A stretch of DNA of 48,306 bases from a virus. Where the stretch lies: positions 1-48,306 of IMG/VR virus record IMGVR_UViG_3300001528_000120; one strand, written 5' to 3'. Below the pieces are notes generated by a model. The model did no database searches. It worked only from the letters and a program-made list of their open reading frames with translations, and had not been told where the DNA came from. Position 1 is the stretch's first letter. Every line of letters begins with the position of its first letter. This document shows, one piece after another, positions 1 to 48,306 of this stretch. Made by a program: the position numbers and the translations under genes.

Positions 1-75
1 GGCTTGCTTGCTTTGTGTGTATACTACGTGTATACTGGCGGGCTATGAATACACGTTGGAGAAGTGCACCGCCAA
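1..75. repeat. Terminal overlap identical to 48232-48306 (circular closure of a complete ~48.23 kb genome, or a short direct terminal repeat)
   Basis: The first 75 nt (ggcttgcttgctttgtgtgtatactacg...gaagtgcaccgccaa) recur exactly as the last 75 nt of the window. Confidence 0.95.
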
Positions 76-635
76 TTGTGCGTCAAGTGGTGACGCGACT
101 ATATCATGCATTGACTGATAACGGGTTGTATAGAGCAGTAGGTCAATGAACCTGAGTCAGTGACTAACGGTCAATGAGTATCTACCAAACAATGGTGGTG
201 GTTGATGGTAGGTGGCATGGAGCAGTAGCAAGCGATGCAGGCGGGGCGGGCTGTTTGATCCAGTAACACTGCTGACTGCATCGGGCGCGCATTCAATGCA
301 GTAGCGGCAGTTACTTAGCTTCTTGTCATTGACAGAGTTTATTTATTACTTATATTACTTACATATATATTATAGTAATATAGCTATTATTTGGCAAGGA
401 CTAATATTAAAATTTTTTAAATATTTTTTATTGAATGGATTTTACTACTAGATATAGTGTATATGAATATGGATATATACTAGATATAGAGGTATAGGTG
501 CATACAATGTAGTATTGGAAACTATATTAGTATAGGTAGTAGTTACCAAACTATGAATGGTTATGGTGACGTGTATGAGGTGAAATAATATATAGCCGCG
601 CTGAGATCGGTTGTATAGTGATTTGAGGGTATCGG

Positions 636-658
636 GGTATAGGGATATAGGGTATAGG
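636..658. repeat. Tandem GGTATAGG-type 8-bp boxes (x3) inside a gene-free, repeat-dense region
   Basis: ggggtatagggatatagggtatagg. Further GTATAGG copies at 492-498 and 530-536. TATAGCC boxes at 591, 690 and 775, inverted at 804. Confidence 0.6.
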
Positions 659-880
659 AACAAGGGCATAATGGGCGCATATGAGCGTGTATAGCCGCCC
701 GCTAAAACCAACAAAAATAGTGGTGGTGGCAGGCGCTTTCTTGTTGCATTGCGTGCATGGTGCATAGGCGGCTTTATAGCCGTTTTAAGGCATCGCATAA
801 GAGGGCTATATAAGAGTACGATCAGCGATTAAAAACGCTGTACAGGGCGAAAACGAGAGCGTAAAAAAGGGCATAAAAAA

Positions 881-901
881 AGAGGGCTATTGAAGCCCTC
901 T
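881..901 (-). terminator. Rho-independent, bidirectional-looking terminator ending the minus-strand accessory operon
   Basis: 8-bp stem AGAGGGCT/AGCCCTCT with 5-nt loop. A-run 874-880 gives a U-run on the minus strand; T-run 901-904 on plus. Lies about 120 nt past the stop at 1024. Confidence 0.75.
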
Positions 902-1023
902 TTTAAGTTATACGGGATAATAGCCCATCAAGCCGTTGCCCGCGTCAACGTCCCCTTCTCAGTTGTCCAGATACCGCCCGATTTGAACGCATACCGCGAT
1001 AAATACAGCAAGATATACAGCAA

Positions 1024-1404
1024 TCACTCGTTAGCACCTCTTTCCATTTCTATGCGGCTCTCAACGTCTGCGGGATCTGAGGTATTTGCATACGTTAGAT
1101 ATACGTCAACCCATGCGCCCACGTCATACTTGCCAGCGGGGAACTTGATATATCCCCCGCATGGCTCACTCGGTGTATTAGTCACAACGGCATTACCAGC
1201 GTTGTCTAATACAGTACACGTCAAGTGTTCTACCACGACATACTTGTTATAGCGGTTGTCTAGTTCTTCCGTGGTCAGCTGGTCACTCTCTACCACGTGT
1301 ACAGCGGGTGCCTTGTCAGTGCTGTTGTAATGCATCGCCGCCGTGAGAATTACACCGCCTAAAGCTAAACCCGCCATAATAGCCGATATAGTACGCATTT
1401 TCAT
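1024..1404 (-). CDS. Hypothetical membrane-anchored protein
   Basis: 126-aa ORF with N-terminal hydrophobic anchor ISAIMAGLALGGVILTAA. ATGA start/stop overlap with the upstream gene at 1401-1404. Confidence 0.6.
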   Translation of the reverse strand: MKMRTISAIMAGLALGGVILTAAMHYNSTDKAPAVHVVESDQLTTEELDNRYNKYVVVEHLTCTVLDNAGNAVVTNTPSEPCGGYIKFPAGKYDVGAWVDVYLTYANTSDPADVESRIEMERGANE

Positions 1405-1952
1405 AATTCACAGCCTGCTTTCTCGATTTCCTGCAAAATCGGTGTAACCTTGTTTCTGATCCACGCCGGAACGTCATTGCGCTCTAACTGGTATATGTCA
1501 TTGTTACCATTAAGTAACAATACATCATCGTACCCAAAACAATTTGACGGGGTGTTACAGCGGGCAAACGTGTATTTGCCCGCCATACCAACGTAAAACC
1601 GATATGTTTCACCTTGATACCGTCTGACACCCACACAAAACGGTTTTCCGGTGTCAATGAAACGTCCGTTATACCCGTACAACCGATAATCAGGTACAAA
1701 ACCAACGAATTTATATGCAAAATGCAATTCAGCGTATAACCGCGCGTTTCTCAGAGCAGCCGCCATTGTGCTATAGTCACATGGAGCATTCAGAATCCCT
1801 TTTTTATACGCTTTTGTGCAACTAAACACATACCTGTTTCTATGCCGAAAATAGGCATCTTCCGCGATATAATAGCGGTTATCCTCACAATTATAGTGCA
1901 CTCCCACCAAAACGGCGGGGTCTGTTTCACGGTCAAAAAATCGGCTTGCCAT
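1401..1952 (-). CDS. Hypothetical protein
   Basis: 183-aa ORF tightly packed between neighbouring genes. No motif recognised. Confidence 0.6.
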   Translation of the reverse strand: MASRFFDRETDPAVLVGVHYNCEDNRYYIAEDAYFRHRNRYVFSCTKAYKKGILNAPCDYSTMAAALRNARLYAELHFAYKFVGFVPDYRLYGYNGRFIDTGKPFCVGVRRYQGETYRFYVGMAGKYTFARCNTPSNCFGYDDVLLLNGNNDIYQLERNDVPAWIRNKVTPILQEIEKAGCEL

Positions 1953-1953
1953 C

Positions 1954-2316
1954 TTATTCCCATCCTTTCAAATACACGATTTCCCCCGCGTCAATCGCGG
2001 CGCGAATGTTTTGTGCACCGGTACGTTTGCCATGTGCATTGATAACGCTTGCCAACGTGGTATAATTGCGGATAAACTGCCAAAGATATTTTTGAGTGGT
2101 TACGCTGTAATCCCAATTAAGCCCCAAAATTAATGTACGGGTGGCAAGGTCAAACGCCGCGATTCTGACATTATACGACTGGAAAACATATGCGCCGTTC
2201 ACGTGGGAAACGTACTGATTCGCAACAGGGTTGCCTGTTCTACCTCTCATCGGGTAAACGGTAGGTGTAGTAGTTGTGATTTCTCGTATCATAGTCTCGT
2301 ACTCTCTGTTAGTCAT
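1954..2316 (-). CDS. Hypothetical protein
   Basis: 120-aa ORF with AGAGG ribosome-binding site upstream of the ATG at 2316. First gene after the 2317-2854 regulatory gap. Confidence 0.6.
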   Translation of the reverse strand: MTNREYETMIREITTTTPTVYPMRGRTGNPVANQYVSHVNGAYVFQSYNVRIAAFDLATRTLILGLNWDYSVTTQKYLWQFIRNYTTLASVINAHGKRTGAQNIRAAIDAGEIVYLKGWE

Positions 2317-2452
2317 CTTGTAAAACCTCTTTCTAAAAAACCAAAACTTTTCTTTTTTCTCGTTCCAACATTCTTAGTTACAAGCTCTAAGTGCTCCGCG
2401 ATGTCTTTCTTTATTGTGCCTATATCATACACCCACGCTACACACAAATCTA

Positions 2453-2481
2453 TTGACAAAATAGACAAACTCACGTAAAAT
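2453..2481 (+). promoter_or_regulatory. SigA-type promoter on the plus strand (TTGACA-N17-TAAAAT)
   Basis: TTGACA at 2453-2458, 17-nt spacer, TAAAAT at 2476-2481. Points away from all neighbouring genes. Confidence 0.5.
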
Positions 2482-2521
2482 ATACGACTATTTTTCTACC
2501 CTTCCAAAACAAAGGTTTTTC

Positions 2522-2550
2522 TTGACAGCGGCGGCTGTTTGTGGTATAAT
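2522..2550 (+). promoter_or_regulatory. Perfect-consensus SigA promoter with extended -10, on the plus strand
   Basis: TTGACA 2522-2527, 17-nt spacer, TGgTATAAT 2542-2550. No plus-strand gene lies downstream. Confidence 0.65.
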
Positions 2551-2583
2551 CGCGCGTTCATTTATGTATTAAGGGAAGGTTTC

Positions 2584-2598
2584 TTTGTCATTGACAAA
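2584..2598. promoter_or_regulatory. 15-bp palindrome TTTGTCA-T-TGACAAA (operator candidate) about 30 nt downstream of the consensus promoter
   Basis: tttgtcattgacaaa is its own reverse complement except for the centre base. The 12-mer ttgtcattgaca recurs at 323-334. Confidence 0.5.
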
Positions 2599-2641
2599 AA
2601 ACCTGTGTCATCACCAAACAATAGTATTTTCAGTTTTCAAT

Positions 2642-2734
2642 TTGCAACTTGCATTTTTGAATTTGCAATTTGCAATTTGCAGTTTGCATTTTCGCATTTG
2701 CATGTGATTTTGTATTTGCAGTTTTTCGTTTGCA
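2642..2734. repeat. Degenerate heptad array (ATTTGCA)n
   Basis: TTGCA starts at 2642, 2649, 2663, 2669, 2677, 2684, 2698, 2716 and 2730, with spacings that are mostly 7 or 14 nt. Confidence 0.8.
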
Positions 2735-2854
2735 GTCCAGATGCCTGCGGCAGCTCTACCAAAACATAGAAAAAGAGCCTGCGCTTTCCCTTACGCAGAC
2801 CCTTCTCCTAAATTAAGTGCTGTCCATATACGCTGATTTCTTGCTTACGTCCGA

Positions 2855-3181
2855 TTATCTGACTGAACCATCATGGATAATCGTGGTCGAATGTTCCATA
2901 TACACCACCTCCCCGTCATCATAGTCAATCACTGCGTGGTTCACAGTGTTATCGGTTTCAAAGTGCGTTACCAAAGTATGATCTACCAAAACAAATGCTC
3001 CTCTCCGGCGTGGGTTGTTGCACAGCACCCCTATGCACAGTGCACAGTATCCTGCACAGACCCCTTGCACATTACACGGGCGCGTCTGCACAGTGCTGCG
3101 CTTCCCAGAGTCGCTTGAAGTGTTCATAGTACCGTTTGTTGTTTCGTCTGCGCCGCTGGCGTTCTTCCCTCTCAATGGCAT
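2855..3181 (-). CDS. Hypothetical protein, start uncertain (a TTG at 2989 behind GGAGAGGAG would give only 44 aa)
   Basis: 108-aa ORF. Its 5' part overlaps the 3072-3248 ORF and the TGCACAG repeat cluster. Confidence 0.3.
   Translation of the reverse strand: MPLRGKNASGADETTNGTMNTSSDSGKRSTVQTRPCNVQGVCAGYCALCIGVLCNNPRRRGAFVLVDHTLVTHFETDNTVNHAVIDYDDGEVVYMEHSTTIIHDGSVR
3019..3093. repeat. Cluster of six TGCACA(G/T) boxes
   Basis: Boxes at 3019, 3034, 3041, 3053, 3066 and 3087, all in the same orientation. Confidence 0.7.
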
Positions 3182-3248
3182 CGAAACGTGCCTGCGAGAA
3201 GTTCTTGCGGGTAGGAGCGTATCGCTGCTGCTTGCTGCAAATAACCAT
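3072..3248 (-). CDS. Small basic hypothetical protein
   Basis: ATG at 3248 sits 5 nt after AGGTG and directly follows the TGA of the upstream gene. Arg-rich stretch EREERQRRRRNNKR. Confidence 0.45.
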   Translation of the reverse strand: MVICSKQQRYAPTRKNFSQARFDAIEREERQRRRRNNKRYYEHFKRLWEAQHCADAPV

Positions 3249-3256
3249 GTTACACC

Positions 3257-4513
3257 TCACTCGTTCAGTATGATTACATAGTGTGGGTCAACGTAGGTTT
3301 CCTTACCGCGATATTTCACCCTAAAAGCATCCCCGCCAAGCCAATTGTCGCGCTCTACTGCTTCACAAAATTCGCCTGCTCTCGCACGTTCTCCCAAAAC
3401 TTCCCGCTCGGAGATATGCTCGTGCGAGATACCTTCATTAAAGACGTATACTGTTTCACCAACGAAGGGTTCTCTCTGTTGTCCCAAAGGTCTTACTCGC
3501 TCTTCTCTGTAGAGACGGCTTACCTCAACCTTACCATCGACACCATTGATTAGAACATAGTTCATCCACGGACAAGAGTTCATCGGCTTGACGTCGGTGA
3601 CAATGCCCCGTGTACGCCAGCCATTGTCGAGTGCTTCTACCATATCACCAACCTTTATTCGGTTGTCGGCATTGACACTTCCTGAAAACTTGTCGGCAGT
3701 CAATTTACCATGATTACCTCGTGTGGTTTCAAACTCAACCTCGTTATCACCGTGATAGTAGTCTTTGATTACTCTTACGAAGCAACCGTTCTTACTGGTA
3801 ATAAGGATGTCACCTTTGCGCCACAGCGGTTTTTTGAGCTTACGCTTGCCGCGTTCCAAGCTGGACGCTGGGACTAACGCTACCACGTTACCCCACTTCA
3901 CAGTGACGTTCTTTCCGTTTGGGGACACGTCCTTAACTGTGCCAGATGTGTCAAAGATGACGTTCATAGCCGTGGCACTACCACCATAGTCAAGGAACAA
4001 CGGGAGTGGCGCACCCTTCTTGAGCTTGACCACATCACCGACCTTGTAGGATGAACGTTCCGCAACCTGCTTCTCATGCTTTTCGCACAACCGATCAAGG
4101 GCAATCGCTACGCCCTTACCAGCGTTCCACTCATCGTTTGGGTGGCACTGAGCGATTGTCGTGCACACCACATTACCAGCGGTGTCAACGAGCGATGCGG
4201 TGGTCTTGTTATCAGCGAAGGTAAATCGTAACTCACACGGTGTCTGGACTTCGTTCTTTGGCGGTTCGTTGCTTAAGCGTTTAACGCAATCGACATCGCA
4301 CCAAAGACCATCTAAACAGTCATGTACGTCAACAGTGTTCCTCGGCGGGTTATCGAGCCGTACCCGTAACGCTCCCATGCTGTTCACTTCGCTTGTTACT
4401 GTCCCTAACGAGCCTTTCCATCGGTGGTCGTATTTATATCCCTTGATTCCGTTGGACGTAACCTTCACTCTGTCGTTGACTTTGAACATCATAACAAAAA
4501 ACCTTTCTGCCAT
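3257..4513 (-). CDS. Hypothetical protein with four to five SH3/KOW-like (K/R)xGDxV modules
   Basis: GGAGG ribosome-binding site before the ATG at 4513 (MAERFF). Repeats KVNDRVKV, YKVGDVVKL, WRKGDILIT and IKVGDMVEA. The longer ORF to 4606 would cover its own promoter module. Confidence 0.65.
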   Translation of the reverse strand: MAERFFVMMFKVNDRVKVTSNGIKGYKYDHRWKGSLGTVTSEVNSMGALRVRLDNPPRNTVDVHDCLDGLWCDVDCVKRLSNEPPKNEVQTPCELRFTFADNKTTASLVDTAGNVVCTTIAQCHPNDEWNAGKGVAIALDRLCEKHEKQVAERSSYKVGDVVKLKKGAPLPLFLDYGGSATAMNVIFDTSGTVKDVSPNGKNVTVKWGNVVALVPASSLERGKRKLKKPLWRKGDILITSKNGCFVRVIKDYYHGDNEVEFETTRGNHGKLTADKFSGSVNADNRIKVGDMVEALDNGWRTRGIVTDVKPMNSCPWMNYVLINGVDGKVEVSRLYREERVRPLGQQREPFVGETVYVFNEGISHEHISEREVLGERARAGEFCEAVERDNWLGGDAFRVKYRGKETYVDPHYVIILNE

Positions 4514-4561
4514 CGTAACCTCCGTGGCGGGCACGCCTGTTTGTTTCTTTTCGATGTAAAC

Positions 4562-4607
4562 ATTATACTGCCATAATGACGTGGTGTCTATTGGCAGATT
4601 CACCAAA
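4562..4607 (-). promoter_or_regulatory. Conserved 46-nt promoter module, copy P5
   Basis: Minus strand: TTTGGTGAATCTGCCAAT-AGACAC-N16-TATAAT. Aligns without gaps to modules P1-P4. Confidence 0.55.
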
Positions 4608-4626
4608 AAATAGGTGGTGGTTTTGG

Positions 4627-4863
4627 TTAATCTTTCAGTGCTGATTTCAGTAATTTACCAAACATTACGGTAAATACTGTACCACAGCATACAGTGCCCA
4701 AGCCGTATAACCAAACATTGCTTGCATCGTGGTCTCTGATCGCAATAATGAGCTGCGCCATTGACGCTGTGCAACCAACAAAGGTTGCGGTCATGAGTGT
4801 TGCCGCACCAACGAAAATGGCGATTACCAGCAAGACCACCAAAACACGTTTCTTAATGCTCAT
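4627..4863 (-). CDS. Small membrane protein (2 TM)
   Basis: AGGAGG ribosome-binding site before the ATG at 4863 (MSIKKRVLVVLLVIAIFVGAA...). Two hydrophobic segments. Confidence 0.6.
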   Translation of the reverse strand: MSIKKRVLVVLLVIAIFVGAATLMTATFVGCTASMAQLIIAIRDHDASNVWLYGLGTVCCGTVFTVMFGKLLKSALKD

Positions 4864-5125
4864 TGTCAGTGTCCTCCTTTTCATCATAAGCATCGTCTAC
4901 CACAAAAAAGGTGAGGGTAAGTTTCTTGTTTGACAGTACGCCTACCAACAGCCTCATGCCAGCAAAGAAGTTGTAGCCGCCTACCAGCAAGCACGCTGCG
5001 CCAAACATGTTTACCAAAAAATTGGTGGAGAGCAGCTCGTTGAAGCCCGCCGCGAACAAGTAGCAACCAACGACTACCACGAAAATTGATCCGACGGCGG
5101 CGAGAAATCGCTTGAATTTTTCCAT
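4853..5125 (-). CDS. Small membrane protein (about 3 TM)
   Basis: GGAGG ribosome-binding site 8 nt before the ATG at 5125 (MEKFKRFLAAVGSIFVVVVGCYLF...). Confidence 0.6.
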   Translation of the reverse strand: MEKFKRFLAAVGSIFVVVVGCYLFAAGFNELLSTNFLVNMFGAACLLVGGYNFFAGMRLLVGVLSNKKLTLTFFVVDDAYDEKEDTDNEH

Positions 5126-5208
5126 AAAAAGTACCTCCGTTTGGTAACAAATTGTTACCTTTAGTTCATTCACAAAAAGTTTACAAGTTTACAGAAAATT
5201 TACACTTT

Positions 5209-5657
5209 CAGTAATATGCACAAACTCCTTTCATCTGCTATAAAGTTTTTTGGAAGGTGTCACGCACTTTGTCACGCATTTCTATTAAATGAAAGGTGCT
5301 GTGACAAAGTATGTGACACCCATTTGGCTATATATTAGCGCGTAGGGTGTGCTATTTTCGTAGCATTTGGGAAAAGTGTCACAGCGTCACGTACTTTTTC
5401 CTTATATCTTTTATATAAACTTGAAAGAGTTGCAGCAACATTGCTTTATATATAGAAAAGTTTTTTATATAAAAAGTACGTGACACTTGTGACACCCTTG
5501 CTGTAACTCATCAAATTTGTTAAGGAAAATGAGCTGAAATGCTGTGAAATAGCGGTTAAGTGGGGTTAAAAGTTCAAATCGAGGTGTCACGTACTTTTCC
5601 AAAAGTGTGTGACACTTGGGAAAAGTGTGTGACAAGCTCAAAAAGTGTGTGACAGGG
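5209..5657. repeat. Array A: GTGACA-box iteron/operator array with AT-rich quasi-palindrome; inverted homologue of 21489-21950
   Basis: AAAAGTGTGTGACA occurs verbatim at 5601, 5621 and 5641, with an inverted copy at 5584-5597. Nested box palindromes at 5257-5319 and 5376-5495. No credible ORF. Confidence 0.85.
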
Positions 5658-5659
5658 TG

Positions 5660-5866
5660 TTATTTACTGTGCTGGTCAGACCCACTGTACTGGTCGGAAT
5701 GACTGGGGTAGTCCATCCACAGCTGAAATTTGACGCAACAATCGAAACACATGTCTACATTGTCGTGGTCTAAAGCGTGGTAGGCGTTCTGGTAATACTT
5801 TTCGAGAAGGTTAAAATTGAGACCGGTGAACGTCTTACCACAACGGTCACAGATAAACGCTTTCAT
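5660..5866 (-). CDS. Small zinc-ribbon protein
   Basis: AGGAGG ribosome-binding site before the ATG at 5866 (MKAFICDRCGK...CFDCC). Two CxxC pairs. Confidence 0.6.
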   Translation of the reverse strand: MKAFICDRCGKTFTGLNFNLLEKYYQNAYHALDHDNVDMCFDCCVKFQLWMDYPSHSDQYSGSDQHSK

Positions 5867-5939
5867 GTTCAATCCTCCTGATACTCTGTCGGAGCGGGTT
5901 TGTTTCAGCATTCCTCGCAACTCTGGTTACTGTCGCATT

Positions 5940-6125
5940 CTATGTTGTCAACGCCAAAAACGTTTCGGACACAGGTACTTGGCTCTCCGCAGGGGTCGCG
6001 CCGTGCGTCCGGAAACTTTTCCAAGTAAACTTCCATTCGGGTTTTCGGCTTCTTAACAGACCAATACCGTGGCAATGCTCTTTTATAGTTACAACGGCAT
6101 TCCAAAGGTCTTTCTTGTTACTCAT
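5940..6125 (-). CDS. Hypothetical small protein; the alternative frame 5905-6105 cannot be excluded
   Basis: ATGA coupling with the upstream 52-aa ORF at 6122-6125 (MSNKKDLWNAV...). Confidence 0.35.
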   Translation of the reverse strand: MSNKKDLWNAVVTIKEHCHGIGLLRSRKPEWKFTWKSFRTHGATPAESQVPVSETFLALTT

Positions 6126-6280
6126 TTGTTTCTCCCTTCCAGTAATGCGCCACCCATAGCGAGCAGCAGGACTCCTACAATACAAGCGGCTACTGTACCA
6201 AGCGTGGAGTACACCCACGCGATAATCGCTGATACGAAACCAACGATAGCCAAGAACACAAGTAAAACTACCAAGCACAT
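6122..6280 (-). CDS. 52-aa two-TM membrane protein, below the ORF-track size cut-off
   Basis: AGGAGG then ATG at 6280. Translation: MCLVVLLVFLAIVGFVSAIIAWVYSTLGTVAACIVGVLLLAMGGALLEGRNK. First gene after promoter module P4. Confidence 0.55.
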   Translation of the reverse strand: MCLVVLLVFLAIVGFVSAIIAWVYSTLGTVAACIVGVLLLAMGGALLEGRNK

Positions 6281-6310
6281 ACTGTGCACCTCCTTTGTTA
6301 TGTTGGCACT

Positions 6311-6356
6311 ATTCTACCACTTTGGGAAAGCGGTTTCTATTCGCAAAACCACCAAA
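6311..6356 (-). promoter_or_regulatory. Conserved 46-nt promoter module, copy P4
   Basis: Minus strand: TTTGGTGGTTTTGCGAAT-AGAAAC-N16-TAGAAT, with TGg giving an extended -10. Confidence 0.55.
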
Positions 6357-6420
6357 CATGAACTGGTTTATTTGGTAATGTTACCCTCTCCACCAAAACA
6401 TTGGCAGAGAGGGCTAGGTC

Positions 6421-6660
6421 TCAGGTAAACAGGGCGATGAAAGCCGTCACACACGCTACGAAGCACATTACTTTCAAGAAAGTAATCTCGGCAACAGCTT
6501 CCCGCAACTCTTCCATCTCGTGTGCCCAGTCACCAGTGCGAGTTACTTTGTACGCGGTACAGTTACGGATTTCTCCTACCTCTGTACCATCGCACGTGCT
6601 GTTCCAATAATTCTGGCAGGTATCACACTTCAAATACGGGGTCTCATCAAACCTGTTCAT
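6421..6660 (-). CDS. Cys-rich protein with C-terminal TM anchor
   Basis: AGGAGG before the ATG at 6660 (MNRFDETPYLKCDTCQNYWNSTCDG...). C-terminal hydrophobic tail VMCFVACVTAFIALF. Confidence 0.5.
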   Translation of the reverse strand: MNRFDETPYLKCDTCQNYWNSTCDGTEVGEIRNCTAYKVTRTGDWAHEMEELREAVAEITFLKVMCFVACVTAFIALFT

Positions 6661-6823
6661 ACGCGCCCCTCCTGTCCACTGGAAGAAAGTGTTTGGCGGC
6701 TTTACGCACCCACGCATGGTTGGCACGGTCGTAGACCAAAAACAGTGGTGCACCGTTGCTGTCGTAGCTTACGTCAAACACAGTCACTTTACACCAGCTT
6801 GATTTCCACATTACATTAAACAT
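6647..6823 (-). CDS. Hypothetical small protein
   Basis: ATG at 6823 behind GAGGGGG (MFNVMWKSSWCKV...). Short overlaps with both neighbouring genes. Confidence 0.45.
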   Translation of the reverse strand: MFNVMWKSSWCKVTVFDVSYDSNGAPLFLVYDRANHAWVRKAAKHFLPVDRRGAYEQV

Positions 6824-7103
6824 GCTTGCCAAACCCCCTCTCACGAGCACGGGCAGCCAGCTCGGCTCTCTGCTCGTCTGTAAGCTGGCGTGGACGGCGT
6901 ACTTTAACCCACTTCTTCGGTACTTCAAACGTGAGACCGCCATTGAGGTTATCTTCCAAAGCAATACACTTACTCTGCGGGTCACTTGCCAGTTCCCGAA
7001 GGTAATTTGACATCTTACGGTTATAGGTAAAGACACGCGCTGTAGAGTCTTGCTCGTTGAAGCAAATGATGGTCTCTCGCTCTTGGTTGGTAAGGTACGG
7101 CAT
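6816..7103 (-). CDS. Hypothetical protein
   Basis: 95-aa ORF MPYLTNQERETIICFNEQ... tightly coupled to its neighbours. Confidence 0.6.
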   Translation of the reverse strand: MPYLTNQERETIICFNEQDSTARVFTYNRKMSNYLRELASDPQSKCIALEDNLNGGLTFEVPKKWVKVRRPRQLTDEQRAELAARARERGFGKHV

Positions 7104-7384
7104 CAGATAGCACCTCCAAACATAGGCGGCTGGTTTTCCTTCTCAAGCTCCAAGAGGTACTGTGCGTACCACTCAGCCTTATCCAGATCGGTCTGGTTCT
7201 GCGTGGTGTTGTACCGATACCGGTACTTAAACACGTTGCAGCGGCAGAAGGCTGCCACATCAGACTTTCCAAACAGCAGGCACATCTGGTCGATGCACTC
7301 CATGCCACCCTGCTCGTTGTAGTGAGCGGGGTGGTTGACCTTTTCATCGTAGACCTTCTGTGCGTCTGCTTCCTCGTCAGTCAT
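7103..7384 (-). CDS. DUF3310-like protein
   Basis: Motif VNHPAHYN...GMECID, which I recognise as typical of the DUF3310 family. The ATG at 7384 overlaps the nrdD stop. Confidence 0.55.
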   Translation of the reverse strand: MTDEEADAQKVYDEKVNHPAHYNEQGGMECIDQMCLLFGKSDVAAFCRCNVFKYRYRYNTTQNQTDLDKAEWYAQYLLELEKENQPPMFGGAI

Positions 7385-8981
7385 GATTCCCAGTGTTCTC
7401 AGTTCCATAGTGATGTACTCCTTCCAAGTGATTCTTGCCCAATACTCTCATGTGATTACCAGTGTGGGCTACACGGTCATCCAGTTCAGCACGCTTACCA
7501 TCGTTCCATTTGTTGGTAGCACCAACCAAGTAGCCCGTGATGCGCTGGATAAAGTCGATGTTGTGACCACCACACACAGGGCATTCGTTGATGTCAGCGT
7601 CAGCCGTTTCCCAACCGCAATCCAAGCAACGACCGCGAGTGTGGTTGATAGAGCCGTAACCAGCGTTTTTGGCGTGCATACCCACTACAAACTGCTCGAC
7701 TGCCAGCGGGTTCTTGGCAGCATCGCCGTCAAACTCAGCGTAGACGATGTGACCACCCTTGGTCAGTTCGTGGTACGGTGCTTCCACACACAGCTTCTTG
7801 TACATGGTGCACTTATACCAAACAGGTACGTGGTTACTGTTGGTGTAGTAGTCCTTGTCAGTGACGTGCTCCACGATACCAAAATCCTCACGGTCTTTTG
7901 GTACAAATTTACCAGACAGACCTTCTGCCGGAGTGGCAAAGCACGAGTAGTTGAGGTCGTATTTGTCAGAGTAATACTTGGCAAGGCGGTTGATTTCACC
8001 AACGATTTTCAAACCAAGCTGTTGTGCTTCTTCGGATTCGCCGTGGTGATGTCCGGTCAACACGATAAGTGCTTCTGCCAGACCAATAAAACCGATGCCC
8101 AGCGTGCCGTGCTTGAGCACTTTTTCCAACGTGTCATCGTCTTTCAGCTTTTCACAACCCTTCCACATCTTGCTCATGAGCAGCGGGAACTGGTACTTGT
8201 GTGCAGAGCACTGACTCAGATAGCGGTCACGCAGCTGGTTAGCCACCAACTCACCATAGATGTCCAAGTAGGTGAAGAAAAGTTCCAACTCCCCATCAGG
8301 AGTGCTGGAATCTCGCTTTGTCATGAACGCCAGCCTTACCAAATTGATAGTGGTGAAAGAAAGATTACCTCTACCAACGCTGGTTTTCATACCAAACCTG
8401 TCCTCAAACACGCGAGTACGGCATCCCATGGTTGCAGGCTCGTACATGTATCGCTCAGGGTCATCCGCTCTCCACGCTTCGTGCTGGTTGTAGGTGGCAT
8501 CCAAGTTCTCAAAGTTTGGAAAGAAACGTCTGGTTGTGACACGGCAAGCCAGCTTGAACAGGTCGTAGTTCGGGTCACCCTCAAACAGATTCACACCCTT
8601 CTTGAACTTGAAAATCTGAATCGGGAAAATAGCCGTTTCACCATCACCAACACCCTGTTCGGTGGAGAGTAACAGTTCCTTCATGACGCAGCGACCCTCA
8701 GCCGATGTATCCGTACCATAGTTGATGGACGAGAAAACGGTCTGATTGCCCGCTCTGGAATGCATATCATTCATGTTGTGGATGAATCCTTCCATTGCTT
8801 GATGTACTCTACGCACTGTAGCCGCCATACACTCTTTCTGCAAAGGCTCTACGCTTTGTGCGTAGTAGTCATCCACATGTCCGAGGGGTGTAACACCCTT
8901 GAGGGCACATTCTTCCTTGTAAGTAAGGTAAACGTAGGGTGCAAGGTAGAAGTCAAAGGCTGGGATAGCCTGCCCACCCAT
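7377..8981 (-). CDS. nrdD: Anaerobic ribonucleoside-triphosphate reductase, 3' exon
   Basis: GGQAIPAFDFYLAPYV, NMNDMHSRAGNQTVFSSINYG, Zn ribbon CLDCGW...CPVCGG and glycyl-radical motif RITGYL. Confidence 0.85.
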   Translation of the reverse strand: MGGQAIPAFDFYLAPYVYLTYKEECALKGVTPLGHVDDYYAQSVEPLQKECMAATVRRVHQAMEGFIHNMNDMHSRAGNQTVFSSINYGTDTSAEGRCVMKELLLSTEQGVGDGETAIFPIQIFKFKKGVNLFEGDPNYDLFKLACRVTTRRFFPNFENLDATYNQHEAWRADDPERYMYEPATMGCRTRVFEDRFGMKTSVGRGNLSFTTINLVRLAFMTKRDSSTPDGELELFFTYLDIYGELVANQLRDRYLSQCSAHKYQFPLLMSKMWKGCEKLKDDDTLEKVLKHGTLGIGFIGLAEALIVLTGHHHGESEEAQQLGLKIVGEINRLAKYYSDKYDLNYSCFATPAEGLSGKFVPKDREDFGIVEHVTDKDYYTNSNHVPVWYKCTMYKKLCVEAPYHELTKGGHIVYAEFDGDAAKNPLAVEQFVVGMHAKNAGYGSINHTRGRCLDCGWETADADINECPVCGGHNIDFIQRITGYLVGATNKWNDGKRAELDDRVAHTGNHMRVLGKNHLEGVHHYGTENTGNHD

Positions 8982-9817
8982 CCCTTTCGGGACGGACTAT
9001 ATCATACCCTTCACCTTCAAGTGGTAAGGGTCAGCGCACTTCGGATAGTGTCAATCTCTATCCTACTCTACTAAGTGCTACACTCCCTTGTGCGGAGTTC
9101 GCCTTTTCGATAGTCTCTTGACCTTCGTTTTCAAGTATCTCTGTTATTTGATGAACGACAGAACCTTTCTTTTTGTAGAACAAATCATACAGTGTTGGTC
9201 GTGGTACATGTAGTTGCTTCGACAACTCTTTCATAGTACCAGTGACAGTTAAACCGTTTATAAATCGCACTGTGAAAAACCTCTCTTTTCGCACAACCAA
9301 ACCGCTTTTCCAAGCGTGCTTGGAGTTGTCACGCTGAGTGCAAAATTCCAAGTTTTCTTTTCTGTTGTCGGTTTTGCAACCGTTTATATGATTTATTACT
9401 TCGTAAGGTTCGTTTCTTATGAACGCAAGAGCGATTATCTTGTGCACGGTTACTTTAACCTGTCGATTTGTCACCTTCTCGTTCAAAGAAACGTATCTGT
9501 ATCCGTTTTTCAATGTGGACTGCGACTTCACTTTACCAGTGGTCGTGTTTATTATTTGTCCATCATCAGTAACGGAATAACAGTCTGAAATATTCCCTAA
9601 TGAAAATAACGAGTTTACTTTAATCATTTGGTCTCCTTTCTCTAGGAGACACTTGAAAACGCTTGGCACAGGATTGATATGGACGAATCTTTCCCTGTTA
9701 GCCGATAGACTATTGACCATTTCCTGTCATTACTATCCGTTCTATCGACACCCTGCTGACAAACAGGTTCACGCTGTTTTCGACAATCATTTCTGATTGA
9801 AGGTACAGTTATCTATA
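8982..9817 (-). mobile_element. Group I intron interrupting nrdD (boundaries accurate to about 10 nt)
   Basis: The nrdD reading frame breaks after ...LQTVQNEM and resumes at GGQA. Core-like elements UCAGCAGG (9762-9769) and GAUAUAGUCCG (8993-9003). Carries a free-standing endonuclease ORF with its own ribosome-binding site. Confidence 0.75.
9058..9627 (-). CDS. Intron-encoded HNH homing endonuclease (NUMOD4-like N-terminus, HNH_3 core, C-terminal HTH)
   Basis: AAAGGAG ribosome-binding site before the ATG at 9627. Motifs YSVTDDGQII...GYRYVSL and INHINGCKTDNRKENLEFCTQRDNSKHAW. Confidence 0.8.
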   Translation of the reverse strand: MIKVNSLFSLGNISDCYSVTDDGQIINTTTGKVKSQSTLKNGYRYVSLNEKVTNRQVKVTVHKIIALAFIRNEPYEVINHINGCKTDNRKENLEFCTQRDNSKHAWKSGLVVRKERFFTVRFINGLTVTGTMKELSKQLHVPRPTLYDLFYKKKGSVVHQITEILENEGQETIEKANSAQGSVALSRVG

Positions 9818-10429
9818 CATTTCGTTCTGGACTGTTTGCAATGAGATGGCAGCCATAGTAGCAGCGGACTCGATGCGCTTTGCGCCACGATTGGCAGCAT
9901 GGTTGGCACGGAAACCAGTCAGCACCTTGTCGATAGGATGCTGTAAGCAGTTCACGGCACGCATGGCGTAGTAGTCCAAGTCATGTACGTGGATGATGTT
10001 GTCCTTCATAGCCTGCAACACTTCGTCTGACAGCAGGTTTTCTTTGGCGTACTGCTGTGAAGCAATGCTACCAAACTTGTACATCATGCCCGCAGGAGTG
10101 TAAGCATTCATATTGGCATTGTCTCTGGACAGGTTACTTCCCTTTACGTCCACAATCTGAGAGATCAGGATGTTGGCATCACGACCACGCATCTTGTTTC
10201 GATGGTCACGATACTTGATATACCTTTTTGCGACATCCGGTTCGTACTCCATAAGAGCACGTTCCACGTTGTCCTGAATCTCCTCTACCTCGATGTCTCC
10301 ACTGACTCTGAGAGAGATTTCATCAGCTACCTTCTTGGCTGTGTGCTCAGTCGCACCTGCTTTCTGGCACGCTACCACAATCTTGGTGGGGTCAAATTCG
10401 ACCCTTGCACCATCGCGCTTAATTACCAT
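9809..10429 (-). CDS. nrdD: Anaerobic ribonucleoside-triphosphate reductase, 5' exon (ATP-cone plus N-terminal part)
   Basis: AAGGAGG before the ATG at 10429. MVIKRDGARVEFDPTKI is an ATP-cone. The frame runs into intron stop codons after QNEM. Confidence 0.85.
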   Translation of the reverse strand: MVIKRDGARVEFDPTKIVVACQKAGATEHTAKKVADEISLRVSGDIEVEEIQDNVERALMEYEPDVAKRYIKYRDHRNKMRGRDANILISQIVDVKGSNLSRDNANMNAYTPAGMMYKFGSIASQQYAKENLLSDEVLQAMKDNIIHVHDLDYYAMRAVNCLQHPIDKVLTGFRANHAANRGAKRIESAATMAAISLQTVQNEMYR

Positions 10430-10637
10430 GTGTACCCTCCTTACCAAACATATCATCCAGCAGCTTAATTGCCCGCTGTTCGTCCATCGGGACTCCCAAA
10501 TACTCCACAACTGGTGTTGGGAAACCCATATAATGACCCGTTACGTTGAACTCTACTGAGTAGCAGAGACCAAGCTCCTCTAATCGGTCAACCACACCAC
10601 AGGTCTGTCCTACGTCTTTGTGAATCAAGAACTGCAC
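10419..10637 (-). CDS. Hypothetical protein
   Basis: 72-aa ORF whose stop overlaps the nrdD start. No motif recognised and no CxxxCxxC, so it is not NrdG. Confidence 0.5.
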   Translation of the reverse strand: MQFLIHKDVGQTCGVVDRLEELGLCYSVEFNVTGHYMGFPTPVVEYLGVPMDEQRAIKLLDDMFGKEGTHGN

Positions 10638-10640
10638 TAT

Positions 10641-10976
10641 TTACTCCTTACCCGTCCATGTTGGATAACTGTCTCCAAACTTCTTTGCCATAGCAGCTAC
10701 CTGAATGGCTTCCATAGCCAAGAAAGATGCTCTGCGATAAATCTCTCTAGCAGCGATGACCGCTGTTCCGTTGGAATTGTTCTTCACGCTCTTCCAAAGA
10801 TCGTTGGTGATGCGTTCGCACCCTGCCATGTCGTGCATGGCTTCCTCAACTTCTTCTTTGAGAATCGCGTAGCCCTCGTGGGCAGTGTGAAAGAACTCGC
10901 CATACTCATTTGCTGCTCGTTCCTGCTCGTTCTTCACGAGGTCTGAAACACCGTTTACAATTTCTCTTCCGATCAT
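10641..10976 (-). CDS. Hypothetical all-alpha protein (MazG-like acidic helix motif possible)
   Basis: AAGGAGG before the ATG at 10976. Contains HEGYAILKEEVEEA. Confidence 0.5.
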   Translation of the reverse strand: MIGREIVNGVSDLVKNEQERAANEYGEFFHTAHEGYAILKEEVEEAMHDMAGCERITNDLWKSVKNNSNGTAVIAAREIYRRASFLAMEAIQVAAMAKKFGDSYPTWTGKE

Positions 10977-11496
10977 CGGCTTCCTCCTTGCTTAAATAGC
11001 CCTTTTGCAGCAGTTTCTTCTGCAACTTTCGTTTAATTTCTGATACTCGTTGGTGGGTTATACCAAGTACATCCGCGATTTCTCGCTGACCGTATCCCTG
11101 TGCCAACATTTCAGTTACAACCTTTTCTCTATCACTCATCCAGTCTGGTAATTCAACCGACCACGGATGGTATTCCGGTGCTGCTACAGCCGCGTAGCGG
11201 TCTAGCACTTTGTCATGCATACCGCTAGTCCGTAAGTCAAGCGTGTTATCGAGTGACAGCGGCACGACACCGTCTGGATTATGACGTTTGTTGGTTCTCC
11301 ATGACCTGTAAACCGCCCATCGCATCAGATTTACCAAGTGAGTTTGGTTGTCTTTGACAGTACCTTCGTACTTGTCCTTGGCTTCTGCCAGTGCCAGACA
11401 CATGGTCTGGAACAAGTCCTCATCACCAACATAGTTTGGAAAAAACTTATGCATCGTCCAGCGTACCAGCTTGAGATCATCATCTTTAATTTCCAA
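10906..11496 (-). CDS. Phage-encoded sigma-70-family (ECF-like) sigma factor
   Basis: TTG start 7 nt after AGGAGG. Region-2-like N-terminus and region-4 HTH (MLAQGYGQREIADVLGITHQRVSEIKRKLQKKL). Confidence 0.65.
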   Translation of the reverse strand: MEIKDDDLKLVRWTMHKFFPNYVGDEDLFQTMCLALAEAKDKYEGTVKDNQTHLVNLMRWAVYRSWRTNKRHNPDGVVPLSLDNTLDLRTSGMHDKVLDRYAAVAAPEYHPWSVELPDWMSDREKVVTEMLAQGYGQREIADVLGITHQRVSEIKRKLQKKLLQKGYLSKEEADDRKRNCKRCFRPREERAGTSSK

Positions 11497-11520
11497 GGTA
11501 TTCCTCCTTTCAACATGACC

Positions 11521-11566
11521 AGTATACTACCCTATGGGGTATTTTTCCATTCGCAAAATAACCAAA
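11521..11566 (-). promoter_or_regulatory. Conserved 46-nt promoter module, copy P3 (upstream of the sigma gene)
   Basis: Minus strand: TTTGGTTATTTTGCGAAT-GGAAAA-N16-TATACT. The spacer contains the palindrome TACCCcataGGGTA. Confidence 0.55.
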
Positions 11567-11568
11567 CT

Positions 11569-13473
11569 TTACATTGCCGATTTGGTCATTTTGACGTAAT
11601 AACGCTTGCGAGATTTACCCTCTCGCCGCTGCTGAATCTCCAAACCAAAACGTTTACGGATTTGTTTGGAAAACTCAATGTTGGTCACAGGCTGCAAGTT
11701 GTTGGTATAGCAGAACCCCGTGTACTTTTTGTAAACCACGTCAGTCGGGTTATACAGGTATTCTTCTTCCTCCAAATCATCAAAAAACAAGATGATTGGA
11801 TTGTTGGACACCTCAAACTCCTTGATCTCAGACTCCACGATCTCACAGTGTGTAAACGCTTCGTTTGCCAAAATATCTCGCAGGTGGGAAATGCACTTGA
11901 CGATCAATGCTTCAATAACAGGTTCTTCACGCAGCTTGTACTTGATAAACGGGTCAAAATCTGGGTCTTTCTTGGAAAAAGAAGCATTGAACGGGATGAC
12001 AATCATACGATCAACCAGTGCCCCTGTATCCTTACCTCTACCAAGACGTGGTAATGAGTTGGCAGAGAAGTAAAACTTGGCTCTGGAAGTCATTGTGATA
12101 GGCTTCTGGTACTTCCTGTTGACAGTCATAGCTTCACCAGATACAACCTTCTTGAAGATGGCAGTGTTGGACATAAACTCGTCCGAAATATCGTCACCGA
12201 TATTGGCAAGTTTACCTGTGATTTCAGCCGTTTTGAACTCCGAACCAACGTCTGCCAAGTCCAAGTTGGAAACGTTATCATCACCAAGCATGGTACTCAG
12301 CAAGTCCAAGAAAGTGGATTTACCGTTATGCTTATCACCAAGCAGGAAGAACGACTTTCGCAGCTCGTTTCGTCTTAACAGGCTATACGACAACGCTTCG
12401 TACAACAACGCTTCCACGCTTGGATTCTGGCAAGCCAGCTTCTTGATGGTCTTGTCCAGCAATGCTGACTGGGCGTTCGGTCGATAATTGTGCGGAATCT
12501 TGTTGGTGATTACCTTGTCAGGTGTGAAGTCGCTGAACTCGTTGGTGATGATGTTCAGAACACCGTTCTTAAACGCCACGTACTGTACATCAGACTCTTT
12601 GTAGCTGTTCAGACCAATCAGAGGGAAATACGCCAACACTTCTGCACGCTGGTTTTTCTTGAGGTTCGGGATTTCCTCTACCATTGCAGACTCCAACGCT
12701 TCTTCACCAGACACATAGATACCGTTGCGGTAAATGTGCATGTCTCCATCAATGCGAATGATATGCTTGTTGGCAACCATATATCTGGCAAACGAATCGA
12801 ACAGGAAACCGCCCTTCTCCGTGAAGAACTGCTGTTTGCTGAACGCTTCGTCCCGTGTGATAGTGGCTAGCTCAGACTCACTCAGCTTGTCTTTCAGAAT
12901 ATACTGGTTGATGAGAGAAAGCGTTTGCTTAACCTCTGTGATACTCAGACCAGCCTTTTGCAAGGGGAGTATGTAACTGAACAAGGTTTGGTTGCGCCCA
13001 TCCCCGTCACCAAGACCAACCAAATCAATTTTGGTGGTGACGGGCTTGAGATAAGCAGGGATGGTTTCGTATACCTCAGTGTCATACAACACCTCTCGCA
13101 GCTGACCATCTCGTTTAAGTACCTCATAGCTACAATTACAGCCTGCTTTAATGTCGGCAGTAAGACCGATAGCCAGCTTTTTGTGATTGCCGTTTCTGGC
13201 AATCTGACCGTTATTCCAAAACAAGAAATGCTTACCCCTTGCCGTGCCGATAACCTTACACTTGACCGCAAGTGACTTGACGATACGGAGCAGCGTATCA
13301 GACTGCTCCATGTCATCAATGTCAACCATCACGGCATTATCGTCCAGAACGCCACCATACGAAGGTACTTTCTCTACTGCTTCCAGTGTTAACAGGTCGG
13401 ACGCATCCTTTCCTTTGAAGGGCATCAGTGACCTTTTACCGTTTACTGGGATATATCCTTTGTACAATGACAT
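11569..13473 (-). CDS. Primase-helicase (prim-pol N-terminal domain plus D5/P4-type NTPase)
   Basis: 634 aa. AVMVDIDD acidic motif at the N-terminus and Walker A LLGDKHNGKST in the C-terminal half. Confidence 0.8.
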   Translation of the reverse strand: MSLYKGYIPVNGKRSLMPFKGKDASDLLTLEAVEKVPSYGGVLDDNAVMVDIDDMEQSDTLLRIVKSLAVKCKVIGTARGKHFLFWNNGQIARNGNHKKLAIGLTADIKAGCNCSYEVLKRDGQLREVLYDTEVYETIPAYLKPVTTKIDLVGLGDGDGRNQTLFSYILPLQKAGLSITEVKQTLSLINQYILKDKLSESELATITRDEAFSKQQFFTEKGGFLFDSFARYMVANKHIIRIDGDMHIYRNGIYVSGEEALESAMVEEIPNLKKNQRAEVLAYFPLIGLNSYKESDVQYVAFKNGVLNIITNEFSDFTPDKVITNKIPHNYRPNAQSALLDKTIKKLACQNPSVEALLYEALSYSLLRRNELRKSFFLLGDKHNGKSTFLDLLSTMLGDDNVSNLDLADVGSEFKTAEITGKLANIGDDISDEFMSNTAIFKKVVSGEAMTVNRKYQKPITMTSRAKFYFSANSLPRLGRGKDTGALVDRMIVIPFNASFSKKDPDFDPFIKYKLREEPVIEALIVKCISHLRDILANEAFTHCEIVESEIKEFEVSNNPIILFFDDLEEEEYLYNPTDVVYKKYTGFCYTNNLQPVTNIEFSKQIRKRFGLEIQQRREGKSRKRYYVKMTKSAM

Positions 13474-13486
13474 TTCTTTTCTCTCC

Positions 13487-14125
13487 TCACTCTGTAATCA
13501 ATTCATGGTATGGAAGGGTTTCCACCCAAGCGCAAAAGTCGCGCCACTCATCCAGCTTGTGATTCCGGCGGGCGTGGTACATGTTCCTCAGGACAGCATA
13601 GTTAAGCTGCACAGTCCGCTTCTGATTGTAGCTGGACGGGAGCAGCTGGACGAGCTGCCACCAAAGCTCTTTCTTTGAGGGCTTTGCATTATCCGTTCGT
13701 TCGTCGTAGTCAATGTAACACTTACGATAGAAGTTCAACTCTTTAATGACACACTCAAGAATGCCCGGCGCGAATAGATGTTCATGACTGAAATCGTCCA
13801 ACGTAAATTCCTTGTCAGCAATCTTGTGCATGGTAGAACAACTATTCGCCACTGTGCCGATCTTGTAAGTGTCGAACTCTTTCCACCAGTACAGCGGCGC
13901 AGTGACGTCTGCCGTCAAGTTAATCATGCGCAAGAACTTTGCATGGTCAGAACCAGCCTTGACCAGCCGTTTCATGAGGGCAAGGTCGTTTTCACCAATG
14001 CTAACGCCGTGGGCGTAATAGGGACTAAAAACGCTGTCGATCTTCTTCCAACTATTCATCGGGTTTCTCATTCCGCGAATAGCCGCTTCCCATCCGTATA
14101 CGGCGGTGTTCTCAATTGCAATCAT
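13487..14125 (-). CDS. ThyX-fold (Thy1-like) protein lacking the canonical RHRxxS...SxRY motif
   Basis: GGGAGG before the ATG at 14125. GSDHAKFLRMINLTADVTAPLYWWKEFDTYKIGTVANSCSTMH aligns by eye to the ThyX core. Confidence 0.5.
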   Translation of the reverse strand: MIAIENTAVYGWEAAIRGMRNPMNSWKKIDSVFSPYYAHGVSIGENDLALMKRLVKAGSDHAKFLRMINLTADVTAPLYWWKEFDTYKIGTVANSCSTMHKIADKEFTLDDFSHEHLFAPGILECVIKELNFYRKCYIDYDERTDNAKPSKKELWWQLVQLLPSSYNQKRTVQLNYAVLRNMYHARRNHKLDEWRDFCAWVETLPYHELITE

Positions 14126-14303
14126 GTGTATCCTCCCACGTAACGTGTGCTTCACTCTCTGCTTCAGCCAAACCCTTGAATAAGTTGGCTTTCATATTGT
14201 AAATAGCACCTTCGTGCTCACACGCTTCATCCTCTGCGATTGTTTCCCGCGTTGCTTCGTTGATGATGTCAGTGATCTCTGCCAAATCATACGTTTTAAT
14301 CAT
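14112..14303 (-). CDS. Hypothetical acidic small protein
   Basis: 63-aa ORF. Its start overlaps the polymerase stop. Confidence 0.5.
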   Translation of the reverse strand: MIKTYDLAEITDIINEATRETIAEDEACEHEGAIYNMKANLFKGLAEAESEAHVTWEDTHDCN

Positions 14304-16006
14304 TACTTTCCTCCCTCAAAATCCTTGATTCGCTTCCATGCCAAATCAATGTAATACTGACGGTCAAGACGATCTGGTACACCCACGTCATCCAAACAAC
14401 CGTTCTCGATAAAGCATTTGTCCGGTGTGTTACCAAACTTGTCTTTCTTCTCACCTTTGTCGGTCAGCTTGCATTTCAGCAAACGACCATCGTTCGGATG
14501 ATTGGAAGCGAAAACTCGATATGCTTTTTGGTCATACCGCTTGTTCTGTGGGGATTCCTCATGTTCCACCCACTCATACTTTGGTGAGAGTTTGACAATC
14601 TTCTGAAACTCAATCAGCTTGTCAACATCCCAAACCGTTCGTTCGGGCAGTACACCTTCGATAAAGTACGCTTTGATTGCTTTGTTGACAATCGGCAAAT
14701 CGTAATCCAGCTTATTCAGCTTTTTTACATATGCACCTTTGCACTCCAACGAGCCGTCTTCAAATACAGCGATGTAGTTGTTCACATCCTTCTGGATAAT
14801 CTTGGTCATACGGTCATAACCAAGACCCATACCAGTGCGATCTTCCCATTCTTTACAGATAGCCTTTACCTCGTCCTCGTTGCCATGCAACTTGACGATC
14901 AGACCATCCGTGTTGGACTGGATGATTTGACAGTGATTCTCCAACCGCTCAATCAGGTCTGTGAGAAGCACTTGACCAAACACACAAACGTTGTTGGCAG
15001 ACCGTGGGTCAAACAACGGATTGAACCTGTCCTTCATAGCACCGTATGTACTGTTCAAAACGATCTTCAATGCGTTGGCACGCGGGTCTTTCTTCTTTTT
15101 GAACTTGATACGGTCATCCTTGATTTCACGATACTTCTCAACGGAAGCACCGCTGCGGCTCATGCAATACTCTGGGTATCGGAGCATCAGAGATGGATAG
15201 TACGAGTTTACGTCCACGTGCAGGAACTCTCCCTCAGCGATATAGTTTGGTATAGCACCATGGATACCGCCTGTTCCATACACGTGCGGTACACCAGCAA
15301 TGGTTGTTTCCAGCTTGGTGTCGTAGTTCCAACCGTTTCGGAAGTAATCAAGTACCTGTGTGTACTTGTCGATGTGCATCGTTGGTGGAAATGAAATAGC
15401 GAACTCGTCTGAGTGATGGCTCTTTCTCGCACCAAGAATGATAGCTGCCAACTGCGCTTTAGACTTACTCATGTAGGTCATCGGCAGGTCAAACATCTTC
15501 ATAAGACCAACATAGCTATCAAACTCGCTCTTACGCTCCATGAAAACTTTGATAGTGGCAAGTACGTCATGTTCATTGTACTTGAGCACTTCATCGATCA
15601 TGTCCTGCGTAAACTCACCATCATAGTCAAAGGGAATCGTGGTCTCACGGATGTCCATGCCACTGAACGCTTCTAGTGTCTTAAGACCGTTAAAACCGAT
15701 CATGCAGTCGAAGCTGTTCACTTTGGCGTTGCGCAGGTCTGTACTAAGCTCCCAACCCTTCCGTTTTTTGTGGATGATCCACTCGTTCATGACCCAAGGG
15801 TCAATTCCGACCAAGATAGCCTTGAGGATGTAATCATCGTAGCTTCTTGAATTGAAGCCGATATACAGTTCTTTGCAGTGATGGTAATGGAACTCTCTCA
15901 ACCGCCAAGGGTTGTTTACAATGACTTCCTTTGTTTTGGTAATCGGATTGATAATAGTAACTGTCCAAAGGTTTTTGAAAACCTCAAAGTCATAGAAATT
16001 GAGCAA
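14303..16006 (-). CDS. Family B DNA polymerase with 3'-5' exonuclease domain (compact, 567 aa)
   Basis: TTG start after AGGAGAG. Exo motifs YDFEV, NSRSYDDYIL and YNEHDV. Pol motifs VDVNSYYPSL, KIVLNSTYG and SNTDGLIV. Confidence 0.8.
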   Translation of the reverse strand: MLNFYDFEVFKNLWTVTIINPITKTKEVIVNNPWRLREFHYHHCKELYIGFNSRSYDDYILKAILVGIDPWVMNEWIIHKKRKGWELSTDLRNAKVNSFDCMIGFNGLKTLEAFSGMDIRETTIPFDYDGEFTQDMIDEVLKYNEHDVLATIKVFMERKSEFDSYVGLMKMFDLPMTYMSKSKAQLAAIILGARKSHHSDEFAISFPPTMHIDKYTQVLDYFRNGWNYDTKLETTIAGVPHVYGTGGIHGAIPNYIAEGEFLHVDVNSYYPSLMLRYPEYCMSRSGASVEKYREIKDDRIKFKKKKDPRANALKIVLNSTYGAMKDRFNPLFDPRSANNVCVFGQVLLTDLIERLENHCQIIQSNTDGLIVKLHGNEDEVKAICKEWEDRTGMGLGYDRMTKIIQKDVNNYIAVFEDGSLECKGAYVKKLNKLDYDLPIVNKAIKAYFIEGVLPERTVWDVDKLIEFQKIVKLSPKYEWVEHEESPQNKRYDQKAYRVFASNHPNDGRLLKCKLTDKGEKKDKFGNTPDKCFIENGCLDDVGVPDRLDRQYYIDLAWKRIKDFEGGK

Positions 16007-16042
16007 TCACGTTCTCTCCTTCCTCGTTCACCCAAAAGATTT

Positions 16043-16066
16043 GGTAGGAGCAGTTACGCTCCTACC
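16043..16066 (-). terminator. Stem-loop terminator after the DUF669 gene
   Basis: 9-bp stem GGTAGGAGC/GCTCCTACC with 6-nt loop and flanking T/A runs on both sides. Confidence 0.6.
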
Positions 16067-16078
16067 ATCTTTTCCAAA

Positions 16079-16549
16079 TCAGAACTTCTGTACAATGTCG
16101 TACTCCTTGAAGCCCTTATCGTTCTCATGGTAAGCAAGCTGGTACTCAGCCTTGCCATCACCAATAGCGTCAAAGACCGCCTTGACGGTTTCCTCGAAGT
16201 GCTCATCGAACTTGACCTCGATACCGGATTCCAGAGAATCAAGCAGCTGGACAGCGTTGCGAATCATGAAAGCAGTAGCGCGAGTACCCTTCGGAGACCA
16301 CAAACGCTTGGTAGCGAACAACAGCTGACCAGCCAGTTCATCGTGGTTGATGATCTTGAACCACACTGCCAGCTGCGGCTTGCCCTGATAGTCACCCTCG
16401 AACGGGCACTCCTCAACGGCGCACTTGGTAACACGGACTTCGTAGTCACCATACGGCACTTCCTTGCGCTCCACGTTGGACGCAGATACGTCAGCAACTT
16501 CTGCTTCGATAGCGGACATGTCTCCGAACATTTCCCAGTTGATAGCCAT
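16079..16549 (-). CDS. DUF669-like protein (putative ssDNA-binding partner of Sak4-type recombinases)
   Basis: 156 aa with motif VPYGDYEVRVTKC...GKPQLAVWFKI. Follows the Sak4-like ATPase gene. Confidence 0.55.
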   Translation of the reverse strand: MAINWEMFGDMSAIEAEVADVSASNVERKEVPYGDYEVRVTKCAVEECPFEGDYQGKPQLAVWFKIINHDELAGQLLFATKRLWSPKGTRATAFMIRNAVQLLDSLESGIEVKFDEHFEETVKAVFDAIGDGKAEYQLAYHENDKGFKEYDIVQKF

Positions 16550-16604
16550 AATAAAAACTCCTTTATTCTTCGTAGGACTTTTCGTCCTCGTTTATTGTGT
16601 CATC

Positions 16605-16650
16605 ATTATAATACCCCGCGGGGCATTTTACAATTGGCAAAATAGCCAAA
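16605..16650 (-). promoter_or_regulatory. Conserved 46-nt promoter module, copy P2
   Basis: Minus strand: TTTGGCTATTTTGCCAAT-TGTAAA-N16-TATAAT. The spacer contains the perfect palindrome CCCCGCGGGG. Confidence 0.6.
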
Positions 16651-16657
16651 AAATAGG

Positions 16658-18190
16658 TTATTTTCCTGTGGATTCTGCTGTATCGAATGCTTCCGACAGT
16701 GCTTCCCATGTAAGAGGAATGGAATCCAGTTTGGTTTTCAGACGCTCGCCACCAAACACCATGTCATCTGCCTTGAACTCGATAGTACGCTCATCACCAT
16801 CAGCGACAACACGACCAACGAGACCAACCATGCCAGCGATCTTGGTGGAGACCTTTTCCTGAATGTTCGGACGGATAGAGGTTGCGCTTTCACCAGACTT
16901 TTTGGTAATGTCGCGGGAAGCGTCCTCGTGAGACAACAGGATGATGTTTTCGTAGTCCAAGTTCATCAGACGGCGAATCTGAGAATAGAACTCAGTGCGC
17001 ACCTTGTCCCATGCGCGGAAATTGTCATCAGATTCATGGGTAATGTGCAGCTTGTCAAACATATACAAACGACAAGACTCGTACAAGTCCTCCAACAAAT
17101 CGACCACAATGGTCTTGAAGGTGTTCTGTTTCTTTTCCAGTTCGTCCAGCGTTTCCTTGAACACTGCCCAAGCCAGCTTCTTCTTGACGATGCGACCAGT
17201 GACTTCCACATCATCTTTGATTGGCACGAAAGGTGCGGTGACGTAGACAGCGTTGCCGTCCGTGTTCAGCATCAGCGGGTCTGGCGCGTGGTCAGCCAGC
17301 GTGGTCTTGCCCGTAAACGGTCTGCCATACAACCAGATGGTACGCTTGGTGGGCTTCTCAGCGGTTCTTCTCTCGTTCTTCGGTAATACCATATCGTTCC
17401 TCCTATAAATCATGTAGTCAGTCTCACCGTTGGACTGACAATACTCTTTGAAATCACACCAATCACAAAGACGGGTTGGGTTCTTTGGAAAATCAGCACC
17501 CTTCTCGGCTTCGGTGAGAAATGCTGTTTTAGCTTGGAACTGCCGCACGGCTTCTGGCTTATACGGCACTTCTAGCACTGTAATGTCTTTGGACTCCATC
17601 TCCGACAACAACCGCTGTCGGAAGGTCATCGGAGTCTCCGTCCGTTTCTGCCGAATCATTGTTTTCGGCACAAAGACGTATTGTAAACGACCAATCTTGA
17701 TGTCTGGTCGCATTTGGGTTAAGTAGTGGGCGTAAATAGACAGCTGCGGGGAGTCTCTATAGCCGTCCACGTTGTTTGAAAACTTGAAGTCGTAAATGTC
17801 GTAGACAGTATCGTGGTGATGTGAGTAATCATCGTGGACAATAGTTCTGTGGCATTTTACTAACAGGTCGATGTAGCCAATAAAGTCATCGGTCTTTACT
17901 TCAATTTCATGCTCACCTTTTGGTAGGAGAGCCTTAACCTTTGGAATCCAGTATTCCAGCTGGATTTGCCAAGCAATGTGGCGGTCATCAATTACATAGT
18001 AGTGTGACAGGTATTCCCGCACACCTTCTTCTACAGTGGTCTCAATACCCTTGTGGAGTCCAAGACCAAGATAGAGAGCGTTGTTCGGCTCTTGGTCGGG
18101 CAAGGTAGTCAGCTTGTCCTTGTACTTGAGCTTGTACTTATACGGACACTTGGTGGCGCACTCAACGCGGCTATGGCTGAATCTGGTCAT
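16658..18190 (-). CDS. Fusion of a Cas4-like PD-(D/E)XK nuclease (Fe-S Cys motif) with a Sak4-like AAA_24 ATPase
   Basis: N-terminal CATKCPYKY plus CDWCDFKEYC (C...CX2CX5C). C-terminal half carries Walker A LYGRPFTGKTTLA. Confidence 0.7.
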   Translation of the reverse strand: MTRFSHSRVECATKCPYKYKLKYKDKLTTLPDQEPNNALYLGLGLHKGIETTVEEGVREYLSHYYVIDDRHIAWQIQLEYWIPKVKALLPKGEHEIEVKTDDFIGYIDLLVKCHRTIVHDDYSHHHDTVYDIYDFKFSNNVDGYRDSPQLSIYAHYLTQMRPDIKIGRLQYVFVPKTMIRQKRTETPMTFRQRLLSEMESKDITVLEVPYKPEAVRQFQAKTAFLTEAEKGADFPKNPTRLCDWCDFKEYCQSNGETDYMIYRRNDMVLPKNERRTAEKPTKRTIWLYGRPFTGKTTLADHAPDPLMLNTDGNAVYVTAPFVPIKDDVEVTGRIVKKKLAWAVFKETLDELEKKQNTFKTIVVDLLEDLYESCRLYMFDKLHITHESDDNFRAWDKVRTEFYSQIRRLMNLDYENIILLSHEDASRDITKKSGESATSIRPNIQEKVSTKIAGMVGLVGRVVADGDERTIEFKADDMVFGGERLKTKLDSIPLTWEALSEAFDTAESTGK

Positions 18191-18417
18191 GGTACTGAAT
18201 CACCCTCCAACACAATCACTGCGTCAGGGTAAATAACTACTTCCGCGTCCCCATTAAAAGACCCAACACCAGTACCATCAAGTTTGACAGCATTGACCTC
18301 TAGTCCATCAAGCGAGTGAGTGGCAATCCTGAGCCACAACTCGCCGCTGCTCTCGAAAACTTCGCTAACCAATACACGTTGGAACGGTTCGTAATTCATC
18401 GTGTGCTGTACTTTCAT
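18187..18417 (-). CDS. Hypothetical protein
   Basis: 76-aa ORF with AGGAGG ribosome-binding site and ATGA-type coupling on both sides. Confidence 0.5.
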   Translation of the reverse strand: MKVQHTMNYEPFQRVLVSEVFESSGELWLRIATHSLDGLEVNAVKLDGTGVGSFNGDAEVVIYPDAVIVLEGDSVP

Positions 18418-18878
18418 GGTGTACCTCCTAACAGTTCCACAATTCGCTCACCAATCTTGTCTTTGGTAGCAAACTCCCACTGCACACCATACTTATCTCG
18501 CATGGCATACATAATCTTGGCAAGGGTACGTCCTTTGGTTGCTACCTTGGATACCCGTAGTCGTGGGTTATACCAACCAAACACGCCAGCTAAATCCTTA
18601 ATCTTCGGGTCTTGTACTAAGATGACCAGTTGGATACCAGCGTCCTTGGCGCGTTCACACTCCCGCCTGAATCGGTCGTGTTGTTTGGTCACATTACCAA
18701 CAACCTCTTGTAAATCCTGCTTGGTGTCGATGCACACGGACTGGTTTGTTGGTAAAGTATAGTCACCACAGTAGAGTTTCGTTCGCTCTACGGTGTAGCC
18801 CAAATCTTCCAACTGCTTGTCTATATGTGCATTCTTGCTTGGCTTCTGACGTGTATCACAAAGAATTATAGTATTCAT
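18414..18878 (-). CDS. ERCC4-type nuclease (Holliday-junction resolvase-like)
   Basis: DTRQK...LYCGDYTL...CIDTKQDLQEVVGNV resembles the ERCC4 D..E/GDY/ERK pattern. Confidence 0.55.
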   Translation of the reverse strand: MNTIILCDTRQKPSKNAHIDKQLEDLGYTVERTKLYCGDYTLPTNQSVCIDTKQDLQEVVGNVTKQHDRFRRECERAKDAGIQLVILVQDPKIKDLAGVFGWYNPRLRVSKVATKGRTLAKIMYAMRDKYGVQWEFATKDKIGERIVELLGGTP

Positions 18879-19069
18879 TCGGCAAACTCCTCGTATCTGT
18901 CCAAGCAGTCCAAGCAGATATTCTCGCCACGAATGCTGTAGTATCGCTCGTCATGCTCAAGTGCTCTACCACAAACGTCACAGTACGTGTGGTACGTGGT
19001 TTCAGGCATAAAAGTCGGATAACCAGTGCGCTCCATTGCGGTGATGTCTGGATGTTCGATGTTGTACAT
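18875..19069 (-). CDS. Small zinc-ribbon protein
   Basis: 64 aa with CDVCG...CLDC. GAGGAGG ribosome-binding site. Confidence 0.5.
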   Translation of the reverse strand: MYNIEHPDITAMERTGYPTFMPETTYHTYCDVCGRALEHDERYYSIRGENICLDCLDRYEEFAE

Positions 19070-19081
19070 AGTCCAACCTCC

Positions 19082-19399
19082 TCAGACGATTCGTGCGAGT
19101 GATCTACAACCAATCACACGCTTGGTTTCGTCACGTACCAACTCATTCGGGAACAGTACGTCCTTGCGCTCTGGGCAAGCCTGTGCTACCAAACAAGAGG
19201 TGATGTAAAGCACATTATTCTCAGGCTCAGGCAAGTCCTTGATGTCGGTATAGGAAGTGTGGCTGATTGGCACGCCGTCCAGCATACCAAGGTGTTCCAC
19301 GTTGGCGGTTACTCTGGCAACGATGCCAGACGGCGGGATGACCACCGTTCTGTCATCTGCCAAGATCGTCACCGAATGTGGTGTCAGGTTTTTAATCAT
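19082..19399 (-). CDS. Hypothetical protein
   Basis: 105-aa ORF with AAAGGAG ribosome-binding site. First gene after promoter module P1. Confidence 0.55.
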   Translation of the reverse strand: MIKNLTPHSVTILADDRTVVIPPSGIVARVTANVEHLGMLDGVPISHTSYTDIKDLPEPENNVLYITSCLVAQACPERKDVLFPNELVRDETKRVIGCRSLARIV

Positions 19400-19431
19400 T
19401 TGTTGTTCGCTCCTTTCTTTAGCGTGACTAC

Positions 19432-19477
19432 AGTATAATACCGTGCGGGGTATTTTACAATTCGCATTTTCACCAAA
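19432..19477 (-). promoter_or_regulatory. Conserved 46-nt promoter module, copy P1
   Basis: Minus strand: TTTGGTGAAAATGCGAAT-TGTAAA-N16-TATACT (TTGTAA-N17-TATACT). The spacer contains ATACC..GGTAT. Confidence 0.6.
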
Positions 19478-19489
19478 TAATCAGAAAAT

Positions 19490-19669
19490 TTATTGGTGAT
19501 TATGTACAGGATTCATGTACTGCTCGAATCGCTCCCGTGAAATCCAGTAACGATACGAGTTTGGTGACATTTCCACCGCCACGCCAAACGGGAACTTGTT
19601 CTGGCGCAACCCCATTCTCAGGAATTGGATAGAAACTCCCATTGCTTTGGCAGCTTCCTCAACGCTCAT
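19490..19669 (-). CDS. 59-aa HTH_17/excisionase-like DNA-binding protein, below the ORF-track cut-off
   Basis: Hand translation: MSVEEAAKAMGVSIQFLRMGLRQNKFPFGVAVEMSPNSYRYWISRERFEQYMNPVHNHQ. Overlaps the upstream stop by 11 nt. Confidence 0.55.
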   Translation of the reverse strand: MSVEEAAKAMGVSIQFLRMGLRQNKFPFGVAVEMSPNSYRYWISRERFEQYMNPVHNHQ

Positions 19670-19877
19670 CTTCTGCGAAAAAGACGTTGCCCATCAAACG
19701 TACACCCAGCCCACATGCTTCTCCGATCTTCCAGCACTCATCAAGAGTCGGAAGTTGGTAGCCACGAAGGATACGGGTCACTTTGCACGGATGCCAACCC
19801 ATTCGTTCGCCAAACGCTTTACGTGTACCAAACTTACCCAGTACATAGTCGTTCAGAGCTTTGTAATCAACGTGCAT
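19659..19877 (-). CDS. Small HTH (XRE/Cro-like) protein
   Basis: AAGGAGG before the ATG at 19877. MHVDYKALNDYVLGKFGTRKAFGERMGWHPCKVTRILRG... Confidence 0.5.
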   Translation of the reverse strand: MHVDYKALNDYVLGKFGTRKAFGERMGWHPCKVTRILRGYQLPTLDECWKIGEACGLGVRLMGNVFFAEDER

Positions 19878-19889
19878 TTTTCTTCCTCC

Positions 19890-19906
19890 TTTCATTTGAA
19901 ATGAAA
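19890..19906. promoter_or_regulatory. 17-bp palindrome TTTCATTT-G-AAATGAAA just upstream of the HTH gene ribosome-binding site (operator candidate)
   Basis: 8-bp perfect arms. A second inverted repeat, GCATCGACC (19925-19933) / GGTCGATGC (19969-19977), lies further upstream. Confidence 0.45.
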
Positions 19907-19995
19907 ACTTACGCAATAAAAATTGCATCGACCAAAAAATCAGAGCGAACCACGCTCATATAAAACGGTCGATGCGATAGTTTTCCAAAACAGGC

Positions 19996-20064
19996 GGGGA
20001 GCAGACGGAGTTAAACCGCCATCTAAGGTCATGAGCCTTTACTCTGTCGTTGAGCTATGCTCCC
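19996..20064 (-). tRNA. Non-canonical tRNA-like element with CAT anticodon loop
   Basis: 7-bp acceptor GGGAGCA/TGCTCCC, loop CTCATGA and T-arm GGCGG/CCGTC. Lacks D-loop GG and T-loop C56, has an A-A mismatch in the anticodon stem, and no encoded CCA. Confidence 0.35.
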
Positions 20065-20142
20065 AAACGAACCTCCCCCGAAGGAGCACGCTTGCAATCG
20101 TGTTGGTTTCCGGTTCAACCGGACTTACCAAGAGGTTTATAC

Positions 20143-20218
20143 TGGCACTCTGGGGTGGACTCGAACCACCGACCGTCTGAGTAACAATCAGATGCGCTAC
20201 CAACTGCGCCACCAGAGT
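20143..20218 (-). tRNA. tRNA-Asn: tRNA-Asn (GTT)
   Basis: Hand-folded cloverleaf: ACTCTGG/CCAGAGT acceptor, GCGC D-stem, TCTGA-TTGTTAC-TCAGA, GGTGG-TTCGAGT-CCACC, encoded CCA. 76 nt. Confidence 0.85.
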
Positions 20219-20224
20219 ATGTTT

Positions 20225-20255
20225 GGTGAGGGATGATATGTCAGCATCCCTCACC
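20225..20255. other. 11-bp perfect stem-loop between the fibre-like operon and tRNA-Asn
   Basis: GGTGAGGGATG-atatgtcag-CATCCCTCACC. No U-run follows on the minus strand, so it may be a processing or stability element rather than a classical terminator. Confidence 0.6.
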
Positions 20256-20284
20256 GAGAGAAAAAAGAGAAAGGAGGTGATACA

Positions 20285-20749
20285 TCACCAAGCTACCCAA
20301 TTGTACGTGCCTACCAAAATAGGTGATGTTTGGGTAACTGTAGAAAGAGAGAATCCGTTTGAGCCGAAAGCGAGGTGGTCATTGGCATTGCCAATCGTAA
20401 AATCCGACCACGTTGTTCTGCTGGTTGAAGCGGTCTTAATGTAGTCCACAACACCAGAAAACAGGTCGGTGCGTGCCCAACCAAACACTCCACGTGCGGA
20501 GGTTGTGGTCTCGCTTTCGGAATAGAAAACCAACACATTGGTTGGCTTGAAGCCAGTGTTAACCGACTTCGTTTGGGCGGTCTGCGTCATGGTGAAAGAA
20601 CCAGTCTTGACAGACGGTATCTTGAGCACCAATGCCGCCAGCGCATCCAAGGTAGTGTTGGACGGCGGTGTTACGCCCTGTGCCGTTAACGCAGCTACCA
20701 AATCATGTTTGGCAGTGGTCAGGCGGTTTATTTCCGACTGTACACTCAT
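20285..20749 (-). CDS. Fibre-like small structural protein (paralogous N-terminus to the 20753-21019 product)
   Basis: 154 aa. N-terminus MSVQSEINRLTTAKHDLVAALTAQGV is parallel to MSIASEITRISNQRDTLRTNLIGLGL. Confidence 0.55.
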   Translation of the reverse strand: MSVQSEINRLTTAKHDLVAALTAQGVTPPSNTTLDALAALVLKIPSVKTGSFTMTQTAQTKSVNTGFKPTNVLVFYSESETTTSARGVFGWARTDLFSGVVDYIKTASTSRTTWSDFTIGNANDHLAFGSNGFSLSTVTQTSPILVGTYNWVAW

Positions 20750-20752
20750 GGC

Positions 20753-21019
20753 TTAAATCGCCGCAAGCGCAGTCTCAATCGAGTTGGACAGTGTGACTTT
20801 ACCAGTGCCGGAATGCAGTCCTGCCGGAACAGTGTAGCTCTCAGCCGTCATACCATCAATGGTTGCTGCGACAGCACCACGGTTTTCGATATTACCAACA
20901 GCAGATACGCAATCTTCCAGCTTGGCGGTTGACTCAGTTACCAAACCAAGACCAATGAGATTGGTGCGCAGTGTGTCACGCTGGTTACTGATTCGAGTGA
21001 TCTCAGATGCAATACTCAT
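20753..21019 (-). CDS. Fibre-like small protein carrying the SYTVPxGxHxGxGKV motif
   Basis: AAGGAG ribosome-binding site. SYTVPAGLHSGTGKVTLSN matches SYTVPQGYHDGSGKVAIS in the 46079-46651 product. Confidence 0.55.
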   Translation of the reverse strand: MSIASEITRISNQRDTLRTNLIGLGLVTESTAKLEDCVSAVGNIENRGAVAATIDGMTAESYTVPAGLHSGTGKVTLSNSIETALAAI

Positions 21020-21031
21020 AAAACAAGCTCC

Positions 21032-21193
21032 TTATATTTCACGGAGCAGCGTTTCAACTTCTCCCGCTAGTTGATACACTGCGTTGGACGATACTGGCAA
21101 CGGGTTGTCCGACTCGACCAGCTCTGTAATATCCACTGATATAACACCGTTGTCGATGATGATGCCCATTCCAGCTTCCAGTTCTGTTGCCAT
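21032..21193 (-). CDS. 53-aa fibre-motif protein, below the ORF-track cut-off
   Basis: Hand translation: MATELEAGMGIIIDNGVISVDITELVESDNPLPVSSNAVYQLAGEVETLLREI. Starts 17 nt after tRNA-Lys. Confidence 0.45.
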   Translation of the reverse strand: MATELEAGMGIIIDNGVISVDITELVESDNPLPVSSNAVYQLAGEVETLLREI

Positions 21194-21209
21194 GGTAAAA
21201 CCTCACTTG

Positions 21210-21285
21210 TGGTGCGCCATGCGGGGCTTGAACCCGCGACCCCCAGATTAAAAGTCTGGTACTCTACCAACTGAGTTAATGACAC
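21210..21285 (-). tRNA. tRNA-Lys: tRNA-Lys (TTT)
   Basis: Hand-folded cloverleaf: GTGTCAT/ATGGCGC acceptor (2 G-U pairs), ACTC/GAGT D-stem, CCAGA-CTTTTAA-TCTGG, GCGGG-TTCAAGC-CCCGC, encoded CCA. 76 nt. Confidence 0.85.
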
Positions 21286-21370
21286 AGGGGTGATGCCCCA
21301 GTTACGGGGCTTGAAGTTGCACTACGAGGATGTCGTGCGGGGTAAGACCGGAGAGTTATCTTACATGTTT

Positions 21371-21417
21371 ATTATACGAAAAAACGTTCGGTTTCTCTAG
21401 GTGTAATAATCACCAAA
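21371..21417 (-). promoter_or_regulatory. Degenerate sixth copy of the promoter module, upstream of tRNA-Lys and the early operon
   Basis: Minus strand: TTTGGTGATTATTACACCTAGAGAA-N16-TATAAT. Shifted by 1 nt relative to P1-P5 and lacks GCGAAT. Confidence 0.4.
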
Positions 21418-21440
21418 AATGAAAGAATTTTTTTGACATG

Positions 21441-21449
21441 GTATAATAA
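21441..21449 (+). promoter_or_regulatory. Extended -10 element TGgTATAAT on the plus strand, facing array B and the integrase
   Basis: tttttgacatggtataataag. The TTGACA here is too close to act as its -35. Confidence 0.35.
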
Positions 21450-21488
21450 GAGTGACGGTTACTACAAGTCACACTACCAAAACAGGTG

Positions 21489-21950
21489 GGTGTCACACAC
21501 TTTTGGCGGTTGTCACGCACTTTTCGGCTGTCACGCAAAAGTATGTGACACTTTGGTTTGAACTTTTTTGGTCAATAAGCCGATGCTTTGTGGTGTTTAC
21601 AGCTGTTTTGGTGAACTTTCAAAGGCACTTAGTTGAAATCTGTCACAGCGTCACAGACTTTTCTATATAAAAAACTTTCTATATATATAACGATGTTGCA
21701 GCAACAACATGTCAAAAAATATAGTACAATATAAGTCTGTGACATCTGTGACAAAATTTCCGGCACAGACGAAATCGCCAAAAACGCTGATTTTGCCCTG
21801 TTTTTGCAACTTTTTAGGGCAAAACGTGTCACACACTTTGCAAAAGTACGTGACAAAGTACGTGACAAGTGCGTGACACCTTCCAAAGTTTTTGACCATT
21901 TTTTCCGAGAGTTTGTATAGCTTGCACAAAAATGCATAAATATGAATGCT
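21489..21950. repeat. Array B: inverted, colinear, diverged copy of array A (5209-5657)
   Basis: 20-nt exact match: 5250-5269 ttggaaggtgtcacgcactt equals the reverse complement of 21867-21886. TGTCACACACTTTT at 21491 and TGTCACGCACTTTT at 21511 (20-bp spacing). Quasi-palindrome at 21641-21753. Confidence 0.85.
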
Positions 21951-22045
21951 GTATACAAACCCGCTGTGACACCTAGTAAACGGTCGGTTACTAACCTTTC
22001 ACCTATGAATCTATAGTAAAACACCTATGAAGGAGCGATGACATC

Positions 22046-23068
22046 ATGAAGAATCCGAACGGCTACGGCTCTGTCATTTGTTTGGATAAGACTGGGAAGC
22101 GGCGCAGGAAGCCGTGGGCAGTCAGAATCACAGTTGGTTTTGACGAGTCAGGCAAGCAGATCACCAAATATCTCGGTTACTACAAGTCGCAGAAGGAAGC
22201 AGCCATTGCGCTGGCGCAGTATCACATGGTTGGTTTGGACGTAGACGCAACCAAGCTCACCTTCGAGGACGTGTTCGAGGAGTGGCTTAAATCCACCGAG
22301 CACCGGATGACACCGCAGAACCAAGGCTCATACAGAGCAGCTTTCAGGCTTGTTGGTAGCTTGGCTAAGAAGCGGTTTAAGGACATCAAGTCCAATCACC
22401 TCCAAACTGCTTTGGATAGTGTGAAGCGTCAGTACAACACCAAGAAAAAGGTGCGCTCTATGCTCAAACAAGTTTGGGACTACGGGGTGAAAAACGACTA
22501 CGTGTTGAAGAACTACGCTGTTGGGTTGGAGCTTGATGGCAAACAGGAAGATGTCGGCAAGGTGTTCACAGCGCAAGAAATCAAAATGCTTTGGCAGCAC
22601 GCCGATGACTATCACGTCCAACTTGTTTTGGTGATGATCTACACTGGCGTTCGGGCAAACGAGCTGTTAAAAATAAACACGGCGAACACGTTTTTATCTG
22701 ACCACTACTTCATAACTGGTTCTAAGACGGACGCGGGGAAAGATAGGATAATTCCTATACATGACGCTATCCTGCCTTTCGTCCACAACATCATGGTTAA
22801 CCACCATCATTTGGCAGAATTTGACGGGCACGGAGTCCATTACAACACCCTGTATAAATGGTTTGGTGATGTCATGAAGCGGTTTGGTTTCGACCACAAA
22901 TTGCACGATACACGGAAAACAACCGTGTCACTGCTACACTCAGCCGAAGTACCAATCGAGACAATCCGATTTATCGTTGGTCACGCTCAACAGGGTATCA
23001 CCGCCCAAGTCTACTTGAAGAAAACCGCAGCGGAACTGGTGGCTGCCATCAACAAAATACCAGTTTAA
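22046..23068 (+). CDS. int: Tyrosine integrase (site-specific recombinase, phage integrase family)
   Basis: 340 aa with GAAGGAG ribosome-binding site. AP2-like arm-binding N-terminus. Catalytic pattern GVRANEL...HDTRKT...GHAQQGITAQVY. The only plus-strand gene. Confidence 0.9.
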   Translation: MKNPNGYGSVICLDKTGKRRRKPWAVRITVGFDESGKQITKYLGYYKSQKEAAIALAQYHMVGLDVDATKLTFEDVFEEWLKSTEHRMTPQNQGSYRAAFRLVGSLAKKRFKDIKSNHLQTALDSVKRQYNTKKKVRSMLKQVWDYGVKNDYVLKNYAVGLELDGKQEDVGKVFTAQEIKMLWQHADDYHVQLVLVMIYTGVRANELLKINTANTFLSDHYFITGSKTDAGKDRIIPIHDAILPFVHNIMVNHHHLAEFDGHGVHYNTLYKWFGDVMKRFGFDHKLHDTRKTTVSLLHSAEVPIETIRFIVGHAQQGITAQVYLKKTAAELVAAINKIPV

Positions 23069-23136
23069 TTTTAGAGCATTTTGGTATACTACGTGTATAT
23101 TACCGTGCCCAACACTACCGAATATGGGACAACAAA

Positions 23137-23182
23137 AAGACCGCCAACCCTTGATAATACTTGGGTTCACGGTCTTTCTTTT
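23137..23182. terminator. Bidirectional terminator between the convergent integrase and tail-collar genes
   Basis: AAGACCG...CGGTCTT outer stem with inner AACCC/GGGTT. T-run tttctttt on plus and A-run upstream (U-run on minus). Confidence 0.6.
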
Positions 23183-23262
23183 CATTGCCAAACTATCCAT
23201 TATATGTTCCCAAATGCTTGATTGGCAAGGGTTCTCAGGGCAGTTTGTAGCTTACGTGCGAC

Positions 23263-24048
23263 TTACTTGGTACGCTTCCATGTGCGGACAACGAAGTACG
23301 GCGGCATGTTGTTATGCGCATTACCAATACCCGCTCCGTTCTGGGCAAGTGTACCGCCATAGTTTTTAGTGCTAGTTGTAACGTAGTCTGGTTTGACCAA
23401 ATACGTGCCACTCGTAGGAGACCAACTAGAAGATGATCCGTCATTGTTGACATACATAGAGTGCGTATGACTTGGCATTTCCTGTACAGTCAGTTTATGA
23501 GTGGCTTCGCCGCCCGTGTCACCAATCGTATAGTCGTTGCTGTCAGAGAGCAGGAATTTACCGCTAATCTGCTCCCACGTACCACCCCATTTGACTTCTG
23601 GGTCAAACTTTGAGTCGGTTGTTTGGTAGATCGTACCGACTGGGTAGAAGAGGTCGAGAACCTGCTCTTTGGATAACTTAGTATCGTTCAGCACTTTGCC
23701 CTTCGCCGCCGACAGTGCATGGTTCAAATAGGTGCTATCAAGCGAGTCATCAACGGTCACTCGGATACTAGACAACGGTACAGACGCATATTCGTCATAC
23801 GTGCCATCAGAGTAAGCGGTCGCGCTGCGCAGTTTCAATTCCATGTTGTACACGTCAAGCGACATTCGCGTTGGAGTAGTTACGCCACCGCTCGTCACGG
23901 TCAGCATAGTGCCAGATTTGGAGCTGTCCCATGTTTTGTCCAGCTTGTTTGCAATGCTGGTACGAGCTTTCGCATCAACTACCTCATAGCGGTACTCATC
24001 GCTGATACCGTCAATATAGCTCATCTCTCTACTTGGCTTATCTGCCAT
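23263..24048 (-). CDS. Tail fibre protein with phage tail-collar domain
   Basis: GAGGAGG ribosome-binding site. GGEATHKLTVQEMPSHTHS...GNAHNNMPPYFVVRTWKRT is the tail-collar signature. Confidence 0.7.
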   Translation of the reverse strand: MADKPSREMSYIDGISDEYRYEVVDAKARTSIANKLDKTWDSSKSGTMLTVTSGGVTTPTRMSLDVYNMELKLRSATAYSDGTYDEYASVPLSSIRVTVDDSLDSTYLNHALSAAKGKVLNDTKLSKEQVLDLFYPVGTIYQTTDSKFDPEVKWGGTWEQISGKFLLSDSNDYTIGDTGGEATHKLTVQEMPSHTHSMYVNNDGSSSSWSPTSGTYLVKPDYVTTSTKNYGGTLAQNGAGIGNAHNNMPPYFVVRTWKRTK

Positions 24049-24062
24049 GCTACGTCACCTCC

Positions 24063-24833
24063 TCAGACCGCTCTCACGTATTTAATGGATACCCAGCCGT
24101 TGCCTTCGTCAGCATACGATTTGAGAAGTCCCCACATGTTACCATGCTCGTCTGCCACCTGTTCCACGATGGTAAACGCTTCGTCTTTACCAATTACACC
24201 AACGACCGGATACTTTGTACCCACGCCGCCACGAATGTTCAGCGAGTCGCAGTTATGGGTTTTCGCCAGCCAGCCAGTAGAGCCAGTTGCAACGTTGCTG
24301 GACGTATTGGTCAAACGGCTCTTGAAGTTACTCCACTTAGAGCTGTCAGAGCCAATCCAACCAGACCAAGCTGGACACTCTTTACCAGTTACGTCAAAGT
24401 GACGATATACGTTGGAAGCAGCGATACCGTATCTTGCCATAAGCAGTTTGGTCAGCTCCACTGCATTCTTAACGGTTTCCTCAGCAATTGCGCCACCGTT
24501 GGAACACATCTCAATGCTGATAGAGTTGGCATTGGTAATCTTACCATACATCTTACCGCCACCAGTACGACCACAGTTGGAATACTTACTGCCGCCAACA
24601 GAGTACGCGATTTTGTTATCGTCAATGCTCTGGTAAACGCTGGTCTTATCCACAAAGTAGTGTGCACCAGCCTTGCGGGTGTTGCTGCCGTGTGCGCTGA
24701 AATAGTTCGCGTTGGCTTTTGCGGTATCAGTCGTGTTGCCAGTGTAGTGCAAGACAATGTACTTGATGCTGCCAGTAGAACGAGTGCCGCCGTAACTGAT
24801 CTTTTTTGCTTTCAAAGTCGTGTTGATGTCCAT
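24063..24833 (-). CDS. Endolysin: N-acetylmuramoyl-L-alanine amidase (Amidase_2/PGRP) plus C-terminal SH3-like wall-binding domain
   Basis: IKYIVLHYTGN...AGAHYFVD...ISIEMC...CPAW. C-terminal LNIRGGVGTKYPVVGVI...GWVSIKYV. Confidence 0.8.
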   Translation of the reverse strand: MDINTTLKAKKISYGGTRSTGSIKYIVLHYTGNTTDTAKANANYFSAHGSNTRKAGAHYFVDKTSVYQSIDDNKIAYSVGGSKYSNCGRTGGGKMYGKITNANSISIEMCSNGGAIAEETVKNAVELTKLLMARYGIAASNVYRHFDVTGKECPAWSGWIGSDSSKWSNFKSRLTNTSSNVATGSTGWLAKTHNCDSLNIRGGVGTKYPVVGVIGKDEAFTIVEQVADEHGNMWGLLKSYADEGNGWVSIKYVRAV

Positions 24834-24845
24834 AATTATCCTCCC

Positions 24846-25007
24846 TTATGAGCCAGCTTTTTTACCACCGATGTAACCGATCAAACCAGCTCCGATAATC
24901 TGCGTGATGTCATAATTGTTGGTCAGGACAGATGCCACCAAACCAACGCACAGTCCGGTTACAGCAATGAGTTCCGGCAGCGAGAATTTTTCCAAAAGAT
25001 TATTCAT
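24846..25007 (-). CDS. Holin-like two-TM protein
   Basis: GGAGG 6 nt before the ATG at 25007. MNNLLEKFSLPELIAVTGLCVGLVASVL...IIGAGLIGYIGGKKAGS. Immediately upstream of the endolysin. Confidence 0.6.
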   Translation of the reverse strand: MNNLLEKFSLPELIAVTGLCVGLVASVLTNNYDITQIIGAGLIGYIGGKKAGS

Positions 25008-25272
25008 CGTCATCCTCCAATTTATCCAGTCGTTTGTCAATGTTTGCGCAGTGCTCCTCTAGTCGGGCAACGTGCTCCTTGAGGAGCTGCGTTGCCTGAG
25101 AGTTTCGGATAACGTCTTTCTGGATACCACAGATCAGATCAAGTTTGGCATCCACTTTACCTCTCCATTCGCCCTCGTCATGAGACGAGCTTGATTTGGA
25201 AGATAACCACTGACTGATACCCAGAAAAGCACCAAGAATTGTGCAAAGAAGTACAATATCAACGGTCTGCAT
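25000..25272 (-). CDS. Lysis-cassette membrane protein (N-terminal TM plus coiled coil; XhlA-like role possible)
   Basis: 90 aa with TM segment VDIVLLCTILGAFLGISQWL followed by a heptad-rich acidic tail. Confidence 0.4.
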   Translation of the reverse strand: MQTVDIVLLCTILGAFLGISQWLSSKSSSSHDEGEWRGKVDAKLDLICGIQKDVIRNSQATQLLKEHVARLEEHCANIDKRLDKLEDDDE

Positions 25273-25282
25273 ACTTATTCAC

Positions 25283-26080
25283 CTACCATTCGTAGACGGC
25301 TCGAAGTACCACATCGTCTCTGGATGGCTGGGTGTTATCTGCGTGACCAACAATCTTGGTGTCGTAGACTGTTGCGCGTTTAATAACGCGGCTTTCGCTG
25401 CTCTGAGCACTACCAGAGTAACGTGGTACGTCAAAGAAGAAACCCTTTCCTGCCCAATTGTCACCAGATTGGTTGGCTTTTGGAATCAATGACGTTGCGT
25501 AGTCAGCATCCGTTGCACTGGACGTATCGGGGTTGTAATCCGACCACAGCAGTAACCAGCCGTTTTTGCAACGTGACAACGCTTTGGTCGGGGTCACTGT
25601 CTGATTGGCTTTCAAGTAAACCGCACCCGTCCAAAGTGGCTGCGGTTCACCGTCCTGCAAGCACCGCCAACCTTTCCAACCGTTCGCGTCAGAATAGTTG
25701 GTATAGACCGATTGCAACGAGCCAAACGCGAGCACCCACACGAGGGACGCGCCCGTTTTATGGACAAGCATTCGCCACGCTTCGGTCGTTTTTGGGTTGT
25801 TACTTACACCACTCTGCGAGTACACGGTGTGAATACCGTTCGGCATCGCGGTAATACTCGCCAAACAATCTGCTCCACTTGCTTTGGTGAAGCTGTACTC
25901 GCAAGTACCATCATCGGCTACGCCCTGTAAGGCTTTCAGCGCGTACTGCGAGTGAGTATGGCTCATCGGGGCTTTACCAGATAAATCAGTGGTAATGGTA
26001 AGTAAATCGTTTTCCAAGCATCGGGTCAGATCATCGTCACGATAACACTCTTTGGTGGAAAACAGTGGATTAAAATTCAT
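25283..26080 (-). CDS. Tail fibre / receptor-binding protein
   Basis: ATG at 26080 (MNFNPLFSTKE...) follows the upstream stop at 26097. Contains GKAPMSHTHSQY. The longer ORF to 26221 overlaps the previous gene. Confidence 0.55.
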   Translation of the reverse strand: MNFNPLFSTKECYRDDDLTRCLENDLLTITTDLSGKAPMSHTHSQYALKALQGVADDGTCEYSFTKASGADCLASITAMPNGIHTVYSQSGVSNNPKTTEAWRMLVHKTGASLVWVLAFGSLQSVYTNYSDANGWKGWRCLQDGEPQPLWTGAVYLKANQTVTPTKALSRCKNGWLLLWSDYNPDTSSATDADYATSLIPKANQSGDNWAGKGFFFDVPRYSGSAQSSESRVIKRATVYDTKIVGHADNTQPSRDDVVLRAVYEW

Positions 26081-26096
26081 GCGCACCCTTTCTCCG

Positions 26097-26579
26097 TCAA
26101 GACGTATATCCAATTGCGATATACATGTAAGTGTGCCTAATCTGGTTGGTAAGCAGATTTGGGGTGTCGGCTTGGTCAAGCTGCTTGTACTGCACAATGA
26201 AACCGTTGTTGTTACCATCAATCTGAATGGCTTTTTCCTTGGCTTCCGAGCCGCTTCCTCCCGTGGTGCTCATTGTGTCCACGTAGATGCCACACGGTTT
26301 AGCTGCTACAGCCAGACCACCGTAGATACCAAAATCATTGGTGGTCATACCGTCAGAGTGCAGCACAAGCACGGCAGCGGGGCTGAACCCAACGTCAATG
26401 ACTCTACCAGTCGTACCATCACCAGTGTAGTATCCGATCTTAATTGGTCGCGCCTTATCAGCGTGGTTTTTCAACAGCTGGTCAATCATGTCCCAGTTGT
26501 CGTTGAGTTTGGTAATGTCCGGCGGCGCGTCCGAAAGCGCGAGTTTTACCAAATTGTAATTTGTCGTTTTGGTTGACAT
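26097..26579 (-). CDS. Tail fibre N-terminal / baseplate-attachment protein
   Basis: MSTKTTNYNLVKLALSDAPPDITKLNDNWDMID is a fibre-type N-terminus. Lies directly after the XkdU-like gene. Confidence 0.5.
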   Translation of the reverse strand: MSTKTTNYNLVKLALSDAPPDITKLNDNWDMIDQLLKNHADKARPIKIGYYTGDGTTGRVIDVGFSPAAVLVLHSDGMTTNDFGIYGGLAVAAKPCGIYVDTMSTTGGSGSEAKEKAIQIDGNNNGFIVQYKQLDQADTPNLLTNQIRHTYMYIAIGYTS

Positions 26580-26591
26580 GACCTTTCCCCC

Positions 26592-27476
26592 TTACTTATA
26601 AATCTTATCTTTGAGAGCCGTCCAAGTGCCGTAGCCGCTGCGAATAGTCTGCCAGCTGGTCTCGTTATCCTTAACGTCACCCCACGTGGAGTAGTACCGC
26701 TCGATGTTCAACTGCATGTGAGCTGGAATCTTATTTTTCAACTCCCAAGTCAAAGCTGCCAAATTGTAAAGTTGTCCGTCATCTGGTGGCAATACCTTCA
26801 CGGTTACAACGCCGTCTACGATAGTGACTTCGGCATCGCCACCTGTGAAGGTTTGCACAATCGACTTGATGACGGAAACGCTGAACTTGTTCTGACCACG
26901 GATTTTGGCAATGATGACGTTACGCCGCTCGTCAAGAGTGGAATCTTCTGGCACGGTCAGTTCCAGTGCCTTTTCCCACTCTGCCAGTCGGGTTTCATCC
27001 ATCCAAAACAAGAAAGCGTTGTTGTTCAGCTTTGCGCCACGTGCTCTGGCATGGTCAAGCTCGTGTCCTAGCACATCGTTGATTGCATATAGGGCATCGA
27101 CAGCCGTTACCATCGGAGGATACCAACCAATCATTTTCGTGCCCGCCAGCGTGCCTGTGTCCACAATCGTGGTGAGGTCGCTGTCCAGTCGGTCAGTATC
27201 GACAACATCTTCCAACGCAAGCATACGACCGTCCGCGTTACCCTCGACTGTAGCAGGGGTGTAAACGGTCAGCTGACCATTGCTGTACGTGCTGTTGTAG
27301 TCAGCGTTCAGTGTCACTGTAGCGGTTGCTGCGTAATATTCCTTGACGGAGAAGTAACCCAGCGGGGAGCTTGCTGAACGGTCTCTAGGGTCTTTGGTGA
27401 CATAGAGACCAAGACAGGTCGGCTCAAGAGTGAAGCTCATGTTTTCGACAACACGCTTTACCATATCATGGGTCAA
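26592..27476 (-). CDS. XkdU-like (DUF2313) baseplate/tail protein
   Basis: NNNAFLFWMDETRLAEWEKALELTVPEDSTLDERRNVIIAKIRGQ. TTG at 27476, or ATG at 27464. Confidence 0.65.
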   Translation of the reverse strand: MTHDMVKRVVENMSFTLEPTCLGLYVTKDPRDRSASSPLGYFSVKEYYAATATVTLNADYNSTYSNGQLTVYTPATVEGNADGRMLALEDVVDTDRLDSDLTTIVDTGTLAGTKMIGWYPPMVTAVDALYAINDVLGHELDHARARGAKLNNNAFLFWMDETRLAEWEKALELTVPEDSTLDERRNVIIAKIRGQNKFSVSVIKSIVQTFTGGDAEVTIVDGVVTVKVLPPDDGQLYNLAALTWELKNKIPAHMQLNIERYYSTWGDVKDNETSWQTIRSGYGTWTALKDKIYK

Positions 27477-28559
27477 TTACGTCACCGCCTTTAATGTTAC
27501 AGTACCCAGCACAGGTACTACTTCGTCACCAAGGGTAAGATTGCCACTCGACCCGTTCAGAGTCAGTGATTCGACCGATTTGATGCCGTCCACCGTCATG
27601 AGCAGCGCACCCAGTTTCATAAAGTTCACGCTGCTGTCCACGTAAGCGATCTCGGCAAAGAAATCAGTCAATACTTTGGAAGTATCAATCGTTGCCACAT
27701 CGGTGTAGCCGTCAGCCAGTTTAACATTAGCTACCACGTTGATCTTTTGCTCCGTGGCAGTAGTACAAGTTACCTTTGCACCAATCGGAGCTTGCCCCTC
27801 TCCCAAACCTTTGGAATCAGGGTCAAGGTACTCCTGAAACTCTGCCAGCAGTGAGGATGATACTGCTCTGCCCGCCGCTGAAATGACAGATACCTTCACT
27901 GTACCAACGCCGTTCCAGCACGGAAAGACTTTAGAGCGACCAACGCCCTCGAACTCATCTGCCCAGAACTTATACTGTGCGACATTACCGTCCGTGTGGG
28001 AATTGTTGACTGCGTAAAAATAGCGAATACGCATGGCATCCGTATCTTCCTCGTCCTCGCCCGCCTTGATTACATCGGTGAGCTGCGCCCACTCCAAATC
28101 CTGCACGTAGTCAATCGGTGTCAGATTACCAAACGTATTGTTTGGGGCTGTACCTGCTGTGTCACACAGGAGCTTGTAGTGGTAGTATTCGTCACTACCG
28201 CTCGGCTCTTTGATAAGCTCAATGACGCTGTAGTTATACAGGTCGTTGTTAAAGCGCGTGCCAATCTCAATTGGGATATTGAACTCGCCCTCAAACTCGC
28301 CATATGTCGCATCCTGCGCTACCAATCCAATCTCGTGCAATTTCTCTACCAAACCTTCTCTGGTAGCTGTCTCGGCAAAGGTTTCTTTTGCGAACGTGTC
28401 CTGCTCAGAGTACAGGTTGGCAATCTCCGTAGCGCAAGCCACGAGGGCGTTGTAAGCCAACGAACTTTGGCGGGTATCCACTTCTGGGTATCTACTCGCC
28501 ATGTCATCCAGCAGTCTGTTCAAAACGCTATCATAATCGGTATTGTCGAAAGAAATCAT
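27477..28559 (-). CDS. Baseplate J-like protein (XkdT)
   Basis: 360 aa. Position and N-terminal pattern (FDNTDYDSVLNRLLDDM...EVDTRQSSLAYNALVA) fit baseplate J. Confidence 0.7.
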   Translation of the reverse strand: MISFDNTDYDSVLNRLLDDMASRYPEVDTRQSSLAYNALVACATEIANLYSEQDTFAKETFAETATREGLVEKLHEIGLVAQDATYGEFEGEFNIPIEIGTRFNNDLYNYSVIELIKEPSGSDEYYHYKLLCDTAGTAPNNTFGNLTPIDYVQDLEWAQLTDVIKAGEDEEDTDAMRIRYFYAVNNSHTDGNVAQYKFWADEFEGVGRSKVFPCWNGVGTVKVSVISAAGRAVSSSLLAEFQEYLDPDSKGLGEGQAPIGAKVTCTTATEQKINVVANVKLADGYTDVATIDTSKVLTDFFAEIAYVDSSVNFMKLGALLMTVDGIKSVESLTLNGSSGNLTLGDEVVPVLGTVTLKAVT

Positions 28560-28966
28560 ACTGTCACCTCCGTTTCAATCGTGGTATCACCAAAATCGGA
28601 ACTGACAGTGAATGATACTGCCAACGACCTACCGTTTTGGTCAAAGTTAAAATCAGTCACCGCGTAGATTCTATCATCTCGCAGTAGGGCATCTGTAACT
28701 CGCAGTTGTAATTCTGCCATCACAAAGTCCATCGGCTGACCGATCAAATCTACCAAACCAACACCGTACTCCTGATCGTAGATGATGTGTTGGTTTGGTT
28801 CAGTGTTCAAAATGAAATATATGCTCTGTTTCAGCTCGTCCAAGCCGGATGCCTTTGCGCCACATTTGGTCATGTCCGCTGATAGCTTCCAGCCACCGGA
28901 CGGAGCGATAAGCGATTCGATGTTGTCCATCACATCGTCATCGTACAATGTATTTGCTGGAATCAA
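28556..28966 (-). CDS. XkdS-like (DUF2634) baseplate protein
   Basis: TTG start after AAGGTG. GLDELKQSIYFILNTEPNQHIIYDQEYGVGLVDLIG. Confidence 0.65.
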   Translation of the reverse strand: MIPANTLYDDDVMDNIESLIAPSGGWKLSADMTKCGAKASGLDELKQSIYFILNTEPNQHIIYDQEYGVGLVDLIGQPMDFVMAELQLRVTDALLRDDRIYAVTDFNFDQNGRSLAVSFTVSSDFGDTTIETEVTV

Positions 28967-28970
28967 AGTA

Positions 28971-29588
28971 TCACACCTTTAGAAAAACTTCTGCGTAGAT
29001 TACACCCTTGCGCATGGCTTCCGCGTGCGTCTTTACTGCTACGTCAATTCGGTTGCCCTTAATAGCACCACCAGTATCTTCTGCGTGGTACACCTGACCG
29101 TTGATCTTGACGTAAGACCGCAGCTTGATTCGCTTCGGGTCTACGGCACATACGCCAGCTCGTACCTCTGTACCAAGCGCGGTCTTGTAAGGCGCACCGG
29201 CATTGCAAATGTGCGGGTATTTCTCAGCGCAATAGTGCGTAATCTTAAACCGACCAAGCGATTTCCAGTTGCCTGTGTCGGCAATGCTCGTGCCACCGCT
29301 TTCATCCGTACCACCAATATATTTGGTGGAAGAACTGGTCTGATCTTCGTACTTCACACGGGTCGATAGAATCAGATATTTCTGACCGCCTTGATAGCGA
29401 ACCAGCACCACCTTCTCGCCAACGTCAACCTTGGAGTCTATTACCAAAAACGGTTTGGTGAGAATCAGAGTGTCACTGACTTTGACCTCAATCGGGTCAG
29501 CATTGGTGACAGTGCCATATAAGATTTTACACGGATTACTAGCGTCAATGGCTTCTACCGCTGCACGCTTAATAAGGTCTATGTTCAC
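28971..29588 (-). CDS. Spike paralogue 3: DUF2577-like N-terminal domain fused to a 3D (RlpA/MltA-like) domain
   Basis: GTG start. N-terminus IDLIKRAAVEAIDASNP...QGGQKYLIL. C-terminus FKITHYC...CAVDPKRIKL...AEDTGGAIKGNRIDV. Confidence 0.75.
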   Translation of the reverse strand: MNIDLIKRAAVEAIDASNPCKILYGTVTNADPIEVKVSDTLILTKPFLVIDSKVDVGEKVVLVRYQGGQKYLILSTRVKYEDQTSSSTKYIGGTDESGGTSIADTGNWKSLGRFKITHYCAEKYPHICNAGAPYKTALGTEVRAGVCAVDPKRIKLRSYVKINGQVYHAEDTGGAIKGNRIDVAVKTHAEAMRKGVIYAEVFLKV

Positions 29589-30313
29589 GTTGCACCTCTG
29601 CTCTTTAAGAATGATTCGGGGTCAATGGTGGCGGGATAGTGATATGCACCTTTGTGCACTTCCAAATGCAGGTGCTTGCCATAGGCTCGACCAGTCTCAC
29701 CTTCAATTCCAACCACAGTATTTTTGGTGACGGTCTGCCCCGCCTTGACGTACACCGTGCTCATGTGAGCGTACAAACTGACATAGCCATCTGGGTGCTG
29801 AATCAAAACGTGGTTGCCGTAAGCTGAACCCTTGCTGTTCCTGCCAATAACCTTGCCATCCGCAATCGGATGAATCTGCTTGCTACCCGTACCAACAATG
29901 TCGATACCGCAGTGGTAGCCGCACGCCCACGAACCCTTCTTACCAAACTTGGTGCTGATACGATAACCGTTTCTATATGGGTACTGATAAGTAGTGGACG
30001 AGCTGGTGGAAATGGTTGTATCAGTTTCGCCACCAACAATGTTGATATACTTGGTCTGGTCAACTACTGCTGTGGTACTACCAAACACAACGTACTTCTG
30101 ACCGCCCTGCTCTCGGAGCAGTGGCACTTTGTCCCCTATATTTATTGTACCGTTTACGACCAAAAATGGCTGGGTCAAAATCAAATTATTACTGATTTTC
30201 ACTGCCGGAGGGTTGGCAGAGGTCACTTCACCAAACGATAACAGGAGTGGATATGTGGCATCGTAGGCTTCGACCGCCGCTTTCTTGATGGTCTCAATTA
30301 TTCCGGTTGCCAA
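29585..30313 (-). CDS. Spike paralogue 2: DUF2577-like N-terminal domain fused to an M23 metallopeptidase
   Basis: TTG start after GAGGTG. N-terminus IETIKKAAVEAYDATYP...QGGQKYVVF. C-terminus YHCGIDI...LIQHPDGYVSLYAHM...GKHLHLEVH. Confidence 0.8.
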   Translation of the reverse strand: MATGIIETIKKAAVEAYDATYPLLLSFGEVTSANPPAVKISNNLILTQPFLVVNGTINIGDKVPLLREQGGQKYVVFGSTTAVVDQTKYINIVGGETDTTISTSSSTTYQYPYRNGYRISTKFGKKGSWACGYHCGIDIVGTGSKQIHPIADGKVIGRNSKGSAYGNHVLIQHPDGYVSLYAHMSTVYVKAGQTVTKNTVVGIEGETGRAYGKHLHLEVHKGAYHYPATIDPESFLKSRGAT

Positions 30314-30322
30314 ACTATCACC

Positions 30323-31015
30323 TCAATCGTTTAAGTATCTGCCTGCTCCTGCGTAGTGGCTGGCGTAGTAAGAATTGCTCAACGCCACCCGAACTACACC
30401 CGTACTTGGGTTGGCTGCGTGAATCATGTAGCCACCACCAATATACATGCCAACGTGGGTGATGCCGCTGCGACCAGTTGTTCCGGCAAAGAACACCAAG
30501 TCACCAACCTTGAGTTCGGACTTACTGATTTTCTTTGCGCCAGCGTACTGGGCGGCTGCTGTGCGTGGGATGGTCATGCCGATCTGTTTATAGCACCAAA
30601 GCATCAAGCCGGAGCAGTCAAATTTCATAGAACCAGTTGCACCCCAAACGTAAGGGCAACCAATCTTGGATTTGACCAGAGATAGTAAAGCGTTACGCTT
30701 TGTGCTCAGACTTCCAGCGTCCTCCACGTACTCGTTACCACCTATGTTCGTTGTAACCGTTCCAGTAATGCGTTGTGTGCGGTTTCCCAGTACCAAATAC
30801 TGTTGTCCACCCTGTTTGCGGATTACTGATACCGTGTCACCCGCTGCGACTGTACCCGTCAGGATGACAAACTCTTTGGTCAGCGTTATCGTGTCACTGA
30901 TCTTGATAGCCAGCGGGTTAACGCTCTCGACTTTACCAAAACGTAGCTGGACGGGCTGTTCAGCTTCCCACGCTTCCACTGATGCCTGTTTGATTACATC
31001 TAGTAATTCGCTCAT
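30323..31015 (-). CDS. Spike paralogue 1: DUF2577-like N-terminal domain fused to an NlpC/P60 endopeptidase
   Basis: N-terminus LDVIKQASVEAWEAEQP...QGGQQYLVL. C-terminus CPYVWGATG..FDCSGLMLW...GDLVFF...THVGMYIGGGYMIHA. Confidence 0.8.
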   Translation of the reverse strand: MSELLDVIKQASVEAWEAEQPVQLRFGKVESVNPLAIKISDTITLTKEFVILTGTVAAGDTVSVIRKQGGQQYLVLGNRTQRITGTVTTNIGGNEYVEDAGSLSTKRNALLSLVKSKIGCPYVWGATGSMKFDCSGLMLWCYKQIGMTIPRTAAAQYAGAKKISKSELKVGDLVFFAGTTGRSGITHVGMYIGGGYMIHAANPSTGVVRVALSNSYYASHYAGAGRYLND

Positions 31016-31989
31016 GATGTTACGTTACTTCCAATCAGGGTCAAGTCCATCGTGTACTGGTCGAGGTTAAACTTGTGTACCGCCTTGTCAATAACCATGT
31101 AGTTGTTAAACTTGCGTGCACCAGTATCAATCTCAGTTGGGATTGACGCACCAGCACGACACCGATAATCACCAAACGCATCCTTGAGTTCCATCTTCTC
31201 GGTCTTACGGTTGTACAGGCTAAGTAGCTGCTCTGCCTTTTTGTTGGCGTTGGCGTTGGATTGCAAGGACTCCGTGTACTGCAAGATGCCCCACTGCTTC
31301 TGCGTGGAAGTGGATTCCTTCACGTAGGTTTCTCGCTTGTTGGTTTCATCGTTGTCGTAGTACAGGATAATGCGGTTGTATGTCTCCTCGTCAATAGATG
31401 AGGTGTACGAGTAGTCCTCGGCAGCGTCATCTGCAAACAGCAGATTCACCTTCATGGAGGAGATGTTCTTGAGGGTTAGGCTACCATAATCATCGTAGAG
31501 AACGTACAGTGATCCGGTCTGCATAACCGTCAAGTCCAAAGCATTCTGCACAATGTCAAACAAGGTTTGGTCATCTTCCAAGCGAGAGCCAATTACGTAG
31601 TTGGTCTTTTCCAACGTTCCTGTTTTCAGCGCAAAGTCTTTGGCGATCATCGTTACGAGCTGGTCAGCACGCTTGTTGGTGTACTGATACGTGTGCTTGT
31701 TCTTGAAATATCGCAATTGGTCATATGCGGTGCACTTCACCTCGCCGCTCTTGTCAAACTCTCGCTTAAACAAAAAACCGTAAAAAATCTTGTGCATGTT
31801 ACCAGTTTCGCCGTACTTGAAAGCAACGGCATCGCCTTCTGCGATTTGGTTGGAAGCATCGTCCTGCTGAATCGTGAAGGTGAGCTTAGAGGGAGAGCCT
31901 TTGCGGTTTGTCTCCCATTCGATGTTCTCGTGAACAGTCGGGTAAATCAGGTCGTTACCGTGCCTGATTGCCAAAGATACAACAGCCAT
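31012..31989 (-). CDS. XkdQ-like baseplate hub / late-control-D-like protein
   Basis: 325 aa with AAGGAGG ribosome-binding site. IEWETNRKGSPSKLTFTI pattern and position after the LysM protein. Confidence 0.65.
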   Translation of the reverse strand: MAVVSLAIRHGNDLIYPTVHENIEWETNRKGSPSKLTFTIQQDDASNQIAEGDAVAFKYGETGNMHKIFYGFLFKREFDKSGEVKCTAYDQLRYFKNKHTYQYTNKRADQLVTMIAKDFALKTGTLEKTNYVIGSRLEDDQTLFDIVQNALDLTVMQTGSLYVLYDDYGSLTLKNISSMKVNLLFADDAAEDYSYTSSIDEETYNRIILYYDNDETNKRETYVKESTSTQKQWGILQYTESLQSNANANKKAEQLLSLYNRKTEKMELKDAFGDYRCRAGASIPTEIDTGARKFNNYMVIDKAVHKFNLDQYTMDLTLIGSNVTS

Positions 31990-32001
31990 GCTCTCCCTCC
32001 T

Positions 32002-32799
32002 TTACTTCGGAATAATCAATTTGGTGTTTGGGTAAATCCAGTGACCATTACCAGATGATTTTCGACCACGTTTCTTAGCGGCGTTCTCGATAGTACTCTT
32101 GTTGGCATTGTATATCTTGGTATACAAAGAGTATTTTCCGTAGAACTTTTTACTGATAGTTTGCAACGTATCACCCTTTTTGACCGTGTAATAGGTCGTT
32201 TTGGTGGTAGTGGTTGGCGTTTTCGTGGTGGTACTCGTTGGTTTGTTTACCACAGTACCGTTGGAAGTGATTGACTTTCTTGTGGAAGAATACGACTTGT
32301 ACTGCTTCAAAGAGATGTCAACCAAAATATCATCACCGTTGTCGGAATCTTCTTTGATGGTATATTCCTCCAACGTAACCATCATGGACGTGGTTTCAAA
32401 GTGACCGATACCACCACCGGACAATCGGTGAAGTCTGGTTACGTGGAAACTGAAAGCCATTTTATTGGTTTTCAGCGTTTCCAAAACACCAAGATAATAG
32501 TCAACCGCGTACAGTTTGCTTGTACACACATACGGTTGCTTCCTACGAGGGAATCTGGCTGTAAACGAAAGCTCGGTTAGACCAGCTTTCTTCGGCAGGT
32601 TGATTTCACCCTCGTTAATCAGCGTGACGGTCTCGTTTTTGTTTTGGATGCTGATCTCCAACGATTCCGGTGTAACCGGAAACGTCAGAGTATCAGTCAG
32701 CGTTGTTTTACCAAAATAGAAGATGTAGGCGTTGCCACTTGAGACCTGTTTTAAGGTTGGCGAATAATAAAAGTAGCCATTTGGTAATGATAATGCCAT
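32002..32799 (-). CDS. XkdP-like tail protein with C-terminal LysM domain
   Basis: AGGAGG before the ATG at 32799 (MALSLPNGYFYY). C-terminal YYTVKKGDTLQTISKKFYGKYSLYTKIYNAN...IPK. Confidence 0.75.
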   Translation of the reverse strand: MALSLPNGYFYYSPTLKQVSSGNAYIFYFGKTTLTDTLTFPVTPESLEISIQNKNETVTLINEGEINLPKKAGLTELSFTARFPRRKQPYVCTSKLYAVDYYLGVLETLKTNKMAFSFHVTRLHRLSGGGIGHFETTSMMVTLEEYTIKEDSDNGDDILVDISLKQYKSYSSTRKSITSNGTVVNKPTSTTTKTPTTTTKTTYYTVKKGDTLQTISKKFYGKYSLYTKIYNANKSTIENAAKKRGRKSSGNGHWIYPNTKLIIPK

Positions 32800-32809
32800 A
32801 CAAACCTCC

Positions 32810-35050
32810 TTAGTAATGAACGCCTGCTGCCACAACACCAAGCTCCTCACGGAGTCTGCTGGACAGCGTACCAATGATACCATCAATATCTTGGTCGTTG
32901 TTGATAGCGTTGTTATTGACCATCTCGACTTTGATTTCAGCGGTCGTGAAGCGGTTAATCGCATCACGCTCTGCCAACGTAATCATGTAGTCGAAGTTAT
33001 CGTCAATGTTGTCCATCTTTTTGTCGATGTTTTTGGTGTTGTCGGCAATGTCTTTCAGCTTCGAGCCGGTGCTACCAGAGCCACCCGAACCACCTGTGCC
33101 ACCTGTACCGCCGTTACCAGCTGCCGCAGGGGACGCACCAATGTTGGAATAGTCATCTGGGTTGATAGCTGCTGTCGGCAGCTCACCAACCTTGGTTACA
33201 CCAGAAGTGGTTTTGTCTTTGATTTTATCAACCAGACCAGCCACCTTTTTCTTGAGCGAGCCAGTCTTATCATTGACCCAGTTATTTGCGCCCATGAATG
33301 TACCTGAGTAGGAAGTGTGCTTGAGTTCTGGAAGGTTGAACTTGTGCATTACCTCCTGATAACTACCGTTACCATACTTTTTGGCAACAATGTTAACCGA
33401 ACTGGATAAACCTTTTCGCCAACCTTCTACAGTACTAGCAAGGTTAGAACCAAACACCGCGTCAATCGCCTGTGCAAGTGCTTGGAGCATACTCAGACAA
33501 TTGTCAACCATGTCACCAAACAAATGTACGATTGACGCGATTGGGTCGTTAAACACGTTACCAAAGAAGTTGGCAAACTGCGCAACGTAATTCCAAAGTA
33601 CGCCAAAACCACCCATGATTACCGACAGGGCAGATTTGATTACATTCCAAACAAACGCAACCGCCGTGGCGATGATACCAACCACCGTGCCGATAATGCT
33701 AACGTGTTCACCAGATGCCTTGGCGTGAGCATCAGCCAATGCCCAAATCAAACCGACCACCAATATAATGGCTGTGACTACGAGTACAAACGCATTAGCC
33801 TGTGCCAAAGCAGAAATCCACGCGACAGCAGCAAGAATCAAGTACCAAGCGCACAACAGCACGATTTTAACGACAAACCATGCTACCTGTACACCCACTG
33901 ACAGAAATGCCCAGATGCCCTTCAATGCCCAGATGACCATGGACGCTACGATCAAGCTGATAAAGAATACGATGATGCCGCTGGCAATCTGCCAATGCTG
34001 GGCACAGAAGTCAATGCCCATTTGCACTATGTTGAGTACCACAATAATCGCGTTGGCAGCGTACTGCAAAGCAATCGTGGCGTGGGATGCGATTTGCCGG
34101 AAAGAGTCACTGTTAAGGATGTCGTTCAATTTCTGGGATACCGGCTCGAACGCCTTGATAGCATCGTTTTTGAACATAGTCCACATCTGACCAAACGTCA
34201 GTCTGGTTTTGGCAAATCGTTTGTCGATCTCATCACCAGCGTTCAAGATAGCCGCTACTACCAAATCAGATGTGATCTCGCCGTCAGACGCAAGGTCTTT
34301 CAACGATGCGTCTGTATTCAGTACGCCCTGTGCGTATTTCTCGATTGCCTGATAAGCAGCTGTCGCACCTTCTCGTACAGACCGCAACTCATCGCCCTGT
34401 AATACGCCAGAGGACAACGCCTGAATCATCTGATACATGGACGATGCCTGCTCTGCCTGAGATGCACCGGAAACGGCATACGCCTTACCCATGATCTCTT
34501 GGAAGCGAATCGCATTGTCAATGTTGTTCTTAAACGCACCACTTGCCAACGACATTGATTTACCAACGTTGGACATCATGTCGGTGTAACCGGTTCGGGC
34601 ACGCTGGGAAGCAGTGTAGATTTTATCCAACGACTGTTGAGTCTCTTTTGAGTTCCAACCAGTGCCGTTCGCGTCACCAATACGGTTTTTGGCAGATACG
34701 ATGGTATCGGACGTGGAAATCGCCGCTTTCGCACCCATAACACCAAGATAGGTGGCGGCAAGTCTCGCTACGGTTTGCGTCAACGCATTGGTGTTGCGGT
34801 TGAGCGATGTTACCGTGCGAGACATGTTAACGAACTGTGAACTCAGCGGCTTCATACTCAAGCTGCTAAGTTTACCGCCAGAGCGCACCACTTTGTCAAC
34901 GTCCCTAGCCATGCTGGAAAAGGTTCGGGACGCGCTCGTGCCCATCCGAGAAAACGCAGAGGTTTGCTTGACGGTGTTCCGATGCATTTTGGACAAAGCT
35001 GGGCTAACCTTGTCCCTGACCGTGATAGTCACAGTAATGTTATTTGCCAT
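32810..35050 (-). CDS. Tail tape measure protein
   Basis: 746 aa with helical N-terminus, central multi-TM block and Gly-rich stretch GNGGTGGTGGSGGSGSTG. Position after the chaperone pair. Confidence 0.85.
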   Translation of the reverse strand: MANNITVTITVRDKVSPALSKMHRNTVKQTSAFSRMGTSASRTFSSMARDVDKVVRSGGKLSSLSMKPLSSQFVNMSRTVTSLNRNTNALTQTVARLAATYLGVMGAKAAISTSDTIVSAKNRIGDANGTGWNSKETQQSLDKIYTASQRARTGYTDMMSNVGKSMSLASGAFKNNIDNAIRFQEIMGKAYAVSGASQAEQASSMYQMIQALSSGVLQGDELRSVREGATAAYQAIEKYAQGVLNTDASLKDLASDGEITSDLVVAAILNAGDEIDKRFAKTRLTFGQMWTMFKNDAIKAFEPVSQKLNDILNSDSFRQIASHATIALQYAANAIIVVLNIVQMGIDFCAQHWQIASGIIVFFISLIVASMVIWALKGIWAFLSVGVQVAWFVVKIVLLCAWYLILAAVAWISALAQANAFVLVVTAIILVVGLIWALADAHAKASGEHVSIIGTVVGIIATAVAFVWNVIKSALSVIMGGFGVLWNYVAQFANFFGNVFNDPIASIVHLFGDMVDNCLSMLQALAQAIDAVFGSNLASTVEGWRKGLSSSVNIVAKKYGNGSYQEVMHKFNLPELKHTSYSGTFMGANNWVNDKTGSLKKKVAGLVDKIKDKTTSGVTKVGELPTAAINPDDYSNIGASPAAAGNGGTGGTGGSGGSGSTGSKLKDIADNTKNIDKKMDNIDDNFDYMITLAERDAINRFTTAEIKVEMVNNNAINNDQDIDGIIGTLSSRLREELGVVAAGVHY

Positions 35051-35052
35051 GT

Positions 35053-35666
35053 TTACCTCCTGCGCATCGAATTGACTTTCTTTTGTTCGCGCTCTTCATG
35101 CTCCTGTTTAAGCTGGATGGACGCGATGACAAAAGCCTGCTCACGGCGAGGAAGGCTGAGGAAAACATCGGGAGTCCAATGGAACTTGTGAAGGCAATAA
35201 TGAGTCACTACGGACTCAGTATCGCCTTCCTCAATTAGTTTTTTGCGGTCTCGACTTCCTCCTCAAAATCCATGTCGTAACCGTTGATAGCCATTACTGC
35301 CTGCGACAGAGTATCCTGCTCACCAGACAGCAGCATCTTACCAAGCAGTTCTTCCGGTGTACGAACTTCCCAAGAATCCTGTAACTCTGCGTCCAGCAGG
35401 TTCGGGAATACCACACATGCCGCGCACAGCTTCATTTCAAACTTGGCAGCATCGAACTCCTCCTGCGGCACACCCTTCTTGGTGCGCTTAACAGTTGTAC
35501 ACTCTCTGCGGAGAGCTTTGATTTCCTTACTGGAAATCGCCTTGATCTCCCAAGAGATCGGGTTGCCGTCAGCGTCCTTTGCGCGGTCGGTGACTACCAC
35601 AAACTCGTTGGCAGTCTGCTCCATTTCGGTTGCGAAAAAAGCACTCAGATTGGTTACGTTAGCCAT
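35053..35666 (-). CDS. Tail assembly chaperone, -1 frameshift-extended isoform (G-T analogue)
   Basis: Slippery A_AAA_AAC at 35238-35244 directly before the TAA. The -1 frame stays open for 61 codons (LIEEGDTESVVTHYCLHKFHWTPD...) and ends 2 nt before the tape-measure ATG. Confidence 0.65.
35235..35666 (-). CDS. XkdN-like tail assembly chaperone (zero-frame product)
   Basis: 143 aa. VVVTDRAKDADGNPISWEIKAISSKEIKALRRECT. Lies between the tube and tape-measure genes. Confidence 0.7.
   Translation of the reverse strand: MANVTNLSAFFATEMEQTANEFVVVTDRAKDADGNPISWEIKAISSKEIKALRRECTTVKRTKKGVPQEEFDAAKFEMKLCAACVVFPNLLDAELQDSWEVRTPEELLGKMLLSGEQDTLSQAVMAINGYDMDFEEEVETAKN
35238..35244 (-). promoter_or_regulatory. 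Programmed -1 ribosomal frameshift heptamer A_AAA_AAC
   Basis: Minus strand reads GCA AAA AAC TAA. Slipping back one nt reads CTA ATT GAG GAA..., which is open down to 35053. Confidence 0.65.
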
Positions 35667-35698
35667 AGATTATTTCCTCCCAAAAAATCAATTCAAAG

Positions 35699-36172
35699 TT
35701 ATCTTACGCCGTTCATGGTCTTGAACTTCTTCGGCATGTAGAAGCTCTCTGCCGTGAAGTCCATGTCCTCGGTCAGTACGTCATCAGAGTCCGCATCCAG
35801 CTTTGCCAGCGTCACACTGTCAAAGTTGCATCCGTACAAGATGATGGTCTGTCTACCAACATCAGAGGTTTTATCCTCGTTGGTAATCTCCATGTCAAAA
35901 TACAAGTCCTCGCCACTCTGCTGGTACTTGTACGCCAGCTCACGCCAAATCGACATATTGAAATAGAACTCAGCCGAACCAGTAATGTTGGACGAAGTAG
36001 ACTTGTGCGCCTTGTTCTGCCGACCAAGAATACCAAAATCGGTTTTATTCTTCTCAAACTTCACGTCAATGTTCTTGCACGACATGAGGTTGTATCGGTT
36101 GCCGTCAACAATCGCATAGCATTCGCCAGCGTTGGCTTTCAAGCCGTTTTTGGCAAGCATTGTCTGTGCCAT
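35699..36172 (-). CDS. Tail tube protein (XkdM-like)
   Basis: 157 aa with AAGGAGG ribosome-binding site. Directly downstream of the sheath gene. Confidence 0.7.
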   Translation of the reverse strand: MAQTMLAKNGLKANAGECYAIVDGNRYNLMSCKNIDVKFEKNKTDFGILGRQNKAHKSTSSNITGSAEFYFNMSIWRELAYKYQQSGEDLYFDMEITNEDKTSDVGRQTIILYGCNFDSVTLAKLDADSDDVLTEDMDFTAESFYMPKKFKTMNGVR

Positions 36173-36184
36173 ATGCTATCCTCC

Positions 36185-37246
36185 TTACTCCACGTAAACG
36201 GTCATGTACAGCTGAGAGATCGCGTTGACTGGTTTGATAGAGTCAGTTACCACGATGCTACGCTTGGAATCGCCCTGCTCTACCTGTACGGAATCAGGCT
36301 CGAAACCTTCAATCGCTCTCAGCGTTTCCAAAGACTGATGATGTGCTACAACACGACCCGCGAACGAGGTTCGACCGGACTCATCGTTCGGTACTTTACC
36401 AAGATACTCCGTGTTGAACATCTTGGCGATGTCAGTGGCAATCTGGTCAATGACACGGATGGTCTGGTTGTAACGGAAGTCCTCGCCCTTATCAGCGGTC
36501 AGGGTGGTCAGAGTGTTCATATCCTCCAAAACACGGACATCGCCGTATACCAGATGCATGGCAAAGTCACCCTTGGTCAAGCATTCTTTCAGCTTTGCCT
36601 GAGTCAGACTTACATCGACAGCGTACTCTCCATCGTAAGTCATGTTGGTGCAGGATTCATAACACTGTGCACCTGCCAGTGCACCTGCGACCCACGCTAC
36701 CAAAGCGTGTGCATCTGCGCCCGCATCAGTAACCGTGTTTACCACGTTGACTACGCCCTCGTAGTCACAGTTCGCGGTGTTGTACACAACTGCCTGACAC
36801 TTCTTGCCGTAGTCATCACGCCAAGCCTTTACCTTGTCGCAATAGGCTTTGATGTCTGCTGCGGTTTTGGTGTACGCAGCGATAATCTGGAAATCATACG
36901 GTTCAAGGGCATCCAGCGCAGTGGTGGCTACGTTCTGCGTAAGTCCCTTTTCGTTAAACACGTAGATGGTATCAGCGTGACGAAAAATCTCACGGAACAC
37001 CTTCATGTTGTCGCTGGTATAGTCAACGGTTGCGCCAAGTTTGGTTTTAGCATCTGCGATAAAATCATCCTTGGTTACTTTGACTACCTTGCCCGCATCA
37101 TTAGTAGTCAGCGGGTAGGAGATAGCCACTGCGCCACGAGCACCAAGCTCGTTGGTAGTTACCTGATTGGTATTTACAAAGTTGAAATACGCGCCGGGCA
37201 ACTCTTTGTTCTGGGTGGTAAAAGTACCGCCACCAAGCATTCGCAA
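36185..37246 (-). CDS. Contractile tail sheath protein (XkdK-like)
   Basis: N-terminus (MR)MLGGGTFTTQNKELPGAYFNFV is the typical sheath start. An ATG at 37240 is an alternative to the TTG at 37246. Confidence 0.8.
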   Translation of the reverse strand: MRMLGGGTFTTQNKELPGAYFNFVNTNQVTTNELGARGAVAISYPLTTNDAGKVVKVTKDDFIADAKTKLGATVDYTSDNMKVFREIFRHADTIYVFNEKGLTQNVATTALDALEPYDFQIIAAYTKTAADIKAYCDKVKAWRDDYGKKCQAVVYNTANCDYEGVVNVVNTVTDAGADAHALVAWVAGALAGAQCYESCTNMTYDGEYAVDVSLTQAKLKECLTKGDFAMHLVYGDVRVLEDMNTLTTLTADKGEDFRYNQTIRVIDQIATDIAKMFNTEYLGKVPNDESGRTSFAGRVVAHHQSLETLRAIEGFEPDSVQVEQGDSKRSIVVTDSIKPVNAISQLYMTVYVE

Positions 37247-37258
37247 TCTTCCTTTCTG

Positions 37259-37687
37259 TTATTCAACGTTAATGTTGTTGACCATTTCTTCGATGGCTTC
37301 AGGCGTTTCTTTGACGGTCTGAGTCCAGAAGTCATAGGTCACAAATATTTGAAGGACGTTCTCGTCAATAACTTGGATTTCAAGGTCTGTACCTGAAACC
37401 TTAACGCCCTCTATCTCGATTACTTCAACAGCTTCCAACGCTCTCTCACCGATGTCGTAACACTCGTTTTTTGGGCGAACGGTACTTTTCGGAAAATAGT
37501 TGATGACAATTGGCATCACGCGATTATACGTTCGCCACATACCACCACGGCTCGTTGGTCGGAGCAGTGCCACCAAAAAACATGGGGTTGGAAGCCCTTG
37601 TTCGTTATTTTCCTTCAAATACGCATAGTCATCACCAAACGTATTGTGAAGGGCGGCGATCACCGCATTTATGGTTTTATTTACCAT
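37259..37687 (-). CDS. Putative tail completion / terminator protein
   Basis: 142 aa. Assigned by position between the HK97 gp10-like gene and the sheath gene only. Confidence 0.4.
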   Translation of the reverse strand: MVNKTINAVIAALHNTFGDDYAYLKENNEQGLPTPCFLVALLRPTSRGGMWRTYNRVMPIVINYFPKSTVRPKNECYDIGERALEAVEVIEIEGVKVSGTDLEIQVIDENVLQIFVTYDFWTQTVKETPEAIEEMVNNINVE

Positions 37688-38132
37688 TTACTAACCTCGT
37701 CAACCACTCCATGACATGTTTGGTCACGATTGGAGTAGCCTTTCCGTGATTAAAATTGGTTGCTGTTGATCTGACGAAAAATCGACCTTCTACCCAGCGG
37801 GTAGTTTTTCTGACGCTCTTTCGCAGCGGCGGGATAAACTGACCAGCGATTGCCCTGTGTCCGTTTTCCACCCACCAAGCATAGTAGGTGGAGTTTACCA
37901 AAACACACTCGTAGCCGTCTTTAATAGGAACGGCTATTATTTTCGGGTTGTCTACCTTCCAATTGTTTCGTAGGTATCCCGTCTTAAACGGGGTGCGCCA
38001 CAACAGTTCCAGTAAAACTTGGTTTGCCAAATCTTCCAACGCACGTCTTTCCATTGCCCGCAGTCGATCAACGGATGTGAGGTTGTTCATGAAGGTTTGG
38101 AACTGCGTGTAGTCAATTGTGAAGTCAGCCAT
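37677..38132 (-). CDS. HK97 gp10-like neck/tail component
   Basis: 151 aa. RTPFKTGYLRNNWKV resembles the gp10 family. TAATG overlap with the upstream gene. Confidence 0.55.
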   Translation of the reverse strand: MADFTIDYTQFQTFMNNLTSVDRLRAMERRALEDLANQVLLELLWRTPFKTGYLRNNWKVDNPKIIAVPIKDGYECVLVNSTYYAWWVENGHRAIAGQFIPPLRKSVRKTTRWVEGRFFVRSTATNFNHGKATPIVTKHVMEWLTRLVNGK

Positions 38133-38491
38133 TACGCATATTCCTCGTACTTCTCAAGAGGTATCTCTTGGTGCGAGTTATACCAAGCTGGGACACCGGA
38201 GCGTTTATACTTCTCAGTGCGTCCTTCACGAGTGACCGTGATGACGCTGCCTTCATTTACCACAACATCTGGGGCGGTGAACATCTTAATCGTTTGGGAC
38301 ACGTTGCCCACCTGATTGTTGATGCCCACTGTTACCAACGAACTGAAAGAGATTCGGCAAGGCAGGTCGGTTACAACGTCTACCACGCTTGGAATTGACT
38401 CATGGGTGATCGGGTCAACCGTCTTTCGATACTCAGAGATCGTGGCACGGTCTGTCCACATCGTTTCGAGAGCAGTTCTCACGTTTACCAT
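38132..38491 (-). CDS. Head closure / head-tail adaptor protein
   Basis: 119 aa. Pattern DRATISEYRKTVDPITHE...LPCRISF and position. Confidence 0.5.
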   Translation of the reverse strand: MVNVRTALETMWTDRATISEYRKTVDPITHESIPSVVDVVTDLPCRISFSSLVTVGINNQVGNVSQTIKMFTAPDVVVNEGSVITVTREGRTEKYKRSGVPAWYNSHQEIPLEKYEEYA

Positions 38492-38886
38492 CGCATCACC
38501 CGATATTTACAAATCCATTTGTCGTATCCCTTCTGCATGTAATCAACCGCCCTGTCAAATCGACTCTCGTTAGTGCTTCCGTCCTGACCAACTGCAAAGG
38601 TAACTTTGGTGTCACCCTGTTCGATGGACTTTGTAGCCAGCGAGTAATCAAAGTCGGTGAGCTGACCAGTGTTCTTTTTATAGAAAAGAAACTCTGAGCA
38701 TACTCGGTCAATGACTCGCAGTGCCAAAACATCAGGGAGCTGTGATACACTTGCCAAGTTACAATAGTTGACGGTATAGGCAATCAGCTTGTCCAGTTCA
38801 AACTGGACGGTCGTTTTATCGTCCTCGGAGACCTCATAACCAAACTGTTTCAGTCTGGCAATGCAATCGTCCAACGTTACAGTCAT
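38485..38886 (-). CDS. gp6-like head-tail connector protein
   Basis: 133 aa with AGGAGG ribosome-binding site. N-terminal TLDDCIARLKQFGYEV...DKLIAYTVNYCNL. Confidence 0.55.
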   Translation of the reverse strand: MTVTLDDCIARLKQFGYEVSEDDKTTVQFELDKLIAYTVNYCNLASVSQLPDVLALRVIDRVCSEFLFYKKNTGQLTDFDYSLATKSIEQGDTKVTFAVGQDGSTNESRFDRAVDYMQKGYDKWICKYRVMRW

Positions 38887-38914
38887 GGTTGCTTAGTCCT
38901 CCTGTTTGGGATTA

Positions 38915-38940
38915 GGTGAGAGCGGTTGCCCGCCCTCACC
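38915..38940. other. GC-rich stem-loop after the capsid and 96-aa genes
   Basis: GGTGAGaGCGG-ttgc-CCGCcCTCACC. No U-run, so possibly an mRNA-stability or attenuator hairpin. Confidence 0.45.
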
Positions 38941-38946
38941 GTTCAA

Positions 38947-39237
38947 TCAAGTACCAGAAATATCCTTCTTGGTCGGCATGTTCGCATCGGACGCTGCGTC
39001 CTGCATGAGAGTGCCGTACCGGATAGTGTTGTGGTCAACATAGTGCGCATCAGCATTGTTGGTAGCTTCTGTGGACAGACCGTCCTGCATCGGCTTACCC
39101 TTGTGCTGACCACAGTAGTGACCATTGACCGACAGGGTTTCTCCTGCTACAGAAGCAGGAGTAGTCCAAGTCTGATCTTCATAGATGACCGCATTGCGAT
39201 CACCAAAATATACCGGAGTTTTCGGGGTATCTGCCAA
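38947..39237 (-). CDS. Hypothetical head-associated protein (decoration candidate, by position)
   Basis: TTG start 9 nt after AGGAGG. 96 aa, immediately after the major capsid gene. Confidence 0.5.
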   Translation of the reverse strand: MADTPKTPVYFGDRNAVIYEDQTWTTPASVAGETLSVNGHYCGQHKGKPMQDGLSTEATNNADAHYVDHNTIRYGTLMQDAASDANMPTKKDISGT

Positions 39238-39253
39238 AATGAATTACCTCCTA

Positions 39254-40216
39254 TCAGGCTACCTTGATCTTACGGAACACGCCCGCAGCCTTGGTAGATT
39301 TCAGAGCGACAGCGGCAACCATCTCGACTTCACCCTTCTTAACTGCACCAGCAGTGGAGAAGTCCGGCAGCCAAGTCTTAATCGGCGGTTGACCTGCCAT
39401 AGACACAGCGTGGAAACCGTCCATGCCAAAACGTACCACGTACAGAGAAGAACCGTTGGTGGTGTCGTTCTTTACAACAGGGTCGTTGGAGTCCATCTTC
39501 TCACCAAGGTCAACCAGCGGAATACCGTTGTAGGTGGAAGTGTAACGACCAAACTCATCCTTGGTCTCCTGATAACGACCGAGGTACTTAGCCATGTACT
39601 CAAGTGCGGCAATCATGTCGGAGTTGCCCATCAGTGCAGACGGTCTGCCGTCCAGAGTGCGCAGCTTTTTATTCAGCATCAGCATAAATGCCGGAGCGTT
39701 TTCCTCAATCTTAGCCGCAGTGGACAGGTCGATTACTGCGCTGCCAGAGCCAGTGTTCCACTCAGTAGCAGAACCCTTGAGGGCTACATCCAGACCATCG
39801 AATGCGTTGGCGTTCGCAGAGGAATCGCCATTGATAACGGTGTCGTTAAACAGACGGGAAGCAGCCTTTACCTTCTGAGAGGACTGGAGTGCCACCTCGT
39901 CCGCGATACCGCCCATACCAGCGATGATACGGTCAATCTCGTATGCACCACCAAACACTTTCAGATCAGCGGTGTATCGCTGCTTCTTAACCTCTGCCGG
40001 AGTGTACTCGCTGTTAACAGCACGGAAAGCCGCAGTCGGCGGGGTAATCAGTCTGGTGTACGCATAGGTCAGAGTTGCGCCACCGCCTGTCGGGGATACA
40101 ACATCTGCAAAAGTCAGATTGTCCAGCAGGAAGTTGGACTTTCGGAACTCATCAATAATGCCCGCCTGTAAATCGTCCTGTACGTTCAGACGTGCCTGTG
40201 CCAGTGTTACTGCCAT
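39254..40216 (-). CDS. Major capsid protein
   Basis: 320 aa with AAGGAG ribosome-binding site. Follows the scaffold gene. N-terminus AVTLAQARLNVQDDLQAGIIDEFRKSNFLLDNLTF is typical of capsid proteins. Confidence 0.75.
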   Translation of the reverse strand: MAVTLAQARLNVQDDLQAGIIDEFRKSNFLLDNLTFADVVSPTGGGATLTYAYTRLITPPTAAFRAVNSEYTPAEVKKQRYTADLKVFGGAYEIDRIIAGMGGIADEVALQSSQKVKAASRLFNDTVINGDSSANANAFDGLDVALKGSATEWNTGSGSAVIDLSTAAKIEENAPAFMLMLNKKLRTLDGRPSALMGNSDMIAALEYMAKYLGRYQETKDEFGRYTSTYNGIPLVDLGEKMDSNDPVVKNDTTNGSSLYVVRFGMDGFHAVSMAGQPPIKTWLPDFSTAGAVKKGEVEMVAAVALKSTKAAGVFRKIKVA

Positions 40217-40230
40217 TTAATTAGTCTCCT

Positions 40231-40806
40231 TTACTTGTTCAGTTTAGCCGCGATTGCTTCTGCCAGTGTTTTTGGGGTGGTGGGAGAAGTCGGGTTTCCA
40301 CCGCCGGATGCCGGAGTGATACCACGCATACCGTTGGAGGTGAACACGCGCTTGTAATCATCGGTTTCAGCCAGTGCTGTCAGCTGTTCATCAAGTCCGG
40401 TAAGTTTACCGTCCTCGCTGATGTCCAACTTGTCCATGTCGATGAGAGCACGCGCCAGCTTCACGCTGGAAGCACCCTTTTCGCGCAGATACTCGTCAGC
40501 CAAGTATCCCAGTTTAACACCCTTAATATCGGAGTCGTATTTGGTCTTGGCGGTTGCAGCGTCCGCTTTCAGCGTTTCAATCTGCTTGGTCAGGTCTTCG
40601 ATAGTTGCATCGCTACCTTCCAGCTTTTTCAGACCAGCGATGGTCTTGTCACGCTCTGCCAAATCATTGGTCAGGGTCGTAACCTTCGTTTCCAGCGTGC
40701 TTGCCTTGCCCTGTTCGCGGGCAATGTCTTTACCGTTCTCAGCCATAATCTGATTGATGACGGTCTGATCTTCAATACCAAGGCTTTTCAAAAATTCAGA
40801 TTTCAT
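40231..40806 (-). CDS. Scaffolding protein (GP20-like)
   Basis: GGAGGAG before the ATG at 40806. Coiled-coil and acidic sequence (MKSEFLKSLGIEDQTVINQIMAENGKDIA...). Confidence 0.7.
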   Translation of the reverse strand: MKSEFLKSLGIEDQTVINQIMAENGKDIAREQGKASTLETKVTTLTNDLAERDKTIAGLKKLEGSDATIEDLTKQIETLKADAATAKTKYDSDIKGVKLGYLADEYLREKGASSVKLARALIDMDKLDISEDGKLTGLDEQLTALAETDDYKRVFTSNGMRGITPASGGGNPTSPTTPKTLAEAIAAKLNK

Positions 40807-40900
40807 AAAATACTCCTCCACTCTGCTAGGCTTTTTAGGTCGTTGCCATGACCTACAGTCGGCATTCTTTAGGTCTTGCCGATAGACCAGATAGTTTCAA

Positions 40901-40930
40901 GGCGTGGGACGAGGGAGGAAATCCCACGCC
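40901..40930. other. 9-bp GC-rich stem-loop between the head-morphogenesis and scaffold genes
   Basis: GGCGTGGGA-cgagggaggaaa-TCCCACGCC. Next to a TAGGTC/GACCTA/TAGGTC triple at 40836, 40850 and 40870. Confidence 0.5.
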
Positions 40931-40955
40931 CCATATATGATTACCAAAACATTGG

Positions 40956-41753
40956 TTAATCAACGATTTTGGCAGTGCCCCTGCATCGCGGATGATACGG
41001 CGGCGCAGTGACACCGACTTCATAGGCTTTCATCGGAAATACCCGACCGTTCATTTCTGCACATGTCGGGCAAGTCCGCTCATCCATCACTTCCACGTTT
41101 CGGAAATGTTTGTTTGGATAGAGAGCCTTGTACGCCTGCATCTTGGCGAGAGATGCAAACGCGGTCGCTTCTGTAAGAGCCAGCGTTGAAACATTCCTTT
41201 TCAGAGAATGTGCCACTTCCACCAACGCCATCGCAATGACCTCAGCTTGGTCGCTTCTCGCTATACCACGTTTTGTAGCAGTGGTCAGTTCGTACAGCAG
41301 CTTGTTCTTTTTCCCTTCAATCCGCTTGTCATAAGTGGTGGAATCTTGCCCCCACTTCGTTGCCAACACGTCCTCGGAGTCCAAATCAAATTTGAGCAGA
41401 CCAGCTTCGTAGCCAACGATGGTCACTCCGAGGTCATGCATTTTGGCAACATAGTCGGAAAGAAAGGTGCTTGTATGAAACGAGTATGTCAGGAACAATG
41501 CGTTATCTCGTCTTAGACGCTTGAGCTTCGTACAGTGCTCCCTATTAAAAGCGCGTAGCTCCTTCGTACTCAAATATCGGTGAGAATCAGCATACGTCAT
41601 CTTCCCGTTCTTGGCATATTTTCTATACCAAACGTGGAAGTCGTTTGTGACGTTGTTGCTATATTGGCTCATGAGGGCAAGGATTGCAGCGACCGTTTCC
41701 AAAGCCTTGTCGTGCTCTTTCTGTTCGGTCTCAAGCAGTTCTTTGTCAGTCAT
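40956..41753 (-). CDS. Head morphogenesis protein (SPP1 gp7 / Mu F family)
   Basis: C-terminal DERTCPTCAEMNGRVFPM...PPYHPRCRGT signature. Confidence 0.8.
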   Translation of the reverse strand: MTDKELLETEQKEHDKALETVAAILALMSQYSNNVTNDFHVWYRKYAKNGKMTYADSHRYLSTKELRAFNREHCTKLKRLRRDNALFLTYSFHTSTFLSDYVAKMHDLGVTIVGYEAGLLKFDLDSEDVLATKWGQDSTTYDKRIEGKKNKLLYELTTATKRGIARSDQAEVIAMALVEVAHSLKRNVSTLALTEATAFASLAKMQAYKALYPNKHFRNVEVMDERTCPTCAEMNGRVFPMKAYEVGVTAPPYHPRCRGTAKIVD

Positions 41754-41755
41754 TG

Positions 41756-43159
41756 TTAATCACCTGACCCAGAGTCGTATAAGCCGTCACCCTTGTCGGT
41801 TTTGGCGTTGATTGCATTGAACTGTTCCATCTCGTCCATCTCCTGCTGTTTATCTTCTTCCAGCAACGACATCTCGCGCTGTACATCAGATACCCACGGA
41901 TGTCTGGACAGGATGGTCTGTTTGGAAATAATACCAACAGATTTGACGCAAGCATCAATCGTGGCATCCTCATTGATGAAAATGTCGCGGTTGAATACGA
42001 ACTCAACCTTGGTGTCGGAGAAATCGCCTTTACCCTTCGCCGCCAGATAGGTGTCGATGAACCATTTCAGTTCACCAAGACCAGCTTGGAACTCGCTTTC
42101 CATCGTGTCGATGTCCAAATCAATGTCGGTGTACATCGACTCAATGTTCATCTGGTTCGGGTCTCCGTCCATGCGCTCCTCTTTGGCATCAAAGCCACGA
42201 CCGTTTTCCATGATCGCTCGTTTGAGCTGCATGAGGATTGCTTGGTAGTTCTGGGCGTTTACGTCCACCTTCAAGGTGTCGATACCACCCTGTACACCGT
42301 CCACGGTCTGTACCTTGACTGCACCATACGTGGCAAGGTTGCGCCGAAACGTTCCCAAGTCAGTACCGTCATAGTTCTTGATAATCAGGATAGTATTGCG
42401 GGGATCTTCCTCCATGTTGTTTTGAAAGTCACTCAACACTTGGTTTAGAGAGTCCTGTAAGCACTTGACGTTCTGGATGAGTGGAATCTCATCTTCGTTG
42501 TACCGGAACGGGATAAGCGGAACTTTGTCCCAGTTCGCTGGTTGCCCGTTCACCACCAAATAATCCGTATGCGGGCTGGTTTTGTCTGGAATCAGTGAGC
42601 CGCCCAACCGCACATAGCGGTCAATGCCGTGGCGGGTGTAGACCTCCACGCGCTCAACGGTGCGGATTGAACCGTTATCGAAAACGTCCTCTGGGTAGAA
42701 ACGCATCGCGCCAGATAATGTAGTATGGGAAGCATCCGTCCAAACCGGACATATCTCGTAGGACGGGAAGATCGCGGTGTTGAACTCGCCAGCTTCGTCC
42801 ACATACGGATGCATCCAGCCGATACCAAAGTTGACAGCGCACTTGGACATGCGCCTAATACGCATTGCCATTCGCTTGTCAAAGATGTCGTTCAGCTCTT
42901 CCAAATATGTGTCGTCGGAAGTAGCTACCGTAATCGGTTTACCAAGCGCATAGTTGGTTTTCTGGTCAACCAGCTTCTTATACTGGTTATCCACCAAACG
43001 ATTGTTGGGGAGGTTGTGAACTACGTCTTTACCGCCCGACTCGTTGATGACGGTTCGCTCTCGGCTTAAAATGTCATGCTTACCAAGATAGTACCGTTCG
43101 CCAAGTAGCATGTTCTTGCGCTGGTCAGAGTCAATCCACATGTTGAGCAGCTTTTCCAA
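41756..43159 (-). CDS. Portal protein (SPP1 gp6-like); the true start may lie upstream at 43231
   Basis: 467 aa. RYYLGKHDI...NNRLVDNQYKKLVDQKTNY. The frame stays open 24 codons upstream, back to an ATA placed 7 nt after GGAGGTG. Confidence 0.8.
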   Translation of the reverse strand: MEKLLNMWIDSDQRKNMLLGERYYLGKHDILSRERTVINESGGKDVVHNLPNNRLVDNQYKKLVDQKTNYALGKPITVATSDDTYLEELNDIFDKRMAMRIRRMSKCAVNFGIGWMHPYVDEAGEFNTAIFPSYEICPVWTDASHTTLSGAMRFYPEDVFDNGSIRTVERVEVYTRHGIDRYVRLGGSLIPDKTSPHTDYLVVNGQPANWDKVPLIPFRYNEDEIPLIQNVKCLQDSLNQVLSDFQNNMEEDPRNTILIIKNYDGTDLGTFRRNLATYGAVKVQTVDGVQGGIDTLKVDVNAQNYQAILMQLKRAIMENGRGFDAKEERMDGDPNQMNIESMYTDIDLDIDTMESEFQAGLGELKWFIDTYLAAKGKGDFSDTKVEFVFNRDIFINEDATIDACVKSVGIISKQTILSRHPWVSDVQREMSLLEEDKQQEMDEMEQFNAINAKTDKGDGLYDSGSGD

Positions 43160-43246
43160 ATATTTAATGTCTGGGGTTGTGCTCGGACTGACTGGTAACT
43201 CTCTTGGCTTGAGCCAGCTAAAAATGCCTATTGTTCTTCACCTCCG

Positions 43247-44680
43247 TCAACTAAAGCTGTACAGATTGCCGCGTCCAACCTTCTCTGCCAAACCTGTCAG
43301 AGCGTCCGGCGCGTCATCGTGTTTATTCTTGCCCTCTTTCTGATACTTGTAGAGGGCATCGTAAAATTCTGGGTATTTTGTTTTCCAGTCAGCAGGGAAA
43401 TAAATGTGATCCATGCACCAAGTAGCATTCGAGAGGATTCGTGCTACCTTGTTTTTGGACTGGTAAAACAGATTGAAGTGCACTCTGTTGGAGTGGTATT
43501 TGTCGTACATGATTCGCTGTACGGAGCGTCCAAAACCACGACCACCGTTGTTGGACTCGATGTCGGCTACCTGTACGCCCAAATCGTGAAGTCGTTTCGC
43601 TACGAGCGGTTCGGTAATTTCCATCGCTTCCTTGGTGTAAATGACATCCAAAACATAACACTCGTTGAGGTATACGCCGTATGTGATGGAACAAAGGTAA
43701 TCTTCGCCCTTGTCGGCAGTATCGGTGTAGTTCTTGACCTCGAAGAACGCTGGTTCGCCAAGTTTAGCGTCACCGACTGGTTTCTCGCGGGGAATGTCAT
43801 CGTAGGTTTTGAAGTGGGTATAGAGTCTGCCTTGCAAGTCAATCGGGTGCTGACCATAGTTCGCCAGAACAATGTCTTTACCCATCATGTTCGCTTTGTC
43901 CTCATAATCCTCGCGGTTCAATACATCGTCACAGAGCATTGAGCCGTCAGGAAGTGGAGTAGGCATGTTGACATGTACCAAAGCATCGGGGTTGACCTTG
44001 CTATAATGGTCAAGGACTCGTCCTGCCAAATCGGCAGAGTGCCAACGAGTCATGATGACGATGACCTTGCCACCGGACTCCAAACGGGAGAGCATTGTAT
44101 TGGTGAACCACTCCCAGTGGTTGTCCAAAACAGTCTCGTTATTGGCTTCCTCAGCGTTCTTAATCAAGTCATCTATGAGAAGCAGTGATGCACCGAAACC
44201 AGTGGCAGTACCGGACGGCGAGGTTGCCAGATAATTGGCGTGCTGTCCTTCCAACGACCACAGGTTCGCCGCGCCGTCACCACGTTTGATACGGTTGTGA
44301 GGGAAAATCTCTCGGTAAACCACGCGGTCGGCATCTGCTTTTCTCTCCATGATGTCGTTTCGTACACCACGTGAGAAGGTGGTGGAAAGAGTCTCGTTAT
44401 AAGAGCCAGTCATAATTTTCTCTTTTGGACTCTTTCCGAGTACCCACTCCACAAAAAGCTGCGCCGTTCGGCTCTTGCCGTGACGTGGTGGCATGTTTAC
44501 CACCAACACTTTCTTGTCAGAGTAGTAAAAGTCCTGCAATGTGTTGCAGAAATTCTTGAGGTACGTTCGACCTTCTTTATAAAAATCTGGGGCTTTGAGT
44601 TTACAATACTCCCAGAAAGTCAAGCGTGCCAGTTGAAGTTTGGCTTGGTAGACAAGCAGTTTCTTTTGATCTTCTCGCAA
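43247..44680 (-). CDS. terL: Terminase large subunit
   Basis: TTG start 7 nt after AGGAGG. Walker A VVNMPPRHGKS, LLLIDD Walker B-like motif, and C-terminal nuclease part. Confidence 0.9.
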   Translation of the reverse strand: MREDQKKLLVYQAKLQLARLTFWEYCKLKAPDFYKEGRTYLKNFCNTLQDFYYSDKKVLVVNMPPRHGKSRTAQLFVEWVLGKSPKEKIMTGSYNETLSTTFSRGVRNDIMERKADADRVVYREIFPHNRIKRGDGAANLWSLEGQHANYLATSPSGTATGFGASLLLIDDLIKNAEEANNETVLDNHWEWFTNTMLSRLESGGKVIVIMTRWHSADLAGRVLDHYSKVNPDALVHVNMPTPLPDGSMLCDDVLNREDYEDKANMMGKDIVLANYGQHPIDLQGRLYTHFKTYDDIPREKPVGDAKLGEPAFFEVKNYTDTADKGEDYLCSITYGVYLNECYVLDVIYTKEAMEITEPLVAKRLHDLGVQVADIESNNGGRGFGRSVQRIMYDKYHSNRVHFNLFYQSKNKVARILSNATWCMDHIYFPADWKTKYPEFYDALYKYQKEGKNKHDDAPDALTGLAEKVGRGNLYSFS

Positions 44681-44697
44681 GCCAGTCCCTCCTTCTG

Positions 44698-45207
44698 TTA
44701 CGCTGTTTTTGCGAAAATTGTTACATAGTAGTCTCCACTCGCCACGAGCGAGTCAGACGTTGCGAGTACCACGCCCGTGCCATCCACAAAGCTGAGAAAG
44801 CCAGTGGCAGCTTCGTCCAAACCACCAGATTTGAAGGTGGCTGAGACTGTGGTGGTGCTGGAACTGTGAATACCACGAATGCCGTAGTAATCGTCCAACG
44901 CCGCGCTCTTGGTGAACGGCGGTAAGAACAACTCAGAGAATACTATTTGGTTTTTGTCGTGCTGGTCATCGGTCTTTTGGACGCAGACTCGCAGAGCCTT
45001 GAACTTGGAGCGGTCAATCTGCGTGGCAGTTGACGCTACCAAACCAAACGACCTCAGCTCGTCCAGCGACCAAATCACTGGGTTGTCATCACCAATCGTC
45101 ATGGTCTTGGACTCGAACAACGCGCCGCCGCTACCATTATTACCAGTGACGTTCAGCGATACAAGTCGCGTCCATTCACCGTTTTCTTTATATCTAACAG
45201 TCGGCAT
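44698..45207 (-). CDS. Hypothetical protein at the end of the terS-terL insertion
   Basis: 169 aa with AGGAGG ribosome-binding site. No motif recognised. Confidence 0.55.
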   Translation of the reverse strand: MPTVRYKENGEWTRLVSLNVTGNNGSGGALFESKTMTIGDDNPVIWSLDELRSFGLVASTATQIDRSKFKALRVCVQKTDDQHDKNQIVFSELFLPPFTKSAALDDYYGIRGIHSSSTTTVSATFKSGGLDEAATGFLSFVDGTGVVLATSDSLVASGDYYVTIFAKTA

Positions 45208-45222
45208 GTTGTCCTCCTATCC

Positions 45223-46074
45223 TTAGATTCCACGTGTTACCAACAGTGTGCCACCATTCAAGGTGGGCAGTCCTGTCAGTTTACCGCCCGATACACCAAA
45301 CGTACAGGACGTTTTGGATGGGCTACCATATAGAGCCGATTTGTAATAACCGTCACCACAAAACGCATGAACAGTAGTGCTGCTGCCACCCCAACCACTA
45401 GATGATGTGGAGTAAGCGTATCCCCAAACCTTTATATCACCAGATGTTGTGGTGAAACTAACGGTCGGGTCGGTCGCGTCAATGGTATATGCTTCACAGT
45501 TGCCGTTGCCACCGCTTGACGTTGCCAGCGTACCAAGTACACCAAAAATGGAAACACCTTCTTTGATGTTCTCAGCGGTCAGGTTTGCGTCACCAGACAC
45601 AGTGACGCTTGACAGACCATTGTAACCATCGTCTGGCGCAACAGTCTGCTCTGATGCCGATGGGGTGACGATTTTCTCCTGAGTCGTAAACGTAGGCGGT
45701 TCATATGTACCAGTCACAGTAAGTCCTTCGGCACTTGTAAACGTCTTACCTTTCGTGACATCCGAAGCGGTTGCGTTACCAAACTGTGATCCATTACAAT
45801 TTAGAAAATACGATTGATCTTTTCGGATAAATCCATCGTTCCATGCTTTACCAGTAATTCTAATCCACGGAGCACCATTGATCGTAATTTGACTCGCCGT
45901 ATTGGTCTCATTGGTACCACTAATCGCATTCGCAAGTGTTCCCGTGACTTGTGCACCAGACTTGTCATGCGCCGTAACACCCTTTACCAAGTCCTTTGCT
46001 GTCACAGTATCGTTGACCAGATCAACAATGGTTTCATCGTTCACGATGACCTGATTTACAGTGGTAGCTGCCAT
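45223..46074 (-). CDS. Fibre-like protein, paralogue of the 46079-46651 product
   Basis: [32 protein letters not shown] and [26 protein letters not shown] are shared with its neighbour. Confidence 0.6.
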
Positions 46075-46078
46075 TCAA

Positions 46079-46651
46079 TCACCCGATTGTTACAGTGATG
46101 CCGCCAGCGGCATTCTCTGCTTCCACGTATGGGATTTTCTCAACGGTTACAGCAGATAGGTAGTCGTAACCGCTATCCGGTTGAACCGTCTGAGCAGTTG
46201 CTTTCGGCGTTACGGTTTTGGTCTGTGCCTTGATGGATGCACCAGAGTAAGTACCCGTCACGCCGAGAATAGATACACCAGATTTGATGTTACCAGCAAC
46301 GATCTTGTTCTGCTCAGTGGTGCTGATCGCTACTTTACCAGAGCCATCGTGGTAGCCCTGCGGCACAGTGTACGAACCAGCTTTGGTGGAGATAGTACCA
46401 GTAACCGCGCCGTTATTCGGCATTGTACCAGTAATCTTGCTACCACGTGCGTATGCGGTTTTACCAGTCAGCATTTCTGCGACTGCCACGGTTGCGTCAG
46501 TGGTATCACTGTCCTTGGTACTTGTACCAGTGATAGCTGCGCCTGATTTATCGTGGGCGGTGATTCCCTTTGCCAGCTTATCAGCCGACACGGTGTCACC
46601 GCTAATATCAATCAACGTGTTTCCGTTGTAAATAACCTTGTTTACTGCCAA
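46079..46651 (-). CDS. Fibre-like protein
   Basis: TTG start 9 nt after [52 protein letters not shown] and KTVTPKATAQTVQPDSGYDYLSAVTV. Confidence 0.6.
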   Translation of the reverse strand: MAVNKVIYNGNTLIDISGDTVSADKLAKGITAHDKSGAAITGTSTKDSDTTDATVAVAEMLTGKTAYARGSKITGTMPNNGAVTGTISTKAGSYTVPQGYHDGSGKVAISTTEQNKIVAGNIKSGVSILGVTGTYSGASIKAQTKTVTPKATAQTVQPDSGYDYLSAVTVEKIPYVEAENAAGGITVTIG

Positions 46652-46654
46652 AGA

Positions 46655-47113
46655 TTAAACCTCCGATGCTATGTAAACGGTCGTTCCAGTCTGATTGGAT
46701 GTCTCGAAGTATGGGACGCTGTTAATCGTGACATCTTCGGTCATCTGCTTACCAGCGCATTCCAACGACTGCGATTCAGCCTTTGGCGTGACCACATAGT
46801 TGCCAGTGTAGGCTTCGATGTCCTTTACACCAAGATTGGAACGAACCTCTTTTTTCTGTTCGTCTGTAAGTGACTGGCTGAGTTCTACCAAAACATTGGC
46901 ATTGTCCTCAGATGGGTTCACCCACAATTGGACGGCTGGGTCGGTCGGTTCGGTGTCCGATACGACTACGCCAGCGTTGCCAGTATCACCCTTGTCACCT
47001 TTGTCTCCCTTGTCACCTTTGTCTCCCTTATCGCCTTTTAAGACGGTTACGTCTGAGAGGTTGCCAGAAAAGTTCTCGTCATCGTTGAAGGACGCGTTAA
47101 ATGTGAAGTTCAT
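46655..47113 (-). CDS. Collagen-like repeat protein (fibre-like)
   Basis: (GDK)5-GDT-GNA-G triple-helix motif, then TEPTDPAVQLWVNP and a VVTPKAESQ module. Confidence 0.65.
   Translation of the reverse strand: MNFTFNASFNDDENFSGNLSDVTVLKGDKGDKGDKGDKGDKGDTGNAGVVVSDTEPTDPAVQLWVNPSEDNANVLVELSQSLTDEQKKEVRSNLGVKDIEAYTGNYVVTPKAESQSLECAGKQMTEDVTINSVPYFETSNQTGTTVYIASEV
46991..47035. repeat. In-frame 9/18-bp tandem repeat encoding (GDK)5
   Basis: cttgtcacc tttgtctcc cttgtcacc tttgtctcc cttatcgcc. Confidence 0.9.
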
Positions 47114-47427
47114 GCCATCGCTCCTTCCAAAATAGACGGGTCAACGCGCGTGTACATAATGTTGGACGTTGCGACTGTACCACTATTGGTTCTCAGCCGC
47201 AGCTGCATCTTCACATCGTTCAGCGCGCCACTCTCGGAGAACAGCAACGTGTCCTCCTGCGTGAGCGGCACTTCCAAAACATTGTCGGTCAGCTTACACT
47301 GATCGCCGCTCTTTACCAAAACAACGTTGCCGCGCTGGGAGTACGTGACCTCGGCGGCGGCGATGCCCATTACCAACATATTGGCGGGGATGGTGAACTT
47401 GTGCGTAGGCGCACTACCTCGTATCAT
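47110..47427 (-). CDS. Hypothetical beta-rich protein
   Basis: 105 aa with ATGA coupling to terS at 47424-47427 and to the collagen-like gene at 47110-47113. Confidence 0.55.
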   Translation of the reverse strand: MIRGSAPTHKFTIPANMLVMGIAAAEVTYSQRGNVVLVKSGDQCKLTDNVLEVPLTQEDTLLFSESGALNDVKMQLRLRTNSGTVATSNIMYTRVDPSILEGAMA

Positions 47428-47855
47428 TCAGCATCCTCCTGTTCCTGCGAGACAATCAGCTTTTTCAGCTCGTCTGCGCTCATCTCACCAAAGTTGATAT
47501 TGGTGGTCTGATCGCCACCTGTGTTCGCGTCTGTGTAGACCGCGTTCATCTTATTTATAATGTCCAAAGCACGGAGACGATTTCCGGTTGCTTCGTTTTC
47601 ATCCAGTGCAATCTTCCAAAGTTCGGCTTTAGACGATTCATATTCGTCTTTAACGGAGTCGAATTTGACCCTATCCAGTTCACGTAAATACTCGATGACG
47701 AGCGGGTGTTTCATCAGCTTGCTAGCCAACGCATTACAGCTATTCGGGTTGTGGTTGTCATACGCTTTTTCGTATGCTTTCGCCTGCGATTCGCCATTAT
47801 TTATGTAGTGGCAGAACAATTTCATCTGATGCTTCATCACGGGTCTGGCTGGCAT
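47424..47855 (-). CDS. terS: Terminase small subunit (Terminase_2-like)
   Basis: GGAGGTG ribosome-binding site. KLFCHYINNGESQAKAYEKAY...NALASKLMKHPLVIEYL is the typical N-terminal HTH region. Confidence 0.75.
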   Translation of the reverse strand: MPARPVMKHQMKLFCHYINNGESQAKAYEKAYDNHNPNSCNALASKLMKHPLVIEYLRELDRVKFDSVKDEYESSKAELWKIALDENEATGNRLRALDIINKMNAVYTDANTGGDQTTNINFGEMSADELKKLIVSQEQEDAE

Positions 47856-48004
47856 CCAAATTCACCTCCAAAACGGCTTAACAAAAAGCCTGCGATTTTC
47901 TTCATACTTAACCGCGCTTTCGGCGGCTCTTAACATAGTGCTCGCTCTCGATCAGGCGGGCGGCTACCAAATCATCGAAAAACTTCATTTTACAAGTACC
48001 TTTC

Positions 48005-48032
48005 ATTTTATGAAAATAGTGTTTGAGTCCAA
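48005..48032 (-). promoter_or_regulatory. Candidate promoter for the packaging/late operon (TTGGAC-N16-TAAAAT)
   Basis: Minus strand: ttggac tcaaacactattttca taaaat, about 150 nt upstream of terS. Confidence 0.35.
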
Positions 48033-48231
48033 AATTTTTTTAGGGTAGGGACTCATAGCAACACTAACAAATCTCTGCCCCTTCGCCCTTCTCTCATTCT
48101 TGTCATTACAAACAATTGTGAATCATCAAAAACTGAGTAACAACGACTTTCATTCAATGCAAACAATAACCTATGTTCTTTTGTGTTACCAAAAAATATG
48201 TAATAGATAATCATGAGCATTGATGAGAATA

Positions 48232-48306
48232 GGCTTGCTTGCTTTGTGTGTATACTACGTGTATACTGGCGGGCTATGAATACACGTTGGAGAAGTGCAC
48301 CGCCAA
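48232..48306. repeat. Terminal overlap identical to 1-75
   Basis: Exact 75-nt identity with the start of the window. Confidence 0.95.

Follow-up and report, generated by a model that had tools for sequence, protein, structure and literature searches.

The window, meaning the whole 48,306-nucleotide stretch analysed here, is a complete circular phage genome. Between positions 5125 and 5660 it contains a gap whose longest open reading frame (ORF) spans at most 58 aa. An earlier note on this DNA was right to call the gap gene-free, but it described genes ending at 5125 and starting at 5660. Both neighbours in fact lie on the minus strand: 4853-5125 has its start codon at 5125, and 5660-5875 terminates at 5660. 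The gap is occupied by a modular array of short repeats, with the following parts:

5257..5654, minus strand: array A, a three-module iteron array whose minus-strand 5'-to-3' order is module 1, 2, 3
5258, 5270, 5377, 5585: TGTCAC cores of array A
5385: CGTCAC core of array A
5301, 5313, 5480, 5489, 5609, 5629, 5649: GTGACA cores of array A
5584..5654, unstranded: module 1, with AAAAGTGTGTGACA exact at 5601, 5621 and 5641 and an inverted box at 5585-5598
5376..5495, unstranded: module 2, the core origin-like unit, with boxes either side of an AT-rich centre
5377-5382 and 5385-5398: left boxes of module 2, TGTCAC and CGTCACGTACTTTT
5472-5485 and 5489-5494: right boxes of module 2, inverted, AAAAGTACGTGACA and GTGACA
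5399..5471, unstranded: AT-rich centre of module 2, a candidate DNA-unwinding element (73 bp, 78% A+T)
5257..5320, unstranded: module 3, with direct boxes at 5258-5271 and 5270-5283 facing two inverted cores
5301-5306 and 5305-5318: those inverted cores, GTGACA and CAAAGTATGTGACA

Array A (5257-5654) comprises 12 TGTCAC/GTGACA hexamer cores, in agreement with the at least 11 boxes reported before, and nine of the 12 extend to at least 12 of 14 matches with the 14-bp box TGTCACRYACTTTT. The three identical boxes of module 1, set at 20-bp phase, are verbatim copies exactly where they had been placed. An inverted copy is also present, although it had been given one base off, at 5584-5597, and it carries two R/Y-type changes. 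The description of paired boxes as nested palindromes likewise holds, with inverted repeats at 5256-5275/5301-5320 and 5383-5399/5471-5487. The AT-rich centre contains CTTTATATATAG-type motifs that are common to relatives, as well as a small palindrome, GTTGCAGCAAC, at 5429-5439.

The whole element occurs a second time in the genome:

21490..21880, plus strand: array B, an inverted second copy of array A with the same three modules
21491-21550: module 1 of array B
21641-21753: module 2 of array B, with its AT-rich centre at 21663-21730 and GTTGCAGCAAC at 21695-21705
21827-21878: module 3 of array B

Aligned column by column, the two arrays are 76% identical; the matches cluster in the boxes and the AT-rich centre, and the spacers have diverged. 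[quoted passage not shown] Approximately 15.8 kb separates the end of array A from the start of array B, and this interval holds the early and replication genes, including a primase-helicase.

Such clustering is not expected by chance. At a threshold of at least 11 of 14 matches, array A contains 10 boxes, array B nine, and the remaining 47 kb another nine. The densest 400 bp in each of 100 dinucleotide-preserving shuffles held a mean of 2.3 boxes and a maximum of 4, so that the shuffle check proposed in the earlier note places the real box density well above background. Allowing up to three mismatches, the 14-mer matched 22 times against 8.96 expected in separate shuffles, with 19 of these 22 matches falling within arrays A and B.

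The gap offers little else to account for its sequence. In three close relatives the corresponding gaps were left empty by an independent gene caller, and an Rfam scan of both strands, using gathering and E-value thresholds, returned only sub-threshold generic hairpin models. A coding or RNA signal, which had been raised as an alternative, therefore does not explain the region. A structured RNA, or hairpins in DNA or RNA acting as the functional unit, is accordingly a scarcely credible reading. It would account for the long inverted repeats, and the TGTCAC/GTGACA to TGTAAC/GTTACA changes would compensate in a stem; however, direct repeats (the 20-bp-phased trio and the GTGACAgaGTGACA tandems) change alike and cannot pair with one another. 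Neither array's gap has a DnaA box within one mismatch. Distant-mode blastn with the array A gap as query drew no hit from 50,697 phage records, and a pattern scan of the IMG/VR collection for two phased boxes was equally empty, which shows that the window itself is absent from the collection scanned. Scans with looser patterns, run on GTDB genomes and JGI metagenomes, recovered unrelated tandem repeats, besides one array in a Prevotella phage (AAGTTTGTGACA, eight copies, beside a 973-aa primase-helicase-like ORF). The latter was set aside, as its likeness to the box was built in by the search pattern.

Three replication genes were identified, encoding a PriRep-like primase-helicase, a family-B DNA polymerase (PolB) and a PD-(D/E)XK/AAA_24 protein. 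Two of them map as follows:

11569..13473, minus strand: primase-helicase, 634 aa, the proposed initiator (PriCT_1, D5_N, DUF5906 SF3 helicase, Pox_D5)
11572..11928, minus strand: C-terminal domain of the primase-helicase, residues 516-634, a predicted winged helix
about 11590-11682: recognition helix NIEFSKQIRKRF and beta-hairpin wing, the segment that changes along with box sequence in relatives
14303..16006, minus strand: PolB, within the array-bracketed module and the anchor for finding related phages

In addition to D5_N, DUF5906 and Pox_D5, the primase-helicase has a weak Pfam match to the RFX_DNA_binding winged helix. It aligns by phmmer with PriRep5 of SaPI5 (PDB 7OLA; E 1.8e-33) over residues 245-607, through the C-terminal domain. 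By BLASTP, alignment with P4 alpha is confined to the helicase core (E 6e-9, 21% identity) and leaves out the N- and C-terminal parts. As modelled by AF2 (pLDDT 85.9), residues 516-634 form three helices and a beta hairpin. The best Foldseek neighbours of this model are the winged helices of RFX bound to DNA, Orc1/Cdc6 bound to origin DNA, and PadR, at a weak best E of 0.078, and the top 50 contained no P4 alpha origin-binding domain and no SaPI Rep C-terminal domain. Homologs of the primase-helicase number more than 5,000; a search with the C-terminal domain alone returned two fragments only. No stand-alone paralog of this domain was found in the window. One does exist in a related phage, L328.

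The array layout is common to many related gut and Firmicutes phages. We assembled a wider family of 31 IMG/VR loci with genes for a related PolB and primase-helicase, and scored an array where 400 bp held seven or more copies of one hexamer and lay at most 4 kb beyond the 3' end of the primase-helicase gene. Phages of this kind occur in pig- and human-gut samples, ERR1135341 among them. Such arrays were found at 24 of the 31 loci. Many abut the stop codon of that gene, at distances from -26 to a few hundred bp. The same scan recovered the annotated ori and crr of P4 as a positive control, and an array is placed likewise, 3' of the primase-helicase gene, in the isolates Bacillus phage BMBtp15 and Staphylococcus phage PI-Sepi-HH2. 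About one third of the phages with a related PolB and primase-helicase have an inverted twin array some 12-18 kb away; in the ten twin-array phages the copies are inverted in every case and lie 11.7-17.5 kb apart. Many relatives carry a single array, so the family as a whole does not depend on the twin. By position, array A corresponds to the array on the primase-helicase side (late side) of relatives.

In three close relatives, whose primase-helicases are 90, 80 and 73% identical to that of the window, GTGACA arrays lie at the same positions. Pairwise identity is 0.68-0.70 in box columns and 0.43-0.44 elsewhere, the spacers having diverged. The PolB genes nearest to that of the window (70-74% identity) sit on short contigs that stop short of the arrays, and IMG/VR yielded no relatives of the 449-aa protein encoded beside array A.

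Comparison across phages also bears on the integrase encoded beside array B. The boxes could conceivably be arm-type sites of this tyrosine integrase (22046-23068), making the arrays attP-like sites or inversion sites. Array B abuts int, the N-terminus of the protein matches Arm-DNA-bind_4, and two inverted copies could in principle permit inversion. An attP or arm-type role was nevertheless rejected. The close relatives L322 and L326 retain array B in place with tail and lysis genes, rather than an integrase, next to it, and 80 integrase relatives (up to 42% identity) lack the box. In isolates the single array adjoins the primase gene and not int, the two arrays are only 76% identical with diverged spacers, and by the usual layout attP would be expected 3' of int (23069-23262). 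An exact look-up of the integrase gave no match. We regard the integrase reading as very improbable. A pac site was rejected as well, the arrays being far from the terminase genes.

Box sequence varies between lineages together with the recognition helix and wing of the C-terminal domain. This covariation is seen in three independent lineages. Between the primase-helicases of L285 and L286, identity is 98% over the N-terminal part and 100% over the beginning of the C-terminal domain, yet only 76% over the last ~37 residues, and the array-2 iterons are TGTAAC in the former and TGTCAC in the latter. The two types of protein differ there as F[G/S]REV[K/Q]KQGY[N/T]S[D/N][TV/ER]IR[V/I]. As the array of L285 itself is incomplete at its contig end, boxes were compared between L286 and five TGTAAC-type phages, and seven of eight aligned boxes of modules 1-2 differ. 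Similarly, L269 and L282/L293 share 86-89% identity in the N-terminal part and 87-91% in the early C-terminal domain, but 50-55% in the last ~37 residues, and their boxes are CATAAGACA and TCTAGGACA, respectively. In the clade of the window, all four GTGACA phages have NIEFSKQIRK in the helix, whereas the helices of L328 (TTAACA boxes) and L329 (GTTAAA boxes) are altered. When pairs are limited to those with N-terminal parts at least 80% identical, recognition and wing identity is 82.6% for same-box pairs and 69.2% for different-box pairs (Mann-Whitney p 1e-4, with pairs that are not independent).

The correspondence has exceptions. The mosaic phages L267, L275 and L287 have TGTCAC cores in the upstream array despite a TGTAAC-type winged helix, and in L267 and L275 the downstream array has TGTCAC in its module 3 as well. 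This would mean that C and A are both accepted by the domain at that position, or else that some boxes are read by a second protein. Further, block recombination of a linked recognition segment and array could yield covariation without binding. We count both the mosaics and this physical linkage against binding by the initiator.

A protein other than the primase-helicase is the premise of another reading, in which the arrays are multi-operator sites bound by a phage transcription factor, such as the small HTH protein (19659-19928), the sigma-like protein (10906-11496) or a repressor. Such a factor would control the outward-reading genes, with int as the target of array B and the operon running from 5125 as that of array A, and may loop the 16-kb early region. 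Both arrays do have outward-reading genes downstream of them, and they are oriented alike with respect to those genes. In Clostridium-like relatives, the downstream array directly precedes a late activator gene (ArpU/RinA-like or DUF1492-like, from translations read by eye), and the module 3 boxes of L267 and L275 near that gene vary independently of the primase-helicase winged helix. However, the boxes do not overlap promoter-like hexamers, promoter-like sites are no commoner in array A than in shuffles, and a divergent promoter-like pair near array B (21371-21447) lies outside the array. The gene downstream of the array also varies among phages (int present or absent, ArpU-like, small membrane proteins, terminase), while the association of the array with the primase-helicase gene and with the recognition helix of its product is constant. 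Twelve sites about an AT-rich centre are origin-like rather than operator-like. We therefore consider an operator role unlikely.

Partition sites of a plasmid-like prophage are less probable still, and we give a parS/parC-type centromere very little credence. Arrays of the parC/parS kind are clusters of direct and inverted short repeats in phase, which the present clusters resemble. Yet no ParA/ParM/TubZ or ParB/ParR-type family was detected among the genes of a close relative within 10 kb on either side or among the scanned ORFs of the window, the phage encodes an integrase, and the covariation of the boxes is with the primase-helicase. Of the three options entertained in the earlier note, a replication origin is thus the one favoured; partition and multi-operator roles went unsupported, for want of partition genes and of overlap between boxes and promoter-like hexamers. 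That note had also listed the primase-helicase among candidate binders, a suggestion now favoured by the PriRep5 homology, the array position and the box/recognition-helix covariation.

Known systems provide a template for such an origin. In staphylococcal pathogenicity islands (SaPIs), origins consist of 6-12 penta- or hexanucleotide iterons and an AT-rich centre with at least two opposed iterons per side, and the iterons are bound by the C-terminal winged helix of Rep (PMC9371898). Our phage shares with SaPI/PICI elements a homologous SF3 primase-helicase initiator with a predicted C-terminal winged helix (as in SaPI5 PriRep5, PDB 7OLA), short iterons (12 per array), and box specificity that follows the C-terminal domain. 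Module 2, with its AT-rich centre and at least two opposed iterons per side, fits the SaPI anatomy exactly, and most relatives have the array shortly beyond the 3' end of the initiator gene. Unlike SaPIs, this is a complete 48-kb phage rather than a satellite. Its array A begins 5.9 kb beyond the primase-helicase stop codon instead of immediately downstream of the rep ORF, with sigma-like, nrdD and other genes in between. Its hexamer core sits within a conserved 14-bp box, two further modules flank the core unit, one of them strictly 20-bp phased, and the whole element is present twice, inverted.

The doubling has a parallel in the satellite phage P4, where the annotation (NC_001609) places crr and ori on either side of the alpha operon. 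There too, a single primase-helicase with a homologous helicase core has a C-terminal origin-binding domain, and two clusters of the same short iteron, in both orientations and kilobases apart, bracket the early/replication operon, one of them adjoining int. The differences are that crr is made of a 120-bp direct repeat in two copies and ori has type-2 repeats in addition, whereas the arrays here are near-equivalent inverted copies, each with an AT-rich centre. Further, the P4 sites are 4.7 kb apart as against 16 kb here, and our N-terminal primase region matches PriCT_1 and not the P4 primase region.

A second precedent is Bacillus phage SPP1, whose oriL and oriR, each with repeats and an AT-rich unwinding element, lie ~13 kb apart and are both bound by G38P (PMC6316719). 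The second site has been proposed to stall forks and trigger the theta-to-sigma switch (PMC6316719). SPP1 is likewise a Firmicutes phage with two similarly organised sites, and by analogy a fork-stalling role for array B is plausible. However, its initiator system (origin-binding protein, loader, DnaB-type helicase and host polymerases) appears unrelated, its oriL lies within the initiator gene, and SPP1 is virulent. Array B would most likely serve as a second origin, as a P4-crr-like auxiliary site looping to array A by way of the common initiator, or as an SPP1-oriR-like site at which bound initiator stalls forks.

Iteron plasmids and the lambda ori/O system have phased iterons, bound by their own initiator, beside an AT-rich unwinding region. 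In these replicons the DNA-binding part of the initiator and the iterons are swapped together as specificity cassettes, and control is known to work through handcuffing, in which the initiator pairs two sets of iterons. Their initiators are unrelated to ours, their helicase loading depends on host DnaB, and their iterons are usually direct repeats of 17-22 bp rather than bidirectional hexamer cores. The Streptococcus thermophilus phages Sfi21 and 7201 reportedly have origins beside a homologous primase gene.

We consider that array A is probably a SaPI/P4-type replication origin whose iterons would be bound by the winged helix of the phage primase-helicase. This reading draws on the non-random, duplicated array, the conservation footprint of the boxes, their position across phages, the protein homology, the SaPI anatomy, the covariation of boxes with helix and wing, and the two-site precedents. 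From these we infer iteron binding, melting and origin firing, as well as which array fires; sequence comparison likewise suggests that the primase-helicase is specific for its own iterons. The C-terminal domain of the SF3 primase-helicase (11569-13473) would bind the iterons through the TGTCAC core and the full box TGTCACRYACTTTT. Hexamers may then assemble on the inverted iteron pairs flanking the AT-rich centre (5399-5471), melt it and load themselves, after which the primase and the phage PolB would start synthesis. Modules 1 and 3, including the 20-bp-phased boxes, are probably extra cooperative sites that raise the local concentration of initiator or wrap the DNA. Several further observations count against this proposal. 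Cumulative GC skew falls steadily along the genome, flat only near the plus-strand int, with no inflection at either array and thus no origin signal; array A lies 5.9 kb from the primase-helicase gene instead of next to it; the Foldseek matches of the C-terminal domain are weak; and many relatives have one array only.

More tentatively, we speculate that the two inverted arrays form one bipartite replicator bounding the early/replication module in Firmicutes and gut PolB phages, and serve also as recombination joints. A shared initiator might pair or loop the arrays, resulting in crr-like licensing, fork trapping, which would amplify the early module, or an oriR-like switch from theta to concatemer replication. 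As joints, the arrays may facilitate the exchange of lysogeny, replication and late modules, with recognition helix and iterons travelling together as a specificity cassette.

Replication origins are seldom annotated in metagenomic phages. The features described here can be recognised and searched for as a signature: an iteron array built on hexamer cores around an AT-rich centre, located late-side of the gene for a PriRep-like primase-helicase. It serves a large family of temperate phages from Firmicutes and the gut, in which homologs of this protein exceed 5,000. The conserved inverted twin around the replication module extends the theme of P4 ori/crr and SPP1 oriL/oriR to a different group of phages, and raises the question of what job a second initiator-bound site might have. 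Potential uses of these origins include phage-encoded-resistance decoys, vectors for gut Firmicutes, and anchors for replication-based estimates of activity drawn from metagenome coverage. The natural specificity swaps between L285 and L286, and between L269 and L282, could pinpoint the winged-helix residues that read each iteron base.

The gap between 5125 and 5660 is densely filled with one repeated 14-bp box bearing a TGTCAC/GTGACA core, which forms array A (5257-5654). The earlier note placed these limits correctly, but took them for the end of one gene and the start of the next; both flanking genes (4853-5125 and 5660-5875) lie on the minus strand, 5125 belonging to the start codon of the one and 5660 to the stop codon of the other. 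Its repeated-box array was recovered by pattern and repeat search, as were its nested palindromes and an inverted box copy that it had put at 5584-5597:

5601, 5621 and 5641: exact copies of AAAAGTGTGTGACA, array A
5585-5598: inverted box copy, array A
5256-5275/5301-5320 and 5383-5399/5471-5487: nested inverted repeats, array A

Against the at least 11 copies originally claimed, we counted 12 cores in array A, one of them CGTCAC, and nine of the 12 agree with TGTCACRYACTTTT at 12 or more of its 14 positions. At a threshold of at least 11 of 14 matches, array A contains 10 boxes, a second region (array B, 21490-21880) nine, and the other 47 kb nine. The proposed comparison with shuffled sequence also favours enrichment, since the densest 400-bp stretch never exceeded four boxes in 100 dinucleotide-preserving shuffles. 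The gap is gene-free, as had been suggested: its longest ORFs do not exceed 58 aa, and an Rfam scan returned nothing above threshold. Below threshold, the matches were generic long-hairpin models only, on both strands, and this empty result argues against the region being a structured RNA.

Array B is a second array of the same box. Alignment with the reverse complement of array A reveals three modules in common:

Module 1, both arrays: three direct boxes and one inverted box
Module 2, both arrays: two boxes, a centre of ~70 bp with 77-78% A+T containing GTTGCAGCAAC, followed by two boxes in inverted orientation
Module 3: boxes of either orientation facing each other, two against two in array A, one against three in array B

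Identity between the arrays is highest in the boxes and the AT-rich centre, while the spacers have diverged; array B repeats the whole of array A in inverted orientation, its own AT-rich centre included. The palindrome GTTGCAGCAAC lies in the middle of each centre (5429-5439 and 21695-21705) and reads identically on the plus strand in both arrays despite their inversion. GC-containing cores partly resembling it were seen in close relatives, and it was not seen in the Clostridium-like relatives inspected.

Bases 1-76 of the window recur at 48231-48306, which indicates a circular assembly and a complete phage genome of ~48.2 kb. Almost all genes lie on the minus strand, and the arrays bracket 16 kb, with an integrase beyond:

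Between arrays: tRNAs and a small HTH protein
Between arrays: ERCC4-like nuclease and PD-(D/E)XK/AAA_24 protein
Between arrays, 14303-16006: family-B DNA polymerase (PolB)
Between arrays: Thy1-like ORF
Between arrays, 11569-13473: primase-helicase, 634 aa
Between arrays: sigma-like protein and split nrdD
Immediately outside array B, 22046-23068, plus strand: tyrosine integrase

GC skew is uninformative here, because it is negative along nearly the whole genome and merely flattens around the integrase gene, with no turning point at either array. A partition site would be another role for such arrays, disfavoured by the lack of partition genes among those scanned in the window and in a close relative. 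The tRNA genes directly inside array B are Met and Asn (19996-20218) and Lys (21210-21285), and tRNA-like sequence, read from sequence, occupies the same position in the related contigs L322 (~1100-1560), L328 (1700-2800) and L329 (640-1500). Just left of array B, at 21371-21447, lies a divergent promoter-like pair. Its minus-strand member (TAGAGA-17-TATAAT) points towards tRNA-Lys and the early genes, and its plus-strand member, an extended -10 (TGGTATAAT), would transcribe through array B towards the integrase gene.

DNA-level searches found no relatives. Close relatives were reached through primase-helicase homologs, of which more than 5,000 were found at E<=1e-30, and contigs with 90%, 80% and 73% identical primase-helicases retain GTGACA arrays. 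The array A position is occupied in all three close relatives and the array B position in both contigs that reach it, with no gene called inside the arrays of the three. Pairwise identity among arrays is 0.68-0.70 in box columns vs 0.43-0.44 in other columns. Integrase arm sites are excluded as an explanation, as two of these relatives keep the array with no integrase beside array B, and integrase relatives (up to 42% identity) are devoid of the box. More distant clade members (56% identity) possess one distal array of another box (TTAACA or GTTAAA).

The same arrangement extends across a wider family of phages. Relatives were anchored on PolB, initially three and then 80 IMG/VR loci, and 31 loci with sufficient coverage were scanned for k-mer clusters, a procedure that recovered the annotated P4 ori and crr as positive controls. 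In 24 of the 31, a 400-bp stretch at most 4 kb beyond the primase-helicase stop codon holds at least seven copies of one hexamer, and the array often begins at that stop codon itself. One such array directly after the primase gene is also present in two isolates, Bacillus phage BMBtp15 and Staphylococcus phage PI-Sepi-HH2. A second, upstream array of the same hexamer occurs in eight of the 31 loci, and one based on a one-base variant in two more; it adjoins integrase or lysogeny genes. Ten twin-array genomes were compared: the window, two close relatives, and seven from among these IMG/VR loci. In every case the two arrays give a better alignment in inverted than in direct orientation, and they are separated by 11.7-17.5 kb. 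The box itself varies by lineage: TGTCACA, TGTAACA, TCTTGAAC, TCTGTTAC, TCTAGGACA, CATAAGACA, CTTGCACA, ATGTGTAAC and AAGTGTAG. The position of the arrays upstream of outward-reading genes would suit operator arrays, yet the boxes avoid promoter-like hexamers, and what stays constant is the association with the primase-helicase, not which genes lie downstream.

The primase-helicase is the likely reader of the box. It contains PriCT_1, D5_N, DUF5906 (SF3 helicase) and Pox_D5 domains, and its residues 568-623 match an RFX winged helix below threshold. Its sole PDB sequence match is SaPI5 PriRep5 (7OLA; E 1.8e-33, aligned through residue 607), and its helicase core matches P4 alpha (E 6e-9). An AlphaFold model of residues 516-634, built from a 61-sequence alignment (pLDDT 85.9), ends in three helices and a beta hairpin. 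Its nearest structures in Foldseek are winged-helix DNA complexes, with weak E-values of 0.078 or worse: RFX-DNA 1dp7 (probability 1.0, TM 0.63 on target), Orc1/Cdc6 on origin DNA, and PadR regulators. The iterons of SaPI origins, 6-12 penta- or hexanucleotides located just 3′ of rep, are recognised by the winged helix at the C terminus of Rep; they lie around an AT-rich centre, each side of which has at least two, and those of the two sides point in opposite directions (PMC9371898). Module 2 of arrays A and B matches this published anatomy exactly. L328 encodes a stand-alone 76-aa winged-helix protein (19603-19833) that shares 30% identity with the C-terminal domain of the primase-helicase (E 2e-6); its gene lies 1.5 kb before the iteron array, and it might act as a regulator that competes for the iterons. 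No such paralog is encoded in the window.

Box and protein change together. We divided the protein into three parts: the N-terminal portion, the beginning of the C-terminal domain, and the final ~37 residues, which comprise the recognition helix and the wing. Over these parts the related phages L285 and L286 are 98%, 100% and 76% identical, with TGTAAC vs TGTCAC iterons, the L285 array being cut off by the contig end. Between L286 and five TGTAAC-type phages, seven of eight aligned module 1-2 boxes differ; these include direct repeats, and such co-variation of directly repeated boxes also speaks against a structured RNA. L269 differs similarly from L282 and L293 (86-89%, 87-91% and 50-55%; CATAAGACA vs TCTAGGACA), while the latter two, with a common box, are 89% identical in the last segment. 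Among all pairs with at least 80% N-terminal identity, representing about three independent box switches, identity of this segment is 82.6% for same-box and 69.2% for different-box pairs (p about 1e-4, from non-independent pairs). NIEFSKQIRK is common to the four GTGACA phages of the window's clade, and is not found in TTAACA and GTTAAA phages.

Block exchange could mimic such co-evolution, because many genomes have the recognition segment and the downstream array near each other. Three mosaic genomes (L267, L275 and L287) have TGTCAC cores in the upstream array, yet a TGTAAC-type helix; modules 1-2 of their downstream array are of TGTAAC type, and module 3 in L267 and L275 is again TGTCAC. 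The upstream array comes from one lineage and downstream modules 1-2 from a TGTAAC-type lineage, which suggests that the arrays act as recombination joints between genome modules. The mosaic arrays were compared with L286 at ~1200-1600 and ~15500-18400. TGTCAC and TGTAAC cores also occur together in single arrays; with the mosaics, this means that either C or A is tolerated at the core position, or a second reader exists.

On balance, array A is probably an element of origin type that the primase-helicase reads. It would be a replication origin of the SaPI/P4 kind, in which the winged helix would bind the iterons and the enzyme would assemble on the inverted pairs around the AT-rich centre, melt it and load itself, with primase and PolB following, and modules 1 and 3 supplying additional cooperative sites. 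Array A corresponds in position to the array retained by single-array relatives. It lies 5.9 kb from the primase-helicase gene, moved there in the window's clade by the insertion of sigma-like, nrdD and other genes. Array B may serve as a second origin, as a crr-like partner that loops to array A (P4 annotation), or as an oriR-like fork barrier bound by the initiator, as in SPP1 (PMC6316719). Iteron origins that work with a PriRep/alpha-like primase-helicase are already known as a kind. What is new is the three-module architecture with a 14-bp box, the displacement of the array from its initiator gene, the clean natural specificity swaps and, above all, the near-equivalent inverted twin that brackets the replication module and recurs across a large family of phages, in lineages that have diverged.

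Several other features were observed. In Prevotella-associated phage-like contigs (L190 6043-6240; also L112, L101, L166 and L186), ~8 copies of AAGTTTGTGACA fill a 200-bp gap 270 bp beyond the 3′ end of a 973-aa primase-helicase-like ORF, a gene-then-iteron layout in Bacteroidota too, where the resemblance of the box stems from the search pattern itself. The window's nrdD (7377-10510) is split into N-terminal (9809-10510) and C-terminal (7377-8981) parts with an HNH homing-endonuclease-like ORF (9058-9720) between them, and Rfam called no group I intron there. The L322 gene is likewise called as two pieces, with HNH ORFs between and after, and that of L325 is unsplit (695 aa) with a LAGLIDADG ORF downstream. 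An Rfam GP20-b RNA motif (40827-40888, minus strand; 56.8 bits, gathering score 36.2) lies upstream of structural genes. Finally, ~12 ATTTGCA/GTTTGCA heptamers, a motif distinct from the GTGACA box, are packed densely and partly in tandem at 2640-2760, within an intergenic gap (~2480-2855). In relatives (L324 12263-12623, L326 20962-21072 and L328 20882-21309), similar TGCAAA clusters lie either a few kb beyond the array A equivalent or immediately ahead of it.

Follow-up and report, generated by a model that had tools for sequence, protein, structure and literature searches.

An inverted pair of diverged box arrays brackets the early replication module of an uncultivated gut phage and may represent a two-site origin

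Introduction

Origins composed of two separate cis-acting regions are known from the satellite phage P4 and from the tailed phage SPP1. In the P4 GenBank annotation, from which the P4 coordinates and elements given here were taken, the alpha operon (9030-4636) has ori (9086-9809) on one side and crr (4291-4590) on the other. Common to ori and crr is a word of 8-9 bp, GGTGAACAG, found in both orientations at a spacing of ~10 bp and beside an AT-rich stretch. The oriL and oriR of SPP1 are two similarly organized regions ~13 kb apart that are bound by one protein (PMC6316719). The second site has been proposed to stall replication forks and in this way to lead to recombination-dependent concatemers (PMC6316719; PMC3485210), a process for which a nuclease, an SSAP, an SSB and a resolvase are required (PMC6316719).

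Here, we analyze two arrays of short repeated boxes, A and B, in a viral DNA of 48,306 nucleotides (IMG/VR record IMGVR_UViG_3300001528_000120; this whole stretch is referred to as the window). In the initial annotation, B was described as an inverted copy of A in an arrangement with no known equivalent described in tailed phages, a statement that the P4 and SPP1 pairs contradict. We find that A and B are paralogues that arose by an old duplication of what we propose to be a single cis-acting module.

Results

Array A separates the last early gene, with its stop at 5660, from a gene for a 90-aa membrane protein that starts at 5125, and array B separates the integrase start (22046) from the early promoter and tRNA-Lys (21285; Table 1). 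Both are built from a word of ~12 bp with the core GTGACA / GGTGTCAC, present in both orientations and in 11-12 copies per array. The boxes form doublets at 9-12 bp and runs phased at 20 bp around a core of 78-79% AT. In A-I, boxes on the minus strand (5258-5269 and 5270-5281) face a core (5301-5306) and a box (5307-5318) on the plus strand; in B-I, boxes at 21867-21878, 21856-21867 and 21844-21855 face 21827-21838, and an extra lone core is found further out (21966-21971). The palindrome of A-II is flanked by box doublets at 5377-5382 / 5385-5396 and 5474-5485 / 5489-5494. Among the 70-nt windows of the genome, its AT core, which includes GTTGCAGCAAC and TATATATAGAAAAGTTTTTTATATA, has the second highest AT content, and the predicted DNA fold has an energy of -25.9 kcal/mol (z -6.8). 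Its counterpart in B-II has cores at 21739/21748 on one side and at 21641, together with a GTGACG variant, on the other; the AT core includes GTTGCTGCAAC and TATATATAGAAAGTTTTTTATATA, ranks third among the 70-nt windows and folds with -24.2 kcal/mol (z -5.9). Array A as a whole is 63% AT compared to 52% for the genome. The direct boxes of A-III start at 5603, 5623 and 5643, and the inward spacings are thus 20/20 bp in A and 20/18 bp in B, as the initial annotation had read them. Open reading frames across the arrays (e.g. 21629-22024) are not credible as genes because the likeness to relatives tracks the DNA boxes and the indels between A and B are not multiples of three. Reading the palindrome as a sigma-70 promoter was likewise rejected, the spacing being inconsistent among orthologues.

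Table 1. Coordinates of the two arrays, their elements and associated features in the window
Feature	Position	Strand	Description
Array A, whole	5209-5657	+	Plus-strand order I (distal), II, III (inward)
A-I, distal cluster	5249-5318	+	TTTGGAAGG, then boxes in facing pairs
A-II, large imperfect palindrome	5371-5497	+	Doublets around a 79% AT core (5397-5473)
A-III, inward-facing run	5568-5654	+	AAAAGTTCAAA, inverted box (5585-5596), three direct boxes
Array B, whole	21489-21950	-	Minus-strand order I (distal), II, III (inward)
B-I, distal cluster	21827-21887	-	TTTGGAAGG and boxes
B-II, large imperfect palindrome	21635-21760	-	Cores around a 78% AT centre (21660-21732)
B-III, inward-facing run	21491-21567	-	AAAAGTTCAAA, inverted box (21539-21550), cores at 21529, 21511 and 21491
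Early/replication operon	5660-21285	-	From tRNA-Lys (21285) down to an 86-aa ORF ending at 5660
Primase-helicase, P4-alpha-like	11569-13473	-	D5_N, DUF5906 (SF3 helicase), C-terminal Pox_D5/RFX winged helix
XRE/Cro-type HTH protein, 72 aa	19659-19877	-	Alternative candidate box binder
Early promoter unit downstream of B	21371-21418	-	TTTTTGGTGA...TAGAGA-17-TATAAT; one of a repeated promoter/operator family
Tyrosine integrase	22046-23068	+	Insertion relative to L151, L154 and L156; outside the conserved array pair

Self-comparison of the window by blastn aligned 5249-5634 with 21887-21491 on the minus strand (63.8% identity over 417 columns, E 3.1e-25), and MAFFT aligned A and reverse-complemented B colinearly, with the blocks in the same order. 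The longest exact inverted match is 21/21 (5249-5269 and 21867-21887), one base more than previously annotated. Local alignment of A and B scored 83 in inverted and 33 in direct orientation, compared to 12.0 +/- 1.3 for shuffled sequences. When all boxes were replaced by N, the inverted score was still 32 (shuffles 11.2 +/- 1.4, maximum 17), and the alignment then spanned GTTGCAGCAAC, TATATATAGAAAGTTTTTTATATA and AAAAGTTCAAA. With a masked score ~15 sd above the shuffles, the similarity is more than common boxes, and A and B are genuine inverted paralogues, which bears out the diverged, colinear, inverted copy of the initial annotation. The boxes themselves are confined to the arrays: all 17 matches to AAGTRYGTGACA with at most one mismatch in the window (1.66 expected) fall inside 5258-5654 or 21491-21878, and 23 of the window's 55 GTGACA hexamers sit in the two ~450-bp arrays. 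Megablast of window positions 4-24 kb against INPHARED gave no match. In IMG/VR, a scan with a single 14-mer box returned only chance single matches and a two-box pattern returned none. The five matches to the two-box pattern in metagenome contigs are on contigs that lack any window protein and were treated as unrelated iteron arrays.

Both arrays are conserved, and bracket the module, in three relatives, L151, L154 and L156, in which the primase is 73-89% identical to that of the window and from which the integrase is missing. Elements I and II are present in every one of these arrays, element III is missing from B of L154 and from both arrays of L156, and B of L154 has four extra direct box copies. 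Where the inverted layout could be scored, it exceeded the direct alignment (48 vs 22 in L151; 55 vs 21 in L156). A copy of A is seen in L155 and a copy of B in L158, each in a locus that stops short of the other junction. Scores between orthologous arrays (210, 184 and 204) are higher than the paralogous A/B score, and the duplication therefore predates the split of the window, L151 and L154, with both copies kept and no homogenization. In the temperate L158, the B array (8411-8773) is placed exactly between the cI stop (cI 8782-9153) and the integrase. The boxes of B are retained in L151, L154 and L156, which are without cI and integrase, and this points to a function of B in lytic growth rather than in the control of lysogeny. 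The phages were recovered from metagenomes of the guts of pigs and other animals, and their hosts are Firmicutes-like.

In more distant relatives (L015, L010/L011/L023, L013, L016 and L022), the same early/late junction is occupied by a symmetric iteron array, the centre of which is AT-rich. The box CTTGAACA is common to L010 and L013, as is the primase helix ANFSKELN(K/R)RL. A single array is found in L015, the only distant relative with a stretch that reaches the lysogeny switch, the other distant loci ending before that junction. A separate, family-wide array of TGCAAA(T) direct repeats is found at ~2640-2745 of the window and also in L008, L021, L006, L003, L001, L012, L143, L153 and L156/L157. 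It could be the true iteron set of the primase, and we have counted this against an origin reading of A and B; L009, with a similar helix, has TCTGCAAAG repeats.

All genes from 21285 to 5660 are on the minus strand. They comprise three tRNAs, a Cro-like (XRE-type) HTH protein, an Xis-like HTH protein, an ERCC4 nuclease, a Cas4-Sak4 fusion (PD-(D/E)XK and AAA_24), PolB, a D5/P4-alpha-type primase-helicase, an ECF-type sigma factor, and nrdD split by an HNH ORF. The gene content listed in the initial annotation holds, except that a Pfam scan gave no support for the SSB-like protein (16079-16549), and the ThyX-like protein (13487-14155) has no Pfam match and a faint Thy1 match of its L158 orthologue as sole support. 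The primase-helicase matches D5_N (1e-7), DUF5906 (5.7e-20), Pox_D5 (2.4e-6) and RFX_DNA_binding (7.4e-5) in Pfam and P4 alpha by BLASTP (E 6e-9). PolB, the gene of which adjoins that of the primase-helicase, has its best matches in Sulfolobus PolB1 (1s5j, 2.9e-10), an archaeal PolB and E. coli Pol II, all RNA/DNA-primed B-family enzymes; no phi29-type match was found, and Pfam DNA_pol_B_2 (0.0058) is sub-threshold. As annotated, the genes beyond the arrays, i.e. the hydrophobic 90-aa ORF (minus strand) and the integrase (plus strand), are both transcribed outward. The integrase is nevertheless specific to the window, in that L151, L154 and L156 have the B array without it.

The conserved early-promoter unit begins ~70-90 bp past the last B box, the nearest predicted promoter element being at ~20 bp. 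A 16-bp palindrome, TTGG-N8-CCAA, overlaps the -35 of the repeated early-promoter family (6 copies vs 0.25 expected) and is found additionally at the promoter after B and at P_R of L158. A candidate ECF-type promoter, TTTTGG-N-CCGTCA, was discarded because it occurs only once. The window has no cI gene; a 401-bp cI segment in L158, a temperate relative of L151, is replaced by 59 bp. In the relatives without integrase, the protein-coding part of the early operon begins with the gene for the 72-aa HTH protein. An exact-sequence look-up of a 59-aa protein returned no record. GC skew across the window is flat/monotonic, and thus uninformative, because all genes are co-oriented, and DnaA boxes are at chance level.

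Judged from domain content and conservation, the leading candidate for binding the boxes is the C-terminal winged helix of the primase-helicase. Its helix, SNIEFSKQIRKRF, and wing, KQRR..RKRYY, are conserved in 6/6 genomes with GTGACA boxes and differ in the L008 group. The Cro-like HTH protein tracks the boxes equally well, leaving the co-variation ambiguous between the two: it is found in each GTGACA genome with a known left side, is absent from relatives without GTGACA boxes, and has a recognition helix, KVTRI..GYQ.P, that is invariant in the four proteins aligned (window, L151, L154 and L156). The L158 orthologue (P0124) is 53% identical, and the HTH alignment had no match in IMG/VR. The box in the positionally homologous hairpin varies within the L008 group (L008, L003 and L007, the left hairpin of L007 being unlike the right) while the primase helix stays constant, so that the binder in that group is probably not the primase. 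Several other proteins were considered and set aside. The N-terminal arm-binding domain of the integrase is conserved between the window and L008/L021/L007, the boxes of which differ, and arm-type (attP) sites are inconsistent with arrays that occur without integrase. L151 and L154 lack the Xis-like p6058. Four GTGACA genomes are without cI, and in the L008 group cI has GTATC-N7-GATAC as its operator, not the hairpin box. The ECF sigma factor is an unlikely binder, as its HTH differs in L156 though the boxes are the same.

Discussion

The duplicated inverted origins suggested among other options in the initial annotation are the best available reading of the array pair, and one that we put forward tentatively, at somewhat less than an even chance: by analogy with P4 ori/crr or SPP1 oriL/oriR, A and B may be an origin-type pair serving the P4-alpha-like primase-helicase. 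In its favor are the colinear inverted paralogy, the confinement of the boxes to the arrays, the box grammar around AT-rich palindromes capable of forming cruciforms, the retention of both copies in relatives, the alpha-like domain architecture with its conserved C-terminal helix, and the symmetric arrays of more distant relatives. Points against it, besides the TGCAAA(T) array, are the flat GC skew, DnaA boxes at chance level, the variable boxes of the L008 group, the absence of element III from some arrays, the single array of L015 and the equally good fit of the Cro-like HTH protein. A phage initiator, most likely the C-terminal winged helix of the enclosed primase-helicase, would load on the box clusters, the AT-rich core of element II would melt, and the SF3 helicase/primase and PolB would begin synthesis. 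The second copy could cooperate through looping, in the manner of crr, or stay as a protein-bound barrier, in the manner of SPP1 oriR, in which case theta replication may give way to recombination-driven concatemer synthesis by way of the Cas4-Sak4 fusion and the ERCC4 nuclease. A more specific version, which we regard as improbable, is that one phage protein binds the matched, opposed pair, such that one copy fires and the other, or the loop, arrests forks at the edges of the module. The resulting break would then be passed to Cas4-Sak4 and ERCC4 for recombination-driven concatemer formation, and the phage would have a built-in, orientation-specific trap around its own 16-kb replication module. 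If true, such a fork trap would be common to a whole family of uncultivated phages of gut Firmicutes.

The main competitor to a two-site origin, and in our judgment an unlikely though serious one, is that a phage DNA-binding protein (the 72-aa Cro-like HTH protein, the ECF sigma factor or another factor) coats the arrays, which would act as roadblocks, terminators/antiterminators or long-range operators. The arrays would end the units that diverge from the switch, cI to int on one side and cro with the early genes to the late genes on the other, and their inverted orientation would follow from divergent transcription, as for lambda nutL/nutR or OL/OR. The location of B in L158 fits, since a transcript from the switch would then enter both arrays through III, then II, then I. 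Similarly, the L008 group has equivalent AT-rich hairpins between cI and the integrase and before a RinA-like late regulator, with single boxes 9-13 bp upstream of both start codons, and terminator-like hairpins are present within the arrays (5336-5354). The occurrence of the Cro-like protein and its invariant recognition helix together with GTGACA boxes is also as expected. However, B keeps its boxes in the three lineages without cI and integrase, where transcription enters it from the opposite side. The nearest predicted early promoter element and the conserved early-promoter unit begin past the last B box, and A-III runs directly up to a stop codon, past which there is no promoter. Repressor operators of the OL/OR type were rejected for the same arrangement of promoters and for the lack of cI in the window, L151, L154 and L156. 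In addition, TTGG-N8-CCAA is a better operator for an XRE dimer, the cI operator of the L008 group is unlike the hairpin box, and the sigma factor HTH has changed in L156 without a change in the boxes.

The palindromes could also be purely structural, either as RNA hairpins that provide RNase III-type processing or stability sites where operons end, or as DNA cruciforms, with the repeated word as mere stem material. A long hairpin-forming element is indeed found at these junctions in every family member (z -3.4 to -9.5), and its core varies among genomes and between the L007 copies while palindromy and a TTCTTTTATATAGG...CCTATAAAAGAA frame are kept. This explanation has a low probability in our estimate: the same 12-mer is used in all stems of both arrays in six GTGACA genomes without free compensatory change, and the direct repeats phased at 20-22 bp (A-III, B-III and the four extra copies in B of L154) cannot pair mutually. 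Furthermore, no U-tract follows the array stems, and Rfam reports nothing at the arrays. By far the least probable explanation, which we consider close to dismissed, is that the arrays are the terminal inverted repeats of a self-synthesizing or mobile replication cassette, as the initial annotation had suggested from PolB-carrying elements, or substrates for inversion of the 15.8-kb segment. It has in its favor that an inverted pair brackets the phage's own polymerase, primase-helicase and recombination proteins and that a tyrosine recombinase adjoins B. That integrase is missing from relatives that retain the array pair, and its arm-binding domain is the same in the window and the L008 group despite different boxes. 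The PolB is not of the protein-primed type, a terminal protein was not found, and the arms are diverged and carry indels. The arrays are internal, with both flanks syntenic in L151, L154 and L156 (Gp10_C/lysis genes on one side; two small membrane proteins and a ~450-aa gene on the other). An invertible segment was rejected because the orientation relative to the flanks is identical in all relatives' loci examined and the arrays have a single exact match of 21 bp. Finally, genes inside the bracket are swapped singly (PolB of L156 is 43% identical to that of the window, its neighbors 68-74%), which shows that the module does not travel as a unit.

If A and B are a two-site origin, the logic of P4 ori/crr and SPP1 oriL/oriR reaches a widespread group of uncultivated gut phages with their own PolB and an alpha-like primase-helicase, and the boxes provide short, concrete DNA words for initiator-binding tests. 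The comparative series, which starts with GTGACA arrays, continues with hairpins that carry other boxes and ends with single symmetric arrays, could reveal how the specificity of an initiator or regulator co-evolves with its sites. The arrays also mark the boundaries of the early module and can serve as landmarks for annotation of these genomes.

Comparison with known systems

Mirror-oriented sites that flank a central region, with an orientation derived from divergent transcription, are familiar from lambda OL/OR and nutL/nutR, and the B array of L158 follows cI like an element of the left arm. The present arrays differ in that they persist without cI and are separated by 16 kb. No copy of their word reaches into the conserved early-promoter unit, and another palindrome is the likely operator of cI/Cro. 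Casposons, polintons, pipolins and phi29-like genomes similarly have inverted repeats around a segment with a B-family polymerase. In contrast, the arrays described here are not at termini and their arms are strongly diverged, the PolB is not protein-primed, neither a terminal protein nor a casposase was found, and signs of mobility are absent, the flanks being syntenic in relatives.

The likeness to SPP1, a Firmicutes siphovirus of ~44 kb, is one of organization, and sequence similarity is not expected. The paired regions of SPP1 consist of repeats and an AT-rich unwinding element, and the Cas4-Sak4 fusion and ERCC4 nuclease of the window phage parallel the recombination functions of the SPP1 model. 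SPP1 uses the initiator gp38, a DnaB-type helicase with a loader, and host polymerases, whereas the window encodes an SF3 primase-helicase and its own PolB; a search of the early proteins with Pfam, PHROG and NCBIfam found no DnaB-type helicase or loader family as in a gp38-type system. Moreover, oriL is inside gene 38, whereas both arrays are intergenic.

P4 has two separate cis regions with one short word in both orientations and AT-rich DNA, one upstream and one immediately downstream of the primase-helicase operon. Alpha has D5_N, DUF5906 and Pox_D5, as the window primase-helicase does, and the integrase is encoded near one site in both elements. The sites of P4 are ~4.7 kb apart compared to 15.8 kb here, and crr consists of two 120-bp direct repeats that are unlike ori outside the octamers, whereas A and B, at 450 bp each, are paralogous in colinear order and are built of three parts around a large palindrome. 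The N-terminus of alpha has a Toprim domain and a Zn-ribbon, neither of which was detected in the window primase. The helicase regions are 21% identical, and box binding and a need in cis are putative properties of the window, assigned by analogy. Taken together, the pair most resembles the two-site origins of P4 and SPP1 rather than the ends of a mobile element.

Results

A and B are diverged inverted copies

Self-blastn of the window aligned 5249-5634 with 21887-21491 on opposite strands (63.8% identity over 417 columns, E 3e-25), and the MAFFT alignment of arrays A and B was colinear. It includes an exact inverted match of 21/21 and scored 83 in the inverted orientation against 33 in the direct orientation and 12 ± 1.3 for shuffles. 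There are 17 copies of the word AAGTRYGTGACA (at most one mismatch; 1.66 expected), all inside A or B, and 23 of the 55 GTGACA hexamers fall inside the two arrays. When all boxes, the copies of the ~12-bp word with this hexamer as core, were masked, A and B still aligned (32 vs 11.2 ± 1.4). The similarity thus extends beyond the short boxes, and B is a diverged colinear inverted copy of A, as the initial annotation had claimed, rather than a convergent cluster of sites. Both arrays can be divided into three elements (see table), and the element II cores rank second and third in AT content among 70-nt windows genome-wide. The first-ranked one (87% AT) lies in the non-coding interval that separates the contig junction from the small terminase region, a possible cos/pac neighbourhood.

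Genome organization

The window is a complete tailed-phage genome of ~48.2 kb in which bases 1-75 are identical to 48232-48306, a 75-bp terminal direct repeat. Nearly all genes are on the minus strand, the tyrosine integrase being the sole plus-strand gene. From the position of the small terminase subunit and the gene order, the circular order is B, early operon, A, ~8 small genes, packaging/structural/lysis genes, integrase, and B again.

Several other features were observed. A 25-nt motif, GTATACTACGTGTATA(C/T), in the terminal repeat recurs with 84% identity 16 bp past the integrase stop codon and may be linked to attP or a packaging site. The structural gene region has an Rfam GP20-b cis-regulatory RNA motif (56.8 bits, gathering score 36.2). 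TTTTGGTRR has 29 sites genome-wide (2.5 expected), 21 of them on the coding (minus) strand and many within genes; this oriented, over-represented word is possibly Chi-like. The Cas4-like PD-(D/E)XK nuclease and Sak4-like AAA_24 ATPase form one 510-aa protein in the GTGACA genomes (the window and L151, L154, L155, L156 and L158) and are two adjacent genes in the more distant L008, L021 and L007. The homing-endonuclease insert in nrdD varies in type and position among close relatives, L151 having extra HNH ORFs and L154 and L155 a LAGLIDADG ORF. At the start of the early operon, tRNA-Lys and tRNA-Asn are separated by three small ORFs (53, 88, and 154 aa) encoding tail-fibre-like peptides with a weak DUF7483 match; the same position is empty in L151.

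Features of the window and of related genomes where named
Feature	Coordinates	Strand	Description
Array A	5209-5657	+	
Array B	21489-21950	-	
Element I			distal; TTTGGAAGG, then facing sets of two or three boxes
Element II			~125-bp imperfect palindrome; arms are box doublets, core 78-79% AT
Element II core			small GTTG-N3-CAAC palindrome and conserved TATATATAGAAAGTTTTTTATATA
Element III			faces inward; an inverted box after AAAAGTTCAAA, followed by 2-3 direct boxes at 20-bp phasing
Early operon	21285 -> 5660	-	tRNA-Lys to ORF ending at 5660; genes from operon start to nrdD in order along the strand, the small ORFs lying among the tRNAs
Operon start			three tRNAs, then 72-aa XRE-type HTH protein and excisionase-like HTH protein
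Small ORFs	20285-21193		
ERCC4 nuclease			
Cas4-Sak4 fusion	16658-18190		PD-(D/E)XK + AAA_24
B-family polymerase			followed by D5_N/DUF5906/Pox_D5 primase-helicase
ECF-type sigma factor			TIGR02937, 49.5 bits, over cut-off
nrdD	9809-10510 / 7377-8981		interrupted by HNH/NUMOD4 homing-endonuclease ORF, 9058-9720
Integrase	22046-23068	+	
Small terminase subunit	47427-47855		
59-bp segment	21449-21508		in place of 401-bp cI segment of L158 (8781-9182)
Early promoters	4590-4607, 6339-6356, 11549-11566, 14328-14345, 16633-16650, 19460-19477	-	
Degenerate early promoter	~21371-21418		promoter after B
TGCAAA(T) array	~2640-2745	read on -	L008 18836-19010; L021 20305-20452; L006 17338-17447; L156 20965-21061; others
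Sigma-70 promoters	2453-2481, 2522-2550	+	
Terminator	2767-2810		bidirectional
GTATACTACGTGTATA(C/T)	19-43 (= 48250-48274), 23084-23108		
GP20-b motif	40827-40888	-	
Most AT-rich 70 nt	363-432		
TTTTGGTRR	e.g. 2756, 2983, 21474, 46885		
TCAGAATATCGTAAC			L008 1985-2004, 18213-18232; L021 1633, 1677; L143 11662

Conservation of the arrays

Primase-helicase relatives at 73-90% identity from pig-gut and other assemblies were examined (L151/L153, L154, L155, L156/L157, and L158). GTGACA arrays are present at both junctions in L151, L154, and L156; the A copy was seen in L155 and the B copy in L158, the other junction in each being beyond the contig or retrieved flank. The inverted layout is supported in L151 (48 vs 22) and L156 (55 vs 21); the L154 pair scores do not resolve orientation. 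An alignment of nine array sequences is colinear over elements I to III. Orthologous scores (A-A 184-279, B-B 150-204) far exceed paralogous A-B scores (26-83), showing that the duplication predates these lineages and that the copies evolve separately while retaining their boxes. Element III is missing from L154_B and both L156 arrays and is therefore dispensable.

In L158, the order integrase, B array, cI, switch, tRNAs, Cro-like gene, and early genes is probably the ancestral temperate arrangement. The window has the integrase and lacks cI, and L151, L154, and L156 are without both, their B array lying between the lysis/Gp10_C genes, with their terminator, and the early promoter; these may have arisen from a temperate lineage as virulent phages. 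Across the 73-90% range of primase divergence the arrays are retained where cI or the integrase is missing, which rules them out as cI operators or integrase arm sites, and the integrase N-terminus is conserved among genomes with differing boxes. The integrase is outside the conserved array system.

At 33-56% primase identity, the L008 group has long AT-rich hairpins at the same two junctions (cI/integrase and ahead of a RinA-like late regulator). Their common frame, TTCTTTTATATAGG...CCTATAAAAGAA, is recognizably akin to element II; the stem word varies (TCAGAATATCGT in L008, L021, L006, and L143; other words in L003 and L007), and in L007 the left hairpin differs from the right. One symmetric array with lineage-specific boxes and an AT-rich centre is found at the early/late junction in L015, L010/L011/L023, L013, L016, and L022. 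An AT-rich palindrome flanked by boxes where the replication module ends is thus a trait of the family; the GTGACA and L008 groups show a second copy where the module starts. In the L008 group, the integrase and RinA-like regulator genes each also have a single copy of one hairpin word, TCAGAATATCGTAAC, 9-13 bp ahead of the start codon and oriented alike with respect to the gene; this copy may be a shared operator or RNA-level control element.

Candidate box-binding proteins

As box binders, the integrase, cI, the Xis-like protein, which L151 and L154 lack, and the ECF sigma factor, whose HTH differs in L156, are excluded or unlikely. Two candidates remain. The primase-helicase shares its domain architecture with P4 alpha, and its C-terminal helix is conserved in 6/6 GTGACA genomes and unlike that of the L008 group; L010 and L013 have both box and helix in common. 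However, the L008-group helix is constant while the hairpin word varies, and the primase's true target could be a direct TGCAAA(T) array; L009, whose helix is similar, carries TCTGCAAAG repeats.

This array, conserved across the whole family, consists of 8-12 direct heptamers in one orientation at 7/14/21-bp phasing, follows a terminator and, in the L008 group, the RinA-like regulator gene, and could be a primase iteron set or late-promoter activator site. Two plus-strand sigma-70 promoters, one perfect (TTGACA-17-TATAAT with TG, 12/12) and one 11/12, point into it from an otherwise almost gene-free strand, and the unit ends at a bidirectional terminator. It could produce a ~250-nt repeat-rich antisense/non-coding RNA or provide transcriptional activation of an origin.

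The other candidate, the 72-aa Cro-like HTH protein, is encoded in all GTGACA genomes with a known left side, is absent from other relatives, and has an invariant recognition helix in 4/4 aligned genomes. Against it stands a more conventional operator, a 16-bp TTGG-N8-CCAA palindrome that is likely the Cro/cI operator. The palindrome overlaps the -35 of an early-promoter family (TTTGG-N8-CSAAT, N17, TATAAT) with six copies against 0.25 expected, all along the direction of transcription, and L158 P_R is the same unit.

Discussion

The pair of arrays noted in the initial annotation stands; its interpretation is supported in part. The annotation had compared the pair to the terminal inverted repeats (TIRs) of PolB-carrying self-synthesizing elements, and mirror-image copies bracketing a polymerase gene invite that comparison. 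The PolB, however, is related to RNA/DNA-primed enzymes, the arrays are internal, their flanks are syntenic, and the bracketed segment is oriented alike in every relative. Nor does the module move as a unit, its genes being replaced singly. A role as TIRs or as an inversion substrate is therefore highly improbable. Element II cores form long hairpins when folded (z -6.8 and -5.9) and Rfam reported no family in A or B; that the arrays are purely structural hairpins seems improbable. Protein-bound transcription boundary arrays are the main rival to the reading preferred below, more probable than the hairpins and somewhat less so than that reading.

Our tentative preference is for a pair of origin-type sites like those of P4 and SPP1, at which we infer box binding, DNA melting, and a requirement in cis. 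In P4, ori (9086-9809) and crr (4291-4590; GenBank annotation) flank the alpha operon, and in each GGTGAACAG recurs at ~10-bp spacing in both orientations beside AT-rich DNA, an arrangement that matches A and B in topology and site grammar. SPP1 has two gp38-bound regions of similar organization ~13 kb apart, and its oriR has been proposed to stall the fork, leading to recombination-dependent replication (PMC6316719, PMC3485210); the phage studied here encodes analogous recombination functions. Described equivalents thus exist, where the initial annotation named none in a tailed phage, and A and B represent a variant in which two 450-bp paralogues, colinear and mirror-oriented, lie 15.8 kb apart and are each built of three parts.

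What the first reader, a model, noticed from the sequence alone, without database searches (positions are those of the whole stretch)
28971..31015. Three tandem paralogous spike/XkdR-like proteins, each fused to a different peptidoglycan hydrolase (NlpC/P60, M23, 3D)
All three N-termini align:
- LDVIKQASVEAWEAEQP...ISDTITLTKEFVIL...QGGQQYLVL
- IETIKKAAVEAYDATYP...ISNNLILTQPFLVV...QGGQKYVVF
- IDLIKRAAVEAIDASNP...VSDTLILTKPFLVI...QGGQKYLIL

The C-termini carry unrelated catalytic domains:
- Cys peptidase: FDCSG...HVG...IHA
- Zn peptidase: HCGID...HLHLE
- 3D domain: AVDP...EDTGGAIKGNRIDV

Modules of this type normally have one DUF2577 gene. Because this OB-fold spike is trimeric in related machines, three paralogues could build a heterotrimeric tip that displays three bond specificities at once. 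Alternatively they could be interchangeable tips. With the LysM XkdP-like protein and the amidase endolysin, the phage encodes four distinct wall-cleaving chemistries.
Basis: partly seen in the sequence, partly recalled or inferred. Interest (0 to 1): 0.8.

Follow-up and report, generated by a model that had tools for sequence, protein, structure and literature searches.

The report
Phage tail spike trio carrying three enzymes
A gut phage has three side-by-side copies of its small tail-tip spike gene, each fused to a different cell-wall-cutting enzyme; this layout is not described in the literature I could search and may put three cutting tools on one tail tip.

Summary
On the minus strand, three contiguous genes lie between the tail hub and the sheath initiator of a PBSX-like contractile tail: A (30323-31015), B (29585-30313) and C (28971-29588). 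Each starts with a DUF2577/XkdR spike module and ends in NlpC/P60, M23 or a 3D (MltA/YuiC-like) domain. All catalytic motifs are intact, and dN/dS is about 0.045 for each gene.

The arrangement is unusual. All 77 prophage loci with a detectable DUF2577 gene (80 sampled) had exactly one copy, and all 17 cultured-phage records that matched had one bare copy. It is also not unique. Among 17 distinct metagenomic phages, 4 have NlpC/P60 + M23 + 3D, 2 have bare + M23 + 3D, 9 have M23 + 3D, 1 has NlpC-like + 3D and 1 has bare + 3D. The 3D-bearing copy never occurs alone, and spike modules cluster by paralogue type, not by phage.

All copies lack the metal-binding hairpin tip of the diffocin spike, and the hub lacks the hydrolase domains found on the diffocin and phiMMP01 hubs.

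Best reading: these are virion-borne wall hydrolases mounted on spike subunits, probably co-assembled into mixed trimers. Co-assembly is inferred, not shown, and could not be modelled here. I rate it a new variant of a known kind.

The parts
30323..31015 (-). Spike paralogue A: DUF2577 module + NlpC/P60 endopeptidase (230 aa). Its ATG overlaps the hub stop codon (ATGA).
   Evidence: Cys134/His187/His199 are present. The NlpC/P60 part is 41% identical to that of the phiMMP01 hub-hydrolase.
30731..31015 (-). A spike module, residues 1-95: N-terminal helix, beta-barrel, and a ~15-aa extension ending in a hydrophobic residue followed by GG.
   Evidence: AF2 model has pLDDT 82, with a helix at 2-19 and six strands. 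Alignments. Cargo-less paralogues in other phages end right after the GG.
30341..30661 (-). A NlpC/P60 catalytic domain (residues 119-225).
   Evidence: Pfam PF00877, E=1.2e-29.
29585..30313 (-). Spike paralogue B: DUF2577 module + M23 metallopeptidase (242 aa). TTG start with its own GAGGTG ribosome-binding site.
   Evidence: HxxxD and HxH motifs are present.
29648..29917 (-). B M23 catalytic domain (residues 133-222).
   Evidence: Pfam PF01551, E=6.7e-23.
28971..29588 (-). Spike paralogue C: DUF2577 module + 3D (MltA/YuiC-like lytic transglycosylase) domain (205 aa). GTG start overlaps the B stop codon.
28974..29267 (-). C 3D / double-psi beta-barrel domain (residues 108-205).
   Evidence: Pfam PF06725. 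Asp150/171/182 are invariant in 14 homologues. Foldseek hits to the diffocin hub-hydrolase 8v3w_H, MltA and YuiC, E 1e-4 to 1e-3.
31012..31989 (-). Tail hub (YqbQ/XkdQ, gp27-like), 325 aa, with no hydrolase domain.
   Evidence: Pfam PF24032, E=2.8e-104, covers residues 23-318. By contrast the phiMMP01 hub is 656 aa and carries glucosaminidase + NlpC/P60.
32002..32799 (-). LysM XkdP-like protein. It is the likely tail-tube initiator that binds peptidoglycan, not a hydrolase.
   Evidence: LysM domain only. The role of the diffocin counterpart CD1367 is taken from PMC11329794.
32810..35050 (-). Tape measure protein. In diffocin its C-terminal helices bind the N-helices of the spike.
   Evidence: Pfam TMP_3. 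The interaction is taken from PMC11329794; for this phage it is an inference.
28556..28966 (-). Sheath initiator (XkdS/gp25-like), immediately downstream of C.
   Evidence: Pfam PF10934.
24063..24833 (-). Endolysin (Amidase_2 + SH3_3). This is the fourth wall-cleaving chemistry and is used for lysis, not entry.
   Evidence: Pfam.

Best explanation
A, B and C are three co-transcribed subunits of the central tail spike of a temperate PBSX-like myophage. Each consists of the spike module (N-helix + OB-like barrel) followed by a flexible linker and one peptidoglycan hydrolase.

The enzymes are a Cys-His-His NlpC/P60 stem-peptide endopeptidase, a zinc M23 endopeptidase and a 3D/MltA-like lytic transglycosylase.

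By analogy with diffocin, the N-helices would sit in the hub trimer against the C-terminus of the tape measure. The enzymes would then ride on the tail tip. When the sheath contracts, they would be driven into the thick Gram-positive wall, where they cut both the peptide and the glycan bonds locally and open a path for the tube.

The modules lack the rigid metal-binding hairpin tip, so the tip would work more as a chemical drill than as a needle.

I think the paralogues most likely co-assemble into mixed trimers. One of each is possible in this phage; two-gene relatives would need 2:1. In that case a single virion carries several bond specificities.

**Shown:** gene order, domains, intact motifs, purifying selection, and conservation of the multi-copy layout.

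**Inferred:** presence in the virion, position at the tip, enzymatic activities and, above all, co-assembly.

The confidence of 0.5 applies to the whole statement including co-assembly. For the narrower claim that these are spike-borne, virion-associated wall hydrolases I would give about 0.85.
For: - **Domains and motifs:**
- **Genomic position:** the genes lie in the spike slot between hub and sheath initiator, and the same position is found in every relative.
- **Link to a solved spike:** the DUF2577 profile's best PDB match is the diffocin spike CD1369. Its trimeric helix + OB structure and its contact with the tape measure are described in PMC11329794.
- **Predicted fold:** AF2 gives a helix + beta-barrel. 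The OB-type hits include the phiCD508 needle and the Mu spike.
- **3D domain:** it matches the hydrolase-bearing hub chain of diffocin, plus MltA and YuiC.
- **Selection:** dN/dS is about 0.045 for each gene, and both halves are constrained.
- **All three look like spike subunits:** they keep the family-wide conserved residues (helix IK.A..EA, P21, QGGQ), which argues that all three use the same docking site.
- **For co-assembly, co-occurrence:** in 17 distinct phages the 3D-type copy always has at least one partner copy.
- **For co-assembly, cargo-less copies:** enzyme-free 95-97 aa copies are retained next to enzyme-bearing ones in L021, L117 and L022. This is hard to explain if each gene simply made its own tip.
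- **For co-assembly, age:** N-modules cluster by type rather than by phage, so the paralogues are old and kept distinct.
- **Expression:** the genes are tightly packed or overlapping, and no minus-strand terminator-like site lies within A-C.
Against: - No structural or proteomic data exist.
- Most relatives have two paralogues, not three (9 of 17 are M23 + 3D). A strict one-gene-per-position rule therefore fails.
- The spikes described in the structural papers I read are trimers of one protein: diffocin CD1369 and phage 812 gp112. The T4, Mu and phiCD508 spikes are homotrimers to my knowledge.
- In diffocin the hub and the tape measure that hold the spike are homotrimers. If the same holds here, the docking site is threefold symmetric and would not by itself enforce a defined mixed composition.
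- Paralogous VgrG spikes in Serratia do not mix (PMC4924876).
- Structural support for the spike fold is weak: foldseek E>=0.03 and PDB profile E=0.017.
Confidence: 0.5

Rival explanations
1. Interchangeable tips. Each paralogue forms its own homotrimer, so a burst contains a mixture of virions, each carrying three copies of one enzyme. This would be a bet-hedging strategy across wall chemotypes.
For: - Homotrimers are the rule for the known spikes.
- The N-modules are only 41-45% identical and are kept type-specific, which could prevent mixing.
- Serratia VgrG1 and VgrG2 do not form heterotrimers.
- Ruminococcus prophages place NlpC/P60 in a single spike gene, so a homotrimeric enzyme-bearing spike appears viable.
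Against: - Enzyme-free copies are retained in three phages. Under this model they would produce virions with no hydrolase.
- The 3D copy is never found alone in 17 of 17 phages, although loss of a partner should be tolerated under this model.
- Glycan and peptide cuts are expected to act together on one wall patch, as proposed for the diffocin hub.
Confidence: 0.25
2. Only one paralogue forms the spike, probably the first, which is translationally coupled to the hub. The others reuse the module as a docking handle elsewhere in the baseplate, or stack as additional trimers, giving more than three subunits per virion.
For: - The first copy always overlaps the hub stop codon (ATGA), whereas later copies have their own ribosome-binding sites.
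- The 3D-type module is a separate, older clade. In two-gene phages it often has S-[ST]-G-N in place of QGGQ.
- In diffocin the hydrolase domains dock on the wedge periphery.
Against: - In this window all three modules keep the same family-wide conserved residues, including the N-helix that in diffocin is enclosed by the hub.
- No second docking site for such a module is known.
- No precedent exists for stacked OB-fold trimers in this tail type.
Confidence: 0.15
3. The proteins are not virion components. They would be extra lysis enzymes or exolysins, and the spike module would be a leftover.
For: Nothing direct supports this. It rests only on the fact that the enzymatic domains resemble those of endolysins (PHROG hits).
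Against: - The genes sit inside the baseplate operon between hub and sheath initiator in every relative.
- The spike module is under strong purifying selection, with omega 0.03-0.11.
- A separate holin-endolysin cassette exists.
Confidence: 0.05

Closest known systems
Diffocin (C. difficile R-type bacteriocin): spike CD1369 and hub-hydrolase CD1368 (PDB 8v3w; PMC11329794)
   Same: - Same tail type and gene order: LysM tube initiator, hub, small spike, sheath initiator.
- The spike is a trimeric N-helix + OB-fold protein and is the best PDB match of the DUF2577 profile.
- The tip region carries a glycan-cleaving domain and an NlpC/P60 domain. The C model's best foldseek hit is the hub-hydrolase chain.
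   Different: - In diffocin both enzymes are fused to the hub C-terminus, giving three identical copies, and the single spike gene is bare.
- In the window the hub is bare, and the enzymes sit on three different spike paralogues, with an added M23.
- The diffocin spike has a beta-hairpin with His72/His74 holding a metal at the tip. The window modules lack that hairpin.
C. difficile myophage phiMMP01 and relatives (phiC2, CDMH1)
   Same: - PBSX-like baseplate module.
- The spike is a short, hairpin-less DUF2577 protein of 86 aa.
- The NlpC/P60 domain is 41% identical to that of A.
   Different: - There is one bare spike gene.
- The glucosaminidase and NlpC/P60 domains are on the 656-aa hub.
Phage T4 gp5 (tail lysozyme of the gp27-gp5 cell-puncturing device)
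   Same: An N-terminal OB-fold domain docks under the hub trimer and is followed by a peptidoglycan hydrolase carried on the central spike. This comparison rests on my own knowledge; the gp27/gp5 complex is summarised.
   Different: - One gene forms a homotrimer.
- The enzyme is a lysozyme.
- It has a C-terminal beta-helix needle, capped by gp5.4.
- There is no sequence relationship to DUF2577.
Staphylococcus phage 812: central spike gp112 and hub gp110 (PMC13433997)
   Same: A Gram-positive myophage that places enzymes on both spike and hub. The spike has a GlpQ-like phosphodiesterase 'petal' and the hub has a CHAP 'cleaver'. These are proposed to act in turn on the wall.
   Different: - The spike is a homotrimer of one large protein.
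- The folds are different.
- No paralogue set exists.
'Evolved' VgrG spikes of type VI secretion, e.g. V. cholerae VgrG1/2/3, where VgrG3 carries a peptidoglycan-degrading domain
   Same: Paralogous spike subunits carry different C-terminal effector domains or none. They have been proposed to form mixed trimers (my own knowledge; VgrG heterotrimers are mentioned).
   Different: - This is a bacterial secretion system, not a virion.
- The subunits are gp27-gp5 fusions unrelated to DUF2577.
- Mixing is not universal: Serratia VgrG1 and VgrG2 do not mix.

Membership tests
DUF2577 / XkdR-YqbR central spike of PBSX-like tails (PF10844) | Profile match above the curated cut-off | tested here: met
   53.9, 41.2 and 53.7 bits against a cut-off of 22. 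PHROG 579, E 1e-13 to 1e-18.
DUF2577 / XkdR-YqbR central spike of PBSX-like tails (PF10844) | Gene lies between the hub (YqbQ/XkdQ) and the sheath initiator (XkdS) | tested here: met
   Order is hub 31012-31989, then A, B, C, then sheath initiator 28556-28966. The same slot holds the DUF2577 gene in 77 prophage loci.
DUF2577 / XkdR-YqbR central spike of PBSX-like tails (PF10844) | N-terminal helix + OB-fold barrel, as in the solved spikes (diffocin CD1369, phiCD508 needle) | tested here: inconclusive
   AF2 predicts a helix at 2-19 plus a six-stranded barrel. Foldseek hits are OB-type, and the phiCD508 needle (TM 0.47) and Mu spike (TM 0.50) appear only at E 0.07-0.13. The profile-versus-PDB best hit is CD1369 at E=0.017.
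DUF2577 / XkdR-YqbR central spike of PBSX-like tails (PF10844) | Beta-hairpin insertion that forms the metal-binding tip (His72/His74 in CD1369) | tested here: not met
   All three modules have a gap where longer DUF2577 proteins carry a 20-80 aa, often His-rich, insertion. Pfam matches only positions 1-47/49 of 96 in one stretch. Short hairpin-less family members also exist, for example phiMMP01 at 86 aa.
DUF2577 / XkdR-YqbR central spike of PBSX-like tails (PF10844) | Single gene per tail module, forming a homotrimer | tested here: not met
   Three genes are present here, versus one in 77 of 77 prophage loci with a hit and in 17 of 17 phage records. The oligomeric state cannot be tested with these tools.
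NlpC/P60 (C40) peptidoglycan endopeptidase | Profile match and the Cys-His-His/polar catalytic triad | tested here: met
   PF00877, 102.8 bits. Cys134, His187 and His199 are present.
Peptidase M23 (LytM/lysostaphin type) | Profile match and the HxxxD + HxH zinc ligands | tested here: met
   PF01551, 81.1 bits. H134-CGI-D138 and H214-L-H216 are present.
3D domain / MltA-YuiC-type lytic transglycosylase | Profile match, three conserved Asp residues, and a double-psi beta-barrel fold | tested here: met
   PF06725, 36.9 bits against a cut-off of 23.8. Asp150/171/182 are invariant in 14 homologues. Foldseek hits to MltA and YuiC at E 2e-4 to 1e-3.
3D domain / MltA-YuiC-type lytic transglycosylase | Lytic transglycosylase activity (1,6-anhydro-MurNAc product) | not testable with these tools
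   Needs muropeptide analysis of the purified domain.
Hub-hydrolase (diffocin CD1368 / phiMMP01 type) | Hydrolase domains fused to the C-terminus of the gp27-like hub | tested here: not met
   The window hub is 325 aa and YqbQ covers residues 23-318. The phiMMP01 hub is 656 aa with two enzyme domains.
Virion-associated peptidoglycan hydrolase (functional class) | Present in the virion and acting at entry | not testable with these tools
   Inferred only from the gene's position in the baseplate operon and the constrained spike module.

The most novel reading that the evidence does not exclude
The central spike of this phage is an obligate, symmetry-broken heterotrimer containing one A, one B and one C. 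A single tail tip would then present an NlpC/P60 peptidase, an M23 peptidase and a lytic transglycosylase together. The family of 2-3 paralogue spikes, including enzyme-free 'filler' subunits, would be a general way of programming the enzyme load of a contractile tail tip. To my knowledge this would be the first heteromeric central spike described in a phage.
Probability: 0.35. Interest if true: 0.8.

Novelty: new variant of a known kind. Interest (0 to 1): 0.62.

Why it matters
How contractile tails get through the 30-100 nm Gram-positive wall is an open question in the recent structural papers. Diffocin uses a hub-borne pair of enzymes, whereas phiCD508 appears purely mechanical. This locus shows a third design. 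The enzymes are moved from the hub to the spike and spread over paralogous subunits, and the cargo is swapped just after a conserved GG boundary (M23, NlpC/P60 or nothing on almost the same module).

If the subunits co-assemble, the tip breaks the threefold symmetry assumed for all known spikes. It would also offer a natural modular scaffold for engineering tailocins or phages with chosen wall-cutting sets.

The family is common in the metagenome and genome protein collection searched (466 DUF2577-3D clusters). Several of the source samples are gut or faecal metagenomes. It has no cultured representative among the 50,697 phage records searched.

Tried and rejected
- **Near-identical DNA search** against the phage collection found no match.
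- **Exact-protein look-up of A** found it is not on record.
- **N-module profile search** in the word-indexed protein collection returned only bare 66-143 aa DUF2577 proteins. This gave a misleading first impression that fusions do not exist. The full-length C query then found hundreds.
- **Scans with the C alignment:** the GTDB genome scan found nothing, the IMG/VR scan gave only 7 loci and the JGI metagenome scan gave only 9. The survey of contexts therefore rests on 17 distinct phages.
- **PDB search with the three-sequence profile** found nothing relevant. A broader 29-sequence profile was needed to reach CD1369, and then only at E=0.017.
- **The hub sequence** has no PDB sequence match.
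- **Foldseek on the isolated N-module** gave only weak OB-fold matches.
- **Recent duplication or gene conversion was rejected:** DNA identity between the module-coding segments is only 66-70% over 44-50 nt, and modules cluster by type across phages.
- **Pseudogenes were rejected:** dN/dS is about 0.045.
- **Literature searches** for DUF2577, XkdR/YqbR, and spike + 3D + M23 found no prior description.
Full report
**1. What is there**

The window is a near-complete temperate myophage genome, read mostly on the minus strand. It encodes an integrase (22046-23068), a D5-type primase, a portal, a terminase, a sheath, a tube, an XkdN-like chaperone and a tape measure.

The finding's coordinates, 28971-31015, hold exactly three contiguous minus-strand genes:
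- A, 30323-31015, 230 aa.
- B, 29585-30313, 242 aa.
- C, 28971-29588, 205 aa.

Pfam gives DUF2577 + NlpC/P60 for A, DUF2577 + Peptidase_M23 for B and DUF2577 + 3D for C. All matches are above the curated cut-offs, and PHROGs agree.

The gene order around them, from upstream to downstream, is:
- tape measure, 32810-35050;
- LysM protein, 32002-32799;
- YqbQ hub, 31012-31989;
- A, B, C;
- sheath initiator, 28556-28966;
- baseplate J;
- gp48-like protein.

A's ATG overlaps the hub stop codon. B follows A after 9 nt and has a GAGGTG ribosome-binding site. C overlaps B by 4 nt. No minus-strand terminator-like site lies within A-C.

**2. The paralogy is real and old**

The first ~80 residues align without gaps. 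B and C are 45% and 41% identical to A, with 25 invariant columns. At the DNA level only 44-50 nt stretches of 66-70% identity remain.

Catalytic motifs are intact:
- A: Cys134, His187, His199.
- B: H134xxxD138 and H214xH216.
- C: Asp150, Asp171, Asp182.

The three Asp residues of C are invariant in 14 homologues.

Against the orthologues in contig L017 (dS 0.9-1.6), dN/dS is 0.045 for each of A, B and C. Both the spike module and the enzyme half are constrained.

**3. What the N-module is**

A 29-sequence DUF2577 profile has the diffocin spike CD1369 (8v3w_C) as its best PDB match. The match is colinear over the whole chain but marginal (E=0.017).

The diffocin paper describes CD1369 as a trimer with three parts: an N-terminal helix, an OB-fold barrel and an inserted beta-hairpin. 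The helix is enclosed by the hub and bundled with the C-terminus of the tape measure. In the hairpin, His72 and His74 hold a metal at the tip (PMC11329794).

AF2 models of C (pLDDT 80) and of A's module (pLDDT 82) give a helix plus a small barrel. Foldseek returns helix + OB proteins, including the phiCD508 needle and the Mu spike, but only weakly (E 0.03-0.13).

The alignment shows that A, B and C all lack the hairpin insertion found in the longer DUF2577 proteins, which in several of them is His-rich. In its place they share a ~15-residue extension ending in a hydrophobic residue followed by GG. After that come a linker, which AF2 predicts as disordered in C (residues 85-102), and the enzyme.

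**4. What the C-terminal domains are**

The model of C matches the diffocin hub-hydrolase chain (8v3w_H), E. coli MltA and B. subtilis YuiC (E 1e-4 to 1e-3). Its 3D domain is therefore a lytic-transglycosylase-type double-psi barrel.

A's NlpC/P60 domain is 41% identical to the one on the phiMMP01 hub-hydrolase. Its best PHROG is phrog_400, whose profile joins a YqbQ hub to a C-terminal NlpC/P60 domain.

The window's own hub is only 325 aa and has no enzyme domain. The enzymes that related machines carry on the hub are thus carried here on the spike subunits, with an M23 added.

**5. How unusual it is**

- **Prophages.** I took 80 prophage loci from GTDB species-representative genomes, anchored on a YqbQ profile. 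Of these, 77 had exactly one DUF2577 ORF right after the hub (82-237 aa), 3 had none detected and none had several.
- **Cultured phages.** In the 50,697-record phage collection the module matched 17 records, each at one place. The annotation under the matches is DUF2577, xkdR-like or hypothetical, and none names a hydrolase. The one locus inspected, phiMMP01, has a bare 86-aa gene. These are C. difficile, C. tetani and Geobacillus phages.
- **Metagenomes.** The layout is nevertheless not unique. The DUF2577-3D fusion has 466 hits in the metagenome protein collection, and the top 120 all have this two-domain architecture.
- **Fusion rarity.** The DUF2577-NlpC/P60 fusion close to A is rare, with three clusters. 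About six clusters at 50% identity represent DUF2577-M23 among 1.84 billion representatives.

**6. Comparative anatomy**

For 17 distinct phages the genes upstream of the 3D copy are visible.

| Arrangement | Number | Loci |
|---|---|---|
| NlpC/P60 + M23 + 3D | 4 | window, L017 group, L007, L008 |
| bare + M23 + 3D | 2 | L021, L117 |
| M23 + 3D | 9 | L001, L014, L023, L024, L105, L106, L108, L115, L116 |
| NlpC-like + 3D | 1 | L002 |
| bare + 3D | 1 | L022 |

The 3D copy is always last and never alone.

A neighbour-joining tree of the modules groups them by type, not by phage. The 3D-linked module is a separate deep clade. The upstream modules form a second class, on which M23, NlpC/P60 or nothing is attached just after the GG boundary. 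The L001 (M23) and L002 (NlpC-like) modules are nearly identical up to that point.

**7. Mechanism**

The well-supported part is that these are structural spike subunits carrying wall hydrolases to the point of tail penetration. This is analogous to T4 gp5, the diffocin hub-hydrolase, and the phage 812 spike and hub enzymes.

The open part is the assembly.

I favour mixed trimers (about 0.5) for these reasons:
- All three modules keep the residues conserved across the family, so all should dock in the hub.
- The 3D copy always has a partner.
- Enzyme-free copies are retained. This makes sense if they fill a position in the trimer and makes little sense if every gene builds its own tip.

Arguments against mixed trimers:
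- Two-gene phages are the majority, so stoichiometry cannot be 1:1:1 in general.
- The solved spikes I read about, diffocin CD1369 and phage 812 gp112, are trimers of one protein.
- In diffocin the spike sits in a hub trimer and a tape-measure trimer. Such a threefold-symmetric docking site would not by itself enforce a defined composition.
- Paralogous VgrGs do not always mix.

The rival readings are alternative homotrimeric tips (about 0.25), extra docking sites or stacked trimers (about 0.15), and non-virion enzymes (about 0.05). A multimer prediction could not be run.

**8.

The LysM protein is the tube-initiator counterpart. It binds peptidoglycan and is not a hydrolase. The count of four wall-cleaving chemistries holds without it: NlpC/P60, M23, 3D and the Amidase_2 endolysin.

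**9. Novelty and score**

Enzymes on the hub or spike of contractile tails are known. A set of two or three paralogous spike genes, each with a different enzyme or none, combined with loss of the needle hairpin and of the hub enzymes, was not found in any paper of the searchable library or in any cultured phage record.

I rate it a new variant of a known kind, with interest 0.62. The heterotrimer reading, if true, would deserve about 0.8.

Noticed in passing
L078:4923-5609 and L102:4932-5645 (Ruminococcus MAG / Ruminococcus sp. CAG:403 prophages): A single DUF2577 spike gene has an NlpC/P60 domain nested inside it, at the position of the tip hairpin. In L102, DUF2577 spans residues 14-235 and NlpC/P60 lies at 95-171. 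This is a third way of putting a hydrolase on the spike, here as an insertion at the tip rather than a C-terminal fusion.
   Followed up: partly
L021:3986-4273, L117:2516-2803, L022:3682-3975: Enzyme-free spike paralogues of 95-97 aa end right after the conserved GG. They are kept next to enzyme-bearing copies. They mark the module boundary and argue for a structural 'filler' role.
   Followed up: partly
window 7377-10510 (-): The anaerobic ribonucleotide reductase gene nrdD is split exactly at Pfam profile position 103/104. ORF 9809-10510 encodes the ATP-cone plus NrdD positions 1-103, and ORF 7377-8981 encodes NrdD positions 104-562. An HNH_3 + NUMOD4 homing-endonuclease gene (9058-9720) lies between them. 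Rfam detected no group I intron at the gathering threshold.
   Followed up: partly
window 40827-40888 (-): Rfam GP20-b RNA motif (56.8 bits, gathering score 36.2), just upstream of ORF 40231-40821. That ORF was not scanned here; its L017 counterpart carries Phage_scaffold.
   Followed up: no
window 19996-21285 (-): Three phage-encoded tRNAs (Met-CAT, Asn-GTT, Lys-TTT) lie near the integrase region.
   Followed up: no
window 23263-24048 (-): A tail-fibre-like gene (Phage_fiber_rpt + Gp10_C) lies downstream of the holin-endolysin cassette, detached from the baseplate operon. The same placement occurs in L017-L020.
   Followed up: no
L007:3200-4276: The A orthologue in this relative is 358 aa. 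About 130 extra residues lie between the spike module and the NlpC/P60 domain (247-352), and no Pfam family matches them.
   Followed up: no
L114 (phiMMP01) 3489-3749, and C. difficile phage hits: Cultured C. difficile myophages with a hub-hydrolase have a short, hairpin-less spike of 86 aa. The hydrolase-free phiCD508 and diffocin have a metal-tipped needle. Whether loss of the hairpin goes with a particular enzyme layout was not examined.
   Followed up: no

What the first reader, a model, noticed from the sequence alone, without database searches (positions are those of the whole stretch)
44698..47427. terS and terL are separated by a 2.7-kb, five-gene insertion of fibre-like and collagen-like genes
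terS and terL are normally adjacent. Here five co-oriented, translationally coupled ORFs lie between them:
- 47110-47427: hypothetical protein
- 46655-47113: collagen-like (GDK)5 protein
- 46079-46651: fibre-like paralogue
- 45223-46074: fibre-like paralogue
- 44698-45207: hypothetical protein

ATGA overlaps at 47424-47427 and 47110-47113 tie the first two to terS translation. Placing receptor-binding-type genes at the very start of the packaging operon is unusual. Possible readings are a mobile fibre cassette, head fibres or whiskers, or regulatory coupling of these proteins to packaging.
Basis: partly seen in the sequence, partly recalled or inferred. Interest (0 to 1): 0.65.

Follow-up and report, generated by a model that had tools for sequence, protein, structure and literature searches.

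The report
Portable fibre gene cassette splitting terminase genes
A temperate gut phage carries a widely shared four-gene "fibre" cassette plus one lineage-specific gene between its two DNA-packaging genes, whereas other phages keep the cassette at the end of the tail genes; this is a clear case of a host-recognition-type module moving around phage genomes, but its proteins have never been studied.

Summary
Five co-oriented, tightly packed minus-strand ORFs (44698-47427) lie between a small terminase (47424-47855) and a large terminase (43247-44680). The window is a complete circular ~48.2-kb temperate myovirus genome.

Four of the ORFs (o105, col152, f190, f283) form a conserved cassette:
- f190 homologues occur in 169 IMG/VR stretches, and f283 has 1400 homologues in the protein database.
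- In most loci the cassette sits after tail or tail-fibre genes and before holin/endolysin.
- The fifth ORF (o169) is a lineage-specific orphan.

The terS-cassette-terL order is fixed in at least five further independently assembled genomes. All five genes are under purifying selection (dN/dS 0.03-0.15).

In the wider myophage clade, cassettes led by an o105-type gene also sit at terL|portal and portal|MuF. Many clade members have none, and terS homologues abut terL. So this is a relocated mobile cassette.

f283 is the hot spot: 65-66% identical between genomes whose flanking proteins are 91-98% identical.

Best reading: an accessory virion fibre or adhesin module co-expressed with late genes. 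Tail or neck attachment is unresolved. No match exists to any characterised protein.

Verdict: a new variant of a known kind (mosaic fibre modules), of moderate interest.

The parts
47424..47855 (-). terS, small terminase subunit (143 aa)
   Evidence: phrog_51 E 9e-10, phrog_2606 and phrog_641; no Pfam hit. Homologues abut terL in MT839618 and L034/L068. No other terS candidate among ten upstream ORFs.
47110..47427 (-). o105, first gene of the cassette; small Ig-like beta-sandwich protein, proposed adaptor or anchor
   Evidence: phrog_15594, unknown function, E 4e-16. AF2 pLDDT 78, pTM 0.70; Ig-like PDB hits, none with E<=0.001. Always the first gene of the cassette in relatives. dN/dS 0.12.
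46655..47113 (-). col152, connector protein: lineage-specific N-terminal extension with a collagen-like tract plus a conserved C-terminal module (residues ~95-152)
   Evidence: C-terminus matches phrog_31538 E 6.5e-14; Collagen PF01391 20.7 bits, below cut-off. In other phages the homologue is only ~76-137 aa (mostly 86-102) and lacks G-X-Y repeats. dN/dS 0.03.
46964..47035 (-). collagen-like tract, 8 G-X-Y triplets (GDK x5, GDT, GNA, GVV), encoded by a 9-nt tandem repeat
   Evidence: Translation; repeat family D1. One triplet fewer in L113. None of the cassette-region ORFs examined in 83 related loci has 5 or more consecutive triplets.
46079..46651 (-). f190, the most conserved cassette protein (proposed shaft)
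   Evidence: phrog_13589 E 2e-54. 58-74% identical across sipho- and myovirus backbones; mean column identity 66%. No PDB sequence relative. dN/dS 0.03.
45223..46074 (-). f283, paralogue of f190 with an added C-terminal beta-sandwich; the fast-evolving member (proposed host-binding tip)
   Evidence: Paralogy with f190. 1400 homologues. AF2 C-terminal domain (193-283) pLDDT about 80-94, mostly about 90. No PDB fold match. BFVD matches labelled 'tail protein'. 65-66% identical in genomes whose neighbouring proteins are 91-98% identical.
45775..45954 (-). hypervariable segment of f283 (residues ~41-100)
   Evidence: 5-35% identity in 20-residue windows against L194, L195 and L113, with conserved flanks. 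DNA similarity to L113 breaks at 45961-45606.
44698..45207 (-). o169, lineage-specific fifth gene (orphan); proposed cognate chaperone or tip accessory of f283
   Evidence: No Pfam or PHROG family. Only 92%-identical homologues in the same lineage, from 5.8 and 1.8 billion proteins searched. Replaced in L113 by an 84-aa lipoprotein-like ORF plus a 47-aa N-terminal remnant. dN/dS 0.14.
43247..44680 (-). terL, large terminase subunit (477 aa)
   Evidence: phrog_30251 E 4e-199; Terminase_6N E 1.6e-6. About 60% identical to C. difficile and C. tetani myophage terL.
23263..24048 (-). t261, Gp10_C-domain fibre-like protein encoded after the endolysin; possible partner or co-acquired piece of the cassette (association inferred)
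   Evidence: PF21939 Gp10_C E 5e-19 and Phage_fiber_rpt. Its C-terminal domain is 69-76% identical to the Gp10_C protein encoded immediately upstream of the cassette in siphovirus prophages L085-L089.

Best explanation
The five ORFs are real late genes. Four of them (o105, col152, f190, f283) make up a horizontally mobile, self-contained accessory fibre or adhesin cassette, which is widespread in phages of gut Bacillota.

In most phages the cassette lies at the distal end of the tail module, just before the lysis genes. In this temperate myovirus lineage it was inserted, or relocated, between terS and terL and became fixed there, picking up a lineage-specific fifth gene (o169).

The cassette has no promoter or terminator of its own. 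Its genes are joined by 4-nt overlaps or 3-17-nt gaps, each with its own ribosome-binding site. It is therefore read as part of the late operon and made together with the virion proteins (inferred). This is why its position in the operon can vary without cost.

Proposed assembly (inferred from conservation patterns, not shown):
- The Ig-like o105 acts as adaptor.
- col152 is a short trimerising connector, here reinforced by 8 collagen triplets.
- f190 is the conserved shaft.
- f283 is the exchangeable host-binding tip. Its variable segment (residues 41-100) sits above a beta-sandwich C-terminal domain.
- o169 is a cognate chaperone or tip accessory.

The attachment point on the virion is most likely the tail or baseplate, as in the siphovirus relatives. 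It may involve the Gp10_C protein t261.
For: Shown:
- ORFs, junctions and ribosome-binding sites are as described.
- All five genes are under purifying selection (dN/dS 0.03-0.15), with dS similar to the backbone genes.
- The same order occurs in five further independently assembled genomes: L084, L113, L116, L194 and L195. L114 and L115 are partial contigs carrying the same o105 protein as L113.
- f190 homologues occur in 169 IMG/VR stretches, and 80 loci were kept for inspection.
- The core layout is an o105-like gene (~100-118 aa), a col-like gene (~76-137 aa, mostly 86-102), f190 (~195 aa), then a variable gene of 70-707 aa with a conserved N-terminus.
- Upstream neighbours are mostly tail or tail-fibre families. 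Downstream neighbours are holin, endolysin or tail-fibre families.
- An identical f283 homologue (P0101) occurs in two different siphovirus backbones.
- In the related myophage clade, o105-led cassettes sit at terL|portal (L118, L123, L130) and portal|MuF (L034/L117, L068, L126). L128 shows the same 2.5-kb portal-MuF gap as L126, but its ORFs were not checked. Other members have none.
- f283 is the divergence hot spot.
- There is no promoter or terminator excess and there are no flanking repeats.
- GC content is like the rest of the genome.
- BFVD structural neighbours of f283 are annotated 'tail protein'.
- t261 resembles the Gp10_C gene that precedes the cassette elsewhere.
Against: - No cassette protein matches an experimentally characterised fibre by sequence or fold: no Pfam hit, no PDB hit, Foldseek E>0.5 for f283.
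- The 'tail protein' labels on relatives are automated annotations.
- There are no proteomic or imaging data.
- The AF2 model of f283 is poor for residues 1-190 (monomer model, pTM 0.36).
- Among close homologues, the C-terminal domain of f283 is conserved and an internal segment varies. This is not the classic pattern for a receptor-binding tip.
- The phage already has a canonical tail fibre (25283-26221).
- Repeated placement beside terminase and portal genes in this clade could instead point to a head or neck location.
Confidence: 0.55

Rival explanations
1. In this myophage clade the cassette encodes neck whiskers or head fibres rather than tail fibres. It is kept beside the portal and terminase genes because it belongs to the head/neck assembly module.
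For: - o105-led cassettes recur at three junctions of the terS-terL-portal-MuF block in related phages.
- In Shigella phage Sf14 the two whisker genes (gp30, gp31) directly follow the portal gene gp29 (PMC11821841).
- The best-superposing PDB hit of the o105 model is a chain of the Sf14 neck reconstruction (9c39_J: TM 0.54, rmsd 2.0 A over 80 columns, E 0.036).
- SPP1 gp12 is a collagen-like capsid accessory protein (PMC6316719).
Against: - In siphoviruses the same cassette lies after Dit/Tal/Gp10_C or tail-fibre genes and before the holin.
- The Sf14 match is not significant, and o105 matches generic Ig domains equally well.
- The collagen tract is confined to this lineage.
- Gene position alone does not fix the location of a product on the virion.
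Confidence: 0.2
2. The cassette is a non-virion accessory ('moron'-type) module, for example cell-surface or exclusion proteins, that simply occupies a permissive junction.
For: - The terS|terL, terL|portal and portal|MuF junctions of this clade hold varied unrelated inserts, such as an endolysin-like ORF in L034 and small ORFs in L134 and L184.
- In L113 an 84-aa lipoprotein-like ORF sits at the o169 position.
- SPP1 also has accessory ORFs interrupting this block.
Against: - The cassette has no promoter or terminator of its own.
- No N-terminal signal or hydrophobic segment is visible in the five translated sequences (read by eye; not tested with a predictor).
- Repetitive beta-rich, collagen-like and paralogous architecture is typical of fibres.
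- The usual neighbourhood is tail fibres.
Confidence: 0.07
3. The 47424-47855 product is not the working small terminase. The true terS is elsewhere or absent, so nothing is 'split'.
For: Support for terS is only at PHROG level (E 9e-10), with no Pfam terminase hit and only one weak tblastn hit among 50,697 phage records.
Against: - Three terS PHROGs match.
- Homologues sit immediately upstream of terL in MT839618, L034 and L068.
- Ten ORFs further upstream show no terS family.
- The gene opens the late operon after a ~0.9-kb non-coding stretch that is also present in L113.
Confidence: 0.05
4. The position serves regulation: translational coupling to terS sets the amount of cassette protein or links it to packaging.
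For: ATGA overlaps link terS to o105 and o105 to col152.
Against: - Each gene has its own strong Shine-Dalgarno sequence.
- Such overlaps are commonplace in late operons.
- The same cassette works from tail-end, terL|portal and portal|MuF positions in other phages.
Confidence: 0.03

Closest known systems
Mosaic, horizontally exchanged tail-fibre / receptor-binding modules of tailed phages (modular evolution; my own knowledge of the field)
   Same: - A compact set of fibre-type genes is shared between unrelated backbones. An identical protein occurs in two siphovirus backbones.
- The anchor end is conserved and the distal end is variable.
- The cassette usually lies between tail genes and lysis genes.
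   Different: - Here the module is displaced to the very start of the late operon, between terS and terL.
- In sister phages it sits at terL|portal or portal|MuF.
- Its four protein families have no characterised member and no Pfam model.
Shigella myophage Sf14 neck whiskers gp30/gp31 (PMC11821841)
   Same: - Fibre genes are encoded in the head/packaging block right after the portal gene, as in L034, L068 and L126.
- There is a weak fold resemblance between o105 and a chain of the Sf14 neck model.
   Different: - No sequence similarity was found.
- The fold match is not significant (E 0.036).
- In the window the cassette precedes terL rather than following the portal gene.
- The siphovirus homologues are at the tail end.
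Bacillus phage SPP1: accessory ORFs 3-5 and 8-10 interrupting the terminase-portal-gp7-scaffold block, and the collagen-like capsid protein gp12 (PMC6316719)
   Same: - Same portal (SPP1_portal) and gp7/Mu-F type head module, with accessory genes tolerated at the same junctions.
- A short collagen-like trimer serves as a virion accessory protein.
   Different: - The SPP1 inserts are small ORFs of unknown function, not a fibre cassette.
- gp12 is 64 aa and lies between the scaffold and capsid genes.
- No homology to col152 was tested or found.
T4 baseplate protein gp10 C-terminal domain family (PF21939)
   Same: t261 of this phage, and the gene preceding the cassette in siphoprophages L085-L089, carry this domain above the Pfam cut-off.
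   Different: None of the five cassette proteins carries it. The link between t261 and the cassette rests on synteny in other phages only.

Membership tests
Small terminase subunit (PHROG 51 / 2606 / 641) | Profile match to a terS family | tested here: met
   phrog_51 E 9.3e-10 over residues 7-133; phrog_2606 E 1e-4; phrog_641 E 3e-3. No Pfam terS model matched.
Small terminase subunit | Encoded directly upstream of terL in relatives | tested here: met
   The homologue ends 8 nt from the terL start in MT839618. The gap is 80 nt in L034. In L068 the two are separated by one 118-aa ORF.
Small terminase subunit | Oligomeric DNA-binding protein that recognises pac/cos | not testable with these tools
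   Needs biochemistry.
Large terminase subunit | ATPase N-terminal domain and RNaseH-like nuclease domain | tested here: met
   Terminase_6N 28.4 bits, above the 22-bit cut-off; phrog_30251 E 4e-199. The T7 RNaseH-like domain is only a weak hit (15 bits).
Collagen triple-helix repeat (PF01391) | G-X-Y repeats scoring above the Pfam gathering threshold | tested here: not met
   20.7 bits against a cut-off of 27.2. Only 8 triplets are present. The G-X-Y periodicity itself is perfect over 24 residues.
PHROG 15594 / 31538 / 13589 / 28171 (unknown-function phage families) | Profile match | tested here: met
   o105 E 4e-16; col152 C-terminus E 6.5e-14; f190 E 2e-54; f283 E 5e-9.
Structurally characterised phage fibre / receptor-binding folds | Significant sequence or fold match to a solved fibre, spike or RBP | tested here: not met
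   phmmer and profile searches of PDB sequences found nothing credible. Foldseek of the f283 model against PDB gave a best E of 0.57.
Tail-fibre module by synteny | Lies between baseplate/tail genes and holin/endolysin | tested here: not met
   Not met in the window, where it lies between terS and terL. Met for most homologous cassettes in other phages.
Moron (autonomous accessory gene unit) | Own promoter and terminator flanking the insert | tested here: not met
   Consensus scan: 10 promoter-like sites against 5.9+/-2.5 expected, and 7 terminator-like sites against 5.4+/-2.6 expected. None brackets the cassette. This is a consensus scan only, so weak evidence.
Diversity-generating retroelement target | Template/variable repeat pair and a reverse transcriptase nearby | tested here: not met
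   No repeat of 40 nt or more involves f283 anywhere in the genome. No RT was seen among the roughly 40 ORFs scanned against PHROGs or Pfam, which is about a third of the ORFs of 90 aa or more.
Sf14-type neck whiskers | Fold or sequence similarity to gp30/gp31/gp37 | tested here: inconclusive
   o105 model against 9c39_J: TM 0.54, rmsd 2.0 A, E 0.036. The identity of chain J was not resolved.
Virion structural protein | Present in purified particles | not testable with these tools
   Needs proteomics or EM.

The most novel reading that the evidence does not exclude
The o105-led cassette is a backbone-independent, plug-in fibre. It carries its own Ig-like adaptor and so can be mounted on very different virions (siphovirus tail tips, myovirus necks or baseplates). 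In this myophage clade it forms portal-proximal whiskers or head fibres. The genes hop between the terS|terL, terL|portal and portal|MuF junctions, while the tip gene f283 is swapped to retarget the phage.
Probability: 0.2. Interest if true: 0.65.

Novelty: new variant of a known kind. Interest (0 to 1): 0.42.

Why it matters
The cassette is common in gut Bacillota phages and prophages: 169 matching IMG/VR stretches and 1400 f283 homologues. Yet all four of its protein families are uncharacterised.

If it is a host-recognition module, three things follow:
- f283 and the variable fourth gene in other phages are probably determinants of host range or adhesion for many uncultured gut phages.
- The window lineage shows that such modules need not sit in the tail gene block. 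Synteny-based annotation ('genes between terS and terL are packaging genes', 'fibres are next to lysis genes') would therefore mislabel them.
- The three alternative insertion junctions in one clade offer a natural experiment on how fibre modules move.

Tried and rejected
- Megablast of the region against 50,697 phage records: no match.
- Sequence searches of o105, f190, f283 and o169, and profile searches of the o105 and f190 families, against all PDB chains: nothing credible.
- Foldseek of the f283 model against PDB: no hit below E 0.5.
- Pfam on all five proteins and on 34 o105-family members: nothing above cut-off.
- Exhaustive HMMER search of o169 against 1.84 billion representatives: only its own lineage, plus a marginal hit (E 9e-5) to repeated Ig/cadherin domains of a 2284-aa RTX adhesin. 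I do not rely on this hit.
- Search for flanking direct or inverted repeats, or a DGR template repeat: none.
- Host assignment through terL in 185,579 species genomes: only relatives at 55% identity or less, in uncultured Clostridia/Bacilli MAGs, so the host is unresolved.
- Literature search for fibre genes between terminase genes: nothing specific found.
- An alternative terS upstream of the called one: none found.
Full report
**What is there**

The window's first and last 75 nt are identical, so it is a circularly closed assembly of about 48.2 kb. It is a temperate myovirus-type genome. Its late genes all lie on the minus strand, in this order:
- terS 47424-47855
- five ORFs
- terL 43247-44680
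- SPP1-type portal 41756-43159
- Mu-F/gp7-like protein, scaffold, major capsid protein
- sheath, tape measure, baseplate
- tail fibre 25283-26221
- amidase 24063-24833
- a Gp10_C-domain protein, t261, at 23263-24048
- a tyrosine integrase on the plus strand

Their junctions are as follows:
- The terS/o105 and o105/col152 junctions are ATGA overlaps preceded by AGGAGG-type sites.
- The other junctions are gaps of 3-17 nt, also with Shine-Dalgarno sequences.
- The collagen-like stretch is 8 G-X-Y triplets encoded by a 9-nt tandem repeat. It is below Pfam's threshold.
- f190 and f283 are clear paralogues, and col152 shares its C-terminal module with f190.

**Are they genes, and is the arrangement real?**

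The same gene order and gene sizes (143-105-152-190-~283-169-477 aa) recur in independently assembled contigs of 47-49 kb from other samples:
- L084 (ENA), L194 and L195 (Logan).
- L113, L114 and L116 carry a variant form.

Against L084, dN/dS is 0.03-0.15 for all five genes, and dS is comparable to terL, portal and MuF. The cassette is therefore not an assembly artefact or decaying DNA. It has co-diverged with this phage lineage.

**Is it an insertion?**

Yes, on four grounds:
- The closest cultured terL relatives are C. difficile and C. tetani myophages at about 60% identity. They have terS next to terL.
- A homologue of this terS abuts terL in MT839618.
- In L034 the gap between terS and terL is 80 nt.
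- The cassette exists elsewhere. f190 homologues occur in 169 IMG/VR stretches, and f283 has 1400 homologues in the protein database.

Across 83 loci the core is [o105-like, ~100-118 aa] - [col-like, ~76-137 aa, mostly 86-102] - [f190, ~195 aa] - [a protein of 70-707 aa whose first ~45 residues match f190/f283]. Its usual neighbours are:
- Upstream: mainly tail and tail-fibre families.
- Downstream: holin, endolysin or further tail-fibre families.

Annotated examples:
- Oscillospiraceae phage NatCom_27610: tail proteins - cassette - holin - endolysin.
- Siphovirus prophages L085-L089: TMP - Dit - Tal-like - Gp10_C - 116 - 91 - 195 - 282 aa - holin.
- The identical 282-aa protein occurs in two different siphovirus backbones (L085 and L088). 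This shows horizontal exchange.

**A clade-level pattern**

Among myophages related to the window (terL 56-60%, portal 58-66%, MCP 58-71% identical), o105-led cassettes occupy three different junctions of the packaging block:
- terS|terL in the window lineage.
- terL|portal in L118 (99-89-357-216-419 aa) and in L123/L130 (100-427 aa).
- portal|MuF in L034=L117 and L068 (102-94-191-...) and in L126 (102-86-363-220). L128 shows the same 2.5-kb portal-MuF gap as L126, but its ORFs were not checked.

Several members have no cassette there (L120, L125, L127, L131-L133, L182). Others carry unrelated inserts. SPP1, which has the same portal/gp7 head module, is also known to tolerate accessory ORFs at these junctions (PMC6316719).

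I found no flanking repeats, no promoter or terminator excess, and no GC anomaly around the cassette.

**What the proteins look like**

None has a Pfam model or a relative of solved structure by sequence.

| Protein | Main findings |
|---|---|
| o105 | Models as an Ig-like beta-sandwich (pLDDT 78, pTM 0.70). PDB matches are generic Ig domains, none with E<=0.001. The best superposition is a chain of the Sf14 neck model (E 0.036). |
| f283 | Models confidently only in its C-terminal beta-sandwich (residues 193-283). No PDB match. Its BFVD neighbours are metagenomic proteins auto-labelled 'tail protein'. |
| f190 | Strikingly conserved: 58-74% identity across unrelated backbones. |
| o105 family | Very divergent: 8-40% identity, two subfamilies. 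|
| Fourth gene | Varies in length and sequence after its first ~45 residues. |

Within the window lineage, f283 is the hot spot. It is 65-66% identical in L194 and L195, where the other eight proteins are 91-98% identical. Divergence is concentrated in residues ~41-100. No DGR-type repeat accounts for this.

o169 is an orphan. In L113 it is replaced by a lipoprotein-like 84-aa ORF plus a 47-aa remnant of o169.

The collagen tract is unique to this lineage's col152.

**Most likely mechanism**

What is shown:
- A conserved, mobile four-gene unit.
- Late-operon embedding.
- Purifying selection.
- A fast-evolving fourth gene.

What is inferred:
- The products assemble into an accessory fibre in the order adaptor (o105), connector (col152), shaft (f190) and variable tip (f283). 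o169 serves as chaperone or tip accessory.
- Because all late genes appear to be co-transcribed (inferred from the absence of internal promoters or terminators), the cassette can function from any permissive junction.

t261 may be related. Its Gp10_C domain is 69-76% identical to that of the gene preceding the cassette in L085-L089. This hints that both pieces came from a siphovirus-type tail-end module and may work together. That link is synteny-based only.

**Rivals**

The main rival is a neck or head location (whiskers or head fibres). It is suggested by:
- The repeated portal- and terminase-proximal placement.
- The Sf14 precedent, where whisker genes gp30/31 follow the portal gene gp29.
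- The weak Sf14 neck fold hit.
- SPP1's collagen-like capsid protein gp12.

Against it, the siphovirus homologues are embedded among tail-tip genes. The non-virion 'moron', mis-called terS and regulatory-coupling readings are less likely, for the reasons given in the rivals section.

**Comparison with what is known, and verdict**

This works like the familiar mosaic fibre / receptor-binding modules of tailed phages. It differs in three ways:
- Its position: the start of the late operon, with sister cassettes at two other junctions of the packaging block.
- Its composition: four uncharacterised families.
- A lineage-specific collagen extension and an orphan fifth gene.

I rate it a new variant of a known kind and moderately interesting. 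It is a solid, reproducible genomic observation with a plausible but untested function.

Noticed in passing
window 1-75 and 48232-48306: Identical 75-nt ends: the window is a circularly closed assembly, i.e. a complete ~48.2-kb phage genome. L084 reads straight across the junction.
   Followed up: yes
window 40827-40888 (-): Rfam GP20-b RNA motif (RF03003, 56.8 bits against gathering score 36.2), immediately upstream of the scaffold gene 40231-40821.
   Followed up: no
window 23263-24048 (-): A fibre-like protein with a T4 Gp10_C domain and a fibre repeat is encoded after the amidase endolysin, next to the integrase. Its C-terminal domain is 69-76% identical to the gene that precedes the cassette in siphoprophages L085-L089.
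   Followed up: partly
window 28971-31015 (-): Three consecutive paralogous genes share an N-terminal phrog_579 domain fused to different peptidase or lysin domains (DNA repeat families D2 and D7). This looks like a tandem set of tail-associated cell-wall hydrolases.
   Followed up: no
window 4561-4633, 6310-6382, 11520-11592, 16591-16677, 19418-19504: Five copies of a 47-87-nt intergenic repeat in the early region, containing a TATAAT-like box and a GC-rich hairpin. Probably a repeated early promoter/operator.
   Followed up: no
window 19996-20064, 20143-20218, 21210-21285 (-): Three phage-encoded tRNA genes (Met-CAT, Asn-GTT, Lys-TTT) between the early genes and the integrase.
   Followed up: no
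window 7377-8981 and 9058-9720 (-): An NrdD-like anaerobic ribonucleotide reductase (phrog_487, E 1e-135), with an HNH endonuclease immediately upstream of it on the minus strand, in the early region.
   Followed up: no
window 5429-5487 and 21647-21705: A 59-nt AT-rich inverted repeat (75% complementary) whose arms lie 16 kb apart, bracketing much of the early region.
   Followed up: no
window 47856-48306 plus 1-447: About 0.9 kb without a convincing gene upstream of terS. A similar ~1-kb gap precedes terS in L113, L116, L194 and L195. It is a candidate site for the late promoter or pac region.
   Followed up: no
L113 9228-9638: In this close relative o169 is replaced by an 84-aa ORF with a lipoprotein-like signal sequence (MKKKIITGIVACALVAGAAMPAFAC...) and a 47-aa remnant of the o169 N-terminus. 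The end of the cassette is therefore a site of gene flux.
   Followed up: partly
L135 3995-6796; L034 5254-5871; L134 5657-7636: Related myophages show other disruptions of the packaging block: terL split into three tblastn pieces (L135), an endolysin-like 205-aa ORF between terL and portal (L034), and 2 kb of small ORFs between terS and terL (L134).
   Followed up: partly
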